From the NCBI GenBank assembly GCA_016748015.1, contig JAAOMT010000664.1, positions 194,715 through 258,714 on the forward strand: a stretch of 64,000 nucleotides of DNA, written 5' to 3'. A model generated the notes under the pieces. The model saw only the letters and a program-made list of their open reading frames with translations. It was not told the DNA's origin and ran no database searches. Source of the DNA: Geosiphon pyriformis uo1. Taxonomy: Eukaryota > Fungi > Glomeromycota. Both the position numbers and the translations under genes were made by a program. Shown one piece after another: positions 1 through 64,000 of the stretch. Position 1 is the first letter of the stretch; the number at the start of each line of letters is the position of its first letter.

Positions 1-217
1 ATTCCTCAGTACCAAAAAACACACCTTTTTCTTTGATTGGGGTCAGTTTAGTTTCTGTAATGATCACAAAATCAAACTGTTCTTCCTTAATCCACTGTAG
101 TACCTCTTCAGCTTTGCCAGGATTGTTAAGTCGTCTAACATTGATAGTCCCTATTTTCCAAGTATTATTATTGGCAATGTTCTGTTCTAATTTGAAGTTG
201 GATGTACTATACATCAT
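1..217 (-). CDS. LINE ORF2 N-terminus (APE endonuclease), partial at window edge
   Basis: Manual translation from ATG at 217: MMYSTSNFKLEQNIANNNTWKIGTINVRRLNNPGKAEEVLQWIKEEQFDFVIITETKL, i.e. APE motifs T-x-N-V-R and D-x4-T-E-T-K. It overlaps the ORF1 stop at 207-209. Confidence 0.85.
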   Translation of the reverse strand, partial: MMYSTSNFKLEQNIANNNTWKIGTINVRRLNNPGKAEEVLQWIKEEQFDFVIITETKLTPIKEKGVFFGTEE

Positions 218-2194
218 CTGTCTCCATAGATTTAGATTCTCCAGCCATAGCACCATTCCAGTTACCCTGTTTCTCCACCTGTTTCAGCAGTATCATAATA
301 GGTTCCAGGGTCTTTTTGATTTCATTGATTTCTTTCTCTGGATTGTATGCCTCTTTCTTCTCCTCTGAGTTATGTCTGGGGGACATATCCTGTTTTGCTT
401 CTTTATTACTCCCTTCTTTCTTTTCCTCTGTTATGTGACTTGGTGAATTAATTACCACTTTGTCTCCCTTTTTCTTTTCTACTGTTACCCCAAGTTTGGA
501 AGCCACAGCATTCAGCAGTTTAGCCATCTCATCCACCTGCTGTCTCAGTTCATCAATTTCGGACTTCCATGGCTGTTTTGCTCCTTTTTTTTGTTGCCCC
601 TCTTTGTTGTTTGTTTGTAAGCCTGCTTTTTGGAACCCACTTGGGTTTGCATTGTTCCTATTATTAGATGGGTTTAGTGCCACCATTTCAGCATATGATC
701 TTCCCCCAAATGCCTTGATGGGTTCTTCCAGTATGTTCTTTCTGACATACAATTTGGCCAATCATATGTTATTGGTAACTTTCTTAGTATTCCTCTCCTT
801 TTTCTTAAGTAAAGTAGGGCATTTTGAAACCAAGTGTTCTATCTGATAACAAAAATGGCATTCTTTAGCATCAGTGGGTACCCAGTGAATCAGAGCATCC
901 CCAATTACCAAGGGCTTACTGGTAGCATTGTAGCAACTGGCTTCACTATCAAACCCTATGTAAACACAGCCCATTCTGGTGTAGTTTCTGCTAGTCCTTA
1001 GAATAAAGCAAGATCGGGCTTTGATTTGGTCCAAAGTGGTGCTCAGATAGTAAGCAGTACAGTTTTGTGGTAGACCAACTAGCTTAGCTTCCCAGGTTTT
1101 CCTCTGCTCAATGATCTTTTGGGTGCCTATCATTGGGTATATTCTAACTGCATCTTTTCTGATCAGGGTTAACCATTGGTCCACTGCTCTAGTTGCCTCT
1201 TCTTGGTTGTTGAATTCCACCACTGCCAACTGCTATTTTCCAGCCACTTTGATTTGGACTTTTTTCATCTCCCTGAATTCTCTCATGGCAGCTCCAACTT
1301 CTCTGTCAGAAATACCCAAGGGAATATCCCTAACTAGAACTTTCTTTTGACCAGCCATTTGATTGGCAATGCCATCAGTTGCCATTAAAAATGACTCAAT
1401 ATCTGCTTCTGCCAAGATCTTCTTAGCTTGATCTCTTTCAGCGATTTGGGAGAAATTTATCCTGATTTCTTGGTTTCTTACCAACACAGCCCCCAAAAGG
1501 TAACTGACATTCCCCAACAGGTTGTAAATCCACCCCACCTTCTTTCCCATGTTCTTCTCTGGTATGTCCACTATCTGCACAAATAGAACATGTCTTTTGG
1601 TGTCATAAACAACAGTCCTCCACCCTTCTTCTAGATTTGCTTTTGTAGACATGGCATTTTTCTCAGACAATCTGTTACTCTTTTGGCCCAGGCTTGGGCT
1701 TGGCATTCTGCTTGATAGACCCAATTCAGAGTCTTCCATATTTTCTGCAGTCTCTTCCATATCAGCACTATCTTTGTTTGTTTCAAATGGATTGTCCATT
1801 TGTTCATCAAATTTCTCTGCAGATTTTCCTTTGTTAATCTTATCTAAAATCTCAGGATTGCATTTCCTTAGAGCTGCTTCAATCTGCACTGCTCTTTCAA
1901 TCTCTTTACTAGGCAGTTTGGATGGTCTATCCAAATTTTTCAGGAACCTTGATGCCCCCTTTTCACCAATCCAAGCTTTCATTTGAAACTTATCACTGTT
2001 TCCTCCTTTGCTGAACATTGGTTACAAGACAAAATTGTTGGTCTGGTCTGTTGTCTTATCAGTAAGCTCCTCTTCAATGACTTGGTTAAATCTTTCTGTC
2101 AGGCCTTTTACACTTATTTTCCCCAAGTGTCTGTATTTTTTATTAGACTTTTCTTCCAGTCTGCCATCTGTTAGTGGGAAGAAGTCAGCTGCTC
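207..2194 (-). pseudogene. LINE ORF1 (RRMs + CCHC knuckle + coiled coil), in-frame stops
   Basis: Single reading frame with premature TAA/TAG/TGA at ~2024, 1232 and 764; the frame continues upstream of 2018 to the poly-T junction. Confidence 0.8.
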
Positions 2195-4594
2195 TTTTTT
2201 TTTTTTTTTGTTAATGTGTAGCCACACCGGTCATTTATTAGTTAGTCCACAGTAATGTGGTGGTTTCATAAAGCCAGCTCACCCAATAATACATATTACA
2301 AGATGCGGCTAACCACAAGCGGAAAGCCCTAACTACACACTAGTACTACCTTTGCTACCTAATGTATTAAATATATCTAATTCATACATCTTACCCACTT
2401 AGCCATCTGATCTGGATTGGACTTGATATTAGAGGATTGAACCTCCCATAACTCCATCATCGCATCAAATGTATCATTATAGACCGAAAAATCTTTAGCA
2501 TCACCATTATTATCATCATCATCATCATCCATGTCTTCATCATCAGATAAGTTATAGTGTACCTTCCCACTCCTCAACTTGAGGGCCCCCACTTTCTTTT
2601 GTAGCACAGAAGCCACAGCACGAACAGCCTTAATTTGGTTTCCCAATCCAATCACACTTTCCTTCATTGCCTCTGCTATAACTGGTGGAGTAGACAATAA
2701 TGTAGTAACCAATGCAACCAAAGAACCCACAGGCTCAACTATAGATTTGATCAACAAGGACAGTTCACTAAGTTGGGTTTCCAGAGAAGCCAATCTAGCA
2801 TTAACAGCAACATCTGAACCAAAGGAAGCAACCAGCAACAGCAGCACCACAACTTTGGGGGAGGTACTGAAAGCCATACCCATATCAGCAGCAGCAGCAA
2901 CAGGAGGAACCACAGAGGTGGCAGCTTTGGCATAGGATTTAGCTCCAACAAGAGATGACTTGAAAATGATGGGACCACCAGCAGAATTAGAAGAGAGTTT
3001 GGGAGGGAGAGGTGGCAACACCTTGCAGTCCACAGCCAAATGATCCAAACTTTGACATCTATAGCAGTGACAACATCCAGGAGTTTTCCACCAGATATGG
3101 CAGCCATGTAAGGTACTGGTTTTTGAAACAGCAGCATTTAAAGATTCTAAGGAATCAAAAGTCACCACAGCAAAGCATTGACATTGATAGGAATCAGGGG
3201 AGTGGGGAATGAAACACATATGGCCACCAACTTGGGAGACCAGATCACTTATCTCAAATGCAGTGCAGCCAAATGGAAAATTAACCAGCTTAGCTTTGAA
3301 AGCATCTCTTGAGGAGATAACCTCCTTTTGGTTGGCAATGGAAAGAATCCTAACACTATCTTTTCTGACCAACACAAACCAGTTAGAGAGAGCAGCAGCA
3401 GCAGAAGAAATGTCCTTAAAGTCAAGCACAGCATATTGCCATAAGCCAGTAGGCTTCAACTTAACAGAAGTAACAACACCAAAAATGCCAAGAGCAGATT
3501 TGATGTCATCAGAAGAGACACCCAAGGGTACATTGTGCAGTGCAACCAACAAAGAAGGGGAAGAAACAGAGGCCACTCCCAAAGACCTTGCAATCTTAAG
3601 AGTGGTCAAAAAAACTTCATCACCAATGGCCACTTTGGTAGCACCATTTAAACACTCCTGAGATGCAAATTCCACACAGAACAACTTGACAGCATCTCAT
3701 AAAACAGATTTAAGCCCAATACAACCAGGCATTAACTGAAACAAAAAACTGAGCAAAGCCATCTTAATCTTAAATGTAGTACCAGGTACAAGATTGGAGG
3801 CCACCCAACCAGAAAACCTTTGATGTCCATTCACATTTTCCCAGGCACCAGCATCAGATGCACCAGAAACTGGGAGGGGCACAGATGATTCCATTTCCAT
3901 CTGATCAGCCCAATCTTTGAGATCATCTAGATTGATAGACTGTTTTGCTACTGGGATTGGTGATGATCTGCTGGAGAGTACCACATCAGGCAACACAGCC
4001 AGTGGTTGATCTTGGCCCAACTTGGGAGATGTGCCGCTGCTGTTGCCATCCATATCAGGAATAGGGCTGGCTGCTGCTGTGGAGATCTTACTGAAGATCT
4101 CATCTGAAACCACAAAGGGGTTCAGTGTGACCATAGCAGTTGCAACTGTCTGCTGCTGTTTTTTGGAATTTTTGGCTTTCATGGCCATTTGTGAAGCAGT
4201 AGTAGTAGAAGTAATAGTGGGAGTGGTGAGAGCAGGAAAGACCAACTTGTTGACTGGCCTGTTATTAAAAATCTTTGGGCTTTTTGAAGTAGTGGAGACA
4301 ACACTAGGACTAACCCGAGTGTGTCTTTTTGAAGGAACTTTGACTGGGAAAGAACTACCAGCCAAAGGTGAAGAAAATGAACCAGAAGCTGCTAAAGACA
4401 GCTTATTACTATTATTTTTTAAAGGAAATGTTGCCAGAATGTTTTGTTTAGCTGCTTCAATAACAGAGAGACCCTCTTGTGTTGAAACTTTATTAGTTAC
4501 TATAGGAAAAGTAATGTTTACAACTTTTTTACTCTTAGCTCTATTCGTGGTCATGAAATTTAGGAGAGAAAGAGTTTTAATATCTTATCCCACT
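2195..4594 (-). mobile_element. ORF1-only poly(A) retroposon, copy 1 (near full length)
   Basis: Poly(A) appears as T15 at 2195-2209. The ~125-nt 3' UTR with AATAAA matches copies 2, 4 and 5. ORF runs from ATG 4554 (MTTNRAKSKK) to the family stop at 2333, with one premature stop and a small deletion. No ORF2. Confidence 0.85.
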
Positions 4595-5735
4595 AACCCT
4601 CATCTTAATATCCAAATGGCATATGGAATTAGAAAGAAGAATCCAAGGTCCTGGTAAAGTTGTGACCAAATATGCCAAAGCAATCAGAAAACTCATCAAG
4701 TGTGTAGACTCTGGTAGAAACTGGACTGAAGAGCAAAAGATCCACTCCTTCACAAAAGGATTAAGAACTGATTTATTGTATGCTCTTTGGCCTCTCTTGG
4801 CTTTAAAAGATAATTTCACCATGAATATGGCCATTGGACTCGCCCAAAGAATTGAAAACAATCAAAGAATGCATTTGGGATCCACACTTCCAGTTTTTGC
4901 TCCTGCTCCTGTTATGGCTCCTACTCCTCAAATGGCTGCTACTTCTTTTGCTGCCCAAACACAAGATCCAAATGAACAATTAATAAATAGACTTACAGCA
5001 AATCTTGCTTGGCTATTAGAACCATTAGCCCAAGCAGTCAGAGATAACCAACAACCCCAAAGATCTAGATTTGAAAACTGTTTTAATCAGCCCCAGCAAC
5101 CTCCTTACCAAAGACAGCAAAATCGTGGCCCTCTTGTGTGTTATAAATGTGGATTAACTGGACATTTCTCCAAAGATTGCAACAATCTTCCTTTGCCTCC
5201 TTCAGTTCCTAGAAACAATGACAACCAGAACAACAGAATCAATAACAACAATGCCCCCAATCAAAGACCCAATCATGCCAATATCAATTTCTTTGGAGAG
5301 GATCCCCTAGTTGAAGCAAAGAAGACTTGGTACCATTCTTGACTCACTTGTAGAAGCATGAATAATTGCCTTTAAAAAGATAAAACAGTTTCAAGAAAAG
5401 CTTAAAAAGAAGAAAACTTATAAAACACTTTCTTTAAGTGTTGGTAACTTAGTTTTGGAATACCACTCAGACAGAGACAATGTCTATGGTGATAAATTCT
5501 CTAGCTGGTGGAAAGATCCCTTTATAGTCAACAAAGTTTTGAACAATGGTTCTTATATTCTTCAAGATCAATTCGGAACAATCTTTAATGATTATCCTGT
5601 TCATGGCATGCAATTCAAGAAATATCACAAACAACCTGATTGGTTATCAGTTGTGGTAATACTGACCCAAATGATCAGCAAAAACCAAGTATAAATAAAT
5701 GCACCATTCCCAAAACAGAGGTATCTTCAATTGAC

Positions 5736-6392
5736 ATGAACAATTATTTTCTGAATCAAAACATTCAAAACGCTTTCTATACTCTTCATGAGTATTGGAT
5801 TAAAAACTATCCAAATGCTACTCTGACCATTGGAAAACAAACTACAATAACAGACAACAGTAGAACACATACTGTTATCAGACCAAAGAAAACAACTACC
5901 AGAAAAGAAAGAATTGGTAACAAAATGGATAAGTATCTGTTGGAAAGCATAACAGCAGCAATACTTGTACCTTCCACCACAATTGGAAAAACAATTAAAG
6001 AAATCTTGTCCATAGACAAAAACTTGTCATATGAAAGACAACTAGAGCTCTATGGTCACCTTGGTGAAATCATAGAAGACATGAAGCTCATGAAGAAAAC
6101 AACTTCTGAGATACAAGTGGAAATTTTGGGCATTATACAGTTGGATGTCCCAAGAGTTTTGACCATTGCCAGAAAAGCCAAAACTCTTATACAAAGGTTT
6201 GGTCTCTTGGATACAAAGCTCATTTCGCCTCAAGTACTATACACTTTATTCACAAAAGACTTTAACAAACTAGTTAGTTTTGAGTTAGATAAAATTCTTC
6301 AATTAGAATATCTCATAAATAGTTTGATTTTGCTGGAGCTCAATCTCTTTGGAGAGGATGATGTTATGGTTGAAACTCATAGTTTTTATTAA
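5736..6392 (+). CDS. Family A accessory ORF3 (218 aa, unknown function), overlaps PPT and start of 3' LTR
   Basis: ATG 5736 (MNNYFLNQ) to stop 6392 is uninterrupted; highly similar to 49292-49948 and to the decayed 34521-35176. Confidence 0.75.
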   Translation: MNNYFLNQNIQNAFYTLHEYWIKNYPNATLTIGKQTTITDNSRTHTVIRPKKTTTRKERIGNKMDKYLLESITAAILVPSTTIGKTIKEILSIDKNLSYERQLELYGHLGEIIEDMKLMKKTTSEIQVEILGIIQLDVPRVLTIARKAKTLIQRFGLLDTKLISPQVLYTLFTKDFNKLVSFELDKILQLEYLINSLILLELNLFGEDDVMVETHSFY

Positions 6393-6897
6393 TTATCACA
6401 TGTATTAGCCACTGATGTCATATAATTAGCCAACCTATTTTTAGATAGTAATCATTGATCTGATCAATGACCTGACTGTTGACCTGATCATTGACCTGGT
6501 TATTGACCACTTTTCATAACTATATAAGCAATGAGTCTCTTAGCTGTAGAAAAGTAGGTTCCCAACAATCAAAGAAATATAATAAAACAACTTTCATCTC
6601 AAACATTCTCTTATCACTAATTTCTGAACATCTTTTGGATAAAAAATCTCTTGTTGGTGTTTATCTGCCTTTTCCTAAAACGATTAAATGAAGTATTTGA
6701 AGATTATTTGAATAAATGTGACTGAAAAACACAAGTTGATACCTGATATTGAATTCTAAGAGTGCTGATGTGAGGCATAGAATTATACCAGTGGTAATCA
6801 ATTGTTGACAGTACAGACTATCCCTCTATCTTCAGATTCCCCAGTTATCTTTAAAAAGAATAGTGACTGAGATATTTTATGAGATTAATCTCGCACA
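6362..6897 (+). repeat. Family A 3' LTR (truncated)
   Basis: TGTTA start after the purine tract GGAGAGGATGA, TGACC 12-mer array, TATATAA; matches LTRs at 35146, 36064 and 49918. Confidence 0.88.
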
Positions 6898-9258
6898 AAT
6901 AGAGCTAAGAGTAAAAAAGTTGTAAACAGTACTTTTCCTATAGTAACCAATAAAGTTTTAACACGAGAGGGTCTCTCTGTTATTGAAGCAGCTAGACAAA
7001 ACATTCTGGCAATATTTTTTTTAAAAAATAGTAGTAAAAAGCTGCCTTTAGTGGCTTCTGGTTCATTTTCTTTACCTTCCAAAAGACACACTCGGGTTAG
7101 TCTTAGTGTTGTCTCTACTACTTCTAAAAGCCCAATAATTTTTAATAACAAACCAGTCAACAAGTTGGTTTTTTCTGCTCTCACCACTTTCACTACTACT
7201 TCTACTACTACTGCTTCACAAATGGCCACAAAAGCAAAAAATTCCAAAAAACAGCAGCAGGCAGTTGCAACTGCTATGGTCACACTGAACCCTTTTGTGG
7301 TTCTAAATAAGATCTTGGGTAAAATCTCCACAGCAGCAGCCAGCTCTCTTCCTAATATGGATGGCAATAGCAACAGCTTATCTCCTAATATGAAACAAAA
7401 TCAACCACTGGCTGTGTTGTCTGATGTGGTAATCTCTGGCAGATCTTCTCCTGTCATGAAAGCAAAACAGCCCATTAATCCAGATGATCTCAAAGATTGG
7501 GCTAATCAGATAGAATTGGAATTATCTACTCCTCCCCCAGTTTCTGGTGTTGCTGATGGTAATGCTTGGATGAATGTGAATGGTTGACAAAAGTTCTTTG
7601 GATGGGTGGCCTTCACTCTTGTGCCTGGTGCCACATTCAAGATCAAAATGGCCCTTCTTAGTTCCTTGTTTCAGCTGCTACCTGGTTGTATTGGGCTTAA
7701 GTCAATCTCATGAAATGCTGTTAAGTTGTTTTGTGTGGAATTTGCATCTTAAGAAAGTCTAGCTGGTGCCACCAAAGTGGTCATTGGTGATGGGATTTTT
7801 TTGACCATTCTTAAGATTGCATGATCTTCTGATGTGGTCTCTGTTTCTTCTCCTTCTCTGTTAGTTGCACTGCATGATGTACCTTTGGGTACCTTTTCTG
7901 ATAACATCAAAACTGCTCTTGGCATTTTTGGTGTTGTCACATCTGTTAAGTTAAAGCCTGCTGGCTTATGGCAATATGCTGTGGTTAACTTTAAGGACAC
8001 TTCTTCTGCTGCTACTGCTCTCTCTCACTGGTCTGTTTTGGTCAGAAAAGACAGTGTTAGGATTTTTCCCATTGCCAACCAAAAGGAGGTTATCTCCTCA
8101 AGAGATGCTTTTAAAGCTAAGCTGGTCAATTTTCCATTTTGCTGTACTGCATTTGAAATAAGTGATCTGGTCTTCCAAGTTGGTGGCTGTACATGTTTTA
8201 TTTCTCATTCTCCTAATTTCTATCAACATCAATGCTTTGCTGTGGTGACTTTTGATTCCTTGAAATCTTTAAATGCTGCTGTTTCAAAAACTGGTATCTT
8301 ACATGGCTGCCGTATCTGGTGGAAAACTCTTGAATGTTGTTGCTGCTACAGATGTCAAAGTTTGGAGCATTTGGCTGTGGACTGCAAGGTATTGCCATCT
8401 CTCTTTTCCAAACTCTCTTCTAATTCTGCTGATGGTTCCAATATCTTCAAGTTATTCTTTGTTGGAGCTAAATCCTATGCCAAAGCTGCCACCTCTGTGT
8501 TTCTTCCTGTTGTTGCTGCTGCTGATATGAATCTGGCTTTCAGTGCCCCCTCAAAGATGCTGTGCCTCTGGTGCCTGTTGCCTCCTCTGGTTCAGATGTT
8601 GCTGTTAATACTAGGTTGGCTTCTCTGAAAACCCAACTTAGTGAACTGTCTTTGTTGATTAAATCTATAGTTGAGCCTGTGGGTTTTTTGGTTGCATTGG
8701 TTACTAAATTATTATTGACTTCACCTGTTATGGCAGAGACAATAAAAGAAAGTGTGATTGGATTGGGAAACCAAATTAATGCTGTTTGTGCTGTGGCTTC
8801 TGTGCTGCAAAAGGAAGTGGGGGCCATTAAGTTGAAGAGTGGGAAGGTCTACTTTGACATTTCTGATGATGAAGACATGGATGATGATGATGATGATAAT
8901 GATGATAATAATGTTAAAGATTTTTCAGTTGACACATTTAATGCGATGATGGAATTATGGGAGGTTCAATCCTCTAATATCAAATCTGATCCAGATCAGA
9001 CTGCCAAATGGATGAGTGGTCTTGTTAAGAGTAGTCATGAGCTTGTATGCATTATGGGTAAGATGTATGAATTAGATATGTTTAATACATTAGGTAGCAA
9101 AGGTAGTACTAATGTGTAGTTAGGGCTTTCTGCTTGTGGTTAGCTGCATCTTGTGATTTTTGTATTATTGGGTGAGCTGGCTTTATAAAACTGACCACAT
9201 TACTGTGGGCTTAACTAATAAACAACCAGCATGGCTACACATTAACAAAAAAAAAAAA
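6894..9258 (+). mobile_element. ORF1-only poly(A) retroposon, copy 2
   Basis: Starts just after the family ATG (NRAKSKK), carries a decayed ORF to the stop at 9119, then the 3' UTR and A12 at 9247-9258. Confidence 0.85.
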
Positions 9259-10687
9259 CAAATAGAAATGGAATCAACTGCTTCTTCCCCAGTTTCTGGC
9301 ACTACTGATGGTGGTGCTTAGAAGAATGTGAATGGTTGTTAAAGGTTCTCTAATTGGGTGGCCTCCAATTTTGTGCCTGGTAGTACATTTAAGATCAAAA
9401 TAGCCCTACTTAGTTCTTTGTTTCAGCTGCTGCCTGGTTGTATTGGGCTTAAGTCAGTTTCACGAGATGCTGTCAAGTTGTTCTCTGTGGAATTTGTATC
9501 TCAGGAAAGTCTAAATGGTGCCATCAAAGTGGTCATTGGTAAAGAAGTTTTTTTAACCACTCTTAAGATTGCATGGTCTTCTGGTGTGGCCTCTGTATCT
9601 TCTTCTTCTCTGTCTGTTGCATTTCACAATGTTCCCTTGGATACCTCTCCTGATAACATCAAAGCTGCTCTTGGCATTTTTGGTGTTGTCACTTCTGTTA
9701 AGTTGAAGCCAGCTGGCTTGTGGCAATATGCTGTGGTTCACTTCAAAGACATTTCTTCTGCTGCTGAGGCTCTCAAATACTGGTCTGTGCTGGTCAAAAA
9801 AGATAGTGTCAGAATTCTTTTTGTAGTTAACCAAAGAGAGATTATTGCTTCAAGAGATGCATTTAAAGCTAAGTTGGTTAATCTTCTCTTTGGCTGTACT
9901 GCCTTTGAGATTAGTGATTTGGTTTTCCAGTTTGGTGGCCATACCTGTTTCATTTCCCAATCCCCTGATTCATACTAACGTCAATGTTTTGCTGTGGTTA
10001 CCTTCAATTCTCTGGAATTCTTGGACAATGCTGTGTTAAAAACTGGTACCTTGTGTGGTTGTTGTATCTGGTAGGAAACTCCTGGATGTTACCACTGCTA
10101 TAGATGTCAAGATCTGGACTATTTGGCTTTAGAGTGCAAAGTGTTATCACTTCTCCCTCCCAAAGTCTCTTCCAACTTCTTTAGTGGCCCCAAAGTTTTT
10201 AAATCCTCATTTGCTGGATCTAAATCTTATGCCAAAGCTGCTGCCATTGTGGTTCCTTCTGTTGCTGCTGCTGCTAATATAAACTTGAATCTTGGTAGTC
10301 CCCTCCCAACTACTACACTTATGTTGCCTGTTGCACATTCTGTTGTTGATAATGCTGTTAATGCTAGGTTGGCTTCTTTGGAATCCCATCTTGGTAAAAT
10401 GTTTTTGCTGATAAAGTCCTTGGTTGAGCCTGTTGGTGCTCTGGTTGTTTTAGTTACCAAATTGTTGTTTACTTCATCTGTTGTGGATGTGTCAGTTAAG
10501 AAAAGTGTGGCTGGATTGGCTAAGCAAAATAAAGGCTTGGCTGCTGTTGCCATTGTGATGCAGAAAAAAATGACATGCCTTGAGAAAAAGTGTGAATGGA
10601 CCTGCTTAGAAAATGTGTTAGATAATGATAACATGGATAATGATAATGATGATAATATCAAAGATAAAGATTTTTTTGTCTATGATA
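9259..10687 (+). mobile_element. ORF1-only retroposon, copy 3 (divergent subfamily, both ends truncated)
   Basis: ORF pieces 9358-9978 and 10123-10687 are homologous to the family (RRMs, knuckle, acidic C-terminus); no tail is retained. Confidence 0.75.
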
Positions 10688-12757
10688 GAAAATGTTTTGC
10701 TGTTGGATTTGAATGCATGTTGAATAATATTGTCTCTTTCTCTGGTTCTGTAATGACTCTTATTGGTTGATCTGGATTTCTTCTGTTTTTCCAGTAAAGT
10801 ATATTTTTATAATTGATAAAATGTTTTGAGTATTTATATAATGTTGTAGTTGTTGATATTTTTGTATGTTCATCTTTTGTTATATTTTTGTTGGGTTTGT
10901 TCTGGTTTTGCTATATTTTTGGGTTGAGATGTTTTTAGATTTGTTTTATTCACAACAAACTATCAGCATTTTCATTGTCTTTTCTCTTTTTATAATGTAT
11001 AGTGTAAGTATATGGTAATAGTGCTATTTTCTATCTTGATTGTCTTCCATTTCTAAATTCCTGTTTATGAAGTGCTGTTAATCCCTTGTGGTCCATGTAG
11101 ACATCAAACTTCTGGCTCAAGTATTCATTCCATTTCATGACTGCCCAATAAATTGCTAAATGTTCTAATTCTGGTGTTCCATAATTTCTTTCAGCTGGAG
11201 TTAAACCTCAGCTGGCATATGTGACTAGATGTTCTCTTCCATCTAGTTCTCTCTATGATAGTACTGCTCCCAATGCTTGGCCTGCATTGGTGGTAATGAT
11301 GAATAGTTTGTTGTGATCTGGATAGATCAGTACTAGAGCTTGTATAAGCTTTTTTCTTAGAATATTAAAAGCTTCTTGTTGTGTTTTTGTCCATTCATAT
11401 TTCACATTCTTGATTTGGAGATGATTGAGTGGTTGGGCTATCTTGAAAAAGTTTTTGATAAAGCATCAATAATAGTCTGCAAATCCCAAAAATGACTTTA
11501 ACTCTGTTATATTGGTTGGTATTAGAAAGTTCTTGACTATCTCTATCTTTTCTGGATCTGTTTTGATGCTGTTTTTGCTTACTATGTGTCTTAAAAAGTT
11601 TAATTCTGTCTTGTCAAAGAAGTACTTATTGGTGTTTAACTTTAGCCCTACTCGTTGTAGCCTTTCAAACACTTGTTGTAAATGATGCAAATGATTATTG
11701 AATGTTTTGGAGAACACATTGGTATTATCTAAATAAACGACTACTGATTTCCACAATAAGCCAGTATATATTATTTCCATTAGCTGCTGGAATGTGGCTG
11801 GAGCATTTGTTAAGCCGAATGGCATTACTTCAAATTCAAAATTTCCCTCTCGTGTTATGAATGTAGTTTTTTCTTTGTCCATTGAATCTATGGCTACTTG
11901 TCAGTAACTACTATCTAAATCCAATGTTGAGAATCATTTGTTTCCTCCAAAAGCATCAAATAATTCCTGAATCCATGGAATTGGATAGCTGTCTCTATGC
12001 ATGACTCCATTAAGCTTTCTGTAATCCATGCAAAAGCAGATTTTCCCATTCTTTTTCTGGACAAGTACTATTGATAATGACCATGGGCTTATTGATGGCT
12101 GAATTAACCCATTGTCAAGCATCCAGTTGATTTTTTGACAAATAATTTCATGGCTGACAGGTGATACTCTGTATGCTCATTGTTTTATTGGCATAGCATT
12201 TCCAGTTTTGATCTGGTGCTGGATGATATCAGTTCTGCTGAATTCATTCTTGCTGGTGAAGATGTCTTTGAACTTGTTGAGCAACATCTTCAGTTGCATG
12301 CATTGGAGTGGGTCTAGATTTCCCATGTTCATTTGTTCCAATTGTTCTGGTTGGAACAAATAACATTCATTTCGTCCATATATTGTTTGTGATGTAATGT
12401 CAACATATCCACAAAGCTGTGGAAAGTCTGAAATGGGGTTTGGTGGTTGGTTTTCTATTTCAGTAGTTAAATGTTCTATGATGGTTCCTTTTGGTATCTC
12501 TATAACTTTTCCAGTGTTATTGTAAATGAGAATTTTGATGCAGCTATAGTTCCTGGCTGGTATGTGAAGATTGATAAGTCCAATTTCTCCTGATTCACAA
12601 CATGCTGCTTCTGCCTCAAAAATCTGGTTCTGATTCTTCACTTTCCTTTTTATGACTACCATATACTGGTTATATGGTGGAATAGAAATTAGTTGACCAG
12701 TGGAGATAATTTCTCCCTTGTTAATAATCTCTTCTTCTACCATATTAACTGGTATAT

Positions 12758-15197
12758 AGGAAGTAATCTTTTATCCACTTTTTCAAATTTCATGACCACG
12801 AATAGAGCTAAGAGTAAAAAAGTTGCAAACGTTACTTTTCCTATAGTAACTAATAAAGTTTCAACACAAGAGAGTCTCTCTGTTATTGAAGCAGCTAGAC
12901 AAAACGTTCTGGCAACATTTTCTTTAAAAAATAATAGTAATAAGCTGCCTTTAGCAGCTTCTGGTTTATTTTCTTCACCTTTGGCTGGTAGTTCTTCCCC
13001 AGTCAAAGTTCCTTCAAAAAAACACATTTGGGTTAGTCCCAGTGTTGTCTCTACTACTTCAAAAAGCCCAAAGATTTTTAATAACAGGCCAGTCAACAAG
13101 TTGGTCTTTCCTGCTCTCACCACTCCCACTATTACTTCTATTATTACTGCTTCACAAATGGCCATGAAAGCCAAAAATTCCAAAAAACAGCAGCAGGCAG
13201 TCACAACTGCTATGGTCACACCGAACCCCTTTATAGTGCCAGATGAGATCTTCAGTAAGATCTCCACAGCAGCAGCCAGCCCTATTCCTGATATGGATGG
13301 CAACAGCAGCAGCACATCTTCCAAGTTGGGCCAAGATCAACTACTGGCTGTGTTGCCTGATGTGGTACTCTCCAGCAGATTATCACCAATTCCAGTAGCA
13401 AAATGATCTATCAATCCAGATGATTTCAAAGATTGGGCTGATCAGATGGAAATGGAATCATCTGTGCCCTTCCCAGTTTTTGGTGCATCTGATGCTGGTG
13501 CCTGGGAAAATGTGAATGGACATCAAAGGTTTTCTGGTTGGGTGGCCTCCAATCTTGTACCTGGTACTACATTTAAGATTAAGATGGCTTTGCTCAGTTT
13601 TTTGTTTCAGTTAATGCCTGGTTGTATTGGGCTTAAATCTGTTTTATGAGATGCTGTCAAGTTGTTCTGTGTGGAATTTGCATCTCAGGAGTGTTTAAAT
13701 GGTGCTACCAAAGTGGCCATTGGTGATGAAGTTTTTTTGACCACTCTTAAGATTGCAAGGTCTTTGGGAGTGGCCTCTGTTTCTTCCCCTTCTTTGTTGG
13801 TTGCACTGCACAATGTACCCTTGGGTGTCTCTTCTGATGACATCAAATCTGCTCTTGGCATTTTTGGTGTTGTCACTTCTGTTAAGTTGAAGCCTGCTGG
13901 CTTATAGCAATATGCTGTGATTAACATTAAGGACATTTCTTCTGCTGCTGCTGCTCTCTCTAACTGGTTTGTGTTGGTCAGAAAAGATAATGTTAGGATT
14001 CTTTCCATTGTCAACCAAAAGGAGGTTATCTCCTTAAGAGATGCTTTCAAGGCTAAGCTGGTTAATCTTCCATTTGGCTGCACTGCATTTGAGATAAGTG
14101 ATTTGGTTTCCCAAGTTGGTGGCCATACATGTTTCATTCTCCGCTCCCTTGATTCCTATTGACGTCAATGCTTTGCTGTGGTGACCTTTGATTCCTTGGA
14201 ATCTTTAAATGCTGCTGTTTCAAAAACTGGTACCTTACATGGCTGCCGCATCTGGTGGGAAACTCCTGGATGTCGTTGCTGCTATAGATGTCAAAGTTTG
14301 GATCATTTGGCTGTGGACTGCAAGGTATTGCCACCTCTCTCTCCCAAACTCTCTTCTAATTCTGCTGGTGGTTCCATTTTTCTCAAGTCATCTCTTGTTG
14401 GAGCTAAATCTTATGCCAAAGCTGCCACCTCTGTGGTTCCTCTTGTTGCTGCTGCTGCTGATATGGGTCTGGCTTTCAGTACCTCCCCCAAAGTTGTGGT
14501 GCCACTGTTGCCGGTTGTCTCCTCTGATTCAGATGTTGCTGTTAATGCTAGATTGGCTTCTCTGAAAACCCAACTTAGTAAACTGTCTTTGTTGATCAAA
14601 TCTATAGTTGAGCCTGTGGGTTCTTTGGTTGCATTGGTTACTACATTATTGTCTATTCCACCAGTAATAGCAGAGGCAATGAAAGAAAGTGTAATTGGAT
14701 TGAAAAACCAAATTAAGGCTGTTCATGCTGTGGCTTCTGTGCTACAAAAGGAAGTGGGAGCCCTCAAGTTGAGGAGTGAGAAAGTACACTATAACATATC
14801 TGATGATGAAGACATGGATGATAATGATGATGATGATGATGATAATGGTAATGCTAAAAATTTTTTGGTCTATGATGATACATTTGATCCGATAATGGAG
14901 TTATGGAAGGTTCAATCCTTTAATATCAAGTCTGATCCAGATCAGACGGCTAAGTGAATAAGCAGTTTTGTTAAAAGTAGTCATGAACTGGTATGCATTA
15001 TGGGTAAGATGTATGAATTAGATATGTTTAATACATTAGATAGCAAAGATAATGCTAATGTGTAGTTAGGGCTTTTTGCTTGTGGTTAGCCGCATCTTGT
15101 AATATGTATTATTGGGTAAACTGGCTTTATGAAACCACCACATTACTGTGAACTAACTAATAAATGACTGGCATGGCTACATATTGACAAAAAAAAA
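12758..15197 (+). mobile_element. ORF1-only poly(A) retroposon, copy 4, complete with 16-bp TSD
   Basis: TSD ATATTAACTGGTATAT (12742-12757) / ATATTAACTAGTATAT (15198-15213). AATAAA at 15159 and poly(A) from 15189. Removing the element restores the family C frame GSTSRVDIPVNMVEEE. Confidence 0.93.
12792..15065 (+). pseudogene. LINE-ORF1-like protein (~757 aa: low-complexity N-terminus, tandem RRM-like domains, CCHC knuckle, coiled coil, acidic tail)
   Basis: One frame from ATG 12792 to TAG 15063-15065 with five in-frame stops (13404, 13647, 13905, 14160, 14955) and no frameshift; knuckle CYRCQSLDHLAVDC. Confidence 0.85.
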
Positions 15198-15213
15198 ATA
15201 TTAACTAGTATAT

Positions 15214-15613
15214 CTACTCTACTTGTTGATCCAAATCCCTATATCCCTCTAGCTGTGATTTCTAATTCTTTCTTGTTTCCCACTAACACTAACTGAACTA
15301 TTTTGACCAGAGGCAGGAATATTGTCTGCGCTATCTTTTCATTTGGCTCTATTACATAGGTCTTTTCTGAATTGTTTTGTAGCATAGTAATGATATTTTC
15401 CATATATCTTATGTCAATTATTCCTCCTCTGATGTTGATTTCTCTTTTTGCTAGACTACTTTTAGATGCTAGTTGAACCATTGTGGTTGCTGGAATTTCC
15501 AGTGCTATTTTCAGATCAATGCAAGTGCGCAAATGTGGTTCCAATTTGATGGCATCTTTTTCCAGATATCTCAAATCAAACCCTGCATCAGTATTATGCA
15601 CATGCTCTGGCAT
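15214..15613 (-). pseudogene. dUTPase domain of family C pol
   Basis: Trimeric dUTPase motifs: DAGFDL, QLASKSSLA, GGIID..Y, EKIAQ, RGI*GFGST. Confidence 0.9.
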
Positions 15614-18600
15614 AATATCTTAATTATTATTACTGAACCACTTTAGTTCCTGCTTCTTGGTAAGGTCAGGAAGTACAATATATCATTTGTAGTTTGAATT
15701 GGAGTTTGAATCTGAGTTGGAATTGTTGTCATTGTTATTGCTATTTTGAATGAAGCTGAAACCATTATTTTTATCATCATTATTGTTGGAGTTTGAATCG
15801 GGATTGGAAACTGATTCCAATTCTGATGTGCAGCTGCTGATTGGTTTTTTTCTTCTAGAATTGTGTAGATCATATGGATCAGTGAATTGTAAATAAGATC
15901 ACACTCATTACAATATTGAAAGTCATATGGGATCAAACAGTGGTCACATAGTTGAGTGTTTAGCTGTGCTAGCTGCTGCTCCTGCTCCTCTTTTGTGGAT
16001 GCCAAGTTTTGGTAATGCTTATGGAAGTCTTCTGGATTGGTTTCTATGTCAAGAAAGGCATCTGGATTTGGAACAAGGATGATGTTAATCTGTTTAGACA
16101 GGTTGTTTTTAATTTTCAGAATTTCACTGGGCGTGGCTTCTTGAACTTTGGTATTTGCCATTTGCCAGATCTCATCCTTGTCATGTGGGTAGCCATCTAA
16201 TCAGTTAATTGCCCTCTGTCAAGCTGCTATTATAGGCATACCACAACTCATCCAGTCACTGATGAGAATTGTGTACTGGCATGAAGCATTGTATGTTCCT
16301 TCTCAACCAGGAATGTCGTTCCACATCCCTTTGTCGAGTAGCTGTTCATCACAAGCAAGACATAGTTTATTGTCTCACTTGCCTTAGCACTTTGGATATC
16401 CATAGCATTCACGATAGCATGGTTTGCAGTAATAATGTGTTCGCGTCCAGTGGTCTTCATCTGGCATGATCTATGCTCTCATGGAAGAGAGTTTTTTTCC
16501 ACAGTCTTTGCATTTAAGTGGAATAAATGGTGGCTGTAATAATGGCTGGCAAATGGAGTATGAGCTTGTCTATTCTTTGGTTGTGTCTTTTATGGATTCA
16601 ATTTCTCCAAATACATTTTCTTCTTTTTTCTTCCCTTTCCTTTTTTCCTCCCAGCTTATTGTTGGTAGTAATTCACTTTGGCTGTTGTTGGTCCAAGCAT
16701 CAATGGTGATTCCCCAGATATGTTTTTCTTTTTGTTTTCCTTTTTTATTGTCATTGTCATCCCAAAAGAGTATTGGTGGTAGTTTGTTGTGGTCGTTGTC
16801 AGCCCACGAGACTTAAAAGGCTTCTCAAGTAGGTTTTTTTTCTTCTTTCTCAAACTCGATGAGTGGTGCTGGCATGTTGATGGTCTTGAAGTGGCCACAC
16901 ATGGCTGGTACATGTATATGTTAACCATTTTGGCTGAGTTGGAGCTCTTGTGTTGTCCAATCCAGTATGGCATTTGTTTTAATGAGCCAGTTATTACCAA
17001 CTAGTGCTTGATATTGAGTGGCTTCTATTACCAAAATTTTGATAGGGACTATGATGCCATTAATTTTAAAAAAGAAGTCATCAATCTCGTCAATAGGAGT
17101 TTTGGTTGCTTCATTGGCTGTGATGATCCTTGTACTGGCAGCTCTGTCAACTCGGTAACCTAATTGATCTATGAGTTGTTTAGTGATAATGCTGCCAGCT
17201 GATCTACTATCCAGGATCAGTTTGATATACTGACTATCAACTTTAGCATCAGTATACATTGTGGTTATTGGTTTGGTGTTCAAAGCAGCTTCACTAAATA
17301 ATGGAACTATGTGATTTCCTCAAGTTCAAATGGGAATATGGCAGCAAGTGATTCATCTTCGGTGCTGGCAGCTGGTGGAATGTTGTGGGTAAGTGGTTTC
17401 TGGTTGGTTTTCTGTTTGCTGGATGCAGTATCTTCTGGGGTAACCAGAAGACTTAAGTAGTTCTGGGAACTTGGGTTTTGGTTATATCCAGTTTCTGAAC
17501 TCTGCTGGTGTGATTCTAATGGTTGATTTGTTGAACTGAAGATCAGTTGGTGAACCATCATTGCCAATCTCCAATTTTGGGTTACTCTGGATCTGGGATT
17601 TTTGGATGTTATCATAGCTGGGTTTTGTGGCGGTGTTTGAATTAATTGTTGTGGTTAATAGACTATTTGTGGCTGTGGTTGATATATTACAGGTGGCTGC
17701 AGTTGATATATTTAAGGTTGATATACCAGTGTTTGATAGATTGGTGACAGCATTATTGGCAGGTAAGTAGATTGATATTGATTTTGATTCGAGTAATGAT
17801 TCGGAGTTGGGAACCAGCGATCAGGATTCCAATATTGATTTTCCAATTGTGGGTTACTATAAGCACAGCAATCAGTTTTAAGGTGACCTTGTTTACCACA
17901 GTTGTGGCAAATTCGCATTTCTTATTGCCATGGCTGATTTGTTGATGATAATGGACGTGACTGATTTTGGAAACAATTTGCATTTTCCTGATTATTATGT
18001 CATTGAGGAGACTGATAAATTGGGCAATTGTCAGCTAAGTATCTCTCTAATTTCTGATTAATGGAATCACTAAATTGTTTCAGTTTAGAATCCAAGTCAG
18101 ATGATCTATTCATTACTAAATTTACAGCTTGGATGTGGTTGGCTTCTAACTCAGCAGCTTCAAAATCTCTAGCATGAATGACTGCAGTAGGAAGATCTAC
18201 TAGATGCATCGGACATACTCATTGGAGTATGTTGCTGTATAAGCCTCTGATGAACTGATTTAAGATTTGTGGTGCTGTAAAGTAATCAGCTTGGATAGCT
18301 TAGATTTGGCACAGATTTCTGTGAAAGCATCCCAAGTAGGTGGTGACTGCTTTTGTGTCCTTTTGTTTTAGGGTGGTGAAAGTACTTGCCAGACAGTTGA
18401 TGCTGTTATTATCACTAAAATATCTTAAGAATTCTGTTTTAAATGCATTAAAATTTTGGAGTTTCTGGGCCAAGCTATGATACCATGAATTGACAGTATT
18501 CTTTAGGAAATATGAGATGACTTGTATAGTTCTTGCATCATCCCAATTATTTGCAGTAATGGCTTTGGCAATGTTATTGATCCATGCCTGGGTATTGTTC

Positions 18601-19708
18601 TCTTTGCTGGTGAACTTTTCAAGTTTTGTGATTAGTGCAAAAACCATTGGTGTGATTGGTTGCTGTTGTTGTATTGGTAGTTAAAACAGTTGTTGTGATT
18701 GCTGAACCGGTTGCTGGATAAGTTGCTGTAGTGGTGGCTGTTGAAGGGGTATTTGCTGCTGTTGAATCAGTTTGATAATTAGTTCAATTGGTGGCTGATT
18801 GATGACAATATTTAGAGGTAAGTTTTGTTGATTAATTAAGTCGGGGTTTTGGTCATTCTGATTTGGCAGAGTTTTGATTTCTGGATTTTCTAGATTTTGA
18901 TCTTACTGAGTTTGAAAATTCGGGGTCACAATATCTGGGTTCTCAGTAATTGGGTTTTGGTAAGTGAATTTTTGATTTTCAGATTCTTCTTCCTCTTCTT
19001 CTTGTTCTTTTTCCAATTTGGTTGGTTCCCATGGATCAGTAATTCTGAAATCTGGTTGAGATGGTAGTGATCAAACTCTTGATGGTATTGGTAATCTTGA
19101 TTTGAATCCCTTGAAGTATGTGCCATATGGTCCTAATAGATCTTTTTTTTTTTGTTTACTTTGGAATGGAAATTGTTCAAATATTAATGTTGTGTTTAAT
19201 ATAGACATGCCTGCTAATGCAATATTGATGGTGCTTCCAGAAGTATAATGATATGATGGATTTGTAGATGATTCAATTCTGTGTTTCTTCTAAGTAAGTG
19301 GTTGGATCCGTTAAGGTGTTACTGCTGGTATTTGTAATTTTTTTTTGCCTTTACTGGCATAAGTGATTGGGTATCTTTGTTGTATATGATGTTCAATTTT
19401 TTTATTAATCTCAGTGATGATGGATGTGAAATTATAATTTATTGGTAAGCTGGTGTTTTGGATTAATTCATGGTAAAAAGTTTTTCTTACTGATTCAGTA
19501 TTTACTGATGTTCCTAACAAATAAGCAATTCTTTCATTGACGTAGAAATTGAAGGCTGATTCTGCTAATATCTGATTGTAATTCAATCCCAAGTGTTGAC
19601 AGTAGTGTTGAAATAAGAATTTTGCAAATCCTAAATGGTTTGCTCCTATACTTTCTGATTCTGTCACTGTTGATTTATTTGTTGGTGCTGGTTTTCTGTA
19701 AGATTATA

Positions 19709-19725
19709 CCTCACAGAGAGCACCA
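19709..19725 (-). promoter_or_regulatory. Primer binding site, family C
   Basis: TGGTGCTCTCTGTGAGG, 2 nt after the LTR end; identical to the family A PBS at 43589-43605; complementary to a tRNA 3' end ...CCUCACAGAGAGCACCA. Confidence 0.85.
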
Positions 19726-19727
19726 AA

Positions 19728-20592
19728 TATTACAGATGATTATTTGGTTGTTGGAGTAAATAACAAACCTGTAACTTGGTGTTCAAAACTGTTGTTGATG
19801 ATGGAAATCTAAAGATGTGTTTATCTGAAGGTTTTGGTTGAGTTCTTTGTATAATGGACAGAGATTCAGTGGTAATAATTTTATCCATAGCTTTCTGAAA
19901 CTGCAGTTTTGTCAATTTTTTTCTCAGCATGATGGCTGGTGTTTCTCCTGGTAAGCTAACCTCAATCAAGTGTCCTACTCTTATTTCTGAGTCTTTTACC
20001 AGTGCTATATCCTGACATTAGTACTCCATGTATTAATCCTCAATAGAGTTAGTAATAACAACAATTAAAACATGAAAATAAAAGAAATAACATAAAGAAA
20101 TAAGCTAAGGCAATGAACAAGTTAGTATTCTGTTAATAGCCATGATCAAGAGCTATTGTTCTAGTGTGGTTAAGTATCAATTACTATCAACATAAAGTGT
20201 TGATAATGGAGAGTGGATTTGGATGATGAATGATTTATTTATTTAATATTTGTAAATAGAAGATTTCTAACTAAAAGATTCTGCTTTTCTACTTTTAATG
20301 CTACTGCTATATATACATAATTGATGTTCTACAAGATTGCTCATATTTCCAAGCGATTTGCTATGATTTCTTGAGCAATGCTCATATTGCTGAGTAATGT
20401 GCTCTAATTTTCTAATATCGCTCCACATTGCTGAGCAATATGCCATGATTTTTGACATTGCTTTACATTGCTGAACAATGTGCCATGATTTCTGACATTG
20501 CTCTACATTGCTGAGCAATGTGCTCATGTGCTAAATACTATTCTCTCATTGGTCTGCTATTTTCTATATCTGTTTTCTTTTTATGAATAACA
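19728..20592 (-). repeat. Family C 5' LTR (~865 bp)
   Basis: Starts TGTTA and ends TGTAATA (decayed TAACA) next to the PBS. Contains a 40-bp tandem array, TATA at ~20310, and a U5 homologous to solo LTR 38383-39293. Confidence 0.85.
20381..20528. repeat. 40-bp tandem repeat with palindromic core in family C LTR U3
   Basis: Units start at 20381, 20421, 20461 and 20501; core ACATTGCT-G-AGCAATGT. Confidence 0.85.
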
Positions 20593-23500
20593 GTGCACCT
20601 CCAAAGGGTAAGAGTGCAAGCCAACCAAAAGAAAACCCCTTTTATGGTTTTAACCTAACTGATAATGATCATAATATAGATAAACTGGCAATTAACACCT
20701 CTGACTTAACAAAAAAAAAGAAGAAAGCCAAGATTGATTTCGTTCTAAATCCCAACAAAGTCTTAACTTCTGCTGCTGACAATAATAAGCCACCAAAAAC
20801 TAAGGTTTTTAAAAATTCTTCAAAGTTGGAACCTCCAGAAATAGTACAAAAATCTGGACCCTATTCTGTTGTTAAAGATTTTATATAAACCCCAGCACAT
20901 ATTACATTTGGCCAACTAATGATCCATCTACAGTTCAGAAAAGATCTTCACAAATCATTGATACCAAAAAAGAAGACACCAAAAACCAATAAGCATCTTT
21001 GTTAAGCTGAACTTGCTGACAACAGCAATGTTATTCCTCTGATTTGCAAAGCCCAAGTGGCTGGCTACTTTATTGATTTAATTCTAAACAGTAGATCATC
21101 TGTCAATGTAATTGCCAAACACTTTCTAGAAGCCATTGGAAGAAAAATTGATGAATCTTCCACCTGGTCTATGACCAATGTACATGGTGACAAAAAAAAA
21201 AATCTGGGTATAGCCAAAGCTGTTTTTGTTCACATCAATGGTATTAGCATTGAAACAGACATGGAAGTATTTGAAGCAAAAGAGTATACTATTATTGTTA
21301 GTAATGAGTGGCTTAAGAAAGCCAAAGCACTACTTGACTATAAATTTTGCAAACTAACCATCAGATGTGATAAAAAACTTATTGTAGTTAAATGCTGTTA
21401 TTGAACAACTCTTCTAGCAACCAAACAGAACCAAGAAGAAGAACAATCAAATGAATCAGATGATAATAAGAGTGATGATAAAAATCAAAAAAAACCAGAA
21501 GAAACTGCTGAACTTGCCTATACTATCTTTACCAGCAATGGCAAACTATTGGACAATGTTAAAGCTGACAAAGAAGAAATCATAGTAAATGACAAGCTAA
21601 TCTGCTGGCCCTACTATAATATCCTCAGAAGAACCTTTGACAGAAAATCTGGCAAGAAAGCCAAATACAGTTATTGGTGGCATGGCCTTTGTGGATGGTG
21701 CTGGTGTAATAAACCTTTGTATTTATCAAGTGATAAATGCAAATTTTGCCTGATCTATTACAAAAATTGAAAACCAATTAGCTTGATACCTTGAGAAGAA
21801 CTTAAAGAAGTACAAAAGTTTTTTGAGAATAAACCATCTAAAATTCAATCACTAATTGTAGAACAAAGAGAACCTTCCCCTAAAGAAAAAAAAATTGACA
21901 TTAAAAATCTGTTGGCTAGAAATAGCCCAGTTATTTCAAAAGAAAATTACACTCCTGAACAAACCCATGTGATACAACACACTATCACTACAAAAGAAAC
22001 TCATCTCATCCATTTGAAGCCTTATCAATCCAATTGACACAATGATAAGTTTATTAAAAAAGAAATAAACTGGATAAAAAATCTTGGATTCATACAAAAA
22101 ACCAAGAGTAAATGGGCTTTTTCAGTTGTAGTGGTATCCAAGAAAGATGGAACCCTACACTTCTGTGTTAACTATTGCCAACTAAATGCCATCACTATAA
22201 GAGACATGTACTCACTTCTCAAAATTAATACAATGCTAGATAAATTCAATAGTGCTGCTTTTTTCTCAACCATTGACTTAATTGCTGGATTCTGGCAAGT
22301 AGAGATGGATCCAGAAAACAGAAAGAAAACTGCTTTCATTACCAAGTATGACACTTATGAATTCACAGTCATGCCTTTTGGTCTTACCAATATTCCTTCT
22401 ACCTTTCAACATCTAATAGATAAAGTGTTTAAATCAATAAAAAAAAACTTTGTTCTAGTTTACTTAAATAACATAATGGTATATTCAAAAACCTGAGATG
22501 AATACCTTGAACATTTACAAAAGGTTTTTGACCTGCTCAAAAATGCTGGTCTTAAGATCAACCCAATCAAATCTTTTTTTGGATGCCAATCTACCCAGTT
22601 TTTTGGACATTTTATTACAAAAGATGAAATCTTTCCTGATCCAGCTAAAGTCAAAAAAGTTTAGAACATTAAACAACCAATAAATGTTCCTGAACTATGC
22701 TCTTTCCTTGGTTTGGCTTCTTACTATCGCAAATTTATCAAAGATTTCTCTAAAATTGCCTTTCCTCTTAATCAGCTACTCAGGAAAAATGTTAATTATC
22801 ACTGGGGCATTCATCAACAAAAAGCTTTTGAAATTCTGAAGAAAAAACTTGTTACTGAACTAATTTTCAAGTAACCTAATTTGGACCAACTTTTCATTCT
22901 TCACACTGATGCATCTGGCTATGGACTTGGTGCTGTTCTTTTACAGAAAAATAAAAATGACAGAGAACATGGCATAGCATATGCCAGTAGATCTTTTACA
23001 CCAGCAAAAAAAAACTATTCAGTTACTAAACAAAAATGTCTAGCAGTAGTTTGGGCTACTAGCTACTGGGATCAATATTTTTTTGGTGCAAAATTCTTAG
23101 TGGTAACAGATCATCAAGCCTTGATTTGGCTGTACAATAAAAAAAAGCTAGAACACAAACAAATAACTTGCTGGATACTCCACTTGGATGAATTTGACTA
23201 TAATATTCAACACCACAAAAGAGCAAATTATCAAAAAACTAATGCTCTCTCTAGACTTACCATCCAATAATAGTACAACTTCTCAAACCAAACCAACTTA
23301 ATTATTAGTAACTCTTTTACAAACAAACATGATAATAGATTTGAACAACTATTTTGCCTTAATGAAATTTTTGGGTAAAGAACAATACCTATCAAAATAC
23401 ACTCAACAGCAAAGAGAACATTTGCACAAACAATTAAATTTCTATTTGATCTGTCAGAACCAATTATATAAAAGAAACAGAAAATATCCTGACTGTCCTC

Positions 23501-24522
23501 AAAGAGTTATTAGATTTGAAGAAAAAGAAATTGTAATATACAACATGCACATTGACCCATTAGCTAGACACTTTGGAAAAACAAAAACAATTCAGAAAAC
23601 TTTAACTTATTATTATTGGCTTACCTTGGAAAAAGACATTGCTGAATACATCAAAACCTGTGACATCTGCTAGAGAAAAAGCAAACCCAATCACAAAGAA
23701 GATATCCATTCAATCTCTGTTGGTTAACTATTTGACAGAATTGGTATAGTGTTGTTGGACTTTTAACAATAATTCCTGATGGCAACAGATATATTATCAC
23801 AGCTACTGACTATTTTACAAAATAAGTAGAAGCAAAAATCACCTCAGACCAAACAGCAGTCTCAATAGCCAATTTTATTTATAAAGATATTATTTGCTGT
23901 CATGACTGCTTCAAAAAACTTTTATCTAATAGAGGAAGAGCTTTGCAGGAAAATGGGAATATATCACAAACTTTTTTCTCCTTATCACTCCCAAACAAAT
24001 GGTCTAGTAAAATGTTTTAATAGAATATTATGTAAAACCCTAGCCAAAACCAATAAAGAAACAAACTTATGGGACAAAGTACTGCTTTCAGCTTTGTTTG
24101 CTTATAGAACTGTAAATCATAACATAACAAGTTATGAATCTTTTTATCTGCTCTATGGATGCATAGCAACACTACCAATAGAAACTGACATTGAAACAAT
24201 ATCCTTTGAAGAAATTACAATAGGAAATTACAAAAATATTTTGCAAAGAAGACTTGGTACCATTCTTGACTCCTTAGTAGAAGCATAAATAATTGCTTTT
24301 AAAAAGATAAAACAGTTTTAAAAAAAGCTTAAAAGAAAGAAAACTTATAAAACACTTTCTTTAAGTGTTGGTAACTTGGTATTGGAATACTGTTCAGACA
24401 GAGACAATGTCTATGGTGATAAATTCTCTAGCTAGTGGAAAAGTCCTTTTATAGTCAACAAAGTTTTGAACAATGGTTCTTATATTTTTTAAGATTAATC
24501 TGGAACAATCTTCAATGATTGT

Positions 24523-25480
24523 TGTTACCAGTGGAATTTTAGCTATTAATTAGCATGAAATTATCTTCATAATTCTTATTATTAAGTAACATATTATTAT
24601 CATTTCGATTATTACTTATTAATTAGCCAATTTATCAAATATTATTACTCAATCAATAACTCGATTTGTACTATAAAAATTAAGATGCTCAAATTACACA
24701 ATATCCTGAACCATTTAATATAGTCAAAATTCGCCGAAATTAATGGAAAAATTGCCGAAATAATCAATAATTCGTAGAAATAACTTGTAGTTTGCCAAAA
24801 TGTATCTTTAGTTTACCCAAATTGTAGAAAAAAGAAAAGTGCAAGTTCAAAGACTAGTACTACAACAAGTTGTATAAAAAAAGAGCTTTTCTCTTCAAGA
24901 AAATGTATCTTTTCCATATTTTACCATAGTATTTTACTTTAGATATCTTAATTGAAACAAATTACTTTTTACAAAATCAAATAAAAATTAAATATTCAAA
25001 AACCAAATCCTCATAATTATTACACTTAAAATTCCCTTAAACACAACTAACATTTTGAAATTGATTAGCTACCAATTTCAATAAGCTGTTAGTGATTTCA
25101 GGCCTGAATAGAAAACGTTTCTCTTAATAAAATTCTATTTCTTTTACATTTCTTTTATTTTCTTATCATAATTATTAGGGTAGCCTATAGATGAGATTCC
25201 TGTAGAAGAGTTGACTTTCACAGCAAAATAACTATGCATTTTAGTGAGCTTCCAGATGAGCAATTCCTGAGAAAGAGTTGATGTTTACTACAACATAACT
25301 ATACAAAGTAACTGGCACAGAATTGGCCATTCCACTTATAAGCCCAGCAGTTCAAATTATAGGAAATAATTTGAAGATAAATTCAGTTATTGGAGGTTCA
25401 ACTACTTCTAGAAAACGTAAATTTACAACAAACAGACATTAACAACATTCAAAAAAAGAGACCAAAAACCTCCAGTAACA
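24523..25480 (+). repeat. Family B 5' LTR
   Basis: Direct repeat of 33420-34376; TG...CA termini. Confidence 0.95.
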
Positions 25481-25481
25481 T

Positions 25482-28400
25482 TTGGTGCTTTCTTATAGAA
25501 ATAACACAGCAACAACAAAATTCAAAGTGGTGAACACACCAGACACAACAACTCTAAAGTATTATCAGTCAATTTACATCCACTACAAGCAAAAATTCAA
25601 CATCTCAGACGGAATTGAAGTTATCAAGAAATCAGTATACCAATACATTGAAAACCACATCAACAATTATTTTTTTGGAAACTACAACATTTCAGAAGTG
25701 AGAAGCAATCTTTACAATAATTTAGTGCACTATTCACAATTGGGAACAGAAGACCTAAACAGTGAAACACTTGCTACCTACTTCCAAGAACTTAATTTTA
25801 ACATTATTGAGTATTGTGAAGAAAAATACCCAGTACAGTTCAAATACTCTTTTGACTTTGAATTAAAAACTAAACCAAGCAACAAAGACAAACAAAAAGT
25901 AAAACAATACTCAAAAACCACTCCAAACACTCCAATACTACCAAAGACAACTGCCAAACACTTGCAAACATCTGAACAAGGAACCAATATCAAATTACCA
26001 CTTTCTATTACACTATTTTTAATTTTACTTCCTCAACTACAAACACCAAATTCACCACTTAACTGTTTTTCCAGACCAGAAGATTATTAGTTACCTAGAA
26101 ATCCTATTCAACAGCAGAAACCCATATCAACAAGCACCAATATTATTGATTATTTACAAAAAATCGAAAGTAATCATTCAGAAAACTTGGAAAGTAAAAA
26201 AACTGAATCAAAACAAAAAGAAACCACAGAAAACGAAGAAGAAATGGCAACTGCTTATATTGCAAAGATTCCAGAATTCACTGGTGAAGACAATGATACC
26301 AGTCCTCAAAAATAGCTTGACAAAGTTCAAAAAACAGAAGATGCAAATGGTTGGAATGCAGCAAAAATGCTTAAAGCAATCTCATACTTTTTCCAAGGAA
26401 CTGTAGAAGAATGGTTTGAAAACTTAAGAGAACCATTTGAAAACTGGCAAGCATTCAAAGATGCTTTTCTCTAACAATTCACTGACAACAACACTTTTAT
26501 CACTCTCAGAAACTGCTTTTGCAATATCAAGCAAGAAACATTTAAAACTGTTATGACCTATCTTAGAAAATTCAACAAACTTCTCAGACAAATTCGACAA
26601 TTGGAAACCAATGACTACTATTCTAATGCTCAAATTCTGGATCAGTTTATAGCAGAGTTAAAAGACAAACTGATTAAAAAAGTCCACCCACATGTTCCAG
26701 CAGACTTAGCAACTACTATTAGATATGCAAAAAGCTATGAAATGGCAATGAAAGAAGCAAATCACACCAAGCTTGTAAATCTTGCAATTGGAGAAACCAG
26801 CTCAACAGCTGAAGAGAAGATAGACCAACTCACAAAGAAGGTTGAAAGCTATTTTACAAACCAACAACAACAGCAGCAATAACCACAAAGATATCAATCT
26901 TCACAATGATGCAATCAAAACAACTTTGGATCACCATCTAACAACCAATCTCAAATTTGTCATTATTGTAAAATTCCAGAACATTGGAAACAAAATTGCA
27001 AGAAATTACAAAAAAACCAACAAAACAAGAGTAATCAATGTTACTCTTCACCACAACAATCTTATTACCAACCTCCACTACTAACTTATTACTCACCAAG
27101 ACCACAAAATCAAAACAATTACTATTAACCAGCTCCACAACCAATGCAGCAACAATGTTAGCAACCTTTACCAATTCAGCAATATCAGACACCACTCATT
27201 CAACAATATCAAATACTAGCCAGAAGATTGGTTCAACATAACTAATTCACACCCCAAAATCAATTTCAAAATAACAACAACAGAATCAATCCAAATAACC
27301 AGTTGGTTTCTCAAAATTCTGGTCAGCAAAGACCCAATCACTATCACATTCAACTCAGTTATCTTACAATATCTGAAGGATCAGATTTTCAACAACCTGC
27401 ACTTTCTAAAAGTGAAGCTGCAGTACCAAGACAAAACTCTTTCAACAATACAATCTCACCAGCCAAATTGCTCAAAATGCCAACCTTTCAGATATATTTT
27501 CATTCGAATTTGAAGCAAATGAATCACCATTCTTGCTTAGAAATGCAGCAGCTAATGAACAAAAAGCTATCACTACTATGTACACTAAAGCTACAGTAGA
27601 AAGAAAACTCATCCAACTAATTCTAGACAGTAGATTAGCTGGAAGTATTATCACCTACCAGTTAATATAACAGCTTCAAAGAACTGTTGACAGACCAGCC
27701 CAAACTGTAATTGTTACAGCAGATGATATGAAAAAGACACCAATAAGAGAAATTGACAATTTTCCATTTACTATTGATGAAATTACCATTCCAGTCAAAG
27801 TTTTAGTTATGGATGCACCCCAATATTAAGCTCTGGTCGGAAATAATTGGCTTCTTAAAGCCAATGCAAACTTAGACTGGGAAACCCAGGAATTAAAAAT
27901 CTCATACCAAGGACAATACACCATAGTACTTGCTACTTGTGGAACTTTCAACAAACAATCAGAAAAAGCCCCAGTATTTGAATTTGAAGAGAAGAAAAAA
28001 ATGCCACTTATTAAAACTTACATGGCTCTTGGATCAACATTCAATTGGGCTGAGAAAACAGAACAAAATTTTTGAAGAATCAAGAAGATAGAAGAAAGTT
28101 AGATATTCCACACCAGAACCACGAAAAAAACCACCATACATTCCACTAAAATACAAAGATTGTAAAAAGAAGCTTTCTTTTATGAGAGCCTGTATTTTTC
28201 CAGAAGAAAAATATGAAACTTGTACCTGCTACTTTTGCAAAGCATGCCATAGAGAATGATTTAGATTCCCAAAAAGAAGTAGAAAATAGGATAACACACT
28301 TTGCTTCACATGTGAAGACATACTACCAGAAGAATACAACTGGATTGATATTGCAATAAGAGGAGAAGTATGTGATCAAATCTGTCAATATGCTCTATTA

Positions 28401-31137
28401 ATCTCAGAAAAAGTTAAAAGAGGAACACCATTTGATGCAGCATATAACAGTGCTCTCAACAAACTCTATTACTACCCTCATGATGCTAAAATGATCTTTG
28501 ACCTAGCAATGGCTTTAATTAATAGAGCCACACAAGAAAATGTCCACTAAATGAAAAAAGCTGAATATATTAAATATACAATGAAATTAGCTGGATTTGA
28601 TTATAAAGATAAAATAGAAACCTACCACCAAATTGCAAGCCACACATATTCAACCAAAGAAGTTCAAATTCAATGATTAGAGCAAATGAACATTCAATTA
28701 TGTAAAGAATGTGTTATGTCTTGCAATAACCAATGGTGTTTAGAATACTATGCTTTTAGCATTCCTCTGCCAGATGAAAATGAAATCGAATTTGGAGTAT
28801 TTGAATTAGTAGAAGAACTACCAACCACCCCTATCTACCTTTTTGAAAATCAATTACCCCTACAACTTAAATATTTCGACAACTATGGCCAAGGAATCAG
28901 ACCAGAAAAAGCACACAAAATTGATGCTGGATATAATCTAAGATATCCAGGAAAAGATACTTTAGTTCTTCAACCAAAATCTTTGACAAAAATCAATCTT
29001 AAAATTGCTCTTGAAATTCCACCTGGAGCAATGGTTCAAATTGCATCCAAATCATCATTGGCAAGCAAAGGAATCAATGTTAGAAAAGGAGTCATAGATG
29101 CAGGATATACTGGAGACATCACTATCATGTTGCAGAATGAAACAGACAAACCATTTAGGATTAAACATGTTGAAAAGATTGCCTAAGCAATTTATCTACC
29201 CTTAATCAACATTTCGGGTTTACAATCAGTAAACAACAGAAAACAATTGGAAAAAAATAAAAGAGGAACTCAAAATTTTGGTTTAACTGGACGATTTACA
29301 GTTCCAGTAAACATAGCTCTTAATACACAGAATGAATCACACCAGATTCTTCAACTTTTCCAACCAATTACCATTTCACTTTTTGGTGAATATCATGAAA
29401 TTTACACTTGCTCAAAACCCACCACTACCCAACAAATTTTTGAATTCAATGAACAAATCTGTCTAAAAAACGAAATCTTAATCCTAAACATTTATATTTT
29501 CAAAGGAATAAAAAAATTTTGACTCATATTCTACAATCCCAATAATTACCTTATTGTCTTAATAAACAAACTAAAAATTGGAATTATACACAGTAACATC
29601 TTTCAAGATAAAAACCCTTAAAGTGTCTCTAATTTCATCGAAATTGTAAAGCACACTTTACTTCCAAATCCAAATATCATTTCTACCACTGAAAACTACC
29701 ATCTTTTGGAAGAAAAACTCTCTTAAATTAACATGGGTCTCTTAGAACCTCAACAACAAAGACAATTGAAACAATTGATAGCTGAATTTGCAAATATATT
29801 TGCAAAAGACAACAATGACCTTGAGAAAACTGATATTGTTCAACATCAGATTCACACAGGAGATGCTCCACCAAAAAGACAACAAGCTTATCGAGTATTA
29901 CCTGCCAGCCATCAATTCATCAGGGAAAAAGTCCAAAAAATGCTCAATAATAGATTGATTCAACCATCAAGAAGTTCTTGGACCTTACCAATAGTTCTAG
30001 TTAAAAAGAAAAATGGAAAAATCAGATTTTGTGTTGACTACCAACAACTGAATAGTGTTACAATTGGAGATGCCTATCCTCTTCCAAGAATTGATAACAT
30101 GCTAAATGCTCTAGGAAAAGCCAAGTTCTTCTCAACTTTAGACTTGGAAAGTGGATACTGGCAAGTTGAAATAGATCCAAAAAATCGACCCAAAACAGCA
30201 TTTACCACTCAAGAAGGGAACTATAAGTTCAATGTTATGCTTTTTGGACTTTGCAATGCACTGGCAACATTCTAGCAACTCATAGATATTGTATATGAAT
30301 GACTTTTATGGCAATTAGTGGTTGTCTATATTGATGACACTGATGTATACTCACCAAGTTTTGAAGCTCATCTTATTTACCTGCGAGAAGTCTTTCAACA
30401 ATTATGAAAAGCAGGATTGAAGTTGAATATTAAGAAATATCACTTTGGAAACAAGTTTGATCTTTCTTGGACACATAGTTAGTAAAGATGAAGTCAAACC
30501 AAATCCAGAAACAATTAGTGCTGTCAAAAACTTTCAAACTCCCAGAAATACCACAGAACTGCGAGGATTTATAGGATTAGTCTTTTATTATCAAAAATTC
30601 ATAAAAGAATTCTCAGAAATTGCCAAATCACTCAATTATCTCACCAACAAAAATGTGTCATACAAATAGACAGAAAAACAACAAAATGCTTTTGAAACTC
30701 TCAAAACAAGATTAACAACAGCCCCAGTTCTTGCTTACCCAGACTTCAACAAATAGTTTTAATTAGCCACTGATGCTTTACATATAGTATTTGGTGCCAT
30801 TTTATCACAATTAGATGAAAATGACCAAGAACAAGTCATTGTCTATGCCAGCAGAACACTCAAACCACCAGAACTCAAATATGGCTCAACTGAATTGGAA
30901 GCCACTGCAGTTATCTGGGCTCTCAAACACTTTCAACAATACCTGAAAAATGGAAAAGAATTTGACATAATAACTGACAATATTGGCCTTAAATGGCTCA
31001 ATAAAAAGAAAACTGAACAAAGTGCCAAACAGTCTCAATGGAATGACTTCCTAGCAGACTACAGATATATTGTACACCACAAACCAGTAAAACTACACAC
31101 CAATGTTGATAGTCTTTCAAGAAAAAAACAAGAATAA
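25482..31137 (+). pseudogene. Family B gag-pro-dUTPase-RT-RNase H polyprotein
   Basis: Capsid-like IPEFTGEDNDTS at ~26270; knuckle CHYCKIPEHWKQNC ~26960; PR LILDS ~27617; dUTPase 28870-29290; RT (FCVDY, LDLESGYWQ, VYIDD) 29733-30440; RH ending DSLSRKKQE* at 31137; numerous stops and frameshifts. Confidence 0.9.
28870..29292 (+). pseudogene. dUTPase domain of family B pol
   Basis: Motifs DAGYNL, QIASKSSLA, GVIDAGYTG, EKIA*A, RGTQNFGLTG. Confidence 0.9.
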
Positions 31138-31194
31138 CACCAACAACAATTCCACCATAACTTACCAACCTACCAACAAAATAACCAAACAACA

Positions 31195-32579
31195 ATGGAT
31201 TTCAGAAACTACAACAATCTTAAAAACTATTTGGAGACTCTTACCATGCCAGAAAATTGGTCTTCAAGTAAAAAACATCGTTTACAACCCCAATCAAAGC
31301 AATATTTCATACATCACAACAAAATTTATTATAAAAATCACAAAAACCCAAACCAACCACTCAGATTAATACAAGAAAATAAAAAAGAAACAATTTTATA
31401 CAACATATACACAGATCCGTCTTCAGCACACTTGGGAAGAGATGGAACAATTCAAAGAACTCTTGAACATTATTTTTGGCCTCACATACAAAAAAACATT
31501 TGACAATATGTAGAATCTTGTAATATTTGTTAAAAAAAAGAAGGAACTCACTCCACAGAACCTTTAAATCCAATCAAAATTGGACAGTCTTTTGACAGAG
31601 TTGGAATTGATTTAGTCAAACCATTACCTATCACAACCCAAGGAAATCATTATATTGCAGTTGCAGTAGATTATTTTACCAAATAGCCAGAAGCTAGAGT
31701 CATCCAAAAAGCAGATGCAAAATTAGTAACAAATTTCATATATGAAGACATTATTTATAGACATGGATGTCCAATTGAACTCTTATTAGATCAAGAAACA
31801 CATTTTGTGAACAACCTAATACAAGAAATTTGTGAACAATTTAATGTCAAAAGACCTCTATCATTATCTTATTACCCTCAAACAAATAGACTTGTAGAAC
31901 ATTTCAACAGAACATTGTGTGAATCTTTAGCCAAAGTTTTAACAAATTTTGAGCAGGAATAGAATATCTTTATTCCATCAGTGTTACTAGCATACAGAAC
32001 ACTAAAACAAGATACTATAAAACACATACTATTTGATCTTACTTATGGAAGGACAGCAATATTACCAGTTAATTTCACAGTAGAAACATATCCAATGCAA
32101 CCAATCAATGAAAAAAACTTCCAAGAAACACTCCAAAAAAGAGCCTACACTATTCTTAGCACATTAGAAGAAAAGAAACACATAACAGCCATTCATATTG
32201 AATACTCCCAAGCTCTACAAAAAGAAAGACATGACAACAAACTGCCACCAGTTATCAATAAATTTAAGATTGGAAATAAAGTTTTTTTACACAGAACTAA
32301 GACTGAAAAACAATAGAATAGAAATTTGAACATAAATGGGATAGACTATTTTATATCCATGAAATTTTAGGCAATAGATTATACAAGTTAAGACTTGATG
32401 ACAAAGTACTAGTAAAAGTTGTATATAGAGATAGATTGAAACACTATTTTTTCAGAAACAATCCTGAACCATTAATTCTACAAATTGGTACACATTCCCT
32501 TTTAGTTAATCCTGAAAATATTCTTCAAAATTTAGAACCAATAGTTATAATAAAACAACAACCAAACTTGAACACTTAA
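31195..32579 (+). pseudogene. Family B integrase (separate ORF)
   Basis: ATG 31195 MDFRNYNNLKNYL; HHCC remnant (AHLG..CNIC); core GIDLV, DQETHF, LVEHFNRT; GPY/F-like tail; no chromodomain; stop at 32577-32579. Confidence 0.85.
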
Positions 32580-32731
32580 TTTAATATTTATAATAATCTT
32601 TTGAAAAATATAGACAAAATATAAAACAAAAATAGTAAATGATCACAAGAAACATTCAAACCCAAAAACAAAAACCCTATACCCAAAAATAATTTTCTTT
32701 ATTCTTTTCTTTATTAGCTAGTCATTTTATC

Positions 32732-33385
32732 ATGATTATTTTCCGAAATATTCAACAAATATCCCAAAAATTAATGTTAGCCTTGAAAACACTTTCTGAC
32801 TTATCCATAACGATTAATGAAAGTCAAATTAATTACATTCAGAAAAAAACCACAGTCCCAGTAGTAAATAATGCTCAGAACTATCACTCCTATAGAAGAA
32901 AAACAAGAAGTCACTCTGAAAATAGGTTACCAGAACTTTTGAAGCAAGTATTGAAAGAAAATCTTTTAATTGTCCCTATTGACATTCCACCAAATGCCAC
33001 ATTGCAACAAAAACTTCTACTATTTCTCAATGAACAGAACAATGAATATACCTTTATATATAGATATTTTCATATTGAAAAAACACTTTATGAACGAAAA
33101 CTAGAACTTGAAGCAACCAACATCACTCCTGAGACTGTACAAAAACAAATTCACAATGAATTTAAGGCAGCAGCTAGACCAACAAACACTTGCTACAAAC
33201 TTAGAGCAGCTTTTAGACTTTATGATTTGTTCAACACTTGTAAAAATGTCCTACAAAATCCAATACTGCAACCAATAAAAGTTCAATACATTGGCAAACT
33301 CACAGAACTGAAATTTCAACAATTTTCAGACCAAATTACTTCAATTATTCTGGACCACTATCTTGACATCACAGATAGTACTTAG
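32732..33385 (+). CDS. Family B accessory ORF3 (217 aa, unknown function)
   Basis: Uninterrupted ORF between IN and the PPT; same position and similar size as family A ORF3. Confidence 0.7.
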   Translation: MIIFRNIQQISQKLMLALKTLSDLSITINESQINYIQKKTTVPVVNNAQNYHSYRRKTRSHSENRLPELLKQVLKENLLIVPIDIPPNATLQQKLLLFLNEQNNEYTFIYRYFHIEKTLYERKLELEATNITPETVQKQIHNEFKAAARPTNTCYKLRAAFRLYDLFNTCKNVLQNPILQPIKVQYIGKLTELKFQQFSDQITSIILDHYLDITDST

Positions 33386-33419
33386 ACTTCAATGGAGCTC
33401 AGTCTTGAAGAGGAAATTA

Positions 33420-34376
33420 TGTTACCAGTAGAATTTTAGCTATTAATTAGCATGAAATTATCTTTATAATTCTTATTATTAAGTAACATATTATTATCAT
33501 TTCGATTATCACTTATTAATTAGCCAAATTATCAAATATTATTACTCAATCAATAACCCGATTTGTACTATAGAAATTAAGATGATCAAATTACACAATA
33601 CCCTGAACCATTTAATATAGTCAAAATTTGCCGAAATTAATGGAAAAATTGCCGAAATAATCAATAATTCGTAGAAATAACTTGTAATTTGCCAAAATGT
33701 ATCTTTAGTTTACCCAAATTGTAGAAAAAAAAAAGTGCAAGTTCAAAGACTAGTACTACAACAAGTTGTATAAAAGAAGAGCTTTTCTTTTCAAGAAAAT
33801 GTATCCTTTTCATATCTTACCATAGTATTTTACTTTAAATATCTTAATTGAAACAAATTACTTTTTACAAAATTAAATAAAAATTAAATATTCAAAAACC
33901 AAATCCTCATAATTATTACACTTGAAATTCCCTCAAACACAACTAACATTTTGAAATTGATTAGCTACCAATTTCAATAAGCTGTTAGTGATTCCAGGCC
34001 TGAATAGAAAACGTTTCTCTTAATAAAATTCTATTTTTTTTACATTTCTTTTATTTTTTTATCATAATCATTAGGGTAGTCTACAGACGAGATTCTTGTA
34101 AAAGAGTTGACTTTCACAGCAAAGTAACTACACATTTTAGTAAACTTCTAGACGAGCAATTCCTGGAAAAGAGTTGACATCTACTACAACATAACTATAC
34201 AAAGTAACTGGTATGAAATTGGCTATTCCACTTATAAGCCCAACAGTTCAAATTATAGAAAATAATTTGAAGATAAATTTAGTTATTGGAGGTTCAACTA
34301 CTTCTAGAAAACGTGAATTTACAACAAACAGACATTAACAACATTCAAGAAAAGAGACCAAAAACCTCTGGTAACA
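33420..34376 (+). repeat. Family B 3' LTR
   Basis: Direct repeat of 24523-25480, preceded by the PPT and followed by the TSD. Confidence 0.95.
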
Positions 34377-34520
34377 TTGTCCTGTTTATGGTACATGACT
34401 TAAGAAATATTATAAACGACCTAATTGGCTGCCTGTTGTGATAATACCAACTCAATTGATCAGCAAAAATCAAGTATAAATAAATACATCATTTCTAAAA
34501 CAGAAGTATCTTCAATTGAC

Positions 34521-35176
34521 ATGAATAATTATTTCTGGATCAAAACATTCAAAACACCTTTTATACTCTTCATAAGTATTGGATCAAAAACTATTCAAAT
34601 GTTACTCTGACCATTGAAAAACAAACCACCATAACTGATAACAGTGGAACACATACTCTTATTAGACCAAAGAAAACTACTACCAAAAGAGAAAAAATTG
34701 GTAGTAAAATGAATAAATATCTGTTAGAAAGTATAACAGCAGCTATACTCTCACCTTCTAACATAATTGGAAAAACACTCTAAGAAATCTTACCTATAGA
34801 CAAAAACTTGTCATATAGAAGGCAATTAGAACTCTATAGTCATCTTGGTGAAATCATAGAGAATATGAAACTCATGAAGAAAACAACTTCAAAAATATAG
34901 ACAGAAATTTTGGACATTATATGGCTAGATGTCCCAAGAGTTTTAACTATTGCTAAAAGACCCAAAATTCTAATACAAAGATTTGGTCTCTTGGATACAA
35001 AACTTATTTCACCTCATGTGTTATATATCTTATCCACAAAAAACTTCAACAAACTAGTTAGCTTTAAGTTAGATAAAACCTTTCAAATAAATTACTCCAT
35101 AAATAGCTTGATTTTGCTAGAGCTTAATCTCTTTGGAGAGAATGATGTTATAGTTGAAACTTATATTTCTTATTAA
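34521..35176 (+). pseudogene. Family A ORF3, decayed copy
   Basis: Homologous to 5736-6392, with a frameshift and stops. Confidence 0.8.
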
Positions 35177-35774
35177 TTATTACATGTATTAGTCACTGAT
35201 ATCATATAAATTAGCCACTTTATTTTTAAAAAGTGATCATTGACCACTTTTGATAGCTATATAAGTGATAAATCTCTTAGCTGTAGAAAAACATGTAGAA
35301 ATCAAGAAAATTAAATAAATAAAATAACAACTTTTATCTTAATCATTCTCTTATCACTAATTTTCCTTTCCCTATTTTCAAGTATCTGAACATCTTGGAA
35401 TAAAAGATTACTTGTTGGTTATTTTCTACCTTTTTCTGAAATGTGTAATTGCAGTATTTGAAAACTATTGAATAAAATATGACTGAAGAGTACATCTGAT
35501 ATCTGATATTGAATTCTAAGAACACCAACATGAGGCATAGAATTATATTAGTGTGTAATTATTTGTTAACAGTACAGACTATCTTTTTATCTTCAGATTT
35601 CTGGTTATCTTTGAAAAGTATAGCGACTGAGATATTTTATGAGATTGATCTCACATATTGAATCCATACTTATTCAATTTACTCTTTGAAGTTGAATTCC
35701 CTTTGATTATTTTCATTATTCTACAATCCTGTTCTTTTTTGCTATCCATTAGCTTGTTATTTCAACCTATAACA
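35146..35774 (+). repeat. Family A 3' LTR of copy 2
   Basis: TGTTA...TAACA after the PPT; only one TGACC unit. Confidence 0.88.
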
Positions 35775-37969
35775 GTACTATTAAAATGACTATTGGTAAT
35801 AAAATTTTTTTAACTACTCTTAAGATTGCACAATCTTCTAATATGGCCTCTGTTTTTTTTCATCTTTTTTTAGTTATACTTCATGATGTATCTTTGGATA
35901 CTTCTTCTAATGACATTAAAACTGCTTTTGGAATTTTTGGTGTTGTCACTTTAATTAAGTTAAAGTCTGCTAGCTTGTAATAATATACTGTAATTTACTT
36001 TAAAAACATTTTTTTTGCTGCTGCTGCTTTTACTTACTGGTCTGTGCTAGTTAGAAAAGATAGTGTTATGGTTGAAACCCATAATTTTTATTAGTTATCA
36101 CATGTATTAGTTACTGATGTCATATAATTAGCCACTTTATTTTTAGATAGTGATTATTGACCTGATCAATGACCTGACTATTGACCTGATCATTGACCTG
36201 ATTATTGACCTGATCATTGACCTAATTGTTGACCTGATCATTGACCACTTTCAATAGCTATATAAGCAATGAGTCTTTTAGCTGTAGAAAATCATCTCTC
36301 AGACAAGACAATCAAAGAAATAAAATAACAAACTTCCATCTCAAACATTCTCTTATCGCTAATTTCTTTTTTCCTATCTTCAAGTATCTGAACATCTTTT
36401 GAATAAAAGATTACTTGTTGGCACTTTTCTGAAATGTGTAATTGCAGTATTTGAAGATTATTTGAATAAACATGACTGAAGAGCACAAGTTGATATCTGA
36501 TATTGAATTCTAAGAGTGCCGATGTGAAGGCATAGAATTAATACTAGCGGTGATCAATTGTTGACAGTATAGACTATTCCTCTACCTTCAGATTCCCCAG
36601 TTACCTTTGAAAAGAATAGCGACTGAGATATTTTATAAGACTAATCTTGCACATTGAATCCATACTTATTCAATTCACTCATTGAAGTTGAATCCTCTTT
36701 GATTATTTCCATCTCCCTACAATCCTGTTTTCTCTTGCTATCTGTTAGCTTGTTACTCCAACCCGTAACAATAGTGTCAAAATTTTTCTATTGTTAACTA
36801 AAAAGAAGTTATTACTTTAAAAAATGTTTTTTAAAGCTAAATTAATTAATTTTTTTTTTGGTTGTACTGTCTTTAAGATTAGTAATTTGGTCTTTTAAGT
36901 TAATGGCTGCACATATTTCAATTTTTGCTCCCTTAAATTATATTAATGTCAATGCTTTGCTATAGTTACTTTTGATTTCTTGGAATCTTTGAACAATGCT
37001 GTATCAAAAACTAGTATCTTGTATAACTATTATATCTGATAAAAAACTTCTGAATATTACTATTGCTATAGATATTAAGACTTAAATTATTTGGCTGTAA
37101 ACTGCAAGATGTTGTTATCTCTTTTTTTCAAATTCTTTTTCAATTCTGCTAGTGGTCTTAAAATGTTTAAATCATTATTTGTTAGAGCTAAATCTTATAC
37201 CAAAGCTGCTGCCTTTGTAGTTTTTTTTATTGCTGCTGCTGCTAATATGAATTTAACTCTTGGTGCCTCTTCAAAGCTATAACACTTATGTTGTCTGTTG
37301 CTTTTTCTGTTCCAAATACTGCTGTTAAATCTAAGTTGGCTTTTTTGAAATTTTATCTTAGTAAACTATCTCTGTTAATAAAATCTATAGTCAAACTTGT
37401 CAACTTTTTGATTATACTAATTACCAAACTGCTGTTTATTTTACCTACTACAGATGTAACAATAAAAAAAAGTATAATTAAAATGACAAAACAAATCAAA
37501 GCTATTGAAGCTGTGGCTTTCATGTTGCAAAGAAAAATGGTAAACCTGAAAAAAAAGTATAAATAAGTCTGCTTAAAAGATGTATCTAATAATAATAATA
37601 TGGATGATGATAATAATAATAATAATAAAGATTTTTTAATCTGTAATAACATTTTTGATAGTATAATAGAATTATAGAAAGATTAATTCTTTGGTATTAA
37701 ATCTGATTCTAATCAGATTGTTAAGTAGATAAGTAGTCTTGTTAAGAATAGTTATAAGCTTGTTAACATTATGAATAAAATATATGAATTAGATATGTTT
37801 ATACATTAAGTAACATAGATAATATTAGTGTATAGTTAAGGCTTTCTGTTTGTAGTTAGCCATATTTTGTGATTTTTGTATTATTAGGTGAGCTGGCTTT
37901 ATAAAAATGCCACAATTTTGTGAACAAAACTAATAAATAACTAGTATGGCTACACATTAACAAAAAAAA
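35775..37969 (+). mobile_element. ORF1-only poly(A) retroposon, copy 5 (old, 5' part missing), interrupted by a solo LTR
   Basis: Heavily A/T-shifted homolog of the family ORF; 3' UTR ends GGCTACACATTAAC plus A8 at 37962-37969. Confidence 0.82.
36064..36770 (+). repeat. Family A solo LTR with 4-bp TSD ATAG
   Basis: TGTTA...TAACA flanked by ATAG at 36060-36063 and 36771-36774; the retroposon ORF resumes on the far side. Confidence 0.93.
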
Positions 37970-38382
37970 TCAAAGAAAATTCAACTTCAAAGAGCAAATT
38001 AAATAAAATATGCTTACCAGTTTAAAGACTGATAAATAGTAGTTTTAATTAACAGATTCTTTCTAAAAAATTGATGTTAGTCTGATTAAGTCTTTGATTA
38101 AGGACATTATTATTGTTGAGTCTGTTGTTTTGAGTCTTATTGTTTTTAGGAGCTAAAGAGAGCAAGGAAAAATTGTTGCAATTTCTTGAAAAATGTTTAA
38201 TTAGTTTACAACAATAACATACAAATGGGCCACAATTTTGCTGTTTTTGATAAAGTGATTGCTAAAATTAATTAAAGTGGAGTTCAAATCTGGGTCTTTG
38301 AGATTATTGATTTTCTTTAACTGCTTGGACTAAGAGTTTTATTAACTAAGCAAGATTGGCTGTAAGTCTATCTATTAATTAT

Positions 38383-39293
38383 TGTTACTTATAGAATATA
38401 GAAATTAAATATTAGTACATAAATTAGCCAATCAAAATAGATGTAATAAAAGTGAAATTTTAGGATTCTTCTCAGAAGAATTGCAGGATTCTAGAATTAC
38501 AGAATTTCTATATAAGGAATTACAGGATTCCTGGAATTCCAGGATTTTTGGCTAAAGAATTAAAGAATTTAAAGAATCTTATACAATAAAATTTATGTAC
38601 ATATAGTAGTAGTATTAGAAGCTAGAAAATTAGTCAAGAAAACTCAGAGTTAATTAGACTTACAGGTCATAATTATTAAATACTTCTCTCTTCAAAGATA
38701 ATTGCTATCAACTAAAATGAAATTATATCAATAAAATATCTCTTCAATTCTTCAAATCCATGTTATTGTTATTTTTTTGAGAATCTACTCACTCTTCTAT
38801 TTATCAACACTTTATGTTGATAAAATCTAACACTTAATCACACTAAAACAATAGCTTTTGATTATGACTATTAACAAGATACTAACATTTATTGCCTTAG
38901 CTTATTTCTTTATTTTCTTTTATTTTCTTTTGTTATTTCTTTTTGTTGTTTACTAATTGAAGTTAAAGAGTAAAGCACTGAGTTATTGATGTCAAAGATA
39001 GCCTAGTAAAAGACTCCAAAGGAAGGGTATAAAGTTTGATAAATTAAAGATTGTTTACTAGAAGAGCATCTCAGCCAGATTACCAGCCACCATGCTAAGA
39101 AAAAAATTTGATGGAATTGCAATTCTGGAAGGCTACTAAAACACTATTGAATCTCTGTCCATTATACAAAGAACTCCAATTCAAGATCTTCAAATACAAA
39201 CAATCTTCAGATATTATTAACCATTTCAAGCTATTGAGCACCAAGTTACAGGTTTGTTATTTGCTTTGAGACCCCAAATAATTATCTGTAACA
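38383..39293 (+). repeat. Solo LTR related to family C
   Basis: TGTTAC...TGTAACA; TSD TTAT/TTGT (38379-38382, 39294-39297); the 3' half is homologous to 19728-20240 while U3 differs. Confidence 0.82.
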
Positions 39294-40243
39294 TTGTTTA
39301 TTGAAATCTTAGGTTTGAGCAGTAAAAAAGATAGCAGCCATTTAGGAAGCAAAAACCAAAATAGAAGCAGAAGCTAAAACTAAAAGTGCAAATTCCAAGT
39401 GTATTCTTTGATTGTTTTTAATTTTTTGTGCAAGCTCAATAGTCATATTTATTGTGAAATTATTTTTCAAAGCCAAAAAAAACCAAAAAATATATAAAAA
39501 ATTAGTTTTCAATCTTTTTGTAAAAAAGTAAATTTTTTGCTTCTCTGTTCAGTTTTTTTCAAAATCTACTTGTTTAATTAATTTTTTGATTGTTTTGACA
39601 TATTCAATTACAACTTTACCAGAATTTTGGGGGTTTTTTTTTAGTTCTATATACTACTTGAATATTAAAATTGGGGTTTTAAATTTGGTTTTAAATCAGA
39701 TAGTAAAAGAAGTATTTATTTTTTTAATATTGGTTAGTATCTATTTAATAATTTTTTAAAGAGCACCAGCATCAGTTTTTTGTAAAAACCAGATAGTAAA
39801 AAAGCCTTGAAGATAGCCACCAACAATTTGAAACTTCTATTTATTATTATATTGATTGGTTATAACAGCTATTTTAAAATTATTTAACCATTTAATTGGA
39901 TCTTGTGCATTATTTCTGAATAATAGTAATGAAGTGTTGTTTTTTTACTCTAAAACAGTTTGTATATTTTGGGAAACAGCCAGAATGTTTGCTTGCATGG
40001 AATCAACAGTCATTGGTTCAGAAGTAACTGTTTGAGTAGAAGAATTTAATTTACTTAAGAAGAAATAAAAAATAGAAGCATTTTAATAACTTTTTTTTTC
40101 TGTTTTAAAGAAAGTTTCAGTTAATTGATAGATAACAATTCAAATGTAAACTTGGTGATTCAAATATTCAAAATTAAGAGGTTGTTGTTTAAAAGTTGTT
40201 GAATATAAGAGCTAATTAATATTGTTGTTTTTTTCTTTAAAAG

Positions 40244-41874
40244 TTTTTTTTTTTTTTTTTTTACATTTTACGAATGAGATCCAAACACTACTTAAAGCTA
40301 CACATCAAAGAAATGATCTATACTAGACATGAATCATGTATTGTCTACACATGACCAGCTACTCGGGCCAATCAGAACAACACTACTCAGATATACGAAC
40401 TGAAACTAAACTGCCTACACCAGAAAAAAACAAACATGGTTTACGAAAACCGAAACAAATGTCCACAGCCTCAGTGATATCAAGCAGCTTGACAACACCA
40501 GCAAAAAACCCCGAAACCAGACCAGAGACTGAAACAGGTGTTGAACTATCCAATGGAATCAACTTGGCCTTTTTCATGTAAGCATAATGCTTAGCACAAA
40601 CTATCCAAACACCATCCCTAAAGGCAAGACCAAGAGAGCACACAAACTTAACCACCTCCAATTCTGTAATTTTGGGGTCACGGAACACAGAAACAGCCTC
40701 GTGAAACCAATCATTAAACACAAAACCCTTGCATAGAGCCACAAACACAGGGAAATCAGAAGCACAAGATGACAAAAGCTGCATTACAACCGATGAGAAG
40801 AGTGACAAACCAGTAAGAGCCTTCCAAAAAGCCACGTGAGAATCCAATATCTGACTACGAGCAGAATCGTCAATTTTACAAAAAAACACATGGTCCGAAG
40901 ACTCCACATCACCACAATATAAACACAGCACACTAGGGTAATATTTATTATAAAGACGCTTCCTTACAGCAACAGGTAACCAGTAATGCAGAGCCTTCAT
41001 GAAATAGGTATGAGCATTAGCTAAGGGCCTGCTAGTGAAGCTGGTGGCCATGTGCGAGTCAGGATGCCAGACTATAGAAGAGCAAAACCAGTCAACATTA
41101 AAAAGCAAATCATCCTTCAAAAACCTAGCACTAGAACCAACTTCCCAGCGTGCGCGACAAATTGATTGGTAGATATCACGAACAAAGTGTCTCAAATTGC
41201 CTGAAACCACACCACCATCAGCCACCAGAAAATGTTCATCCAAGCGAGAACGCAGACGCCAACTGGAAAGAGAGACAATGCCAGCAATTTTATCAGCACG
41301 CTCATTACTAGAAACGCCAGAGTGACCTTTGACCTTGTGCCAACTAACTCTCAAATTTTTACTACGAATAATATTAGCAATATGCTGACGTTCAACCCAA
41401 CACTGATTGTGAAAGTCAGAACACACAAGATCTATTTCTGACTTACAAGCACTCAAAGCAGACTGACTATCAGAAAACATGCGAACGGAACAGGACAAAG
41501 GGACACACTCCATGGCCAATGCAATAGTCTGCAATTCTGCAAGGATGAATGACATCAAGCCTGATACACCAACCCCCAAACCCAAATCAATGTCCTCGAA
41601 AAAAGCAGTAGCACCAGCTCTACAGCCAGCAGTACCCAAACTTCTCAAAGATCCATCCGTGTAAACAGACAAGCTACCAGAAATGACTTGAGAAAGATGA
41701 CCACAAACAGAAGCATAATCAGCAGAACCAAAAATATCTTGATAAACAGCACCATCTGAGACAAACTGATCATTAGAAAGGAGAGAAGCATCATTGAGAA
41801 ACGCAGTAGCAAGCTTGAATCATTCCGGAACAGGACCATGGGGGTCCAGCCTCTTCCACCACTTGAAGGTATAC
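40244..41874 (-). mobile_element. 5'-truncated, relatively young LINE (ORF2 C-terminus, 3' UTR, poly(A)) with ~12-bp TSD
   Basis: T-run at 40244-40262; TSD TAAAAGTTTTTT at 40238-40249 and 41875-41886; higher GC and retained CpGs. Confidence 0.9.
40383..41872 (-). pseudogene. LINE ORF2 C-terminal fragment: RNase H and CCHC zinc finger
   Basis: VYTDGS, AELQ, FSDSQ, VKGHSG..NERAD (RNase HI catalytic motifs); CLYCGDVESSDHVFFC; 429 open codons. Confidence 0.9.
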
Positions 41875-42573
41875 TAAAAGTTTTTTCAAAATAAGCTTGA
41901 TTAAAGAAATAGATTATGTAAGCAGTATAGATTTTAGCTGAATGTTCATTCAAAAACCAGTTTCAAAAATTTTGGAATTGTTTACTGGATTGTTTTTTAA
42001 CAAAAAAACAGATTAAACAGAAGAGTAGAGAATTGAGTTCAATAAAATCTAAGTTATTTCTGTTGTATGTTGTAAAGTGTTTTTCTAATTATTGTGGCAA
42101 ATATAAATGATCACTTATATAATAAAAAACAAAGTGGATTTTAACAACTTTACAGAAACTATTACTTTTATGTTATGGATTGGAGTAACAAGCTAACAGA
42201 TAGCAAAAAAAAACAAAATTGTAGAATAATAAAATTAATTAAAGAGAATTCAACTTTAAGAAATGAATTAAATAAGTATGAATTTAATGTATAAGATTAG
42301 TTTCATAAAATATTTTAATTGCTATTTTTTTCAAAGAATAACTAAGAAATTTGAAGATAAAGAGATAATTCATACTGTTAACAAATAATAACATACTGAT
42401 ATAATTCTATGTTTTATGTTGACATTCTTAGAATTCAATATTAGGTATTAAATATACTCTTTAATTATGTTTTATTCAATAATCTTTAAATACTACAATT
42501 ATATGAATTAGAAAAAAAGTAAATAAATACCAACAAGTAATTTTTTATCTTAAGATGTTTGGATACTTGAAGA

Positions 42574-42978
42574 NNNNNNNNNNNNNNNNNNNNNNNNNNN
42601 NNNNNNNNNNNNNNNNNNNNNNNNNNNNNNNNNNNNNNNNNNNNNNNNNNNNNNNNNNNNNNNNNNNNNNNNNNNNNNNNNNNNNNNNNNNNNNNNNNNN
42701 NNNNNNNNNNNNNNNNNNNNNNNNNNNNNNNNNNNNNNNNNNNNNNNNNNNNNNNNNNNNNNNNNNNNNNNNNNNNNNNNNNNNNNNNNNNNNNNNNNNN
42801 NNNNNNNNNNNNNNNNNNNNNNNNNNNNNNNNNNNNNNNNNNNNNNNNNNNNNNNNNNNNNNNNNNNNNNNNNNNNNNNNNNNNNNNNNNNNNNNNNNNN
42901 NNNNNNNNNNNNNNNNNNNNNNNNNNNNNNNNNNNNNNNNNNNNNNNNNNNNNNNNNNNNNNNNNNNNNNNNNNNNNN
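42574..42978. other. Assembly gap (N run) between two head-to-head family A LTRs
   Basis: Run of N. Confidence 1.
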
Positions 42979-43588
42979 TATTTTTAGATAGTGATCGTTG
43001 ACCTAATCAATGACCTGACTGTTGACTTGATCATTGACCTGATTATTGACCTGGTCATTGACCACTTTAGATAGCTATATAAGCGATGATTCCCTTAGCT
43101 GTAGAATAACATGATCAAAGTAACGAAATAAAACAATATCAATTACTTCCTTTCATATCACTTATTTCCCTTTCCTTACCTTCAAGTATCTACTTGTTGG
43201 CATTTACATACCTTATCTTTTCCCCTTCTTGATTTGTATTTGTTAGAATTAGTCTGAGAAGCAATTGGCTTGCTCTTGTAATTCATTGAATAAAGAAACA
43301 ATTGAAAAGTACAACAATACCTGTTATTGATTCTAAGAATCACTGAGTTGAGGCATAGAATAATAGTAGCGGTGTTATCTTGTTGACAATCACAGACTAT
43401 TCCTTTATCTTCAAATTTAAGAAAAGATTAGCGACTGTGATTTTTATGAGACTGATCATGCACATTGAATTCCTACTTATTCAATTTGCTCCCTTATTGT
43501 AATTCCCTCTTTGTTTATTTTCATCACCATACAATACTGTTCTTCTTTACTATCTGTTAGCTTGTTACTCCAACCCATAACATAAAAG

Positions 43589-43605
43589 TGGTGCTCTCTG
43601 TGAGG
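43589..43605 (+). promoter_or_regulatory. Primer binding site, family A
   Basis: TGGTGCTCTCTGTGAGG, 6 nt after the LTR end. Confidence 0.85.
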
Positions 43606-43634
43606 TTGTCAAAATTCACTTATTCCCTCATTGT

Positions 43635-45185
43635 ATGGATGATTACTCATATCTGCCACAGCAATCAGAAGAACACTTTGCAGCACACAACAGAAACAAT
43701 CTAAATTTCATTGAACTTAATCTTCTGCTCTCCTGCTTGATCTGTTTCCCCCTTGAAGAACAATCCAGTAGACAATTCCAAGACTTTTGGAACTAGTTTC
43801 TGAACAAGCATTCAGCTGAAACCTACACAGCTTATACAACCTATTACTTTGACCAAGCTTATTTTGAAAACAACTTTGAAGAAAGAAACAACAATATTAA
43901 TCAACTCTTATATTCTGCAATCTTTGAACAACAGCCTCCTGATTTCGAATATCTGAATCATCAAATCCACATTTGGATTGCTGCCCATCAAGCAACTGAA
44001 ACTCCCTTTGAAACAGAAGAAGAAAGTTACCAAACTGCCCCTGTTTTTGACCTTTTATTAAGTGAATCAGACTCGTCTACACAAACAGTTACCCCTGAAC
44101 CAATGGCTAATGACCCCATGCAAGCAAACATTCTGGCTGTTCTCCAAGGTATACAAACTGCTTTAGGAAGAAGAAACAATACTCCACTACTACTATTTAG
44201 AGGTGATGTACAAGATTCAATTAAATGGTTAGATGATTTTGAGAGAGCTGCCACAGCCAACCAGTATAATAAAAAATACAAGTTCCAAATCATTGGTGGC
44301 TACCTTCAAGGCTCTTCTGCTACCTGGTTCTCACAAGAAACAGATGCCAATGCTCAAAACAGAATAATCAGATGGACACCAATCAATGCTGGAGAAGAAA
44401 ATACCTCTTTCACTACCCAATTTGAGGCCAAGTTCAGAACCCCAATATTAATATCCAAATGGCACATGGAATTGGAAAGAAAAACCCAAGGTCTTGGAGA
44501 AGTAGTGACTGAATATGCCAAGACTATTAGAAAGCTAATCAAATGTGTAGACTTTGGGAGAAATTGGACAAAAGAGCAGAAAATTCACTCCTTCACAAAA
44601 GAATTGAGAACTGATTTATCATATGCTCTTTGGCCCCTCCTGGCCCTGAAAGATAACCCCACCATGGATATGGCCATTGAATTAGCACAAAGAATTGAAG
44701 ATAACCAAAGGATGCACTTGGGATCCACACTACTAGTTTTTGCTCCTGCTCCTGTCATGGCTCCTGCCCCTCAAATGGCTGCTACTTCTTTTGCCACTCA
44801 CATTCAAGATCCAAATGAACAGTTAATAGACAGACTCACAGCAAATCTTGCCTGGTTATTAGAACCCTTAGCCCAAGCAGTCAGAGAAAATTAACAACCA
44901 CAAAGACCCAGATTTGAACCACGTTTCAATCAGCCCCAGCAACCATCTTATCAAAGACAACAAAATTGTGGCCCACCTGTATGCTATTGCTGTGGATTAA
45001 CTGGACACTTTTCAAGAGATTGCAACAATCCTCCACTGCCTCCACCAGTTCTCAGAAACAATGATGCTCAGAACAACAGACCCAACAACAACAATGTGCC
45101 CAACCAAAAACCCAATCATGCCAACATCAATTTCTTTGGAGAGGATTCCCTAGTTGAAGCCACTGTTTATCAGCCTTTAAACTGA
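43635..45185 (+). pseudogene. Family A gag
   Basis: ATG 43635 (MDDYSYLPQQ) to TGA 45183-45185 in one frame with two premature stops; capsid-like FRGDVQD..WLDDFERAA; knuckle CYCCGLTGHFSRDC. Confidence 0.85.
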
Positions 45186-45214
45186 TAGGTGCACCTCCAA
45201 AGAGTGAGAGTGCA
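45176..45214 (+). promoter_or_regulatory. Putative -1 programmed ribosomal frameshift signal (slippery heptamer + stem-loop)
   Basis: T TTA AAC in gag phase directly before the gag stop; the -1 frame is open into protease; hairpin TGCAC-CTC...GAG-A-GTGCA begins 7 nt downstream. Confidence 0.75.
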
Positions 45215-47871
45215 AGCCAACCAGAAGAAAACCCTTTTTATGCTTTTAACTTAACTGATGATGATCATGACATAGATAAACTAGCAATCAACCCCTCTGA
45301 ATCCACAAGAAAGAAGAAAAAAGCCAAAGTTGATTTTGTTCTGAACCCCAATAAAGCTTTTATATCAACTGTTGACAACAATGAGCCCCCAAAAGCCAAA
45401 GTTTTCAAAAACCCTCCAAAGTTGGAACTCCCAGAAATAGTACAAAAATCCGGCCCTTATTCTGTTGTCAAAGACCTCATGGAAACCCCAGCACATATAA
45501 CCTTTGGCCAATTGATGACCCATCCACAATTCAGAAAAGATCTTTACAAATCTTTGATTCCAAAGAAAAAGACACCCAAAACCAACAAACACCCTTGCCA
45601 AGCTGGACTTGCTGACAATAGCAATGTCACTCCTCTAATTTGTAAAGCCCAAGTGGCTGGCTACTTCATCAATTTGATCCTAGACAGTGGATTATCTGTT
45701 AGTGTTATTGTCAAATACTTTCTTGAAGCAATTGGCAGAAAAATTGATGAACCATCTATACAACCAATGACCAATATGCATGATGATAAGAAAAAAGAGC
45801 TTGGCATAACCAAAGCTATTCCTGTCTGCATCAATGGCATCAGCATTGAAACTGATATAGAAGTATCTGAAGCAAAAAAATACACCATTATTGTTGGCAA
45901 TAAATGGCTCAAGAAAGCAAAAGCTTTGCTTGATTATGAACTCTATGAACTAACCATCAGATGTGGTAAGAAACCCATTGTGATTAAATGTCGCCATTGG
46001 ACAACTCCCCCAGTACCCAAGCAGAGCCCAGAAGAAAATGAATTAGACAAATCAGATGATGAAAAAAGTGAGGAAGAAAAAAAACAAAAAGAACAAGAAG
46101 AAACTGCTGAACTCGCCTATACCATCTTTACCAGCAATGACAAACCACTGGATAATGTCAAGGCAGATAAAGAAGAAATCATTGTCAATGACAAGCTAAT
46201 CTGCTGGCTTTATTATAACATGCTCAGAAGAACCTTTAACAGAAAGCCAGGCAAGAAAGCCAAATACAGTTATTGGTGGCATGGTCCTTGTGCCCGGTGC
46301 TGGTGCGACAAACCATTGTATTCTCCTAGCAATGAATACATGTCCTGCCTAATCTATTACAAAGATTGGGAACCAATCAGCTTAATACTCCGTGAGGAAA
46401 TAAAAAAAGTCCAAAAGTTCTTTAAAAACGAACCACCTGAAATCCAATCACTGGTTGTAGAACAAAGAGAACCCTCTCCAGAAGAAAGAAAGATAGACAT
46501 TGAAAACCTGCTGGCTAGAAACAGCCCAGTTGTCTCAAAAGAAAATGAACCTCCTGGACATACACATGTGATACAATACACCATTATCACCAGAGAAACT
46601 TGCCCCATCTATTTGAAGCTCTATTAATCCAACTGGCACAATGGTGAGTTTATCAAAAAAAAGAAATAACCCGAATGAAAACCCTTGGATTCATACAGGA
46701 AACCAAAAGTGAATGGGCATTCCCAGTTGTAGTGGTATCCAAGAAAAAAGGAACCCTACGCTTTTGTGTTGACTATCACCAATTAAATGCCATTATTGAA
46801 AGAGACATGTACCCACTTCTTAAGATTGATGCAATGCTAAACCAATTCCATGGTGCTGCTTTTTTCTTAACCATTAACTTAACTGCTGAATTTTGGCAAG
46901 TAGAGATGAATTCAGAAAGCAGAAAGAAAACTGTCTTCATCACCAAGTATGGCACCTACAAATTCACAGTCATGCTTTTTGGTCTCACAAATGCTCCTCC
47001 CACTTTTCAATGCTTAATGGACAAAGTATTTGAATCAGTGAAAGAAAACTTTGTTCTAGTCTACTTGAATGACATAATGATATACTCAAAAACCTGGAAT
47101 GAACATCTTGAACATTTGCAAAAGGTTTTTGACCTCCTTAGAAATGCTGGCCTTAAGATCAATCCAATCAAATCATTCTTTGGACGTCAATCCACTCAGT
47201 TCCTTGGTCATCTTATTACAAAAGATAGAATCTTCCCTGATCCAGCCAAAATTGAAAAAGTTCAAAACATTAGACAACCAATGAATTTTCATGAACTACG
47301 CTCTTTTCTTGGTTTGGCCTCTTATTATCGCAAGTTTGTTAAGAATTTCTCCAAAATTGCCACTCCTCTCAATCAGCTACTTAGGAAAAACATCAATTAT
47401 CATTGGGGCACTCATCAACAAAAAGCATTTGAAATTCTGAAAGAAAAACTGGTTACAGAACCCATCCTCATGCAACCTAATCTGGATCAACCTTTTATCC
47501 TCTATACTGATACATCTGGCTATGGACTTGGTGCTGTTCTTTCCCAGAAAGACGAAGATGGCAGGGAACATGCCGTAGCATATGCCAGTAGAACTCTCAC
47601 ACCAGCAGAAAGGAACTACTCAGTCACAGAGCAAGAATGCTTAGCAGTAGTTTGGGCTACCAGTTACTGGGACAAATATCTTAAAGATGTAAAATTTTTG
47701 GTGGTAACAGATCATCAAGCTTTGGTTTAGCTATGCAACAAAAAAAACCTGGAACATAAACGGATAACTCGCTAAATACTTTACTTGGATGAATTCGACT
47801 ATGACATTCAACACTGCAAAAGAGCTAATCATCAAAACGCCGACGCTCTCTCCAGACTTACCATCCAGTAA
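45176..47871 (+). pseudogene. Family A pro-RT-RNase H
   Basis: PR LILDSG; RT FCVDY, FGLTNAPPTFQ, VYLND; RH TDTSGYGLG, EQECLA, VTDH, ADALSR; ends TAA TAG at 47869-47874. Confidence 0.9.
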
Positions 47872-47936
47872 TAGCAAAACTCTCTCAAACCAAACCCACT
47901 TAATTATTTGTAACTTCCCCACAAACAAACACGATA

Positions 47937-49250
47937 ATGGATTTGGACAATTACTCTGCCTTAATGGAATTTTTGGGTAAAGGACAATACCCGCCAGACT
48001 ATACTTAACAGCAAAGAGAACATTTGCGCAAACAATCAAATTTCTATTTGATTCACCAGAACCAATTATATAAAAGAAATAGAAAAAATCTTGACTGCCC
48101 CCAGAGAGTCATTAGATTTGAAGAAAGAGAAATTGTGATCTACAATATGCACACTGATCCATTAGCTAGACACTTTGGAAAAACAAAAATGATTCAGAAA
48201 ACTTTAGCTCGCTATTATTGGCCTATCTTGGAAAAAGACATTGCTGAATACATCAAAACCTGTGATACCTGCCAAAAAAGAGAAAAACCCAATCGCAAGG
48301 AAGATATCCATCCAATCTCTGTTGGTTAATCATTTAACAGAATTGGTATAGATGTTGTTGGACCTTTAACAGTAACTCCTGATGGCAACAGATACATTAT
48401 TACAGCTACCAACTATCTTACAAAGTGGGTAAAAGCAAGAGCCACCCCAGATTAAACAGCAGTCTCAATTGCCAATTTCATTTATGAAAATATCATTTGT
48501 CGCCATGGCTGTCCCAAAGAACTTTTATCTAACAGAGGAAGAGCTTTTCTCAGTACACTGGTTGAAGAACTTTGCAGAAAAATGGGAATACGTCATAAAC
48601 TCTCTTCCCTTTATCACCTCCAAACAAATGGCCTAGTAGAACATTTCAATAGAACACTATGTGAAACCCTAGCCAAAACCAGTGAAGAAACCAACTTATG
48701 GGACAAAGTATTGCTTTCAGCTTTGTTCGCCTACAGAACTGTGAATCATGACATAACAAGTTATGAACCCTTTTATCTGCTTTATGGACAAATAGCAACT
48801 TTACCAATAGAAATGGATATAGAAACAATACCTTTTGAAGAAATAACAATAGGAGATTACAAGGACATTTTGCAAAAAAGACTTGGTACTATTCTTGATT
48901 TATTGGTAAAAACACAAATAATTGCCTTTGAAAAAATAAAACAGTTCTAAGAGAAGCTCAAAAAGAAAAAGACCTATAAAACACTTTTCTTAAGTGTTAG
49001 TGACTTAGTTTTGGAATACCATTCAGACAGAGACAATGTCTATGGTAATAAATTCTCCAGCCACTGGAAAAGATTTTTTATAGTCAACAAAGTTTTGAAC
49101 AATGGTTCATATATCTTACAAGATCAATATGGAACAATATTCAGTGATTGTCCTGTTTATGGCACACGATTCAAGAAATATTACAAACGACCTAATTGGT
49201 TACCTGTTGTGGTAATACCAACCCAAATAATCAGCAAAAATCAGATATAA
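47937..49250 (+). pseudogene. Family A integrase (separate ORF)
   Basis: ATG 47937 MDLDNYSALMEFL; HHCC (HTDPLARH..CDTC); core IDVVG, GLVEHFNRT; GPY/F-like tail; no chromodomain. Confidence 0.87.
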
Positions 49251-49291
49251 ATAAATGCACTATTTCCAAAACAAAGGTATCTTTAATCGAC

Positions 49292-49948
49292 ATGAACAAT
49301 TATTTCCTAGATCAAAACATTCAAAATGCTTTCTATACTCTCCATGAGTACTGGATTAAGAACTATCCAAATGCTACTCTGACTATTGGAAAACAAACCA
49401 CCATAACAGACAACAGTGGAACTCACACTGTTATCAGACTAAAGAAAACAACTACCAGAAGAAAAAGAATTGGTGGCAAAATGGATAAATACCTACTGGA
49501 AGGCATAACAGCAGCGATACTTTCATCTTCCAGCACAATTGGAAAAATAATACAAGAAATCTTGCCCATAGACAAAAACTTGTCATATGGAAGACAACTA
49601 GAACTCTATGGTTGTCTTGGTGAAATTATAGAAGACATGAAGCTCATGAAGAAAACAACTTCAGAGATACAAGGGGAAATTTTGGGCATTATACGATTGG
49701 ATGTCCCAAGAGTTTTGACCATTGCTAGAAGAGCCAGAACTTTTATACAAAGATTTGGTCTCTTGGATACAAAACTTATTTCACCTCAAGTATTATATAC
49801 CCTATCCACAAAAAACTTCAACAAACTAGTTAGTTTTGAGTTAGACAAAACCCTTCACATAGACTATTCCATAAATAGCTTGATTTTGTCAGAGCTCAAT
49901 CTCTTTGGAGAGAATGATGTTATGATTGAAACTCATAGTTTTTATTAG
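49292..49948 (+). CDS. Family A accessory ORF3 (218 aa)
   Basis: Uninterrupted from ATG 49292; stop lies 30 nt inside the 3' LTR. Confidence 0.75.
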   Translation: MNNYFLDQNIQNAFYTLHEYWIKNYPNATLTIGKQTTITDNSGTHTVIRLKKTTTRRKRIGGKMDKYLLEGITAAILSSSSTIGKIIQEILPIDKNLSYGRQLELYGCLGEIIEDMKLMKKTTSEIQGEILGIIRLDVPRVLTIARRARTFIQRFGLLDTKLISPQVLYTLSTKNFNKLVSFELDKTLHIDYSINSLILSELNLFGENDVMIETHSFY

Positions 49949-50583
49949 TTATCACATGTATTAGCCACTGATATCATATAATTAGCCACCCTATTTTTAG
50001 ATAGTGATCATTGATCTGATCAATGACCTGACTGTTGACTTGATCAATGACCTGATCGTTGACCACTTTAGATAGCTATATAAGTGATGATTCCCTTAGC
50101 TGTAGAATAACATGATCAAAGTAACGAAATAAAACAATATCAATTACTTCCTCTCATATCACTTATTTCCCTTTCTTTACCTTCAAGTATCTACTTGTTG
50201 GCATTTACATACCTTATTTTTTCTCCTTTTTGATTTGTATTTGTTAGAATTAGCCTGAGAAGCAATTGGCTTGCTCTTGTAATTCATTGAATAAAGAAAC
50301 GATTGAAAAGTACAACAATACCTGTTATTGATTCTAAGAATTGCCAAGTTGAGGCATAGAATAATAGCAGCAGTGTTATCTTGTTGACAATCATGGACTA
50401 TTTTTCTACCTTCAGATTTAAGAAAAGATTAGCAACTGTGATTTTTATGAAACTAATCACACACATTGAATTCCTACTTATTTAATTCGCTCCCTTATTG
50501 TAATTCCCTTTTTGTTTATTTCCATCACCATACAATACTGTTCTTCCTTGCTATCCATTAGCTTGTTACTCTAACCCGTAACA
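49918..50583 (+). repeat. Family A 3' LTR of copy 3
   Basis: Direct repeat of 42979-43582. Confidence 0.93.
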
Positions 50584-50729
50584 ATGTATTTATTCATTTT
50601 ATTATTAGTTTTTTTTCTAATATTTTTTTTTAATTAAAAAATAATATGTGTTTTATAATTATTAGTTATAATAGTTAAGATAATATTTAAATAGTTTTTG
50701 GTTTAATATTTATGCATTTAATGAGTAAA

Positions 50730-53700
50730 CTGTAACTGCTATCTAATACATAGAACCAAACTAAATGATCCAAACTAAACATAACTCATGTACTTATTAT
50801 ATATAGCTAGTCATTTAGACCAAACAAGACAACACTATACACTTATATTAACCCATACATTATTATTTAGACCAGAAAAAAAATGACATGGCTTGCAATG
50901 ACCAAAGCTAACAGCAAAAAACTTAATAATACTAAGCAACCTAACCATCCTATTAGACAATATTGAGAACACACTATAAGACAGTCCAGAAACTATACCA
51001 CTATTATGAGCCAAACCAATCTTCTCTATTTTCATCCTGTGCTCAGATCTCACCAATTATGTCTTAGTATAATGCAATTCTACAACAAATCTCACATATT
51101 TAACAATCTTAATAGCAGTCTTTTTTCTATCTTTGAAAATACCAAAAGCCTTTTTGCATTATTTTTTCAACACAAATCTCTTATACACAAACCAACATTT
51201 AAAGAACATTGAGAGAAAATTTACAAAATGGCAGAAAAAGACAAATCATGAACACCAGCCAAAGCAGTCTACTATGCAAAAGCCTTAACCAAAATTTTAC
51301 CATAAACAACAACATCCTAAACATAAGTAAAAGCATGATCTAAAAACTTCACTTTACTATACAGCAAACACAGCATACCAGAATAATCCTTATTATACAA
51401 CTTTTTTCTGATTACCACTGGTAGATGTTTGTGTATGGCTTTCATTAAATATGTGCACAAGCTAGAAAACTTCCAACTAGTAAATCTAGCAAGCATATAA
51501 AAATTGGGGTGCCACACTTTTACAGTAGAAATCCAGTTCACACACTTGATCAACATATTTGGAACCACACTGCAGCCAAGACCAGCTTCCCAATGAGCAT
51601 GACAAATAGACCAAAATATATTCCTGACAAAATGATAGGCACTGCCAGACACAGCTGTATTATTAACCACCAAAAAATGCTTCTGCATATTAGCCAGTAA
51701 TGAAAAAAAAGACTGTGCAGCTACCACAGCTGCAAAATCAGTCTTTATATTACTAGTAATCTCAAAATGGTCTTTGACTTTAACCTAATTCACAGTAAAA
51801 TTCTTATCTCTAATCAAATTAAAAATATGTCATCTTTCAATCCAATACTGGTTACAAAAATTAGACACAGCAAATAACAACTCTAACATACATGCATCAA
51901 TAGCAGCTTGGCTGTTAAGATGCAACATCACTGTATTAAAAAATAGGACACACTCCAAAAACAAAACAATAGCTTACAACTTAGTTATAATAGAAAACAG
52001 AAGACCACAAACTGCAACACCAACACTTATACCAAAACCAGAAAGTATGCAACTGCACTATTAGTAACATTAGCAAAGCCAGCATCTCTTAATAAACCAT
52101 CCATATATATTTTAAAAAAACCAGACCAAACCTCATGCAAATTATCTCTTACAGCAAACAACTTTTCAGACTTTAGAATGTTCAAACTATGTAACTAAAC
52201 AAAGTTAACACAGCTAGATAGAGATGAATCTTGACTTATTAAATACTTAGATGAAATCTCAAACCAATAAGAAACAGGGCCTTATAGATTCAGCCTCTTC
52301 CAATAACAAAAAGTCTTTCAATCCAATATACTGCTCTTTTTATTAACAAGCCAATTGCCAAAAGCAACCCCAAAGTGTTTTAGAGAACAAATAGAATTAA
52401 AGTACAAAGCTTTTTCAAGAATTAATGACATCCAAAAATAACCAGGACTATAAAAAGCATTGGAAAGATTGTTTATCAAAGAAAGTTTACTGCCCAAAAA
52501 AATTTTTACCATTCTAGCCAAAAAATTTTTTATTAGATTAACACATAACTTGACAGAAAATTGCAAAGGATCCAAAGAAATCCACTTCAAAACCTATAAG
52601 TCCAAGAATTTATGATTAAATAACCATTTAAGAATGCCTAAGATGTTAGAAAAGAGCACCAAAGAAGCCACCTTTCCTTCAAATTGTATCTGTTTAAAAG
52701 ATTTTAAGCCATACAAAGAAAAATAATATAGAACAGTATCAAAAAAATCACAGAACAGACATGTTTAAGTTTAAGATTTTTCCTAATTATGACATTCTAT
52801 TTGCAATATACATTAGCTGAAACAAAACTAAACTGAGTCTAGTAATCAATTATAGACTGCAAAATAGCCAACACCAAATATGAAAATTGTTTATTTGTAT
52901 TAATCTTTTTAAAAACAACATTAATAAAGAACTAAACATTAGAATAAGCTTTGAATACACTTGGCTTGAATAATTTTTTGATAGACAAAAAAATACCCAG
53001 ATAATAATGTGCTTTACCTTTTTTGGTAATTAAAATTGTCTGATTATTAATACTTAAAGAAACAACTCTAACCTCTTAATTAATAAGAATAGTCACTGTC
53101 TTTTTATTGTTGATAGAAATATTATTAATATCAAAAAACTCACTGGTAATGTTCAAAGCATATTGAGTAGCAGCTTGATAATTTTTGACCCAAATTGTGT
53201 TATCAACAAATACATCAGCAGCAAAATAAGAAGTCATCTCACCACTATTCTCAATTTTGCTCATTTTTAAAACAAACTTAGTATTGATCCAGTATCTACA
53301 CAATTGTTTATGTCTCTTAACTTCACACAAAAGTGGATCATAGAAGATTCTTTACAAAAAAGACAAAAAAACTTTATCTTAATCCAAACTATCATGTACT
53401 CTATAGCCATCTGACAAGCCAAAATCAGTCATCACTTTGTTAATTTTATTCTTATGTATACTGCCAAAAAACTTTATAAATCTGTTACACATCTTAATCT
53501 GCTATAAGCTAGTTTTTAAGTGATACCACTCAACAGAATCATATGCTTTATGCATATTCTGCAAGACCAACCAAAGTTTTTTATTCTTTTTGAGAGCATT
53601 CTCAATTACTGATCTGATAGCAAACACAGGAGACTGTGTGGATGTACTCTTTAATATTAAAAAGTTATTACCATAGAGAACACCAAACTTGTTACATGCA

Positions 53701-56700
53701 AATAAAATATGATTAGATAAAACTTTAAAGAAAATTTTTTTAGCAGTCTTAATCAAAGCTATGGACTGAGTGTTTGTAAGAACTCTATTTTAGTTATAAG
53801 ATTTAGGAATCATTAAAACCCATGTCCTTTTCTATAAAGCAGGAAAACCACCAACAGCCAAACACATATTCAACAGCATTAAAAGCCATCTCAAAACTCT
53901 ATTACTACCATGTTTTTACAGTTTATTGGAAATACCAGACAATTCAACAGTTTTGCCATTGGCCAGACTATTAACAACCAAAAGCAAATTACTCATACCA
54001 ATAAGGCACATTACATCAGAAAAAGCATCATCTCTTATATAATCCAACAGTACATATTGTTGAGCCCAGAGATCAGGTAATACTGAGAACATTTTTTGCT
54101 CTTTTATTCAACTCTCTATAATCTTATTAATATTGTGTTTCATTTTATTTAGCTCTAAAACCAATTTATTATTTATTATCAAATAATCCAAAATCACCTT
54201 GCAAAAAGTTTTGTCCAAAATACTCTTTATTATGCCTTTTTTATTCAAATAAAAGCTTTCTATGTGCCTGTTAATAGTCTTTCTAATAGATGCTTTTTTA
54301 GCCAATTTCAATTCACAAAGCTTAGACTTTCTGTATTTCTTCTAAACTACTGACAAATACCTAAAAATATTCATTGACTTTCCATTATGGTAAACTATGT
54401 TTATAATCTTACAAGTTTCATTAAAATCCAGAGCTAACTAATTCCTAATGAGACACTTGAAATCAAACATATTACCCAAATCCAATTTCTTAATGATTTT
54501 GGCAACTAACAATTCTAATCCAAAAAATTTTAAAGATTGTTTGTTCCTTAAACACTAATATATACTAAACCAATATCTAAAAAATGTCTTATCAGCCAAT
54601 CCCACCACCACCTCTTTTAACAACTCTTACATTATATTCAAATTACCACAAGCCTTCACTACCAAAAACTCACTTTTTACTGCTAACAACTTAATCATAA
54701 AGTACTCTCTAAATTCTACCTATTTAATACTATTTCCATCTTTGATTTTAAATTTTTAATGGTTTTTGTTAGTCTGCTTGTACAAGCTATTCAGATGAAC
54801 ATTCAAAAGCCCACCCAAGTTAATAAACACCATAACAACTTTGTGATCAATATTAAAGAAGCCAGAAACAGAGTCAATTTTATGACCAATAACAGCTAAA
54901 GACAAATTTCTACCAATAAAAATGTAATTAATAGTTTTTTCAACTCCTTGTAAATTGTTTTACATAGAAGTTTTGGCTAAATGATGGCCGAAAAATAAAT
55001 TGACCAAACCTAAATCCAAACAGAACTTGAAACTTACACTTCTCCCAGACCTATTTTTATTAAAATTACCACCCAAAACCACAAAAGCACTGAAGTTAAC
55101 AGTCTTTACAATGAAGAAGTTTATCTCTGAAGCCAGTCCAAATCTAGTCTTAAACAAAACACCAGTATACAAACCAGAACTGTAACCAAAAGCTTGTTTT
55201 TAAACAGAAGCCATATTAAAATAACCCAATTGGAAATTTTCTCCACTTTAGAAACATGACAAGCCAAAAAACTGTTCATAATAACAGCTATTCCAGCACT
55301 AAGAAAACTTTTTTCCAGACCAAATATAAAGATATATACATTCTCAAACTTATTAGCAATCCATGATTTAACACTTGATTGCAACTTAGTTTCCATAACA
55401 AAGATATTATATTACCCAAACTTACATGCCAGCAAATAACATCTTCTTGCTTGACAGAAACATTGATATTCCGAATATTATACATAGCAAATCTCTAAAC
55501 CAGATTACTTATTAAGATATAAGAAAAGCCAATGAACCCAGACCAGTATACAAACAATCTAATCTTTCCAAAACCAAATTTATTGACACTTTTAAAGCCA
55601 TCATTTTTGACTTCAAACCACCTACTTTGAAGGTCAAGACTCTAGAACTACTTAAGCTGAAGCTTACAATTATACTATCAACAATTGAAAGAAGAAAACA
55701 AATGACATCAATGTGTCATCCAAAGCCATATTCACATCCAAACTTGAAACCAAAGATTTAGGAATGACCAAAGAAGAGGAATGAGAAAAGAGTGCCAATG
55801 GCACCAATTCAACAAAACTTTAATTTTCTCAAAATACCAAACATCTGATTAGCCAAAAGCTCCAAAAAGTGCTCCAAAAAATTCAAATAATCAGTTAAAC
55901 AAAAAACATTAAGAGAACTAAAAACCATTAAGATGGGTTTCACACCTAAAGACAAACCAGTATCAAAAAAATCTGATAAAACAACATAAAAGAAAGAGCT
56001 GCCATCAACCTAAACCCATGTTTTGTCATTGAAAGAAACCAAATAATTGATAGATGTCTGTTTCTTCTTATAAATATTGGTTAGACAAATCTGATTTTGA
56101 GAAGTTACCACTCACTTATCACAAACACCAGAATTCCCACACACTAAACAATTAATAAAAACATAATTAAATTGTTTGCAGCTACTACAACAAGCCAAAA
56201 AAAACTAGCCCAACACAAATTTACACTCTTAAAAACAGAAATAGAACCAATAGCAGCCAATCTGAATGCCTCATTACTAAAACAAATTACAACACATCTA
56301 TCACAAACATACATAACTGAATTATGGTCAATAAAACAAGTTTTCTCATCATATAATATCAACAATTCAGACAAATTATAAACTGTTGTGCCAACTAAAA
56401 AAATATACAACAAAGCCCAAAACCAATCTCTTAAAATCCATAATTGTTTATTCTCAACTGCCAAAGCCACACACACAGAATTTTTTCTCATGAATACTGG
56501 TCATTTGAAAACAACCAATCTGACAACATTAGATAATTCAAACTCAATTAAGACTTTTTGCCAAAAACCAATCAATTGCAATTTGATTGAAACCATCTTG
56601 CCAAATTTGGAAAAAACTAATTCTACAGCCAACTTTGGAAGATTAACTGGAATTTTCTTGGCAATTATTTTCCAATTCAAATAGCTGTTTACTTTTTTTA

Positions 56701-57500
56701 TATTATCATTAACCAAAATCTTCTTACAGATTGCCAAATCTTTGGCCTTATTCAAGCTAGATTCTGATGTAAAAGATAATCTAATAATTTCTGAAAATTT
56801 TGAAAGAATGGAAGTTTTCTCAAAACCATCAATTCAATAGAAATTTTTTTTAACTGCAATCAATTTATTACCATTAGTTTTGTCCAGCATAGCAGAAAGT
56901 TTAATATCTAACATAAAAGATTTAACTGGTTCGAAATTACACCTATTCAAAACACATGACTTAACAGATAGCAAACACTTAGCACCAGAAAATTTAAGAA
57001 CCAGAAGTTTTAAAATATTATTATTGTTATCATCTAAATTATTAAAAAAAATATTTTTAGATTTGTTGCTTAAAACATATGTCCTAGTACAAGTTTTTCT
57101 GGGTGTGGTATCATCAATATAGCTGGTCTTTTTTGCAACTGTATTTTTTATGTTTTCTAAGTTTAATACACTGCTGATGCTATTTGTTATACTGTTTACT
57201 TCATTACTCCAGGACCTCAAAGGCTTGTTGCCATTGGTAATCATATCTACAAGAAACAGAGAGCCAGCAAATATCTTAATCATATTGCTAACAATGATAA
57301 GTTTCTTGGATTTCTTATAAGAGACACTATACAAATAAGCACTTACCAACTGTTTGGTTTTGACACCAGACCAGGTTTTCAATCCAGCCAAAGTAGCCAC
57401 CAACTTATTAGTAAAAAAGTCTATTGAATCCATATTCATGAACAAAGACATATTAAAAGAAATAACTGCAAAGATAAAGGGAATAGGAAATAAAAAAAAT
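50730..57500 (-). mobile_element. Full-length but heavily decayed LINE (ORF1 RRM; ORF2 APE-RT-RNase H-Zn finger)
   Basis: ORF1 remnants 57451-55510 (KIPVNLPK..FGK..WQKVLIEF). ORF2 remnants: MYNIRNIN/ETKL (APE), LGGNFN, LQNMHKAYDSV and FVDNTIW (RT), YMDG (RH), CLLYSKV..DHAF. The 3' UTR resembles 40263-40382. Ends approximate. Confidence 0.85.
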
Positions 57501-57539
57501 TTATTTCTTTGATAAAATTCAGCTCTAGTTGCAATTAAA

Positions 57540-59100
57540 AAATTAACAAGAAAAAGATTTATTATGTATTTGGTTTAATACTTATAAAAAATTTAAAAAA
57601 CATTTTAAATATTTTAATTTAAAAATTATTATTTATATTAATTAAGGATATTTTTGTTTTAAAAATAATATATTTATTTATAATTAATTTTTATTGAATT
57701 TTAAAATTGATATTATAATAATAAATAACCAATTAAATTATATATAATAAACAAATTAATTATTAAAAATTGTATTATATTAATCTTGTAAAATATAAAA
57801 ACTATTATTTAAACTTTTTTTAATTATAAATAGTCTTTTTTATTAATTAAAAAACTTATAAATATAAATATTATTTTCGTTTAAACAGTATTTTAAGCTT
57901 AATTAAAAAAATATACAGAGTAAATAATATTAGTTTTAATTAAGTATTTATTTAAAACTTAAATTTAAAATTGTTTACTAAATTAATTTTTAACAAATTA
58001 AACAGAAAAACAAAAAATTAAATTCATTAAAATTTAGATTATTTTTATTGTTTATTACAAAGTAGTTTTTAATTGTTATAATAATAAATAGATAAAATTT
58101 GATAATTTTATAAAAAATACCACTTTTATATTATAAATTTAAGTAATAAGCTAACAAATAATAAGAAAAAAAATAATTAAAAATGATAATTACAAAAAAA
58201 ATTTAATAAAAAAATTTGAAAATAATAAAATAATTTATAATTGTTAATAAAATAATATTACTGTTATTATTCTATGTTTTACTTTAATAATTTTTAGAAT
58301 TAATAATAGAAATTATCATATTTTTTTATTTAATAAATTACAAAAACAAACAAATAAATTTTAAGTTAATTCTAATAAGAAAAAAAATAATATAAATACT
58401 AATATATAATTTTTTATTTATAAATATTTAAATACTTGAAAATAAAAAATTGGAAAAAAAATATAAAAAATAAATAAATTATGTGTTTATTGTATTTAAT
58501 ATTTAGATTTTATGTTTTTTTATAATTAAAACATTTATTATATATATATTTATTAAAAAAGATTAATAATTAAATTAATAAATAAGTTAATTGCCAAATT
58601 ATTTATCAGATCAATAATTATTATTTAAGTAATTATATTATATTGTTAAAGTTTTTTTAAAAAATAATTATAATAAAAATAAAAATAGTAAAATAAAAAT
58701 TTTTTAACTTGTTTTAACTCTTTGTATATATAATTGTTTTAATATTAAATAAGTATTAGCTTAGTTAAACAACTACTTGTTTTTATTTTTTGTAAATTGT
58801 AGCTTATTTAGTTTTTTGGTTTAATAAATAAAAACTGTATTTTTGTTTTTAAACTTACTTTTAAATCAATTTTTATAAATTAAATTTTACTATAAACCAT
58901 TATAAACAATTTTCATGACTTGTTTATTTAATTTCAATTATTTGATATTAATACTTGGTTTGATATTGTTAAGCAGTAAGTTAAAAAATTACTTGTTATT
59001 TATTTTTTTTGCTTTTCATTAAAAACACAAGTATAAAAATAATTCTCTTAATAGCAGAAATAAAGAAAATGGAAGTAATGATAATGTTACCATTTTGAGT
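57540..59100. other. Extremely AT-rich non-coding tract between the TE nest and the host gene
   Basis: Almost no G/C, no ORFs; probably a terminally decayed repeat. Confidence 0.6.
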
Positions 59101-60036
59101 ATTTATTTTCGCAACTGATTCGTATTTTTATTTAGTAAAGCTTTTCATTGGTTAAAATGTGATTTTCTATAAGCTGTAAAACACCTGTGAATCAAATAAA
59201 TGTGATTAAGAATGCGTGGACATGTAAGATGTTGTGAGCGCATCATTGTGCTGCTATTTGTCTATTTTTTGGCAAGATAAAATGAGATTTCGAAGAATTA
59301 ACAAATATAGCGAAAAATTACAAAAGGAAAACCAGCAACGAAAAGAAGGGATCATACAAAATAAAAAGTGTAAGGGAATGGAAAAATCATATACAGAAGA
59401 AAGGGAAAATAACAAGGGGAATTAAAATTTTTCTGTCAACAAAAACAAAGAAAAACTATGTACTATATTGAAAAGAGAAGAAATCGGGATTGAAGGAAAT
59501 CGTTCCAATTTAAAGAACTAAAGCGAAAGGGACAGATTTACATGACGTTTTTAGCTAAAGAACATCTCACTTATCTCCCTGGCTAAGCAAGGGGACCAAA
59601 TTTTCAGAAAACACCTAATGCAAATTCCCAGATATCAATCAGCTAAGCAAGAAGTCGACCCAATTCTCAAAAATCTCATACACCACCTAATGCAACTTAT
59701 ACTATTCGAGTCCGATCCTTTCCGAGCTAAATTGCTCAAGAAAATTCGTTCACCGAAACATATAAAAAATAAAAATAAAAATAAAAATAAAAATAAAAAA
59801 ATTCATCTACAAAAATCTCGACCAACAGACAAAAAAACTGCCTGATTTTAGAGTATCAAACTCAAATAATCGATTCGAATAAAACGTCCTTTTCAATTTT
59901 TGTAGGCAAAATTTTGTATAGTTTCACGAATTAATAAATAAGGTGAATTGAATCAAAGATAAACCACCCAAGGATATGTTGAATGCTTTGAAAATTTTAG
60001 ACAGAACAATGGTGATTAAAAGGGAATTGAAATCTT

Positions 60037-62920
60037 TCAAAGATTTATCAAATCACCGACCGGTACTTGAACTTGGTTTAACCCAGTTGTCACTGGCATT
60101 TTAACTTTGCGTGAGGCAGCAACAATTGATTCCCGTTTCCTACTTGATCCAAGAAGAAATCCCCTAGTGCCATTTTTTCCTGCTTTTTTTAATATTGATT
60201 GCTCCTCATCCTCCTCAGGTATTGCTTCGTTGATACTGTCACCTGCTTCACTAGCACTTTCATCCCCTGCACTTAAATCTTCTGCTAGAAGATTTCTTTT
60301 CCATTTTTCTTGTTCTTCCATACTAGGTCGCCTTCGCCTTATCCAAGCTGCAGTAGCGGTGCCTCGGTCGCCATCAACACCATTATGGTGCAATATCCAT
60401 TGCGAAGATCGAACAGACAAATTTAAAACCCCTAGATTTTTTGCTCCATCTTTGTCAAAATAGTCGAACGACATGAAAGTTGGAGAATTTGGCTCATCGT
60501 CAAAATCTCCTGGATTAGTTTCATCTGCAGAAGATTCGGATGATGAAAATTCCAAAGGCACATTTCGGGTCCCAGTTGACTGTGATCGTAAACGGAAAAA
60601 TGGATTATTAGAAACCTTTGGTGGAGAGGGATTATTTATTGCTAAATGAGTTGTCTTTTGTTCGTGAACGCTTGATGGTGAAGCAGTTAATGGTGAAGCA
60701 AATTCATCATCACCAAAAGGATTATTTGTATCTTTTATACTTTGACCGCTGTTAGCTTTACTCGATGTTGAAGACAAGGAGGAGGAAGATTGAGTTTTTT
60801 TCATCGAAGGCACGACTAAATAAGAATCACCATCAAGGACAGATTTAATCAGGCTGTGATTTTGGTCAGAATCCAAATGAGAAAAAGAATTGTCCTTATT
60901 TAAAAGAGAGCTTGTAAAAGAAGAGGAGGAGGAAGAACATGCAGAATGATTTGAGGACTGTGTTAAATTTCCAGATTCAGGAATTAATAAATCCTCAAAA
61001 CTTTTGGAGAAATCCCCCGATATATTTGTTTTCCGATATACTTCTGGTGCATCTTTTTCTTTTGCAGCACGCTCACTTTCTTCTTCAGCAATCTCTTGTT
61101 CTTCATTTTGACAACCGCCTCCAAATACGATATCCAAATGCCCAACAAATGCCTTAAATAATATGGAGCCAATTCCCAAGTTGGGGCAAAATATCAAGCC
61201 AAGATTACTCAAGTTCATCTTATTGATTTTACTTTTGTCGTCAATTAGCGCCAGATGTTTACATAATGATCGTAAAAGATAAAAGTGATAAGGAGGCAAA
61301 CGAGATACAATAGGTGCAAGAGCAAGTGGAAGACCTTCTGGAACAGTAGTTGGTGCCGTATAATATGTGGTCGACATTTTTGGCGGAGACCCCGGTAAGA
61401 AGGTTGGCTGTGTTGCCGCGGAAGGCAGCTGACTGTAACGTGCCACACAAGAATTGAACTCCGTAACGAGGGGCTCGGTTAAAATGGGTTGGGGTACTTT
61501 CCAGGCATATTCAAATTAGTTATATTATATTTTTATAATATTTTATTTTTAACCAAGAAAAACAGACTCACTTTCTCTTATGTACATCTTCAACAAGGTG
61601 GCTACTGCGTGTGGATCTTCTGCGGTACTTTGTAAAAAGTTAAGATCAGCACCTTATAATATAGAAAGATAAATATTAATATAATTTTAACCAAATTTTG
61701 CAATCATCTATTTTTATATGTATCTACCTGCATTGAATATGGCACGCATGCGCGCCACTGTTATAGTACTTCCAGGTATCCTGAAAGTTGTCAAAGAGAT
61801 TGAGATCAAAATTAATTATGGGTTAATTCTTATGAAAATTCCAAATATTTTGAAACTGTTAACTTTACCGATATAAACCTACTTCATCGGAGCCTAAAAT
61901 ACAAAATTTTTTTTTTATGTAGAGCAGATTAATTTGAAGGACTTCTTATGAGCTTAGAACCTACCATACATATCCAAGAATTCAAGACACCGAATCATAA
62001 TAGCTGGTAGCCAGTACCTTGCTGGATCTTTGTGTATGCATTTTCTATCTTTATCTACACGAGTTATTCTTACTGCCAATTTTAACGGAGCCCCAAAAAT
62101 ATTTATGTTGGCCAAATATTTTTGTGTCACTGTAGAATGTAATAGAGTATTTGATGGACTATCTAGAGCGATTCAAATTATTTATGAAGAAACAATAAAA
62201 ATATTGTGCTTTAAAGTTTTTATAGAATATGATTATAATTTTGATCAAAATCATTTTCAAATTCACGTACCTTCTTTCTTTTTCTTCCATCGGTCTACAA
62301 CAGCCTCTTTTCCTTTTTTTCCCCAACCAAATCCAGTTTCTTTGGCCATTGAGCCTAACTCGACAGCCATACTTCCCAACTCGGCACCTTTTTCCTCTAC
62401 CACTGCTTTCAGGTCGGATATATTCATATCCATTAAACGGGATTTTTGAAGAGCTATCGCGCCAAGACGTTGAATCTTGGTATAGGTGAGAGATTGTAGA
62501 GAAGCATTAGAACATGTTTGATGTGACTTGTGAAAATTTGTTTTTGGTTGTTACCATTGTAGCTGATGATGATGAAGTTATTGTCATTGTTGTTGTTGTT
62601 GTTGTTGTTGTTGTGGTTATGGGGTTTGATTCTTCATTCCTGATTTTGAGGGATTTTACTGGAGGTTCAAAGTTTGATGCATTATTACTATTATTGACGG
62701 TCCCAGAGACCCGCCTAAAACGACGAATACTCCCGCGAACAGAATTAAATCCACTGTTCATTATATTACCATTATTTGCAGAATTAGACGAATTGTGCCC
62801 AACTCCTTCCCTTGAGCTGGCTGATAATGGTTTTGTCTTAAAAGAAAGACGTCGTCTAAATGGCTTCGGTGGAGGAACTTCTTGTGATTTGGCACTGTTT
62901 TTAGTCTCGAAAGAAGACAT
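60037..62920 (-). CDS. RhoGAP-domain protein, 7 exons (62920-62555, 62475-62271, 62162-61965, 61893-61869, 61780-61728, 61652-61572, 61496-60037), ~795 aa
   Basis: All six introns are GT-AG (71-108 nt) and exon phases add up to 2388 nt. The spliced product has IFGAPL, LPAIMIRCLEFL, arginine finger GLYRIPG, VATLLKMYIREIPQPI and NKMNLSNLGLIFCPNL. Normal CpG content. Confidence 0.88.
62578..62616. repeat. (GTT)n microsatellite encoding poly-Thr in RhoGAP exon 1
   Basis: GTT run read as ACA codons on the minus strand. Confidence 0.9.
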
Positions 62921-64000
62921 TAAGAGAATAAAATCTCAACTGGGTTTTAATCAATATTGTTCTTTTTTTTTTGTGTTTGATATTATAATTAATATGATGA
63001 TGATTATTATTATTATTTAAAAATATTGCAGTTCCAAGGTTTTTTAGGTATAAATTCTGGAGTTTCGCCGATATTATTATACAAACGGAAAATATTCGTC
63101 GTTTAATAAACAAAAAATTCTACACGGGAAGATTTATCTTGTTTAAAAAAAGGGAAAAAGAATGATTAAAACTCCACGAGTTATTTAAATAGATGTAGAA
63201 GAGTTCTTTTAGATTATTGTTTTCTTTTAACAAAGAAATTTTGAGGTTGATTAAAGAAAAACTAAGAAAGACAGTGGGTAAAACTTTTTGAAAAAGGCAA
63301 GAAAAAAGAGTCCTTTCAAGACATTAAAAGACAAGTAAAAAAATTTCACGCAACACTGGGCGTTGTTAACTTTTCGTTCGTTTTTTGTTTAAAAAAAACC
63401 CACTTTCAAAAGTAAAAGATAAATAGAAGTAGGATAATAGTTACAACAGAAATTGAGCAACAGACAGGTAAAGTTTTATTTCAAATAATAATTTCCTACT
63501 TGATGACGTTGCTTCATTTAAAAGTAACCCAAAAGATCCCTTGAATGACTCGTTTATCAACCCTGTGAAGTCGTATATATATATAATGACGGAAAGGGAA
63601 GCAATGATTATACAATATACAATGAAGATGCTGCTACTAACTGCTGCTGATCATGATGTGCAGGAACAGGTTGGGCGGGTAAAAAAACGAAAAAAAAATT
63701 GATTCATAAGAAAACTGGTGCTCAGGAAAGCTCTGTTTCAAATCTTTTTAAATCATTCAACGAACGAGCTAAGAAATGGATTATTTTTCATGATATAAAA
63801 TATACTTTCAACCGGTCTTCTAGTCTTATTGAGATTGGGTTAAAACATTAATAATTCTTTCTAATTCGAATAGAGGTCCCTGCCTATCATTAATCAGTAC
63901 AGACAAATCAGCCTAAAGTCATATATTTGAACAGGTTTTTTCCCCTTAAAAAAAAAACACGGAATCCGTTGTAATGAGACCATCTTATTATTCCTTGTTA

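Follow-up and report, generated by a model that had tools for sequence, protein, structure and literature searches.

In the Metaviridae (Ty3/Gypsy elements), the integrase (IN) is described in the ICTV profile as a domain of pol (PMC7879559), and on the usual view it is synthesis as part of Pol that sets the dose of the enzyme and brings about its packing, in retroviruses as in LTR retrotransposons. Restart of translation at closely spaced ORFs is on record in other systems. The fungal hypovirus CHV1 restarts at UAAUG (2.5–4.4%; PMC2699510), and restart has been reported for the second ORF of SART1, also at UAAUG, and of LINE-1, across a 63-nt spacer (PMC5972666). Except for the ICTV profile, the papers cited here and below were available as partial text, to which the statements about them apply. 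No description of an LTR element with IN as a separate gene was found in the full-text literature, a scope outside which lie subscription journals, Repbase and supplements; the papers covered, in the same partial form, are PMC10508981, PMC2582038, PMC5911963, PMC2864245, PMC3248453, PMC12440569, PMC13465315 and bioRxiv 2021.03.30.436303. Troyka was considered as a prior description and rejected, since its IN lies inside Gag-Pol or Pol (PMC12440569).

The window (the whole 64-kb stretch of DNA analysed) consists of nested repeat DNA adjoining a host gene with a RhoGAP domain. It contains four element copies, denoted A2, A3, B and C (Table 1), that share with canonical Metaviridae the LTRs, PBS-like and polypurine tract (PPT) sites, gag, and the order PR-RT-RH-IN (protease, reverse transcriptase, RNase H and integrase; PMC7879559). 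They differ in that IN lies outside pol and a non-Env ORF3 follows downstream. The hallmarks seen in the window include the LTR pairs of A3 and B, a TGG right after the LTR (PBS-like), a purine tract, the domain order PR-RT-RH-IN, and a 4-bp target duplication (TTGT) around B, which sits inside the A2 integrase gene. The domains Ty3_capsid, Retrotrans_gag and zf-CCHC were found in gag of intact relatives, to which the window copies were matched by tblastn. A dUTPase lies between PR and RT in B and C, and the integrase of C is interrupted by another repeat at ~10686. The closest solved structure by sequence to the split IN is that of Ty3 IN (E = 9e-52).

Table 1. Coordinates of the element features in the window.
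Element	Feature	Position	Strand	Evidence and remarks
A3	5' LTR	42979..43582	+	91% identity to 49992-50583; start masked by N gap 42574-42978
A3	gag region, decayed	43797..45185	+	tblastn with intact L007 gag-pol; frame ends past slippery site
A3	candidate -1 frameshift site TTTAAAC	45176..45182	+	just 5' of gag stop; then predicted stem
A3	pol, decayed: protease, RT, RNase H, end LSRLTIQ-stop	45158..47871	+	Pfam RVP_2, RVT_1, RT_RNaseH; translation
A3	pol stop TAA TAG and 65-nt spacer	47869..47936	+	TAATAG at 47869-74, IN ATG at 47937; A/C-rich, 5% G, unstructured, without ATG
A3	integrase ORF with own Met: N-terminal extension, HHCC, DDE core, C-terminal domain	47937..49250	+	
A3	ORF3, 218 aa, conserved helical family	49292..49948	+	reads through polypurine tract into LTR
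A3	3' LTR, TG...CA	49918..50583	+	
A2	pol stop, 64-nt spacer, decayed IN start	23268..23337	+	TAATAG at 23268, ATG ATA ATA at 23329-37; spacer counted to ATA
B	5' LTR	24523..25482	+	
B	pol stop and 57-nt spacer	31135..31194	+	TAA at 31135, IN ATG at 31195; 88% A+C, no G, without ATG
B	integrase ORF, decayed	31195..32579	+	
B	ORF3, open stretch	32693..33385	+	homologous to L003 ORF3
B	3' LTR	33420..34378	+	94.5% identity to B 5' LTR
C	pol stop, 61-nt spacer, IN ATG	10871..10937	-	TAA at 10937, IN ATG at 10873

The initial annotation had claimed that pol stops four codons after RNase H and that the IN frame opens 57–65 nt further on; both hold in all four window copies, and the coordinates check. 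The IN Met of A2 has decayed to ATA, with an in-frame ATG upstream of it, and the A3 integrase ORF carries four decay stops within its first 415 codons. The window spacers have an A+C content of 66–88%, a G content not exceeding 5% and no fold; the sole ATG in any of them is the in-frame one of A2. All window copies are heavily mutated (CpG observed/expected 0.11–0.17), which would suit the view that the stops are decay, or that IN is a dead or helper-supplied passenger. Decay stops amount to 0.5–1.8% of codons in the window RT-RH frames, too rare to explain a stop shared by three families: the chance of one shared stop codon in A3, B and C is ~1e-6, or 3e-5 if any of 25 codons is allowed. Moreover, intact split relatives have all catalytic residues, and B, with its target duplication and 94.5% identical LTRs, indicates that a split element did integrate. 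We therefore find decay or a passenger IN hardly credible, as the initial annotation ("not random decay") had argued for the stops. It had also asked of family sequences whether the stop is fixed while the spacer varies in length, a point to which contig pieces of family A (1,456 from run X1) speak. Position 47870 is G in 81% of summed depth, giving TGA, still a stop; among the variants listed, one-base deletions occur in the spacer at 47880 (five contigs) and 47881 (three), and no joint of RNase H to IN across the spacer is found. Run X1 is possibly the window's own sample, so its contigs are not independent; runs X2 and X3 barely cover the element.

Comparison with relatives shows the split to be a trait of a whole lineage, probably of Glomeromycotina Ty3/Gypsy-type LTR retrotransposons. 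A search for IN homologs limited to 228–727 aa listed 120 proteins with 38–77% identity, and those with names among the matches listed are from Geosiphon and Rhizophagus. As this length limit favours IN-only proteins, the split was tested from other sides too. Among metagenome loci (the top 80 of 487, retrieved by an IN-only query, which favours split elements, and including sister loci that are not independent), the RNase H end and IN are both visible in 43, the IN start only in 24, and 13 are cut. IN is a separate frame in 42 of the 43 decidable loci and fused in one (L074). When long proteins were sought with RT-RNase H, a query open to both forms, 92 matches had at least 46.5% identity, 85 of them without IN; of the other seven, five are R. 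clarus gene models that leave out the conserved end of RNase H, and two are truly fused proteins outside the split group. Below 46.5% identity, IN is carried by 19 of 28 long RT homologs and absent from nine. When long IN-bearing proteins were sought, three Glomeromycotina gene models came out on top, followed by far weaker matches. GTDB contigs yielded three stray split-type contigs, a few other Gypsy contigs and many bacterial transposases, and a search of IMG/VR gave no useful relatives of the split elements. The HHCC and DDE residues are intact in 81/81 aligned INs, and in intact relatives the pol frames reach 1,600 codons, while IN is complete at 400–430 codons with all catalytic residues.

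Of the 92 rows chosen for an IN tree, 53 are split, and these cluster with a support of 93, joined by two long-branch fused rows; the RT tree, for which 76 rows were chosen, groups 35 of its 37 split rows, with one fused row inside. The comparison rows in both trees are solely unnamed fused relatives. Constraining all 37 split rows together gave a better likelihood (p-AU 0.88). In the unconstrained trees, one or two fused rows fall within the split group, which counts against the reading favoured here; the data are compatible with a single origin, short of proof. Since pol is without an integrase domain in 42/43 loci, we place these elements as a derived lineage and not as canonical Metaviridae. 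The earlier reading of IN as a separate cistron fixed by selection is upheld by the intact split relatives and the locus counts, intact copies that read RNase H into IN, which it had named as contrary evidence, being seen in just 1/43 loci. Other parts of that annotation need amendment. The three families described as very divergent are all split, but as the trait of one lineage and not of three separate families. In its polycistronic order gag-PR-RT-RH / IN / ORF3, the separate IN and ORF3 stand, whereas gag-pol of family A is not one frame. The tail of four codons holds in the window but not among relatives, where it measures 2–26 codons in 35 of 42 loci and 69–587 in seven. As judged from these sequences, we conclude that the lineage-wide departure from the Pol polyprotein is real.

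In A3, the heptamer TTTAAAC at 45176 precedes the gag stop, and the same heptamer is found at the gag end of three relatives (L001, L014 and L037); family A likely joins gag to pol by a -1 frameshift. At gag/pol or PR/RT junctions of the same elements, 10/13 contain TTTAAAC, TGA-CTA or TAG-CAA-TTA, which we take to be frameshift or readthrough signal classes. The scan of pol/IN junctions, which covered readthrough and -1 events, found a readthrough context at 0/43 stops and a slippery heptamer in one of eight possible -1 windows (L070). The abundance of such signals at the former junctions, against 0/43 readthrough contexts at pol/IN, serves as an internal control for the reading that IN is produced by a restart. 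RNase H and IN might still be made as one protein, through a spliced-out spacer, a frameshift or readthrough. Indeed, 20/43 junctions could be joined by one recoding event (nine of them +1), L070 among the junctions has its slippery heptamer, and six Glomeromycotina gene models in NCBI fuse RT to IN. However, 23/43 junctions cannot be joined by a single event, and of 35 junctions, 20 are without GT before the stop, an in-frame intron is possible in eight and a consensus-like donor is present in one. In the gene models, the conserved end of RNase H is deleted, two of them (P0125 and P0348) fuse near-identical INs at different places, and a fused product leaves the invariant Met and its Kozak context (see below) unexplained. 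A single protein is thus very improbable and, at the sequence level, largely refuted; splicing that fuses RNase H to IN, the other contrary outcome named by the initial annotation, finds no apparent sequence support in the 35 junctions. Some fungal gene models thus appear to splice wrongly across the pol/IN junction. The NADALSR codons were considered as a branch point plus splice acceptor, a candidate that was dropped, as their codon use is unbiased.

The start of IN is well defined. Among the 120 IN homologs listed, 95 have a Met in the column of window position 47937, 93 begin there, and residue 2 is D, E or N in 95/95. A purine occupies -3 of the IN AUG in 50/60 loci, compared with a background of 53% (P = 9e-7) and with 62% for internal Mets; L074 (fused) and L078 and L090 (doubtful starts) were left out of this set. 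The split IN starts approximately where PFV IN begins after cleavage (profile 61 matched to chain 54). Across 43 non-redundant junctions, stop-to-AUG distances span -14 to 521 nt, with all three frames represented (12/15/16); many relatives have an overlap instead of a spacer, and the junction types include TAATG and ATGA. In the pol/IN overlaps anchored on RNase H, no more than 14 nt separate the stop from the IN AUG in 13/13, compared with 26/88 virtual stops that close in the same frames of non-overlapping elements (Fisher 1e-6). These 13 overlaps represent four lineages and ten distinct states, with P = 0.008 if only the four lineages count; L038, L067 and L080, whose upstream ORF had been picked with a distance limit, were left out of this final test. 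The proximity of the pol stop to the IN AUG looks to be under selection. Spacers of up to 200 nt contain eight ATG compared with 30 expected (19/25 without any; L028, L046 and L084, with broken or unexplained long gaps, excluded), and out-of-frame ATGs in pol just upstream of the stop show no depletion. This contrast places the ribosome entry point near the pol stop. Two longer spacers are not depleted in ATG and have small ORFs inside; those of L050 are chained by gaps of 32, -13 and -8 nt, and L038 has gaps of -4/-4.

Downstream of IN, iterated profiles place 38 of 54 ORF3 candidates (six of the 38 being seeds) in one family, which includes ORF3 of A3 and B. The A3 ORF3 matches, with E = 1.6e-4, a profile from which it and its two closest relatives had been left out, and it shares 82% identity with a G. 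pyriformis protein; together with the named IN homologs, this makes Geosiphon or a close Glomeromycotina relative the likely host. Its Met at 49292 coincides with the first residue of homologs with ~30% identity. The members are mostly 120–290 aa and helical, and the one modelled forms a compact 143-aa helical domain (pLDDT 95). No match above noise was obtained in Pfam, PDB sequences, Foldseek (PDB, BFVD) or VIA (best Z 5.1), which does not in itself make the fold new, and the Atlas gave uninformative matches only. An Errantivirus-like Env glycoprotein with surface and transmembrane domains was not found in ORF3, which is helical and without a Pfam match. ORF3 is a conserved family of putative proteins encoded downstream of IN. 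The gaps between IN and ORF3 include -1, -4 and -8.

On balance, we lean towards a stop-and-restart origin of IN, in which ribosomes that have terminated at the pol end resume translation a short distance away on one and the same RNA. One ancestral event would have swapped the protease cut before IN for a stop and an AUG. After termination of pol, the small ribosomal subunit would stay on the RNA and restart at an overlapping AUG or, in the window copies, after scanning ~60 nt of unstructured, AUG-free, A/C-rich spacer; the same stop and restart would likely be repeated at the IN/ORF3 boundary. Free IN might then enter the particle by binding RT or the genomic RNA (foamy-virus Pol is taken in through RNA), or it might encounter the cDNA once uncoating has taken place. 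The hallmark of reinitiation, a close stop and restart, is seen in the overlaps of at most 14 nt (13/13) and in the window spacers of 57–65 nt, which are of LINE-1 size. However, restart of the TURBS type weakens beyond ~30 nt (PMC10275272), shorter than the window spacers, and a restart of a few percent after a frameshift-limited pol would yield very little IN. An ATG is present in 6/25 short spacers, A3 has an out-of-frame ATG at 49255 ahead of ORF3, and plain scanning is hard to square with the stable hairpin that 18 sister loci have immediately ahead of the AUG. Finally, AUG depletion and Kozak context would equally fit a subgenomic RNA that starts near the pol stop.

Such a subgenomic mRNA, arising from an internal promoter close to where pol ends or by splicing from the 5' leader, in the manner of foamy-virus pol or retroviral env, would explain the Kozak context, the AUG-poor spacers and the tolerance of varied spacer length, and would yield more IN than reinitiation; foamy virus has both a spliced pol mRNA and an internal promoter (PMC5035957). 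In the 60 nt before the AUG, however, splice acceptors are not enriched (YAG 88 observed, 84.8 expected), and the Arg codon of the LSR motif is not biased to AG (21/34 compared with 248/400). TATA-like boxes are no commoner upstream (15/49) than inside IN (16/49), and this route gives no reason for stops to be kept as close as 14 nt to the AUG. We consider a subgenomic origin of IN rather unlikely.

The hairpin, which is absent from the window, has two stems and lies directly 5' of the IN AUG in the 18 loci of the sister subclade. In 16 aligned copies, both partners vary in 8/10 pairs, a value that none of 500 shuffles reached, with the structure derived from the same sequences used in the shuffle test. 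A comparison with Rfam 15 (14 loci, to E 5) gave two weak matches elsewhere and none on the hairpin, which may nonetheless have kin among known families, and IMG/VR contained no copy of it. The hairpin is found in 9/10 loci that add an acidic and Cys/His domain after RNase H, and in 1/38 without a visible one. As hairpin and domain mark one clade, their co-occurrence does not show co-evolution; the Cys/His domain has no real Pfam match.

Internal ribosome entry, independent of pol translation, might be provided by the A/C-rich spacers in the window and by this RNA element in the sister subclade. The covarying hairpin starts 36–73 nt before the AUG in 18 loci and occurs nowhere else in 89 sources, the window spacers are G-poor and unfolded, and A-rich IRES elements exist in yeast. 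Nevertheless, 13 overlap-type junctions are without any spacer, the hairpin is missing both in the window and in one locus of its own subclade (L084), and an IRES does not need stop-start proximity, which makes this route improbable. A joint reading may also be considered, unlikely as it is in its entirety. It describes an operon-like LTR retrotransposon whose one RNA would combine a frameshift or readthrough, a stop and restart, and a new cis-acting RNA switch. ORF3 would be a TAV-like reinitiation factor or an adaptor loading free integrase. In one subclade, the hairpin before the IN start codon would be bound by the Cys/His domain, which would thereby set the integrase output.

A successful lineage without the link between IN and Pol shows that this link can be dispensed with and raises the question of how an integrase made on its own gets to the cDNA; the path to the element's DNA would have to be an unusual one. 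The dozens of natural junctions provide a series for studying reinitiation after long ORFs in fungi, and the elements add an uncatalogued RNA element and a protein family. Tests are practical because Rhizophagus irregularis, for which Gag-Pol proteins without IN are on record several times, is a cultured species.

The split elements resemble several known systems in part. LINE-1 ORF2 (63-nt spacer) and SART1 (UAAUG) likewise have a second long retrotransposon ORF after a short spacer or overlap, but they are non-LTR elements, the junction is that of ORF1/ORF2, and there is no capsid to pack the product; the mechanism has been tested there (PMC5972666), whereas here it is proposed from sequence. 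CHV1 and the victorivirus HvV190S also show, in fungi, restart after a long ORF at an overlapping stop-start (PMC2699510, PMC10275272), and the UAAUG junction type of CHV1 is present in split elements too. In contrast, these are RNA viruses with one fixed junction (PMC2699510, PMC10275272), while the distances here vary from -14 to >100 nt. The Caulimoviridae are similarly reverse-transcribing, with a polycistronic RNA, tightly spaced ORFs and a 3' accessory ORF; however, integrase is absent there (PMC5902531), and ORF3 has no Pfam match, the TAV family included. Tat elements are Gypsy elements with a separate enzyme ORF (an extra RNase H), but IN stays in pol (PMC10508981). Fungal Gypsy elements with a dUTPase between PR and RT, as in B and C, likewise keep IN in pol (PMC2864245). 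In foamy virus, Pol is made apart from Gag and packed through genomic RNA, as may apply to free IN; it differs in that the whole Pol comes from a spliced mRNA, IN is still protease-cut, and mature IN alone is not packed efficiently (PMC5035957). By analogy, the RNA-guided packing of foamy-virus Pol would be the nearest model for how a free IN is taken up.

In L007 and 10 other loci among the relatives of the Ty3/Gypsy-type copies A3, B and C, the usual place of the integrase (IN), C-terminal to RNase H, is taken by a fused acidic region and Cys/His-rich domain, the latter without a real match in Pfam. The same tail is present in 32 long-tailed proteins, retrieved by searching long proteins with an RT-RNase H query. 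Directly 5' of the IN ATG, 18 loci of the sister subclade, which are split-IN relatives, carry a conserved RNA hairpin whose two stems covary; its internal loop is rich in A, and its loop sequence is CAnnGUGA. The hairpin was not found in the window, and it had no match in Rfam when 14 loci were scanned to an E-value of 5 (the two weak matches both lay elsewhere). Residue 2 of IN is Asp, Glu or Asn in all 95 of 95 N-termini, residues that fit the substrate rule of the NatB acetyltransferase; this could reflect that rule or simply a helix cap.

In seven of the related loci, a readthrough-type context surrounds an in-frame stop located directly 5' of RT, rather than between gag and protease; in L043 and L046 it comes after gag-PR. 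The two ORFs that precede IN in locus L038 are chained through ATGA overlaps, and one contains an Mrr_cat_2 nuclease-like domain (E = 5e-9).

The split-type retrotransposon contigs L084, L085 and L086 were placed in bacterial genome bins, one of which is that of a Gigaspora endosymbiont, and are likely fungal contamination. Six NCBI fungal gene models (P0124, P0125, P0345, P0348, P0350 and P0356) fuse RT to IN, skipping both the RNase H end and the IN start, and these fusions are likely annotation errors.

Features of the window and of related loci (L-numbers)
Feature	Location	Strand
Repeated element, RRM and zinc-knuckle ORF	window 2195-4549, 6894-9256, 9259-10686, 12785-15198	
C dUTPase domain, flanked by protease and RT	about 15200-15670	-
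B dUTPase domain, flanked by protease and RT	28677-29183	+
B ORF3 (frame 3' of IN), apparent extension across polypurine tract into 3' LTR	about 33420-33440	
478-codon open frame, Pfam RNase_H domain	window 40383-41819	-
A3 ORF3, extension across polypurine tract into 3' LTR	window 49918-49948	
Host gene, RhoGAP domain, apparently intron-bearing	window 60037-62935	-
Acidic and Cys/His domain	L007:4345-5163, plus 10 other loci	
Hairpin	L006, L007, L010, L013, L015, L016, L018, L019, L028, L029, L032, L041, L051, L054, L055, L056, L072, L085	
Readthrough-type stop 5' of RT	L017, L042, L043, L046, L066, L088, L053	
Two ORFs ahead of IN in place of pol	L038:3-2436	
727-nt pol-to-IN gap, no long ORF	L046:6274-7000	

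Within the window, CpG observed/expected ratios of 0.17 (A3) and 0.11 (B), compared to 0.74 in the intact locus L007, indicate strong CpG loss, the pattern expected of methylation-driven decay. Copy C is broken up by two copies of the repeat with the RRM/zinc-knuckle ORF, which resembles ORF1 of a non-LTR element. The RNase_H domain of the 478-codon frame differs from the Gypsy RNase H, and this frame probably represents the 3' terminus of a non-LTR element.

Follow-up and report, generated by a model that had tools for sequence, protein, structure and literature searches.

Extra ORFs behind pol are known in LTR retrotransposons, but most of their functions are not, and in the sections of the review that treat them the examples of sense ORFs between pol and the 3' LTR (aORF-3S) are env-like, some of them transmembrane, while the candidates for regulators are antisense, such as gene23 of maize Grande, which is nuclear and has its own promoter (PMC7264820). 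The bdelloid rotifer elements Juno, Vesta and TelKA, as portrayed in the part of their description drawn on here, are of the Ty3/gypsy type, with a dUTPase between PR and RT and a non-env ORF3 (PMC5408684). Outside retrotransposons, the foamy virus protein Tas (Bel1) is presented in the relevant portions of two papers as a 3' accessory product that binds both the LTR promoter and an internal promoter (PMC4929722, PMC8670036).

Here, we describe an ORF at a comparable place in retroelements of the fungus Geosiphon pyriformis, whose genome consists of LTR sequence to 41.2%, a figure taken from the accessible part of PMC11952901. The DNA analysed, hereafter the window, is a stretch of 64,000 nucleotides. 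Like the reviewed aORF-3S, ORF3 lies on the sense strand between pol and the 3' LTR, occurs in many copies and is conserved like the core genes; unlike them, it codes for a soluble protein, extends over the PPT into the LTR and matches none of the examples in the reviewed sections (PMC7264820). ORF3 forms a new family among the sense additional ORFs located behind pol, a class already known. The window's element B resembles the rotifer elements in having a dUTPase before RT and a non-env ORF3, but the rotifer ORF3s are GDSL esterases, DEDDy nucleases or transmembrane proteins, none of which the Geosiphon ORF3 matches, and the part of that description drawn on here mentions no separate integrase ORF, unlike what is seen in Geosiphon (PMC5408684). 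With foamy virus Tas, ORF3 has in common that it is a 3' accessory gene and that binding of the LTR or an internal promoter is the model proposed for it below; the two differ in that neither sequence nor fold matches and that ORF3 resides in a fungus, in an element without env. By analogy, ORF3 may work like Tas without belonging to the Env, Tas, Nef, TAV or ParB families. A literature search, mostly in openly accessible texts without their supplements, returned nothing on ORF3, nor on integrase as an ORF of its own in elements of this lineage.

Elements carrying ORF3

Retroelements lie nested within each other in the window, whose A and B elements are on the + strand. In A3, the visible part of the 5' LTR (42979..43582, its start hidden in an N gap at 42574-42978) is followed by gag (44103..45185), with a zinc knuckle and one internal stop, by a broken protease, RT and RNase H region (45479..47871) and by an integrase in a separate ORF with its own ATG (47937..49250); two stops fall in RT-RH and four in IN. 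The 3' LTR (TGTTA...TAACA, 49918..50583) is 93% identical to the visible 5' part. A1 is an internally deleted copy that has lost PR-RT-RH and most of IN, with gag fused to the end of IN at about 5316. Element B (24523..34376) is nested in the integrase end of A2; its LTRs (24523-25480 and 33420-34376) are 94.6% identical, its dUTPase (28686-29186) lies ahead of RT and its integrase (from 31195) is again a separate ORF. A 4-bp target duplication flanks B as well as a solo A LTR (36064..36770), and for A3 this site is hidden by the N gap.

Among solved structures, the A3 RT is nearest to the Ty3 RT (E 1e-64), followed by a caulimovirus-type enzyme (E 1e-38) and by retroviral RTs (E 1e-22 to 1e-25). 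The genes are ordered gag, PR, RT, RH, IN between TG...CA LTRs, with a PPT present. Judging from the E values of the RT match and from this gene order, we class the carriers as Ty3/gypsy-type LTR retrotransposons. The primer-binding sites at 43583-43605 and 25479-25497 start with TGGTGC a few bases past the LTR and presumably resemble the end of elongator tRNA-Met. A dUTPase domain occurs in element C (15239-15613, minus strand) as it does in B, and none was reported among the A3 ORFs scanned.

ORF3 at the edge of the 3' LTR

An earlier note on this DNA had described 218-aa ORFs at 49292-49948 in A3 and 5736-6392 in A1, and a 217-aa ORF at 32732-33385 in B, as a gene overlapping the PPT and the 3' LTR. 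All three are present with these lengths, and the motifs quoted from them occur in the translations. The overlap is equally clear, since the A3 and A1 frames both run through the purine tract and stop 31 bases into the LTR. In A3 the PPT (49907..49917) is contained in ORF3, the LTR begins directly after it at 49918 and the stop codon is at 49946-49948; in A1, whose ORF3 is 86% identical to that of A3, the LTR begins at 6362 and the stop codon is at 6390-6392. Although ORF3 is indeed open in A1 and A3, a fourth copy had been overlooked in A2 (34521..35176, LTR from 35146), which is broken by a frameshift near its start and by two stops, so that two of the four copies are open.

In B, the frame (32732..33439) is interrupted by a premature TAG at 33383-33385 and, this codon aside, reaches the family stop at 33437-33439, the 3' LTR having begun at 33420. 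The motif preceding the TAG is found in 83 of the 120 B relatives listed (the best 120 of 209), and at the position of the TAG these have Trp in 72 cases, the end of the protein in nine and another residue in two. Because Trp predominates to this extent, we read the TAG as a decay product that has replaced a Trp codon, as had been surmised. The likeness between the tails ELSLEEEIML and ELNLFGEDDVM, to which the earlier note had also pointed, follows in part from the purine tract and the TGTTA of the LTR, and for this reason the tail was kept out of our homology test.

Selection on ORF3 and decay of its copies

For the window's three A copies, the dN/dS of ORF3 is 0.22-0.38 in all three pairs under three transition weightings, a range close to that of RT/RH (0.24-0.42) and of the IN core (0.22-0.35) in the same copies, while the five other reading frames of the A ORF3 give 0.54-1.52. 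Fisher tests for selection gave P values of 2e-5 and 2e-7, and the synonymous share of 0.51, compared with 0.31-0.32 under neutrality, was reached in none of 1200 neutral runs with four mutation spectra. The evolution of ORF3 is therefore not neutral, and in family A, the one family for which dN/dS was computed (B is present as one copy), ORF3 is under purifying selection at the level of RT and integrase. ORF3 is a genuine, selected gene that extends across the PPT/LTR edge.

The open state of ORF3 beside a broken pol, on which the earlier note had placed weight, is no more than expected by chance. A single transition turns only 10 ORF3 codons into a stop, compared with 25-27 codons in RT-RH and IN, and neutral simulations leave ORF3 open in 20-49% of runs (P 0.20-0.49), so that the open frame is uninformative. 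Of the database copies, 65 begin at the first Met of the family, in a search that admitted only proteins of 119-382 aa; 20 of these are 218 aa long and many end at 134, 165 or 188 aa, where the early ends fall at CGA/CAA codons. Domestication of ORF3 by the host was rejected, since copies lose their frame at such codons and two of the four window copies are broken. Selection would have operated during replication of the element, and copies, once inserted, would decay neutrally.

Relatives and spread

The A protein gave 130 matches and the B protein 209, and the best 120 of each are all hypothetical proteins of Geosiphon pyriformis, one of which is 99% identical to the B ORF3 product; the best 120 of 265 matches in a final homologue search are all B-type. 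Hundreds of ORF3s are annotated as host hypothetical proteins, which bears on gene counts. A profile of 69 B proteins retrieved 35 clusters among 1.84 billion representatives, and of the seven examined five hold Geosiphon models, including two further families, and two hold full-length proteins from ENA and JGI. The full-length relatives outside the Geosiphon records are P0268 and P0270. A metagenome scan for ORF3 relatives found one locus, and none were found in the viral contigs or plasmids searched.

The JGI relative sits on a metagenome contig (L001) that carries RT-RH, IN, ORF3, a purine tract and TGTTAC in that order. This contig has the same layout at about 30% ORF3 identity, so that both the gene and its extension over the LTR border have been retained across elements with ORF3s as diverged as this. 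Within the L001 integrase, an in-frame TGA occurs at 1564-1566 where Trp is expected, and the L001 ORF3 is intact.

In several gene models (P0004, P0019 with six members, P0028, P0031 and P0034), ORF3 is cut shortly after the LTR border and spliced to the 12-bp array described below, which gives the protein an IIDL-repeat tail (6369-6442 and 49925-49999 in the window). The GT...AG pair for such a splice exists in A1, and in A3 the GT is altered. These models may be an artefact of gene prediction or a genuine second isoform.

Kinship of the A and B proteins

The earlier note had taken the A and B proteins for relatives, and here the two kinds of comparison diverge. Standard methods gave no significant result: BLASTP has an E value of 0.7; hhalign, with profiles that are shallow (Neff 1.35 for A), has P values of 0.32 and 0.02 and probabilities of 0.2% and 2.3%; local HMM scores have a median of 2.2 bits, below the 2.8 bits of reversed A proteins; pairwise global z values are 0.5-3.9; and the 35 matches of the B profile contain no A protein. 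This is what would be expected if two unrelated genes had been captured independently at one place, with a shared pattern made of helical periodicity and composition.

End-to-end profile scoring was chosen because the position and the length of ORF3 match between A and B, and this purpose-built test, from which the PPT-encoded tail was omitted, argues for common origin. The A-B score of 43.6 exceeds the maximum of 28.2 in 500 column shuffles (0/500), none of 60 block shuffles reached it, and five other gap settings gave z values of 4.3-6.6. The 25 full-length A proteins, which are close kin and worth about one observation, all scored 28.7-67.1, compared with at most 28.2 for their reversals, and above every control, that is 51 from other proteins of the window (at most 27.4) and 200 bacterial proteins (at most 11.0). 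Not only do the two ORF3s have the same length and the same place in the element, but the predicted structures of A and the B clade also have the same order of helix, beta-hairpin, basic loop and helices, and in view of these results we consider independent capture quite unlikely. The A and B ORF3s are very probably homologous, short of proof, and likely descend from one gene carried along with the element. In RT-RH, IN and ORF3 alike, B shares more identity with L001 than with A (54 vs 42%, 55 vs 40% and 30 vs 23%, respectively). When both cores are aligned to a third family, DUF3102, the A and B C-termini fall in the register that the earlier note had given them.

Topology and predicted fold

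The highest 19-residue hydropathy is 0.93-1.43 in all seven ORF3 proteins tested, so the expectation that they have no transmembrane segment was borne out, no such stretch or anchor being found in any of the seven; by eye, the N-termini are polar. Their non-env nature is likewise upheld, as no match to an Env or structural protein was found. An env-like or structural protein, serving cell-to-cell spread or the building of particles, would nevertheless suit the location, since ORF3 occupies the place of env, and two comparisons lean that way, namely a closterovirus coat cluster in the ESM Atlas (0.93) and a filamentous virus capsid in a VIA structure search (Z 3.8, rmsd 3.2, 67 aligned). Proteins of 218-245 aa with 0-2 cysteines, no hydrophobic segment and no viral fold at E<=0.001 make this a most improbable role.

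No significant match to Pfam, NCBIfam or PHROGs was obtained for the ORF3 proteins, and a Pfam scan of 41 A and 69 B proteins at E<=1 contained no Tas, Nef or caulimovirus TAV family (among the best 25 families for B). DUF1016_N matched 12 of the 69 B proteins, with a best E value of 0.0028 and, in the one score printed, 12.9 bits against a cut-off of 32.8; DUF3102 and HTH_ParB are absent from the Pfam matches listed. FtsQ for B proteins (E 5e-4 to 0.05), beta-lactamase and aIF-2beta for A, and SNaCT12 were dropped, each being confined to one family and far under the cut-off.

The model of the B clade, built from 49 sequences, has a mean pLDDT of 78.4 and reaches 85-96 over residues 81-200, a helical domain, whereas the A model is poor (pLDDT 43.5). 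The predicted fold consists of an N-terminal helix and beta-hairpin, a basic loop, which A ORF3 also has, and a core of five to six helices. Foldseek against the PDB and viral models gave nothing at E<=0.001, and neither it nor a second VIA structure search, which had no significant match, returned an env, Tas or TAV fold; a wide VIA search had no match, to a viral fusion protein or otherwise, with Z>=5 (best 4.6). The N-terminal helix-hairpin had no match in fold searches that bore little on that part, and a homodimer prediction, in which the alignment was not used, scored 0.02.

Below significance, the core shows a weak likeness to ParB/Spo0J/KorB, DUF3102, DUF1016_N and DUF6192 in fold, profile and language-model searches. 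In the VIA search, model residues 78-207 align to Spo0J (1vz0; Z 3.8, rmsd 5.3, 87 aligned), and matches were also seen to KorB (1r71; Z 3.2, rmsd 5.2, 97 aligned) and ParB (6s6h; Z 3.2, rmsd 3.1, 59 aligned), the ParB-family rows ranking 12, 36 and 37 among 50. We take DUF1016_N, DUF3102 and DUF6192 to resemble ParB-type helix-turn-helix domains. Home-made profiles were built from at most 51 of 76 DUF1016 sequences, 25 of 26 DUF3102 loci and five ParB, with DUF1016_N and DUF3102 chosen after hints or from recall and the core limits set by hand. With these, DUF3102 aligns to both the A and the B-clade core in a common register (P 0.003 and 0.044), as it does to ParB (P 4e-4), for which no register is implied. 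In end-to-end scoring, nine and three of 400 shuffles match the two cores against DUF3102, a low-powered test in which the DUF3102-vs-ParB and DUF1016 positive controls are themselves weak, and three of 400 match the B-clade core against DUF1016_N. Against the ParB profile itself, neither core beats shuffles or reversed cores, and in an enrichment test reversed profiles also partly favour these helical families. ORF3 also differs from the ParB family in having no CTPase or nuclease domain. The ESM Atlas gave DUF6192 and PF01818 clusters for both the A and the B-clade core. Taken together, the likeness to a ParB/DUF3102-type helix-turn-helix is a weak convergent lead rather than an assignment. 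The Atlas clusters nearest to the B-clade core come from Mucoromycota (0.95 and 0.94; 176 and 167 of 256 features); they carry no Pfam family and, compared by Atlas score alone, are a lead that the ORF3 domain may spread wider in these fungi.

Integrase cistron and expression of ORF3

In Ty3/gypsy elements, integrase is usually part of a single Pol. A stop codon closes RNase H and integrase has a start of its own in all five Geosiphon and metagenome elements examined, which come from four families: A3 (spacer at 47869-47936), A2 (23268-23335, with a decayed integrase start), B (31135-31195), C (about 10930-10870, minus strand) and L001 (772-799). Relative to RNase H, the integrase frame is the same in B and L001 and shifted in A and C. 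Four spacers were counted; they measure 24-65 bases, are A/C-rich with 0-5% G and contain no ATG, and that of A3, which follows the RNase H stop and is 65 bases long, is also unstructured. The spacers between IN and ORF3 are A/T-rich and 40-316 bases long, with an upstream ATG in four of five copies, and a TATA-like word stands 45-126 bases ahead of the ORF3 start in all five, with a chance P of 0.16-0.54 each. In A3 (49246..49291), the IN stop (49248-49250) falls within the word TATAAAT and is followed by 41 bases of spacer, in which an ATG at 49255 is out of frame. From this arrangement we infer that integrase would be expressed by restart or internal entry and ORF3 from a separate short transcript, for which this A3 region is a weak candidate as an internal promoter. 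A conserved splice acceptor before ORF3 was also considered and is not general: B has a pyrimidine tract with AG, and L001 is without a nearby AG.

A separate integrase in five of five elements calls for a special mechanism, and it is conceivable that ORF3 acts on RNA in a TAV-like manner, in reinitiation, translation control or packaging of the polycistronic RNA. The basic loop of A would suit such a role, as would the Atlas clusters of a RegA-type translation repressor (PF01818, 0.90-0.91), which point to RNA and were found for both cores, and that of the closterovirus coat. Nevertheless, these closterovirus and repressor neighbours share few features (122-151 of 256), the 110 proteins scanned at E<=1 have no caulimovirus Pfam match, nothing links ORF3 to the spacer, and RH-IN spacers as short and unstructured as these could permit unaided restart. 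We therefore regard an RNA role as unlikely, and the structural hints weakly favour DNA binding over reinitiation.

LTR repeat arrays and the proposed role of ORF3

A candidate target for a DNA-binding ORF3 protein is a 12-bp repeat array in the A3 LTR (50005..50064), just before a TATA-like box at 50077. The array is longest in the solo A LTR (36154-36246), where it has seven matches to the best 9-mer, precedes TATATAA at 36259 and was equalled in none of 40 shuffles. The values for A3 (4/40) and L001 (3/40) are marginal, and the repeat arrays of the B LTRs are within chance (32/40 and 34/40). A clear LTR array is thus present in family A only, and the idea that every family has its own array was not confirmed by the shuffles.

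Our tentative reading, a possible one, is that ORF3 codes for a DNA-binding regulator of the element's own LTR. As far as structure prediction goes, the protein likely binds DNA through its helix-turn-helix core. It would be made from its own short transcript, started at an internal promoter behind integrase, enter the nucleus through the basic loop and bind short repeats in U3, which in A would be the 12-bp array preceding the TATA box. Bound there, it would raise full-length transcription and so close a feedback loop like that of Tas in foamy viruses. Against an activator speaks the fact that no acidic activation domain is evident besides the PPT-encoded tail, and ORF3 may repress instead. 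The earlier note had seen in ORF3 a nucleic-acid-binding transactivator, reinitiation factor or anti-silencing protein, by comparison with nef, tas/bel and TAV; the selected non-env accessory ORF on which this view was built is supported, the role is inferred, and kinship with those genes found no match.

The same weak helix-turn-helix hints would also suit a DNA or chromatin binder with another job, which shields the element from methylation and silencing or tethers the integration complex. Differences within LTR pairs are nearly all transitions (40/41 and 50/52) and those of A2 are mainly C/G-to-T/A, a pattern that would fit methylation pressure, while a tether would agree with the insertion of B in another element and with integrase pieces in which the scan reported no chromodomain. 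However, Pfam, NCBIfam, PHROGs and the fold searches gave no enzymatic or chromatin-reader match, and we hold either job to be rather unlikely.

Returning to the regulator of the LTR, it is doubtful, though conceivable, that a fungal Ty3/gypsy lineage has independently reached the design of complex retroviruses, with a separate integrase cistron and a ParB-like HTH transactivator that co-evolves with an LTR array. If so, ORF3 would be a sequence-specific transcription factor encoded by an LTR retrotransposon, which could partly account for the LTR expansion in Geosiphon; an activator or anti-silencing factor supplied by the element itself would be a mechanism by which such growth in LTR content could occur. 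ORF3 is a compact, soluble and selected family whose diverged members each lie beside their own LTR, so that cognate and non-cognate pairs are directly testable. Besides ORF3, the lineage is unusual in having a separate integrase cistron.

Other features of the window

Further traces of A-type elements are seen at 50584-50717 and 57566-57839 (both minus strand), which are badly decayed and A/T-shifted remnants of ORF3 or of the IN-ORF3 junction, the first of which was apparently the insertion site of A3. Repeated pieces of another high-copy retroelement-like family lie at 2195-4561, 6894-10686, 12785-15198 and 40383-41555, with an RNase H domain in one ORF. At 60037-61377 (minus strand), a piece of a host gene with a RhoGAP domain is found.
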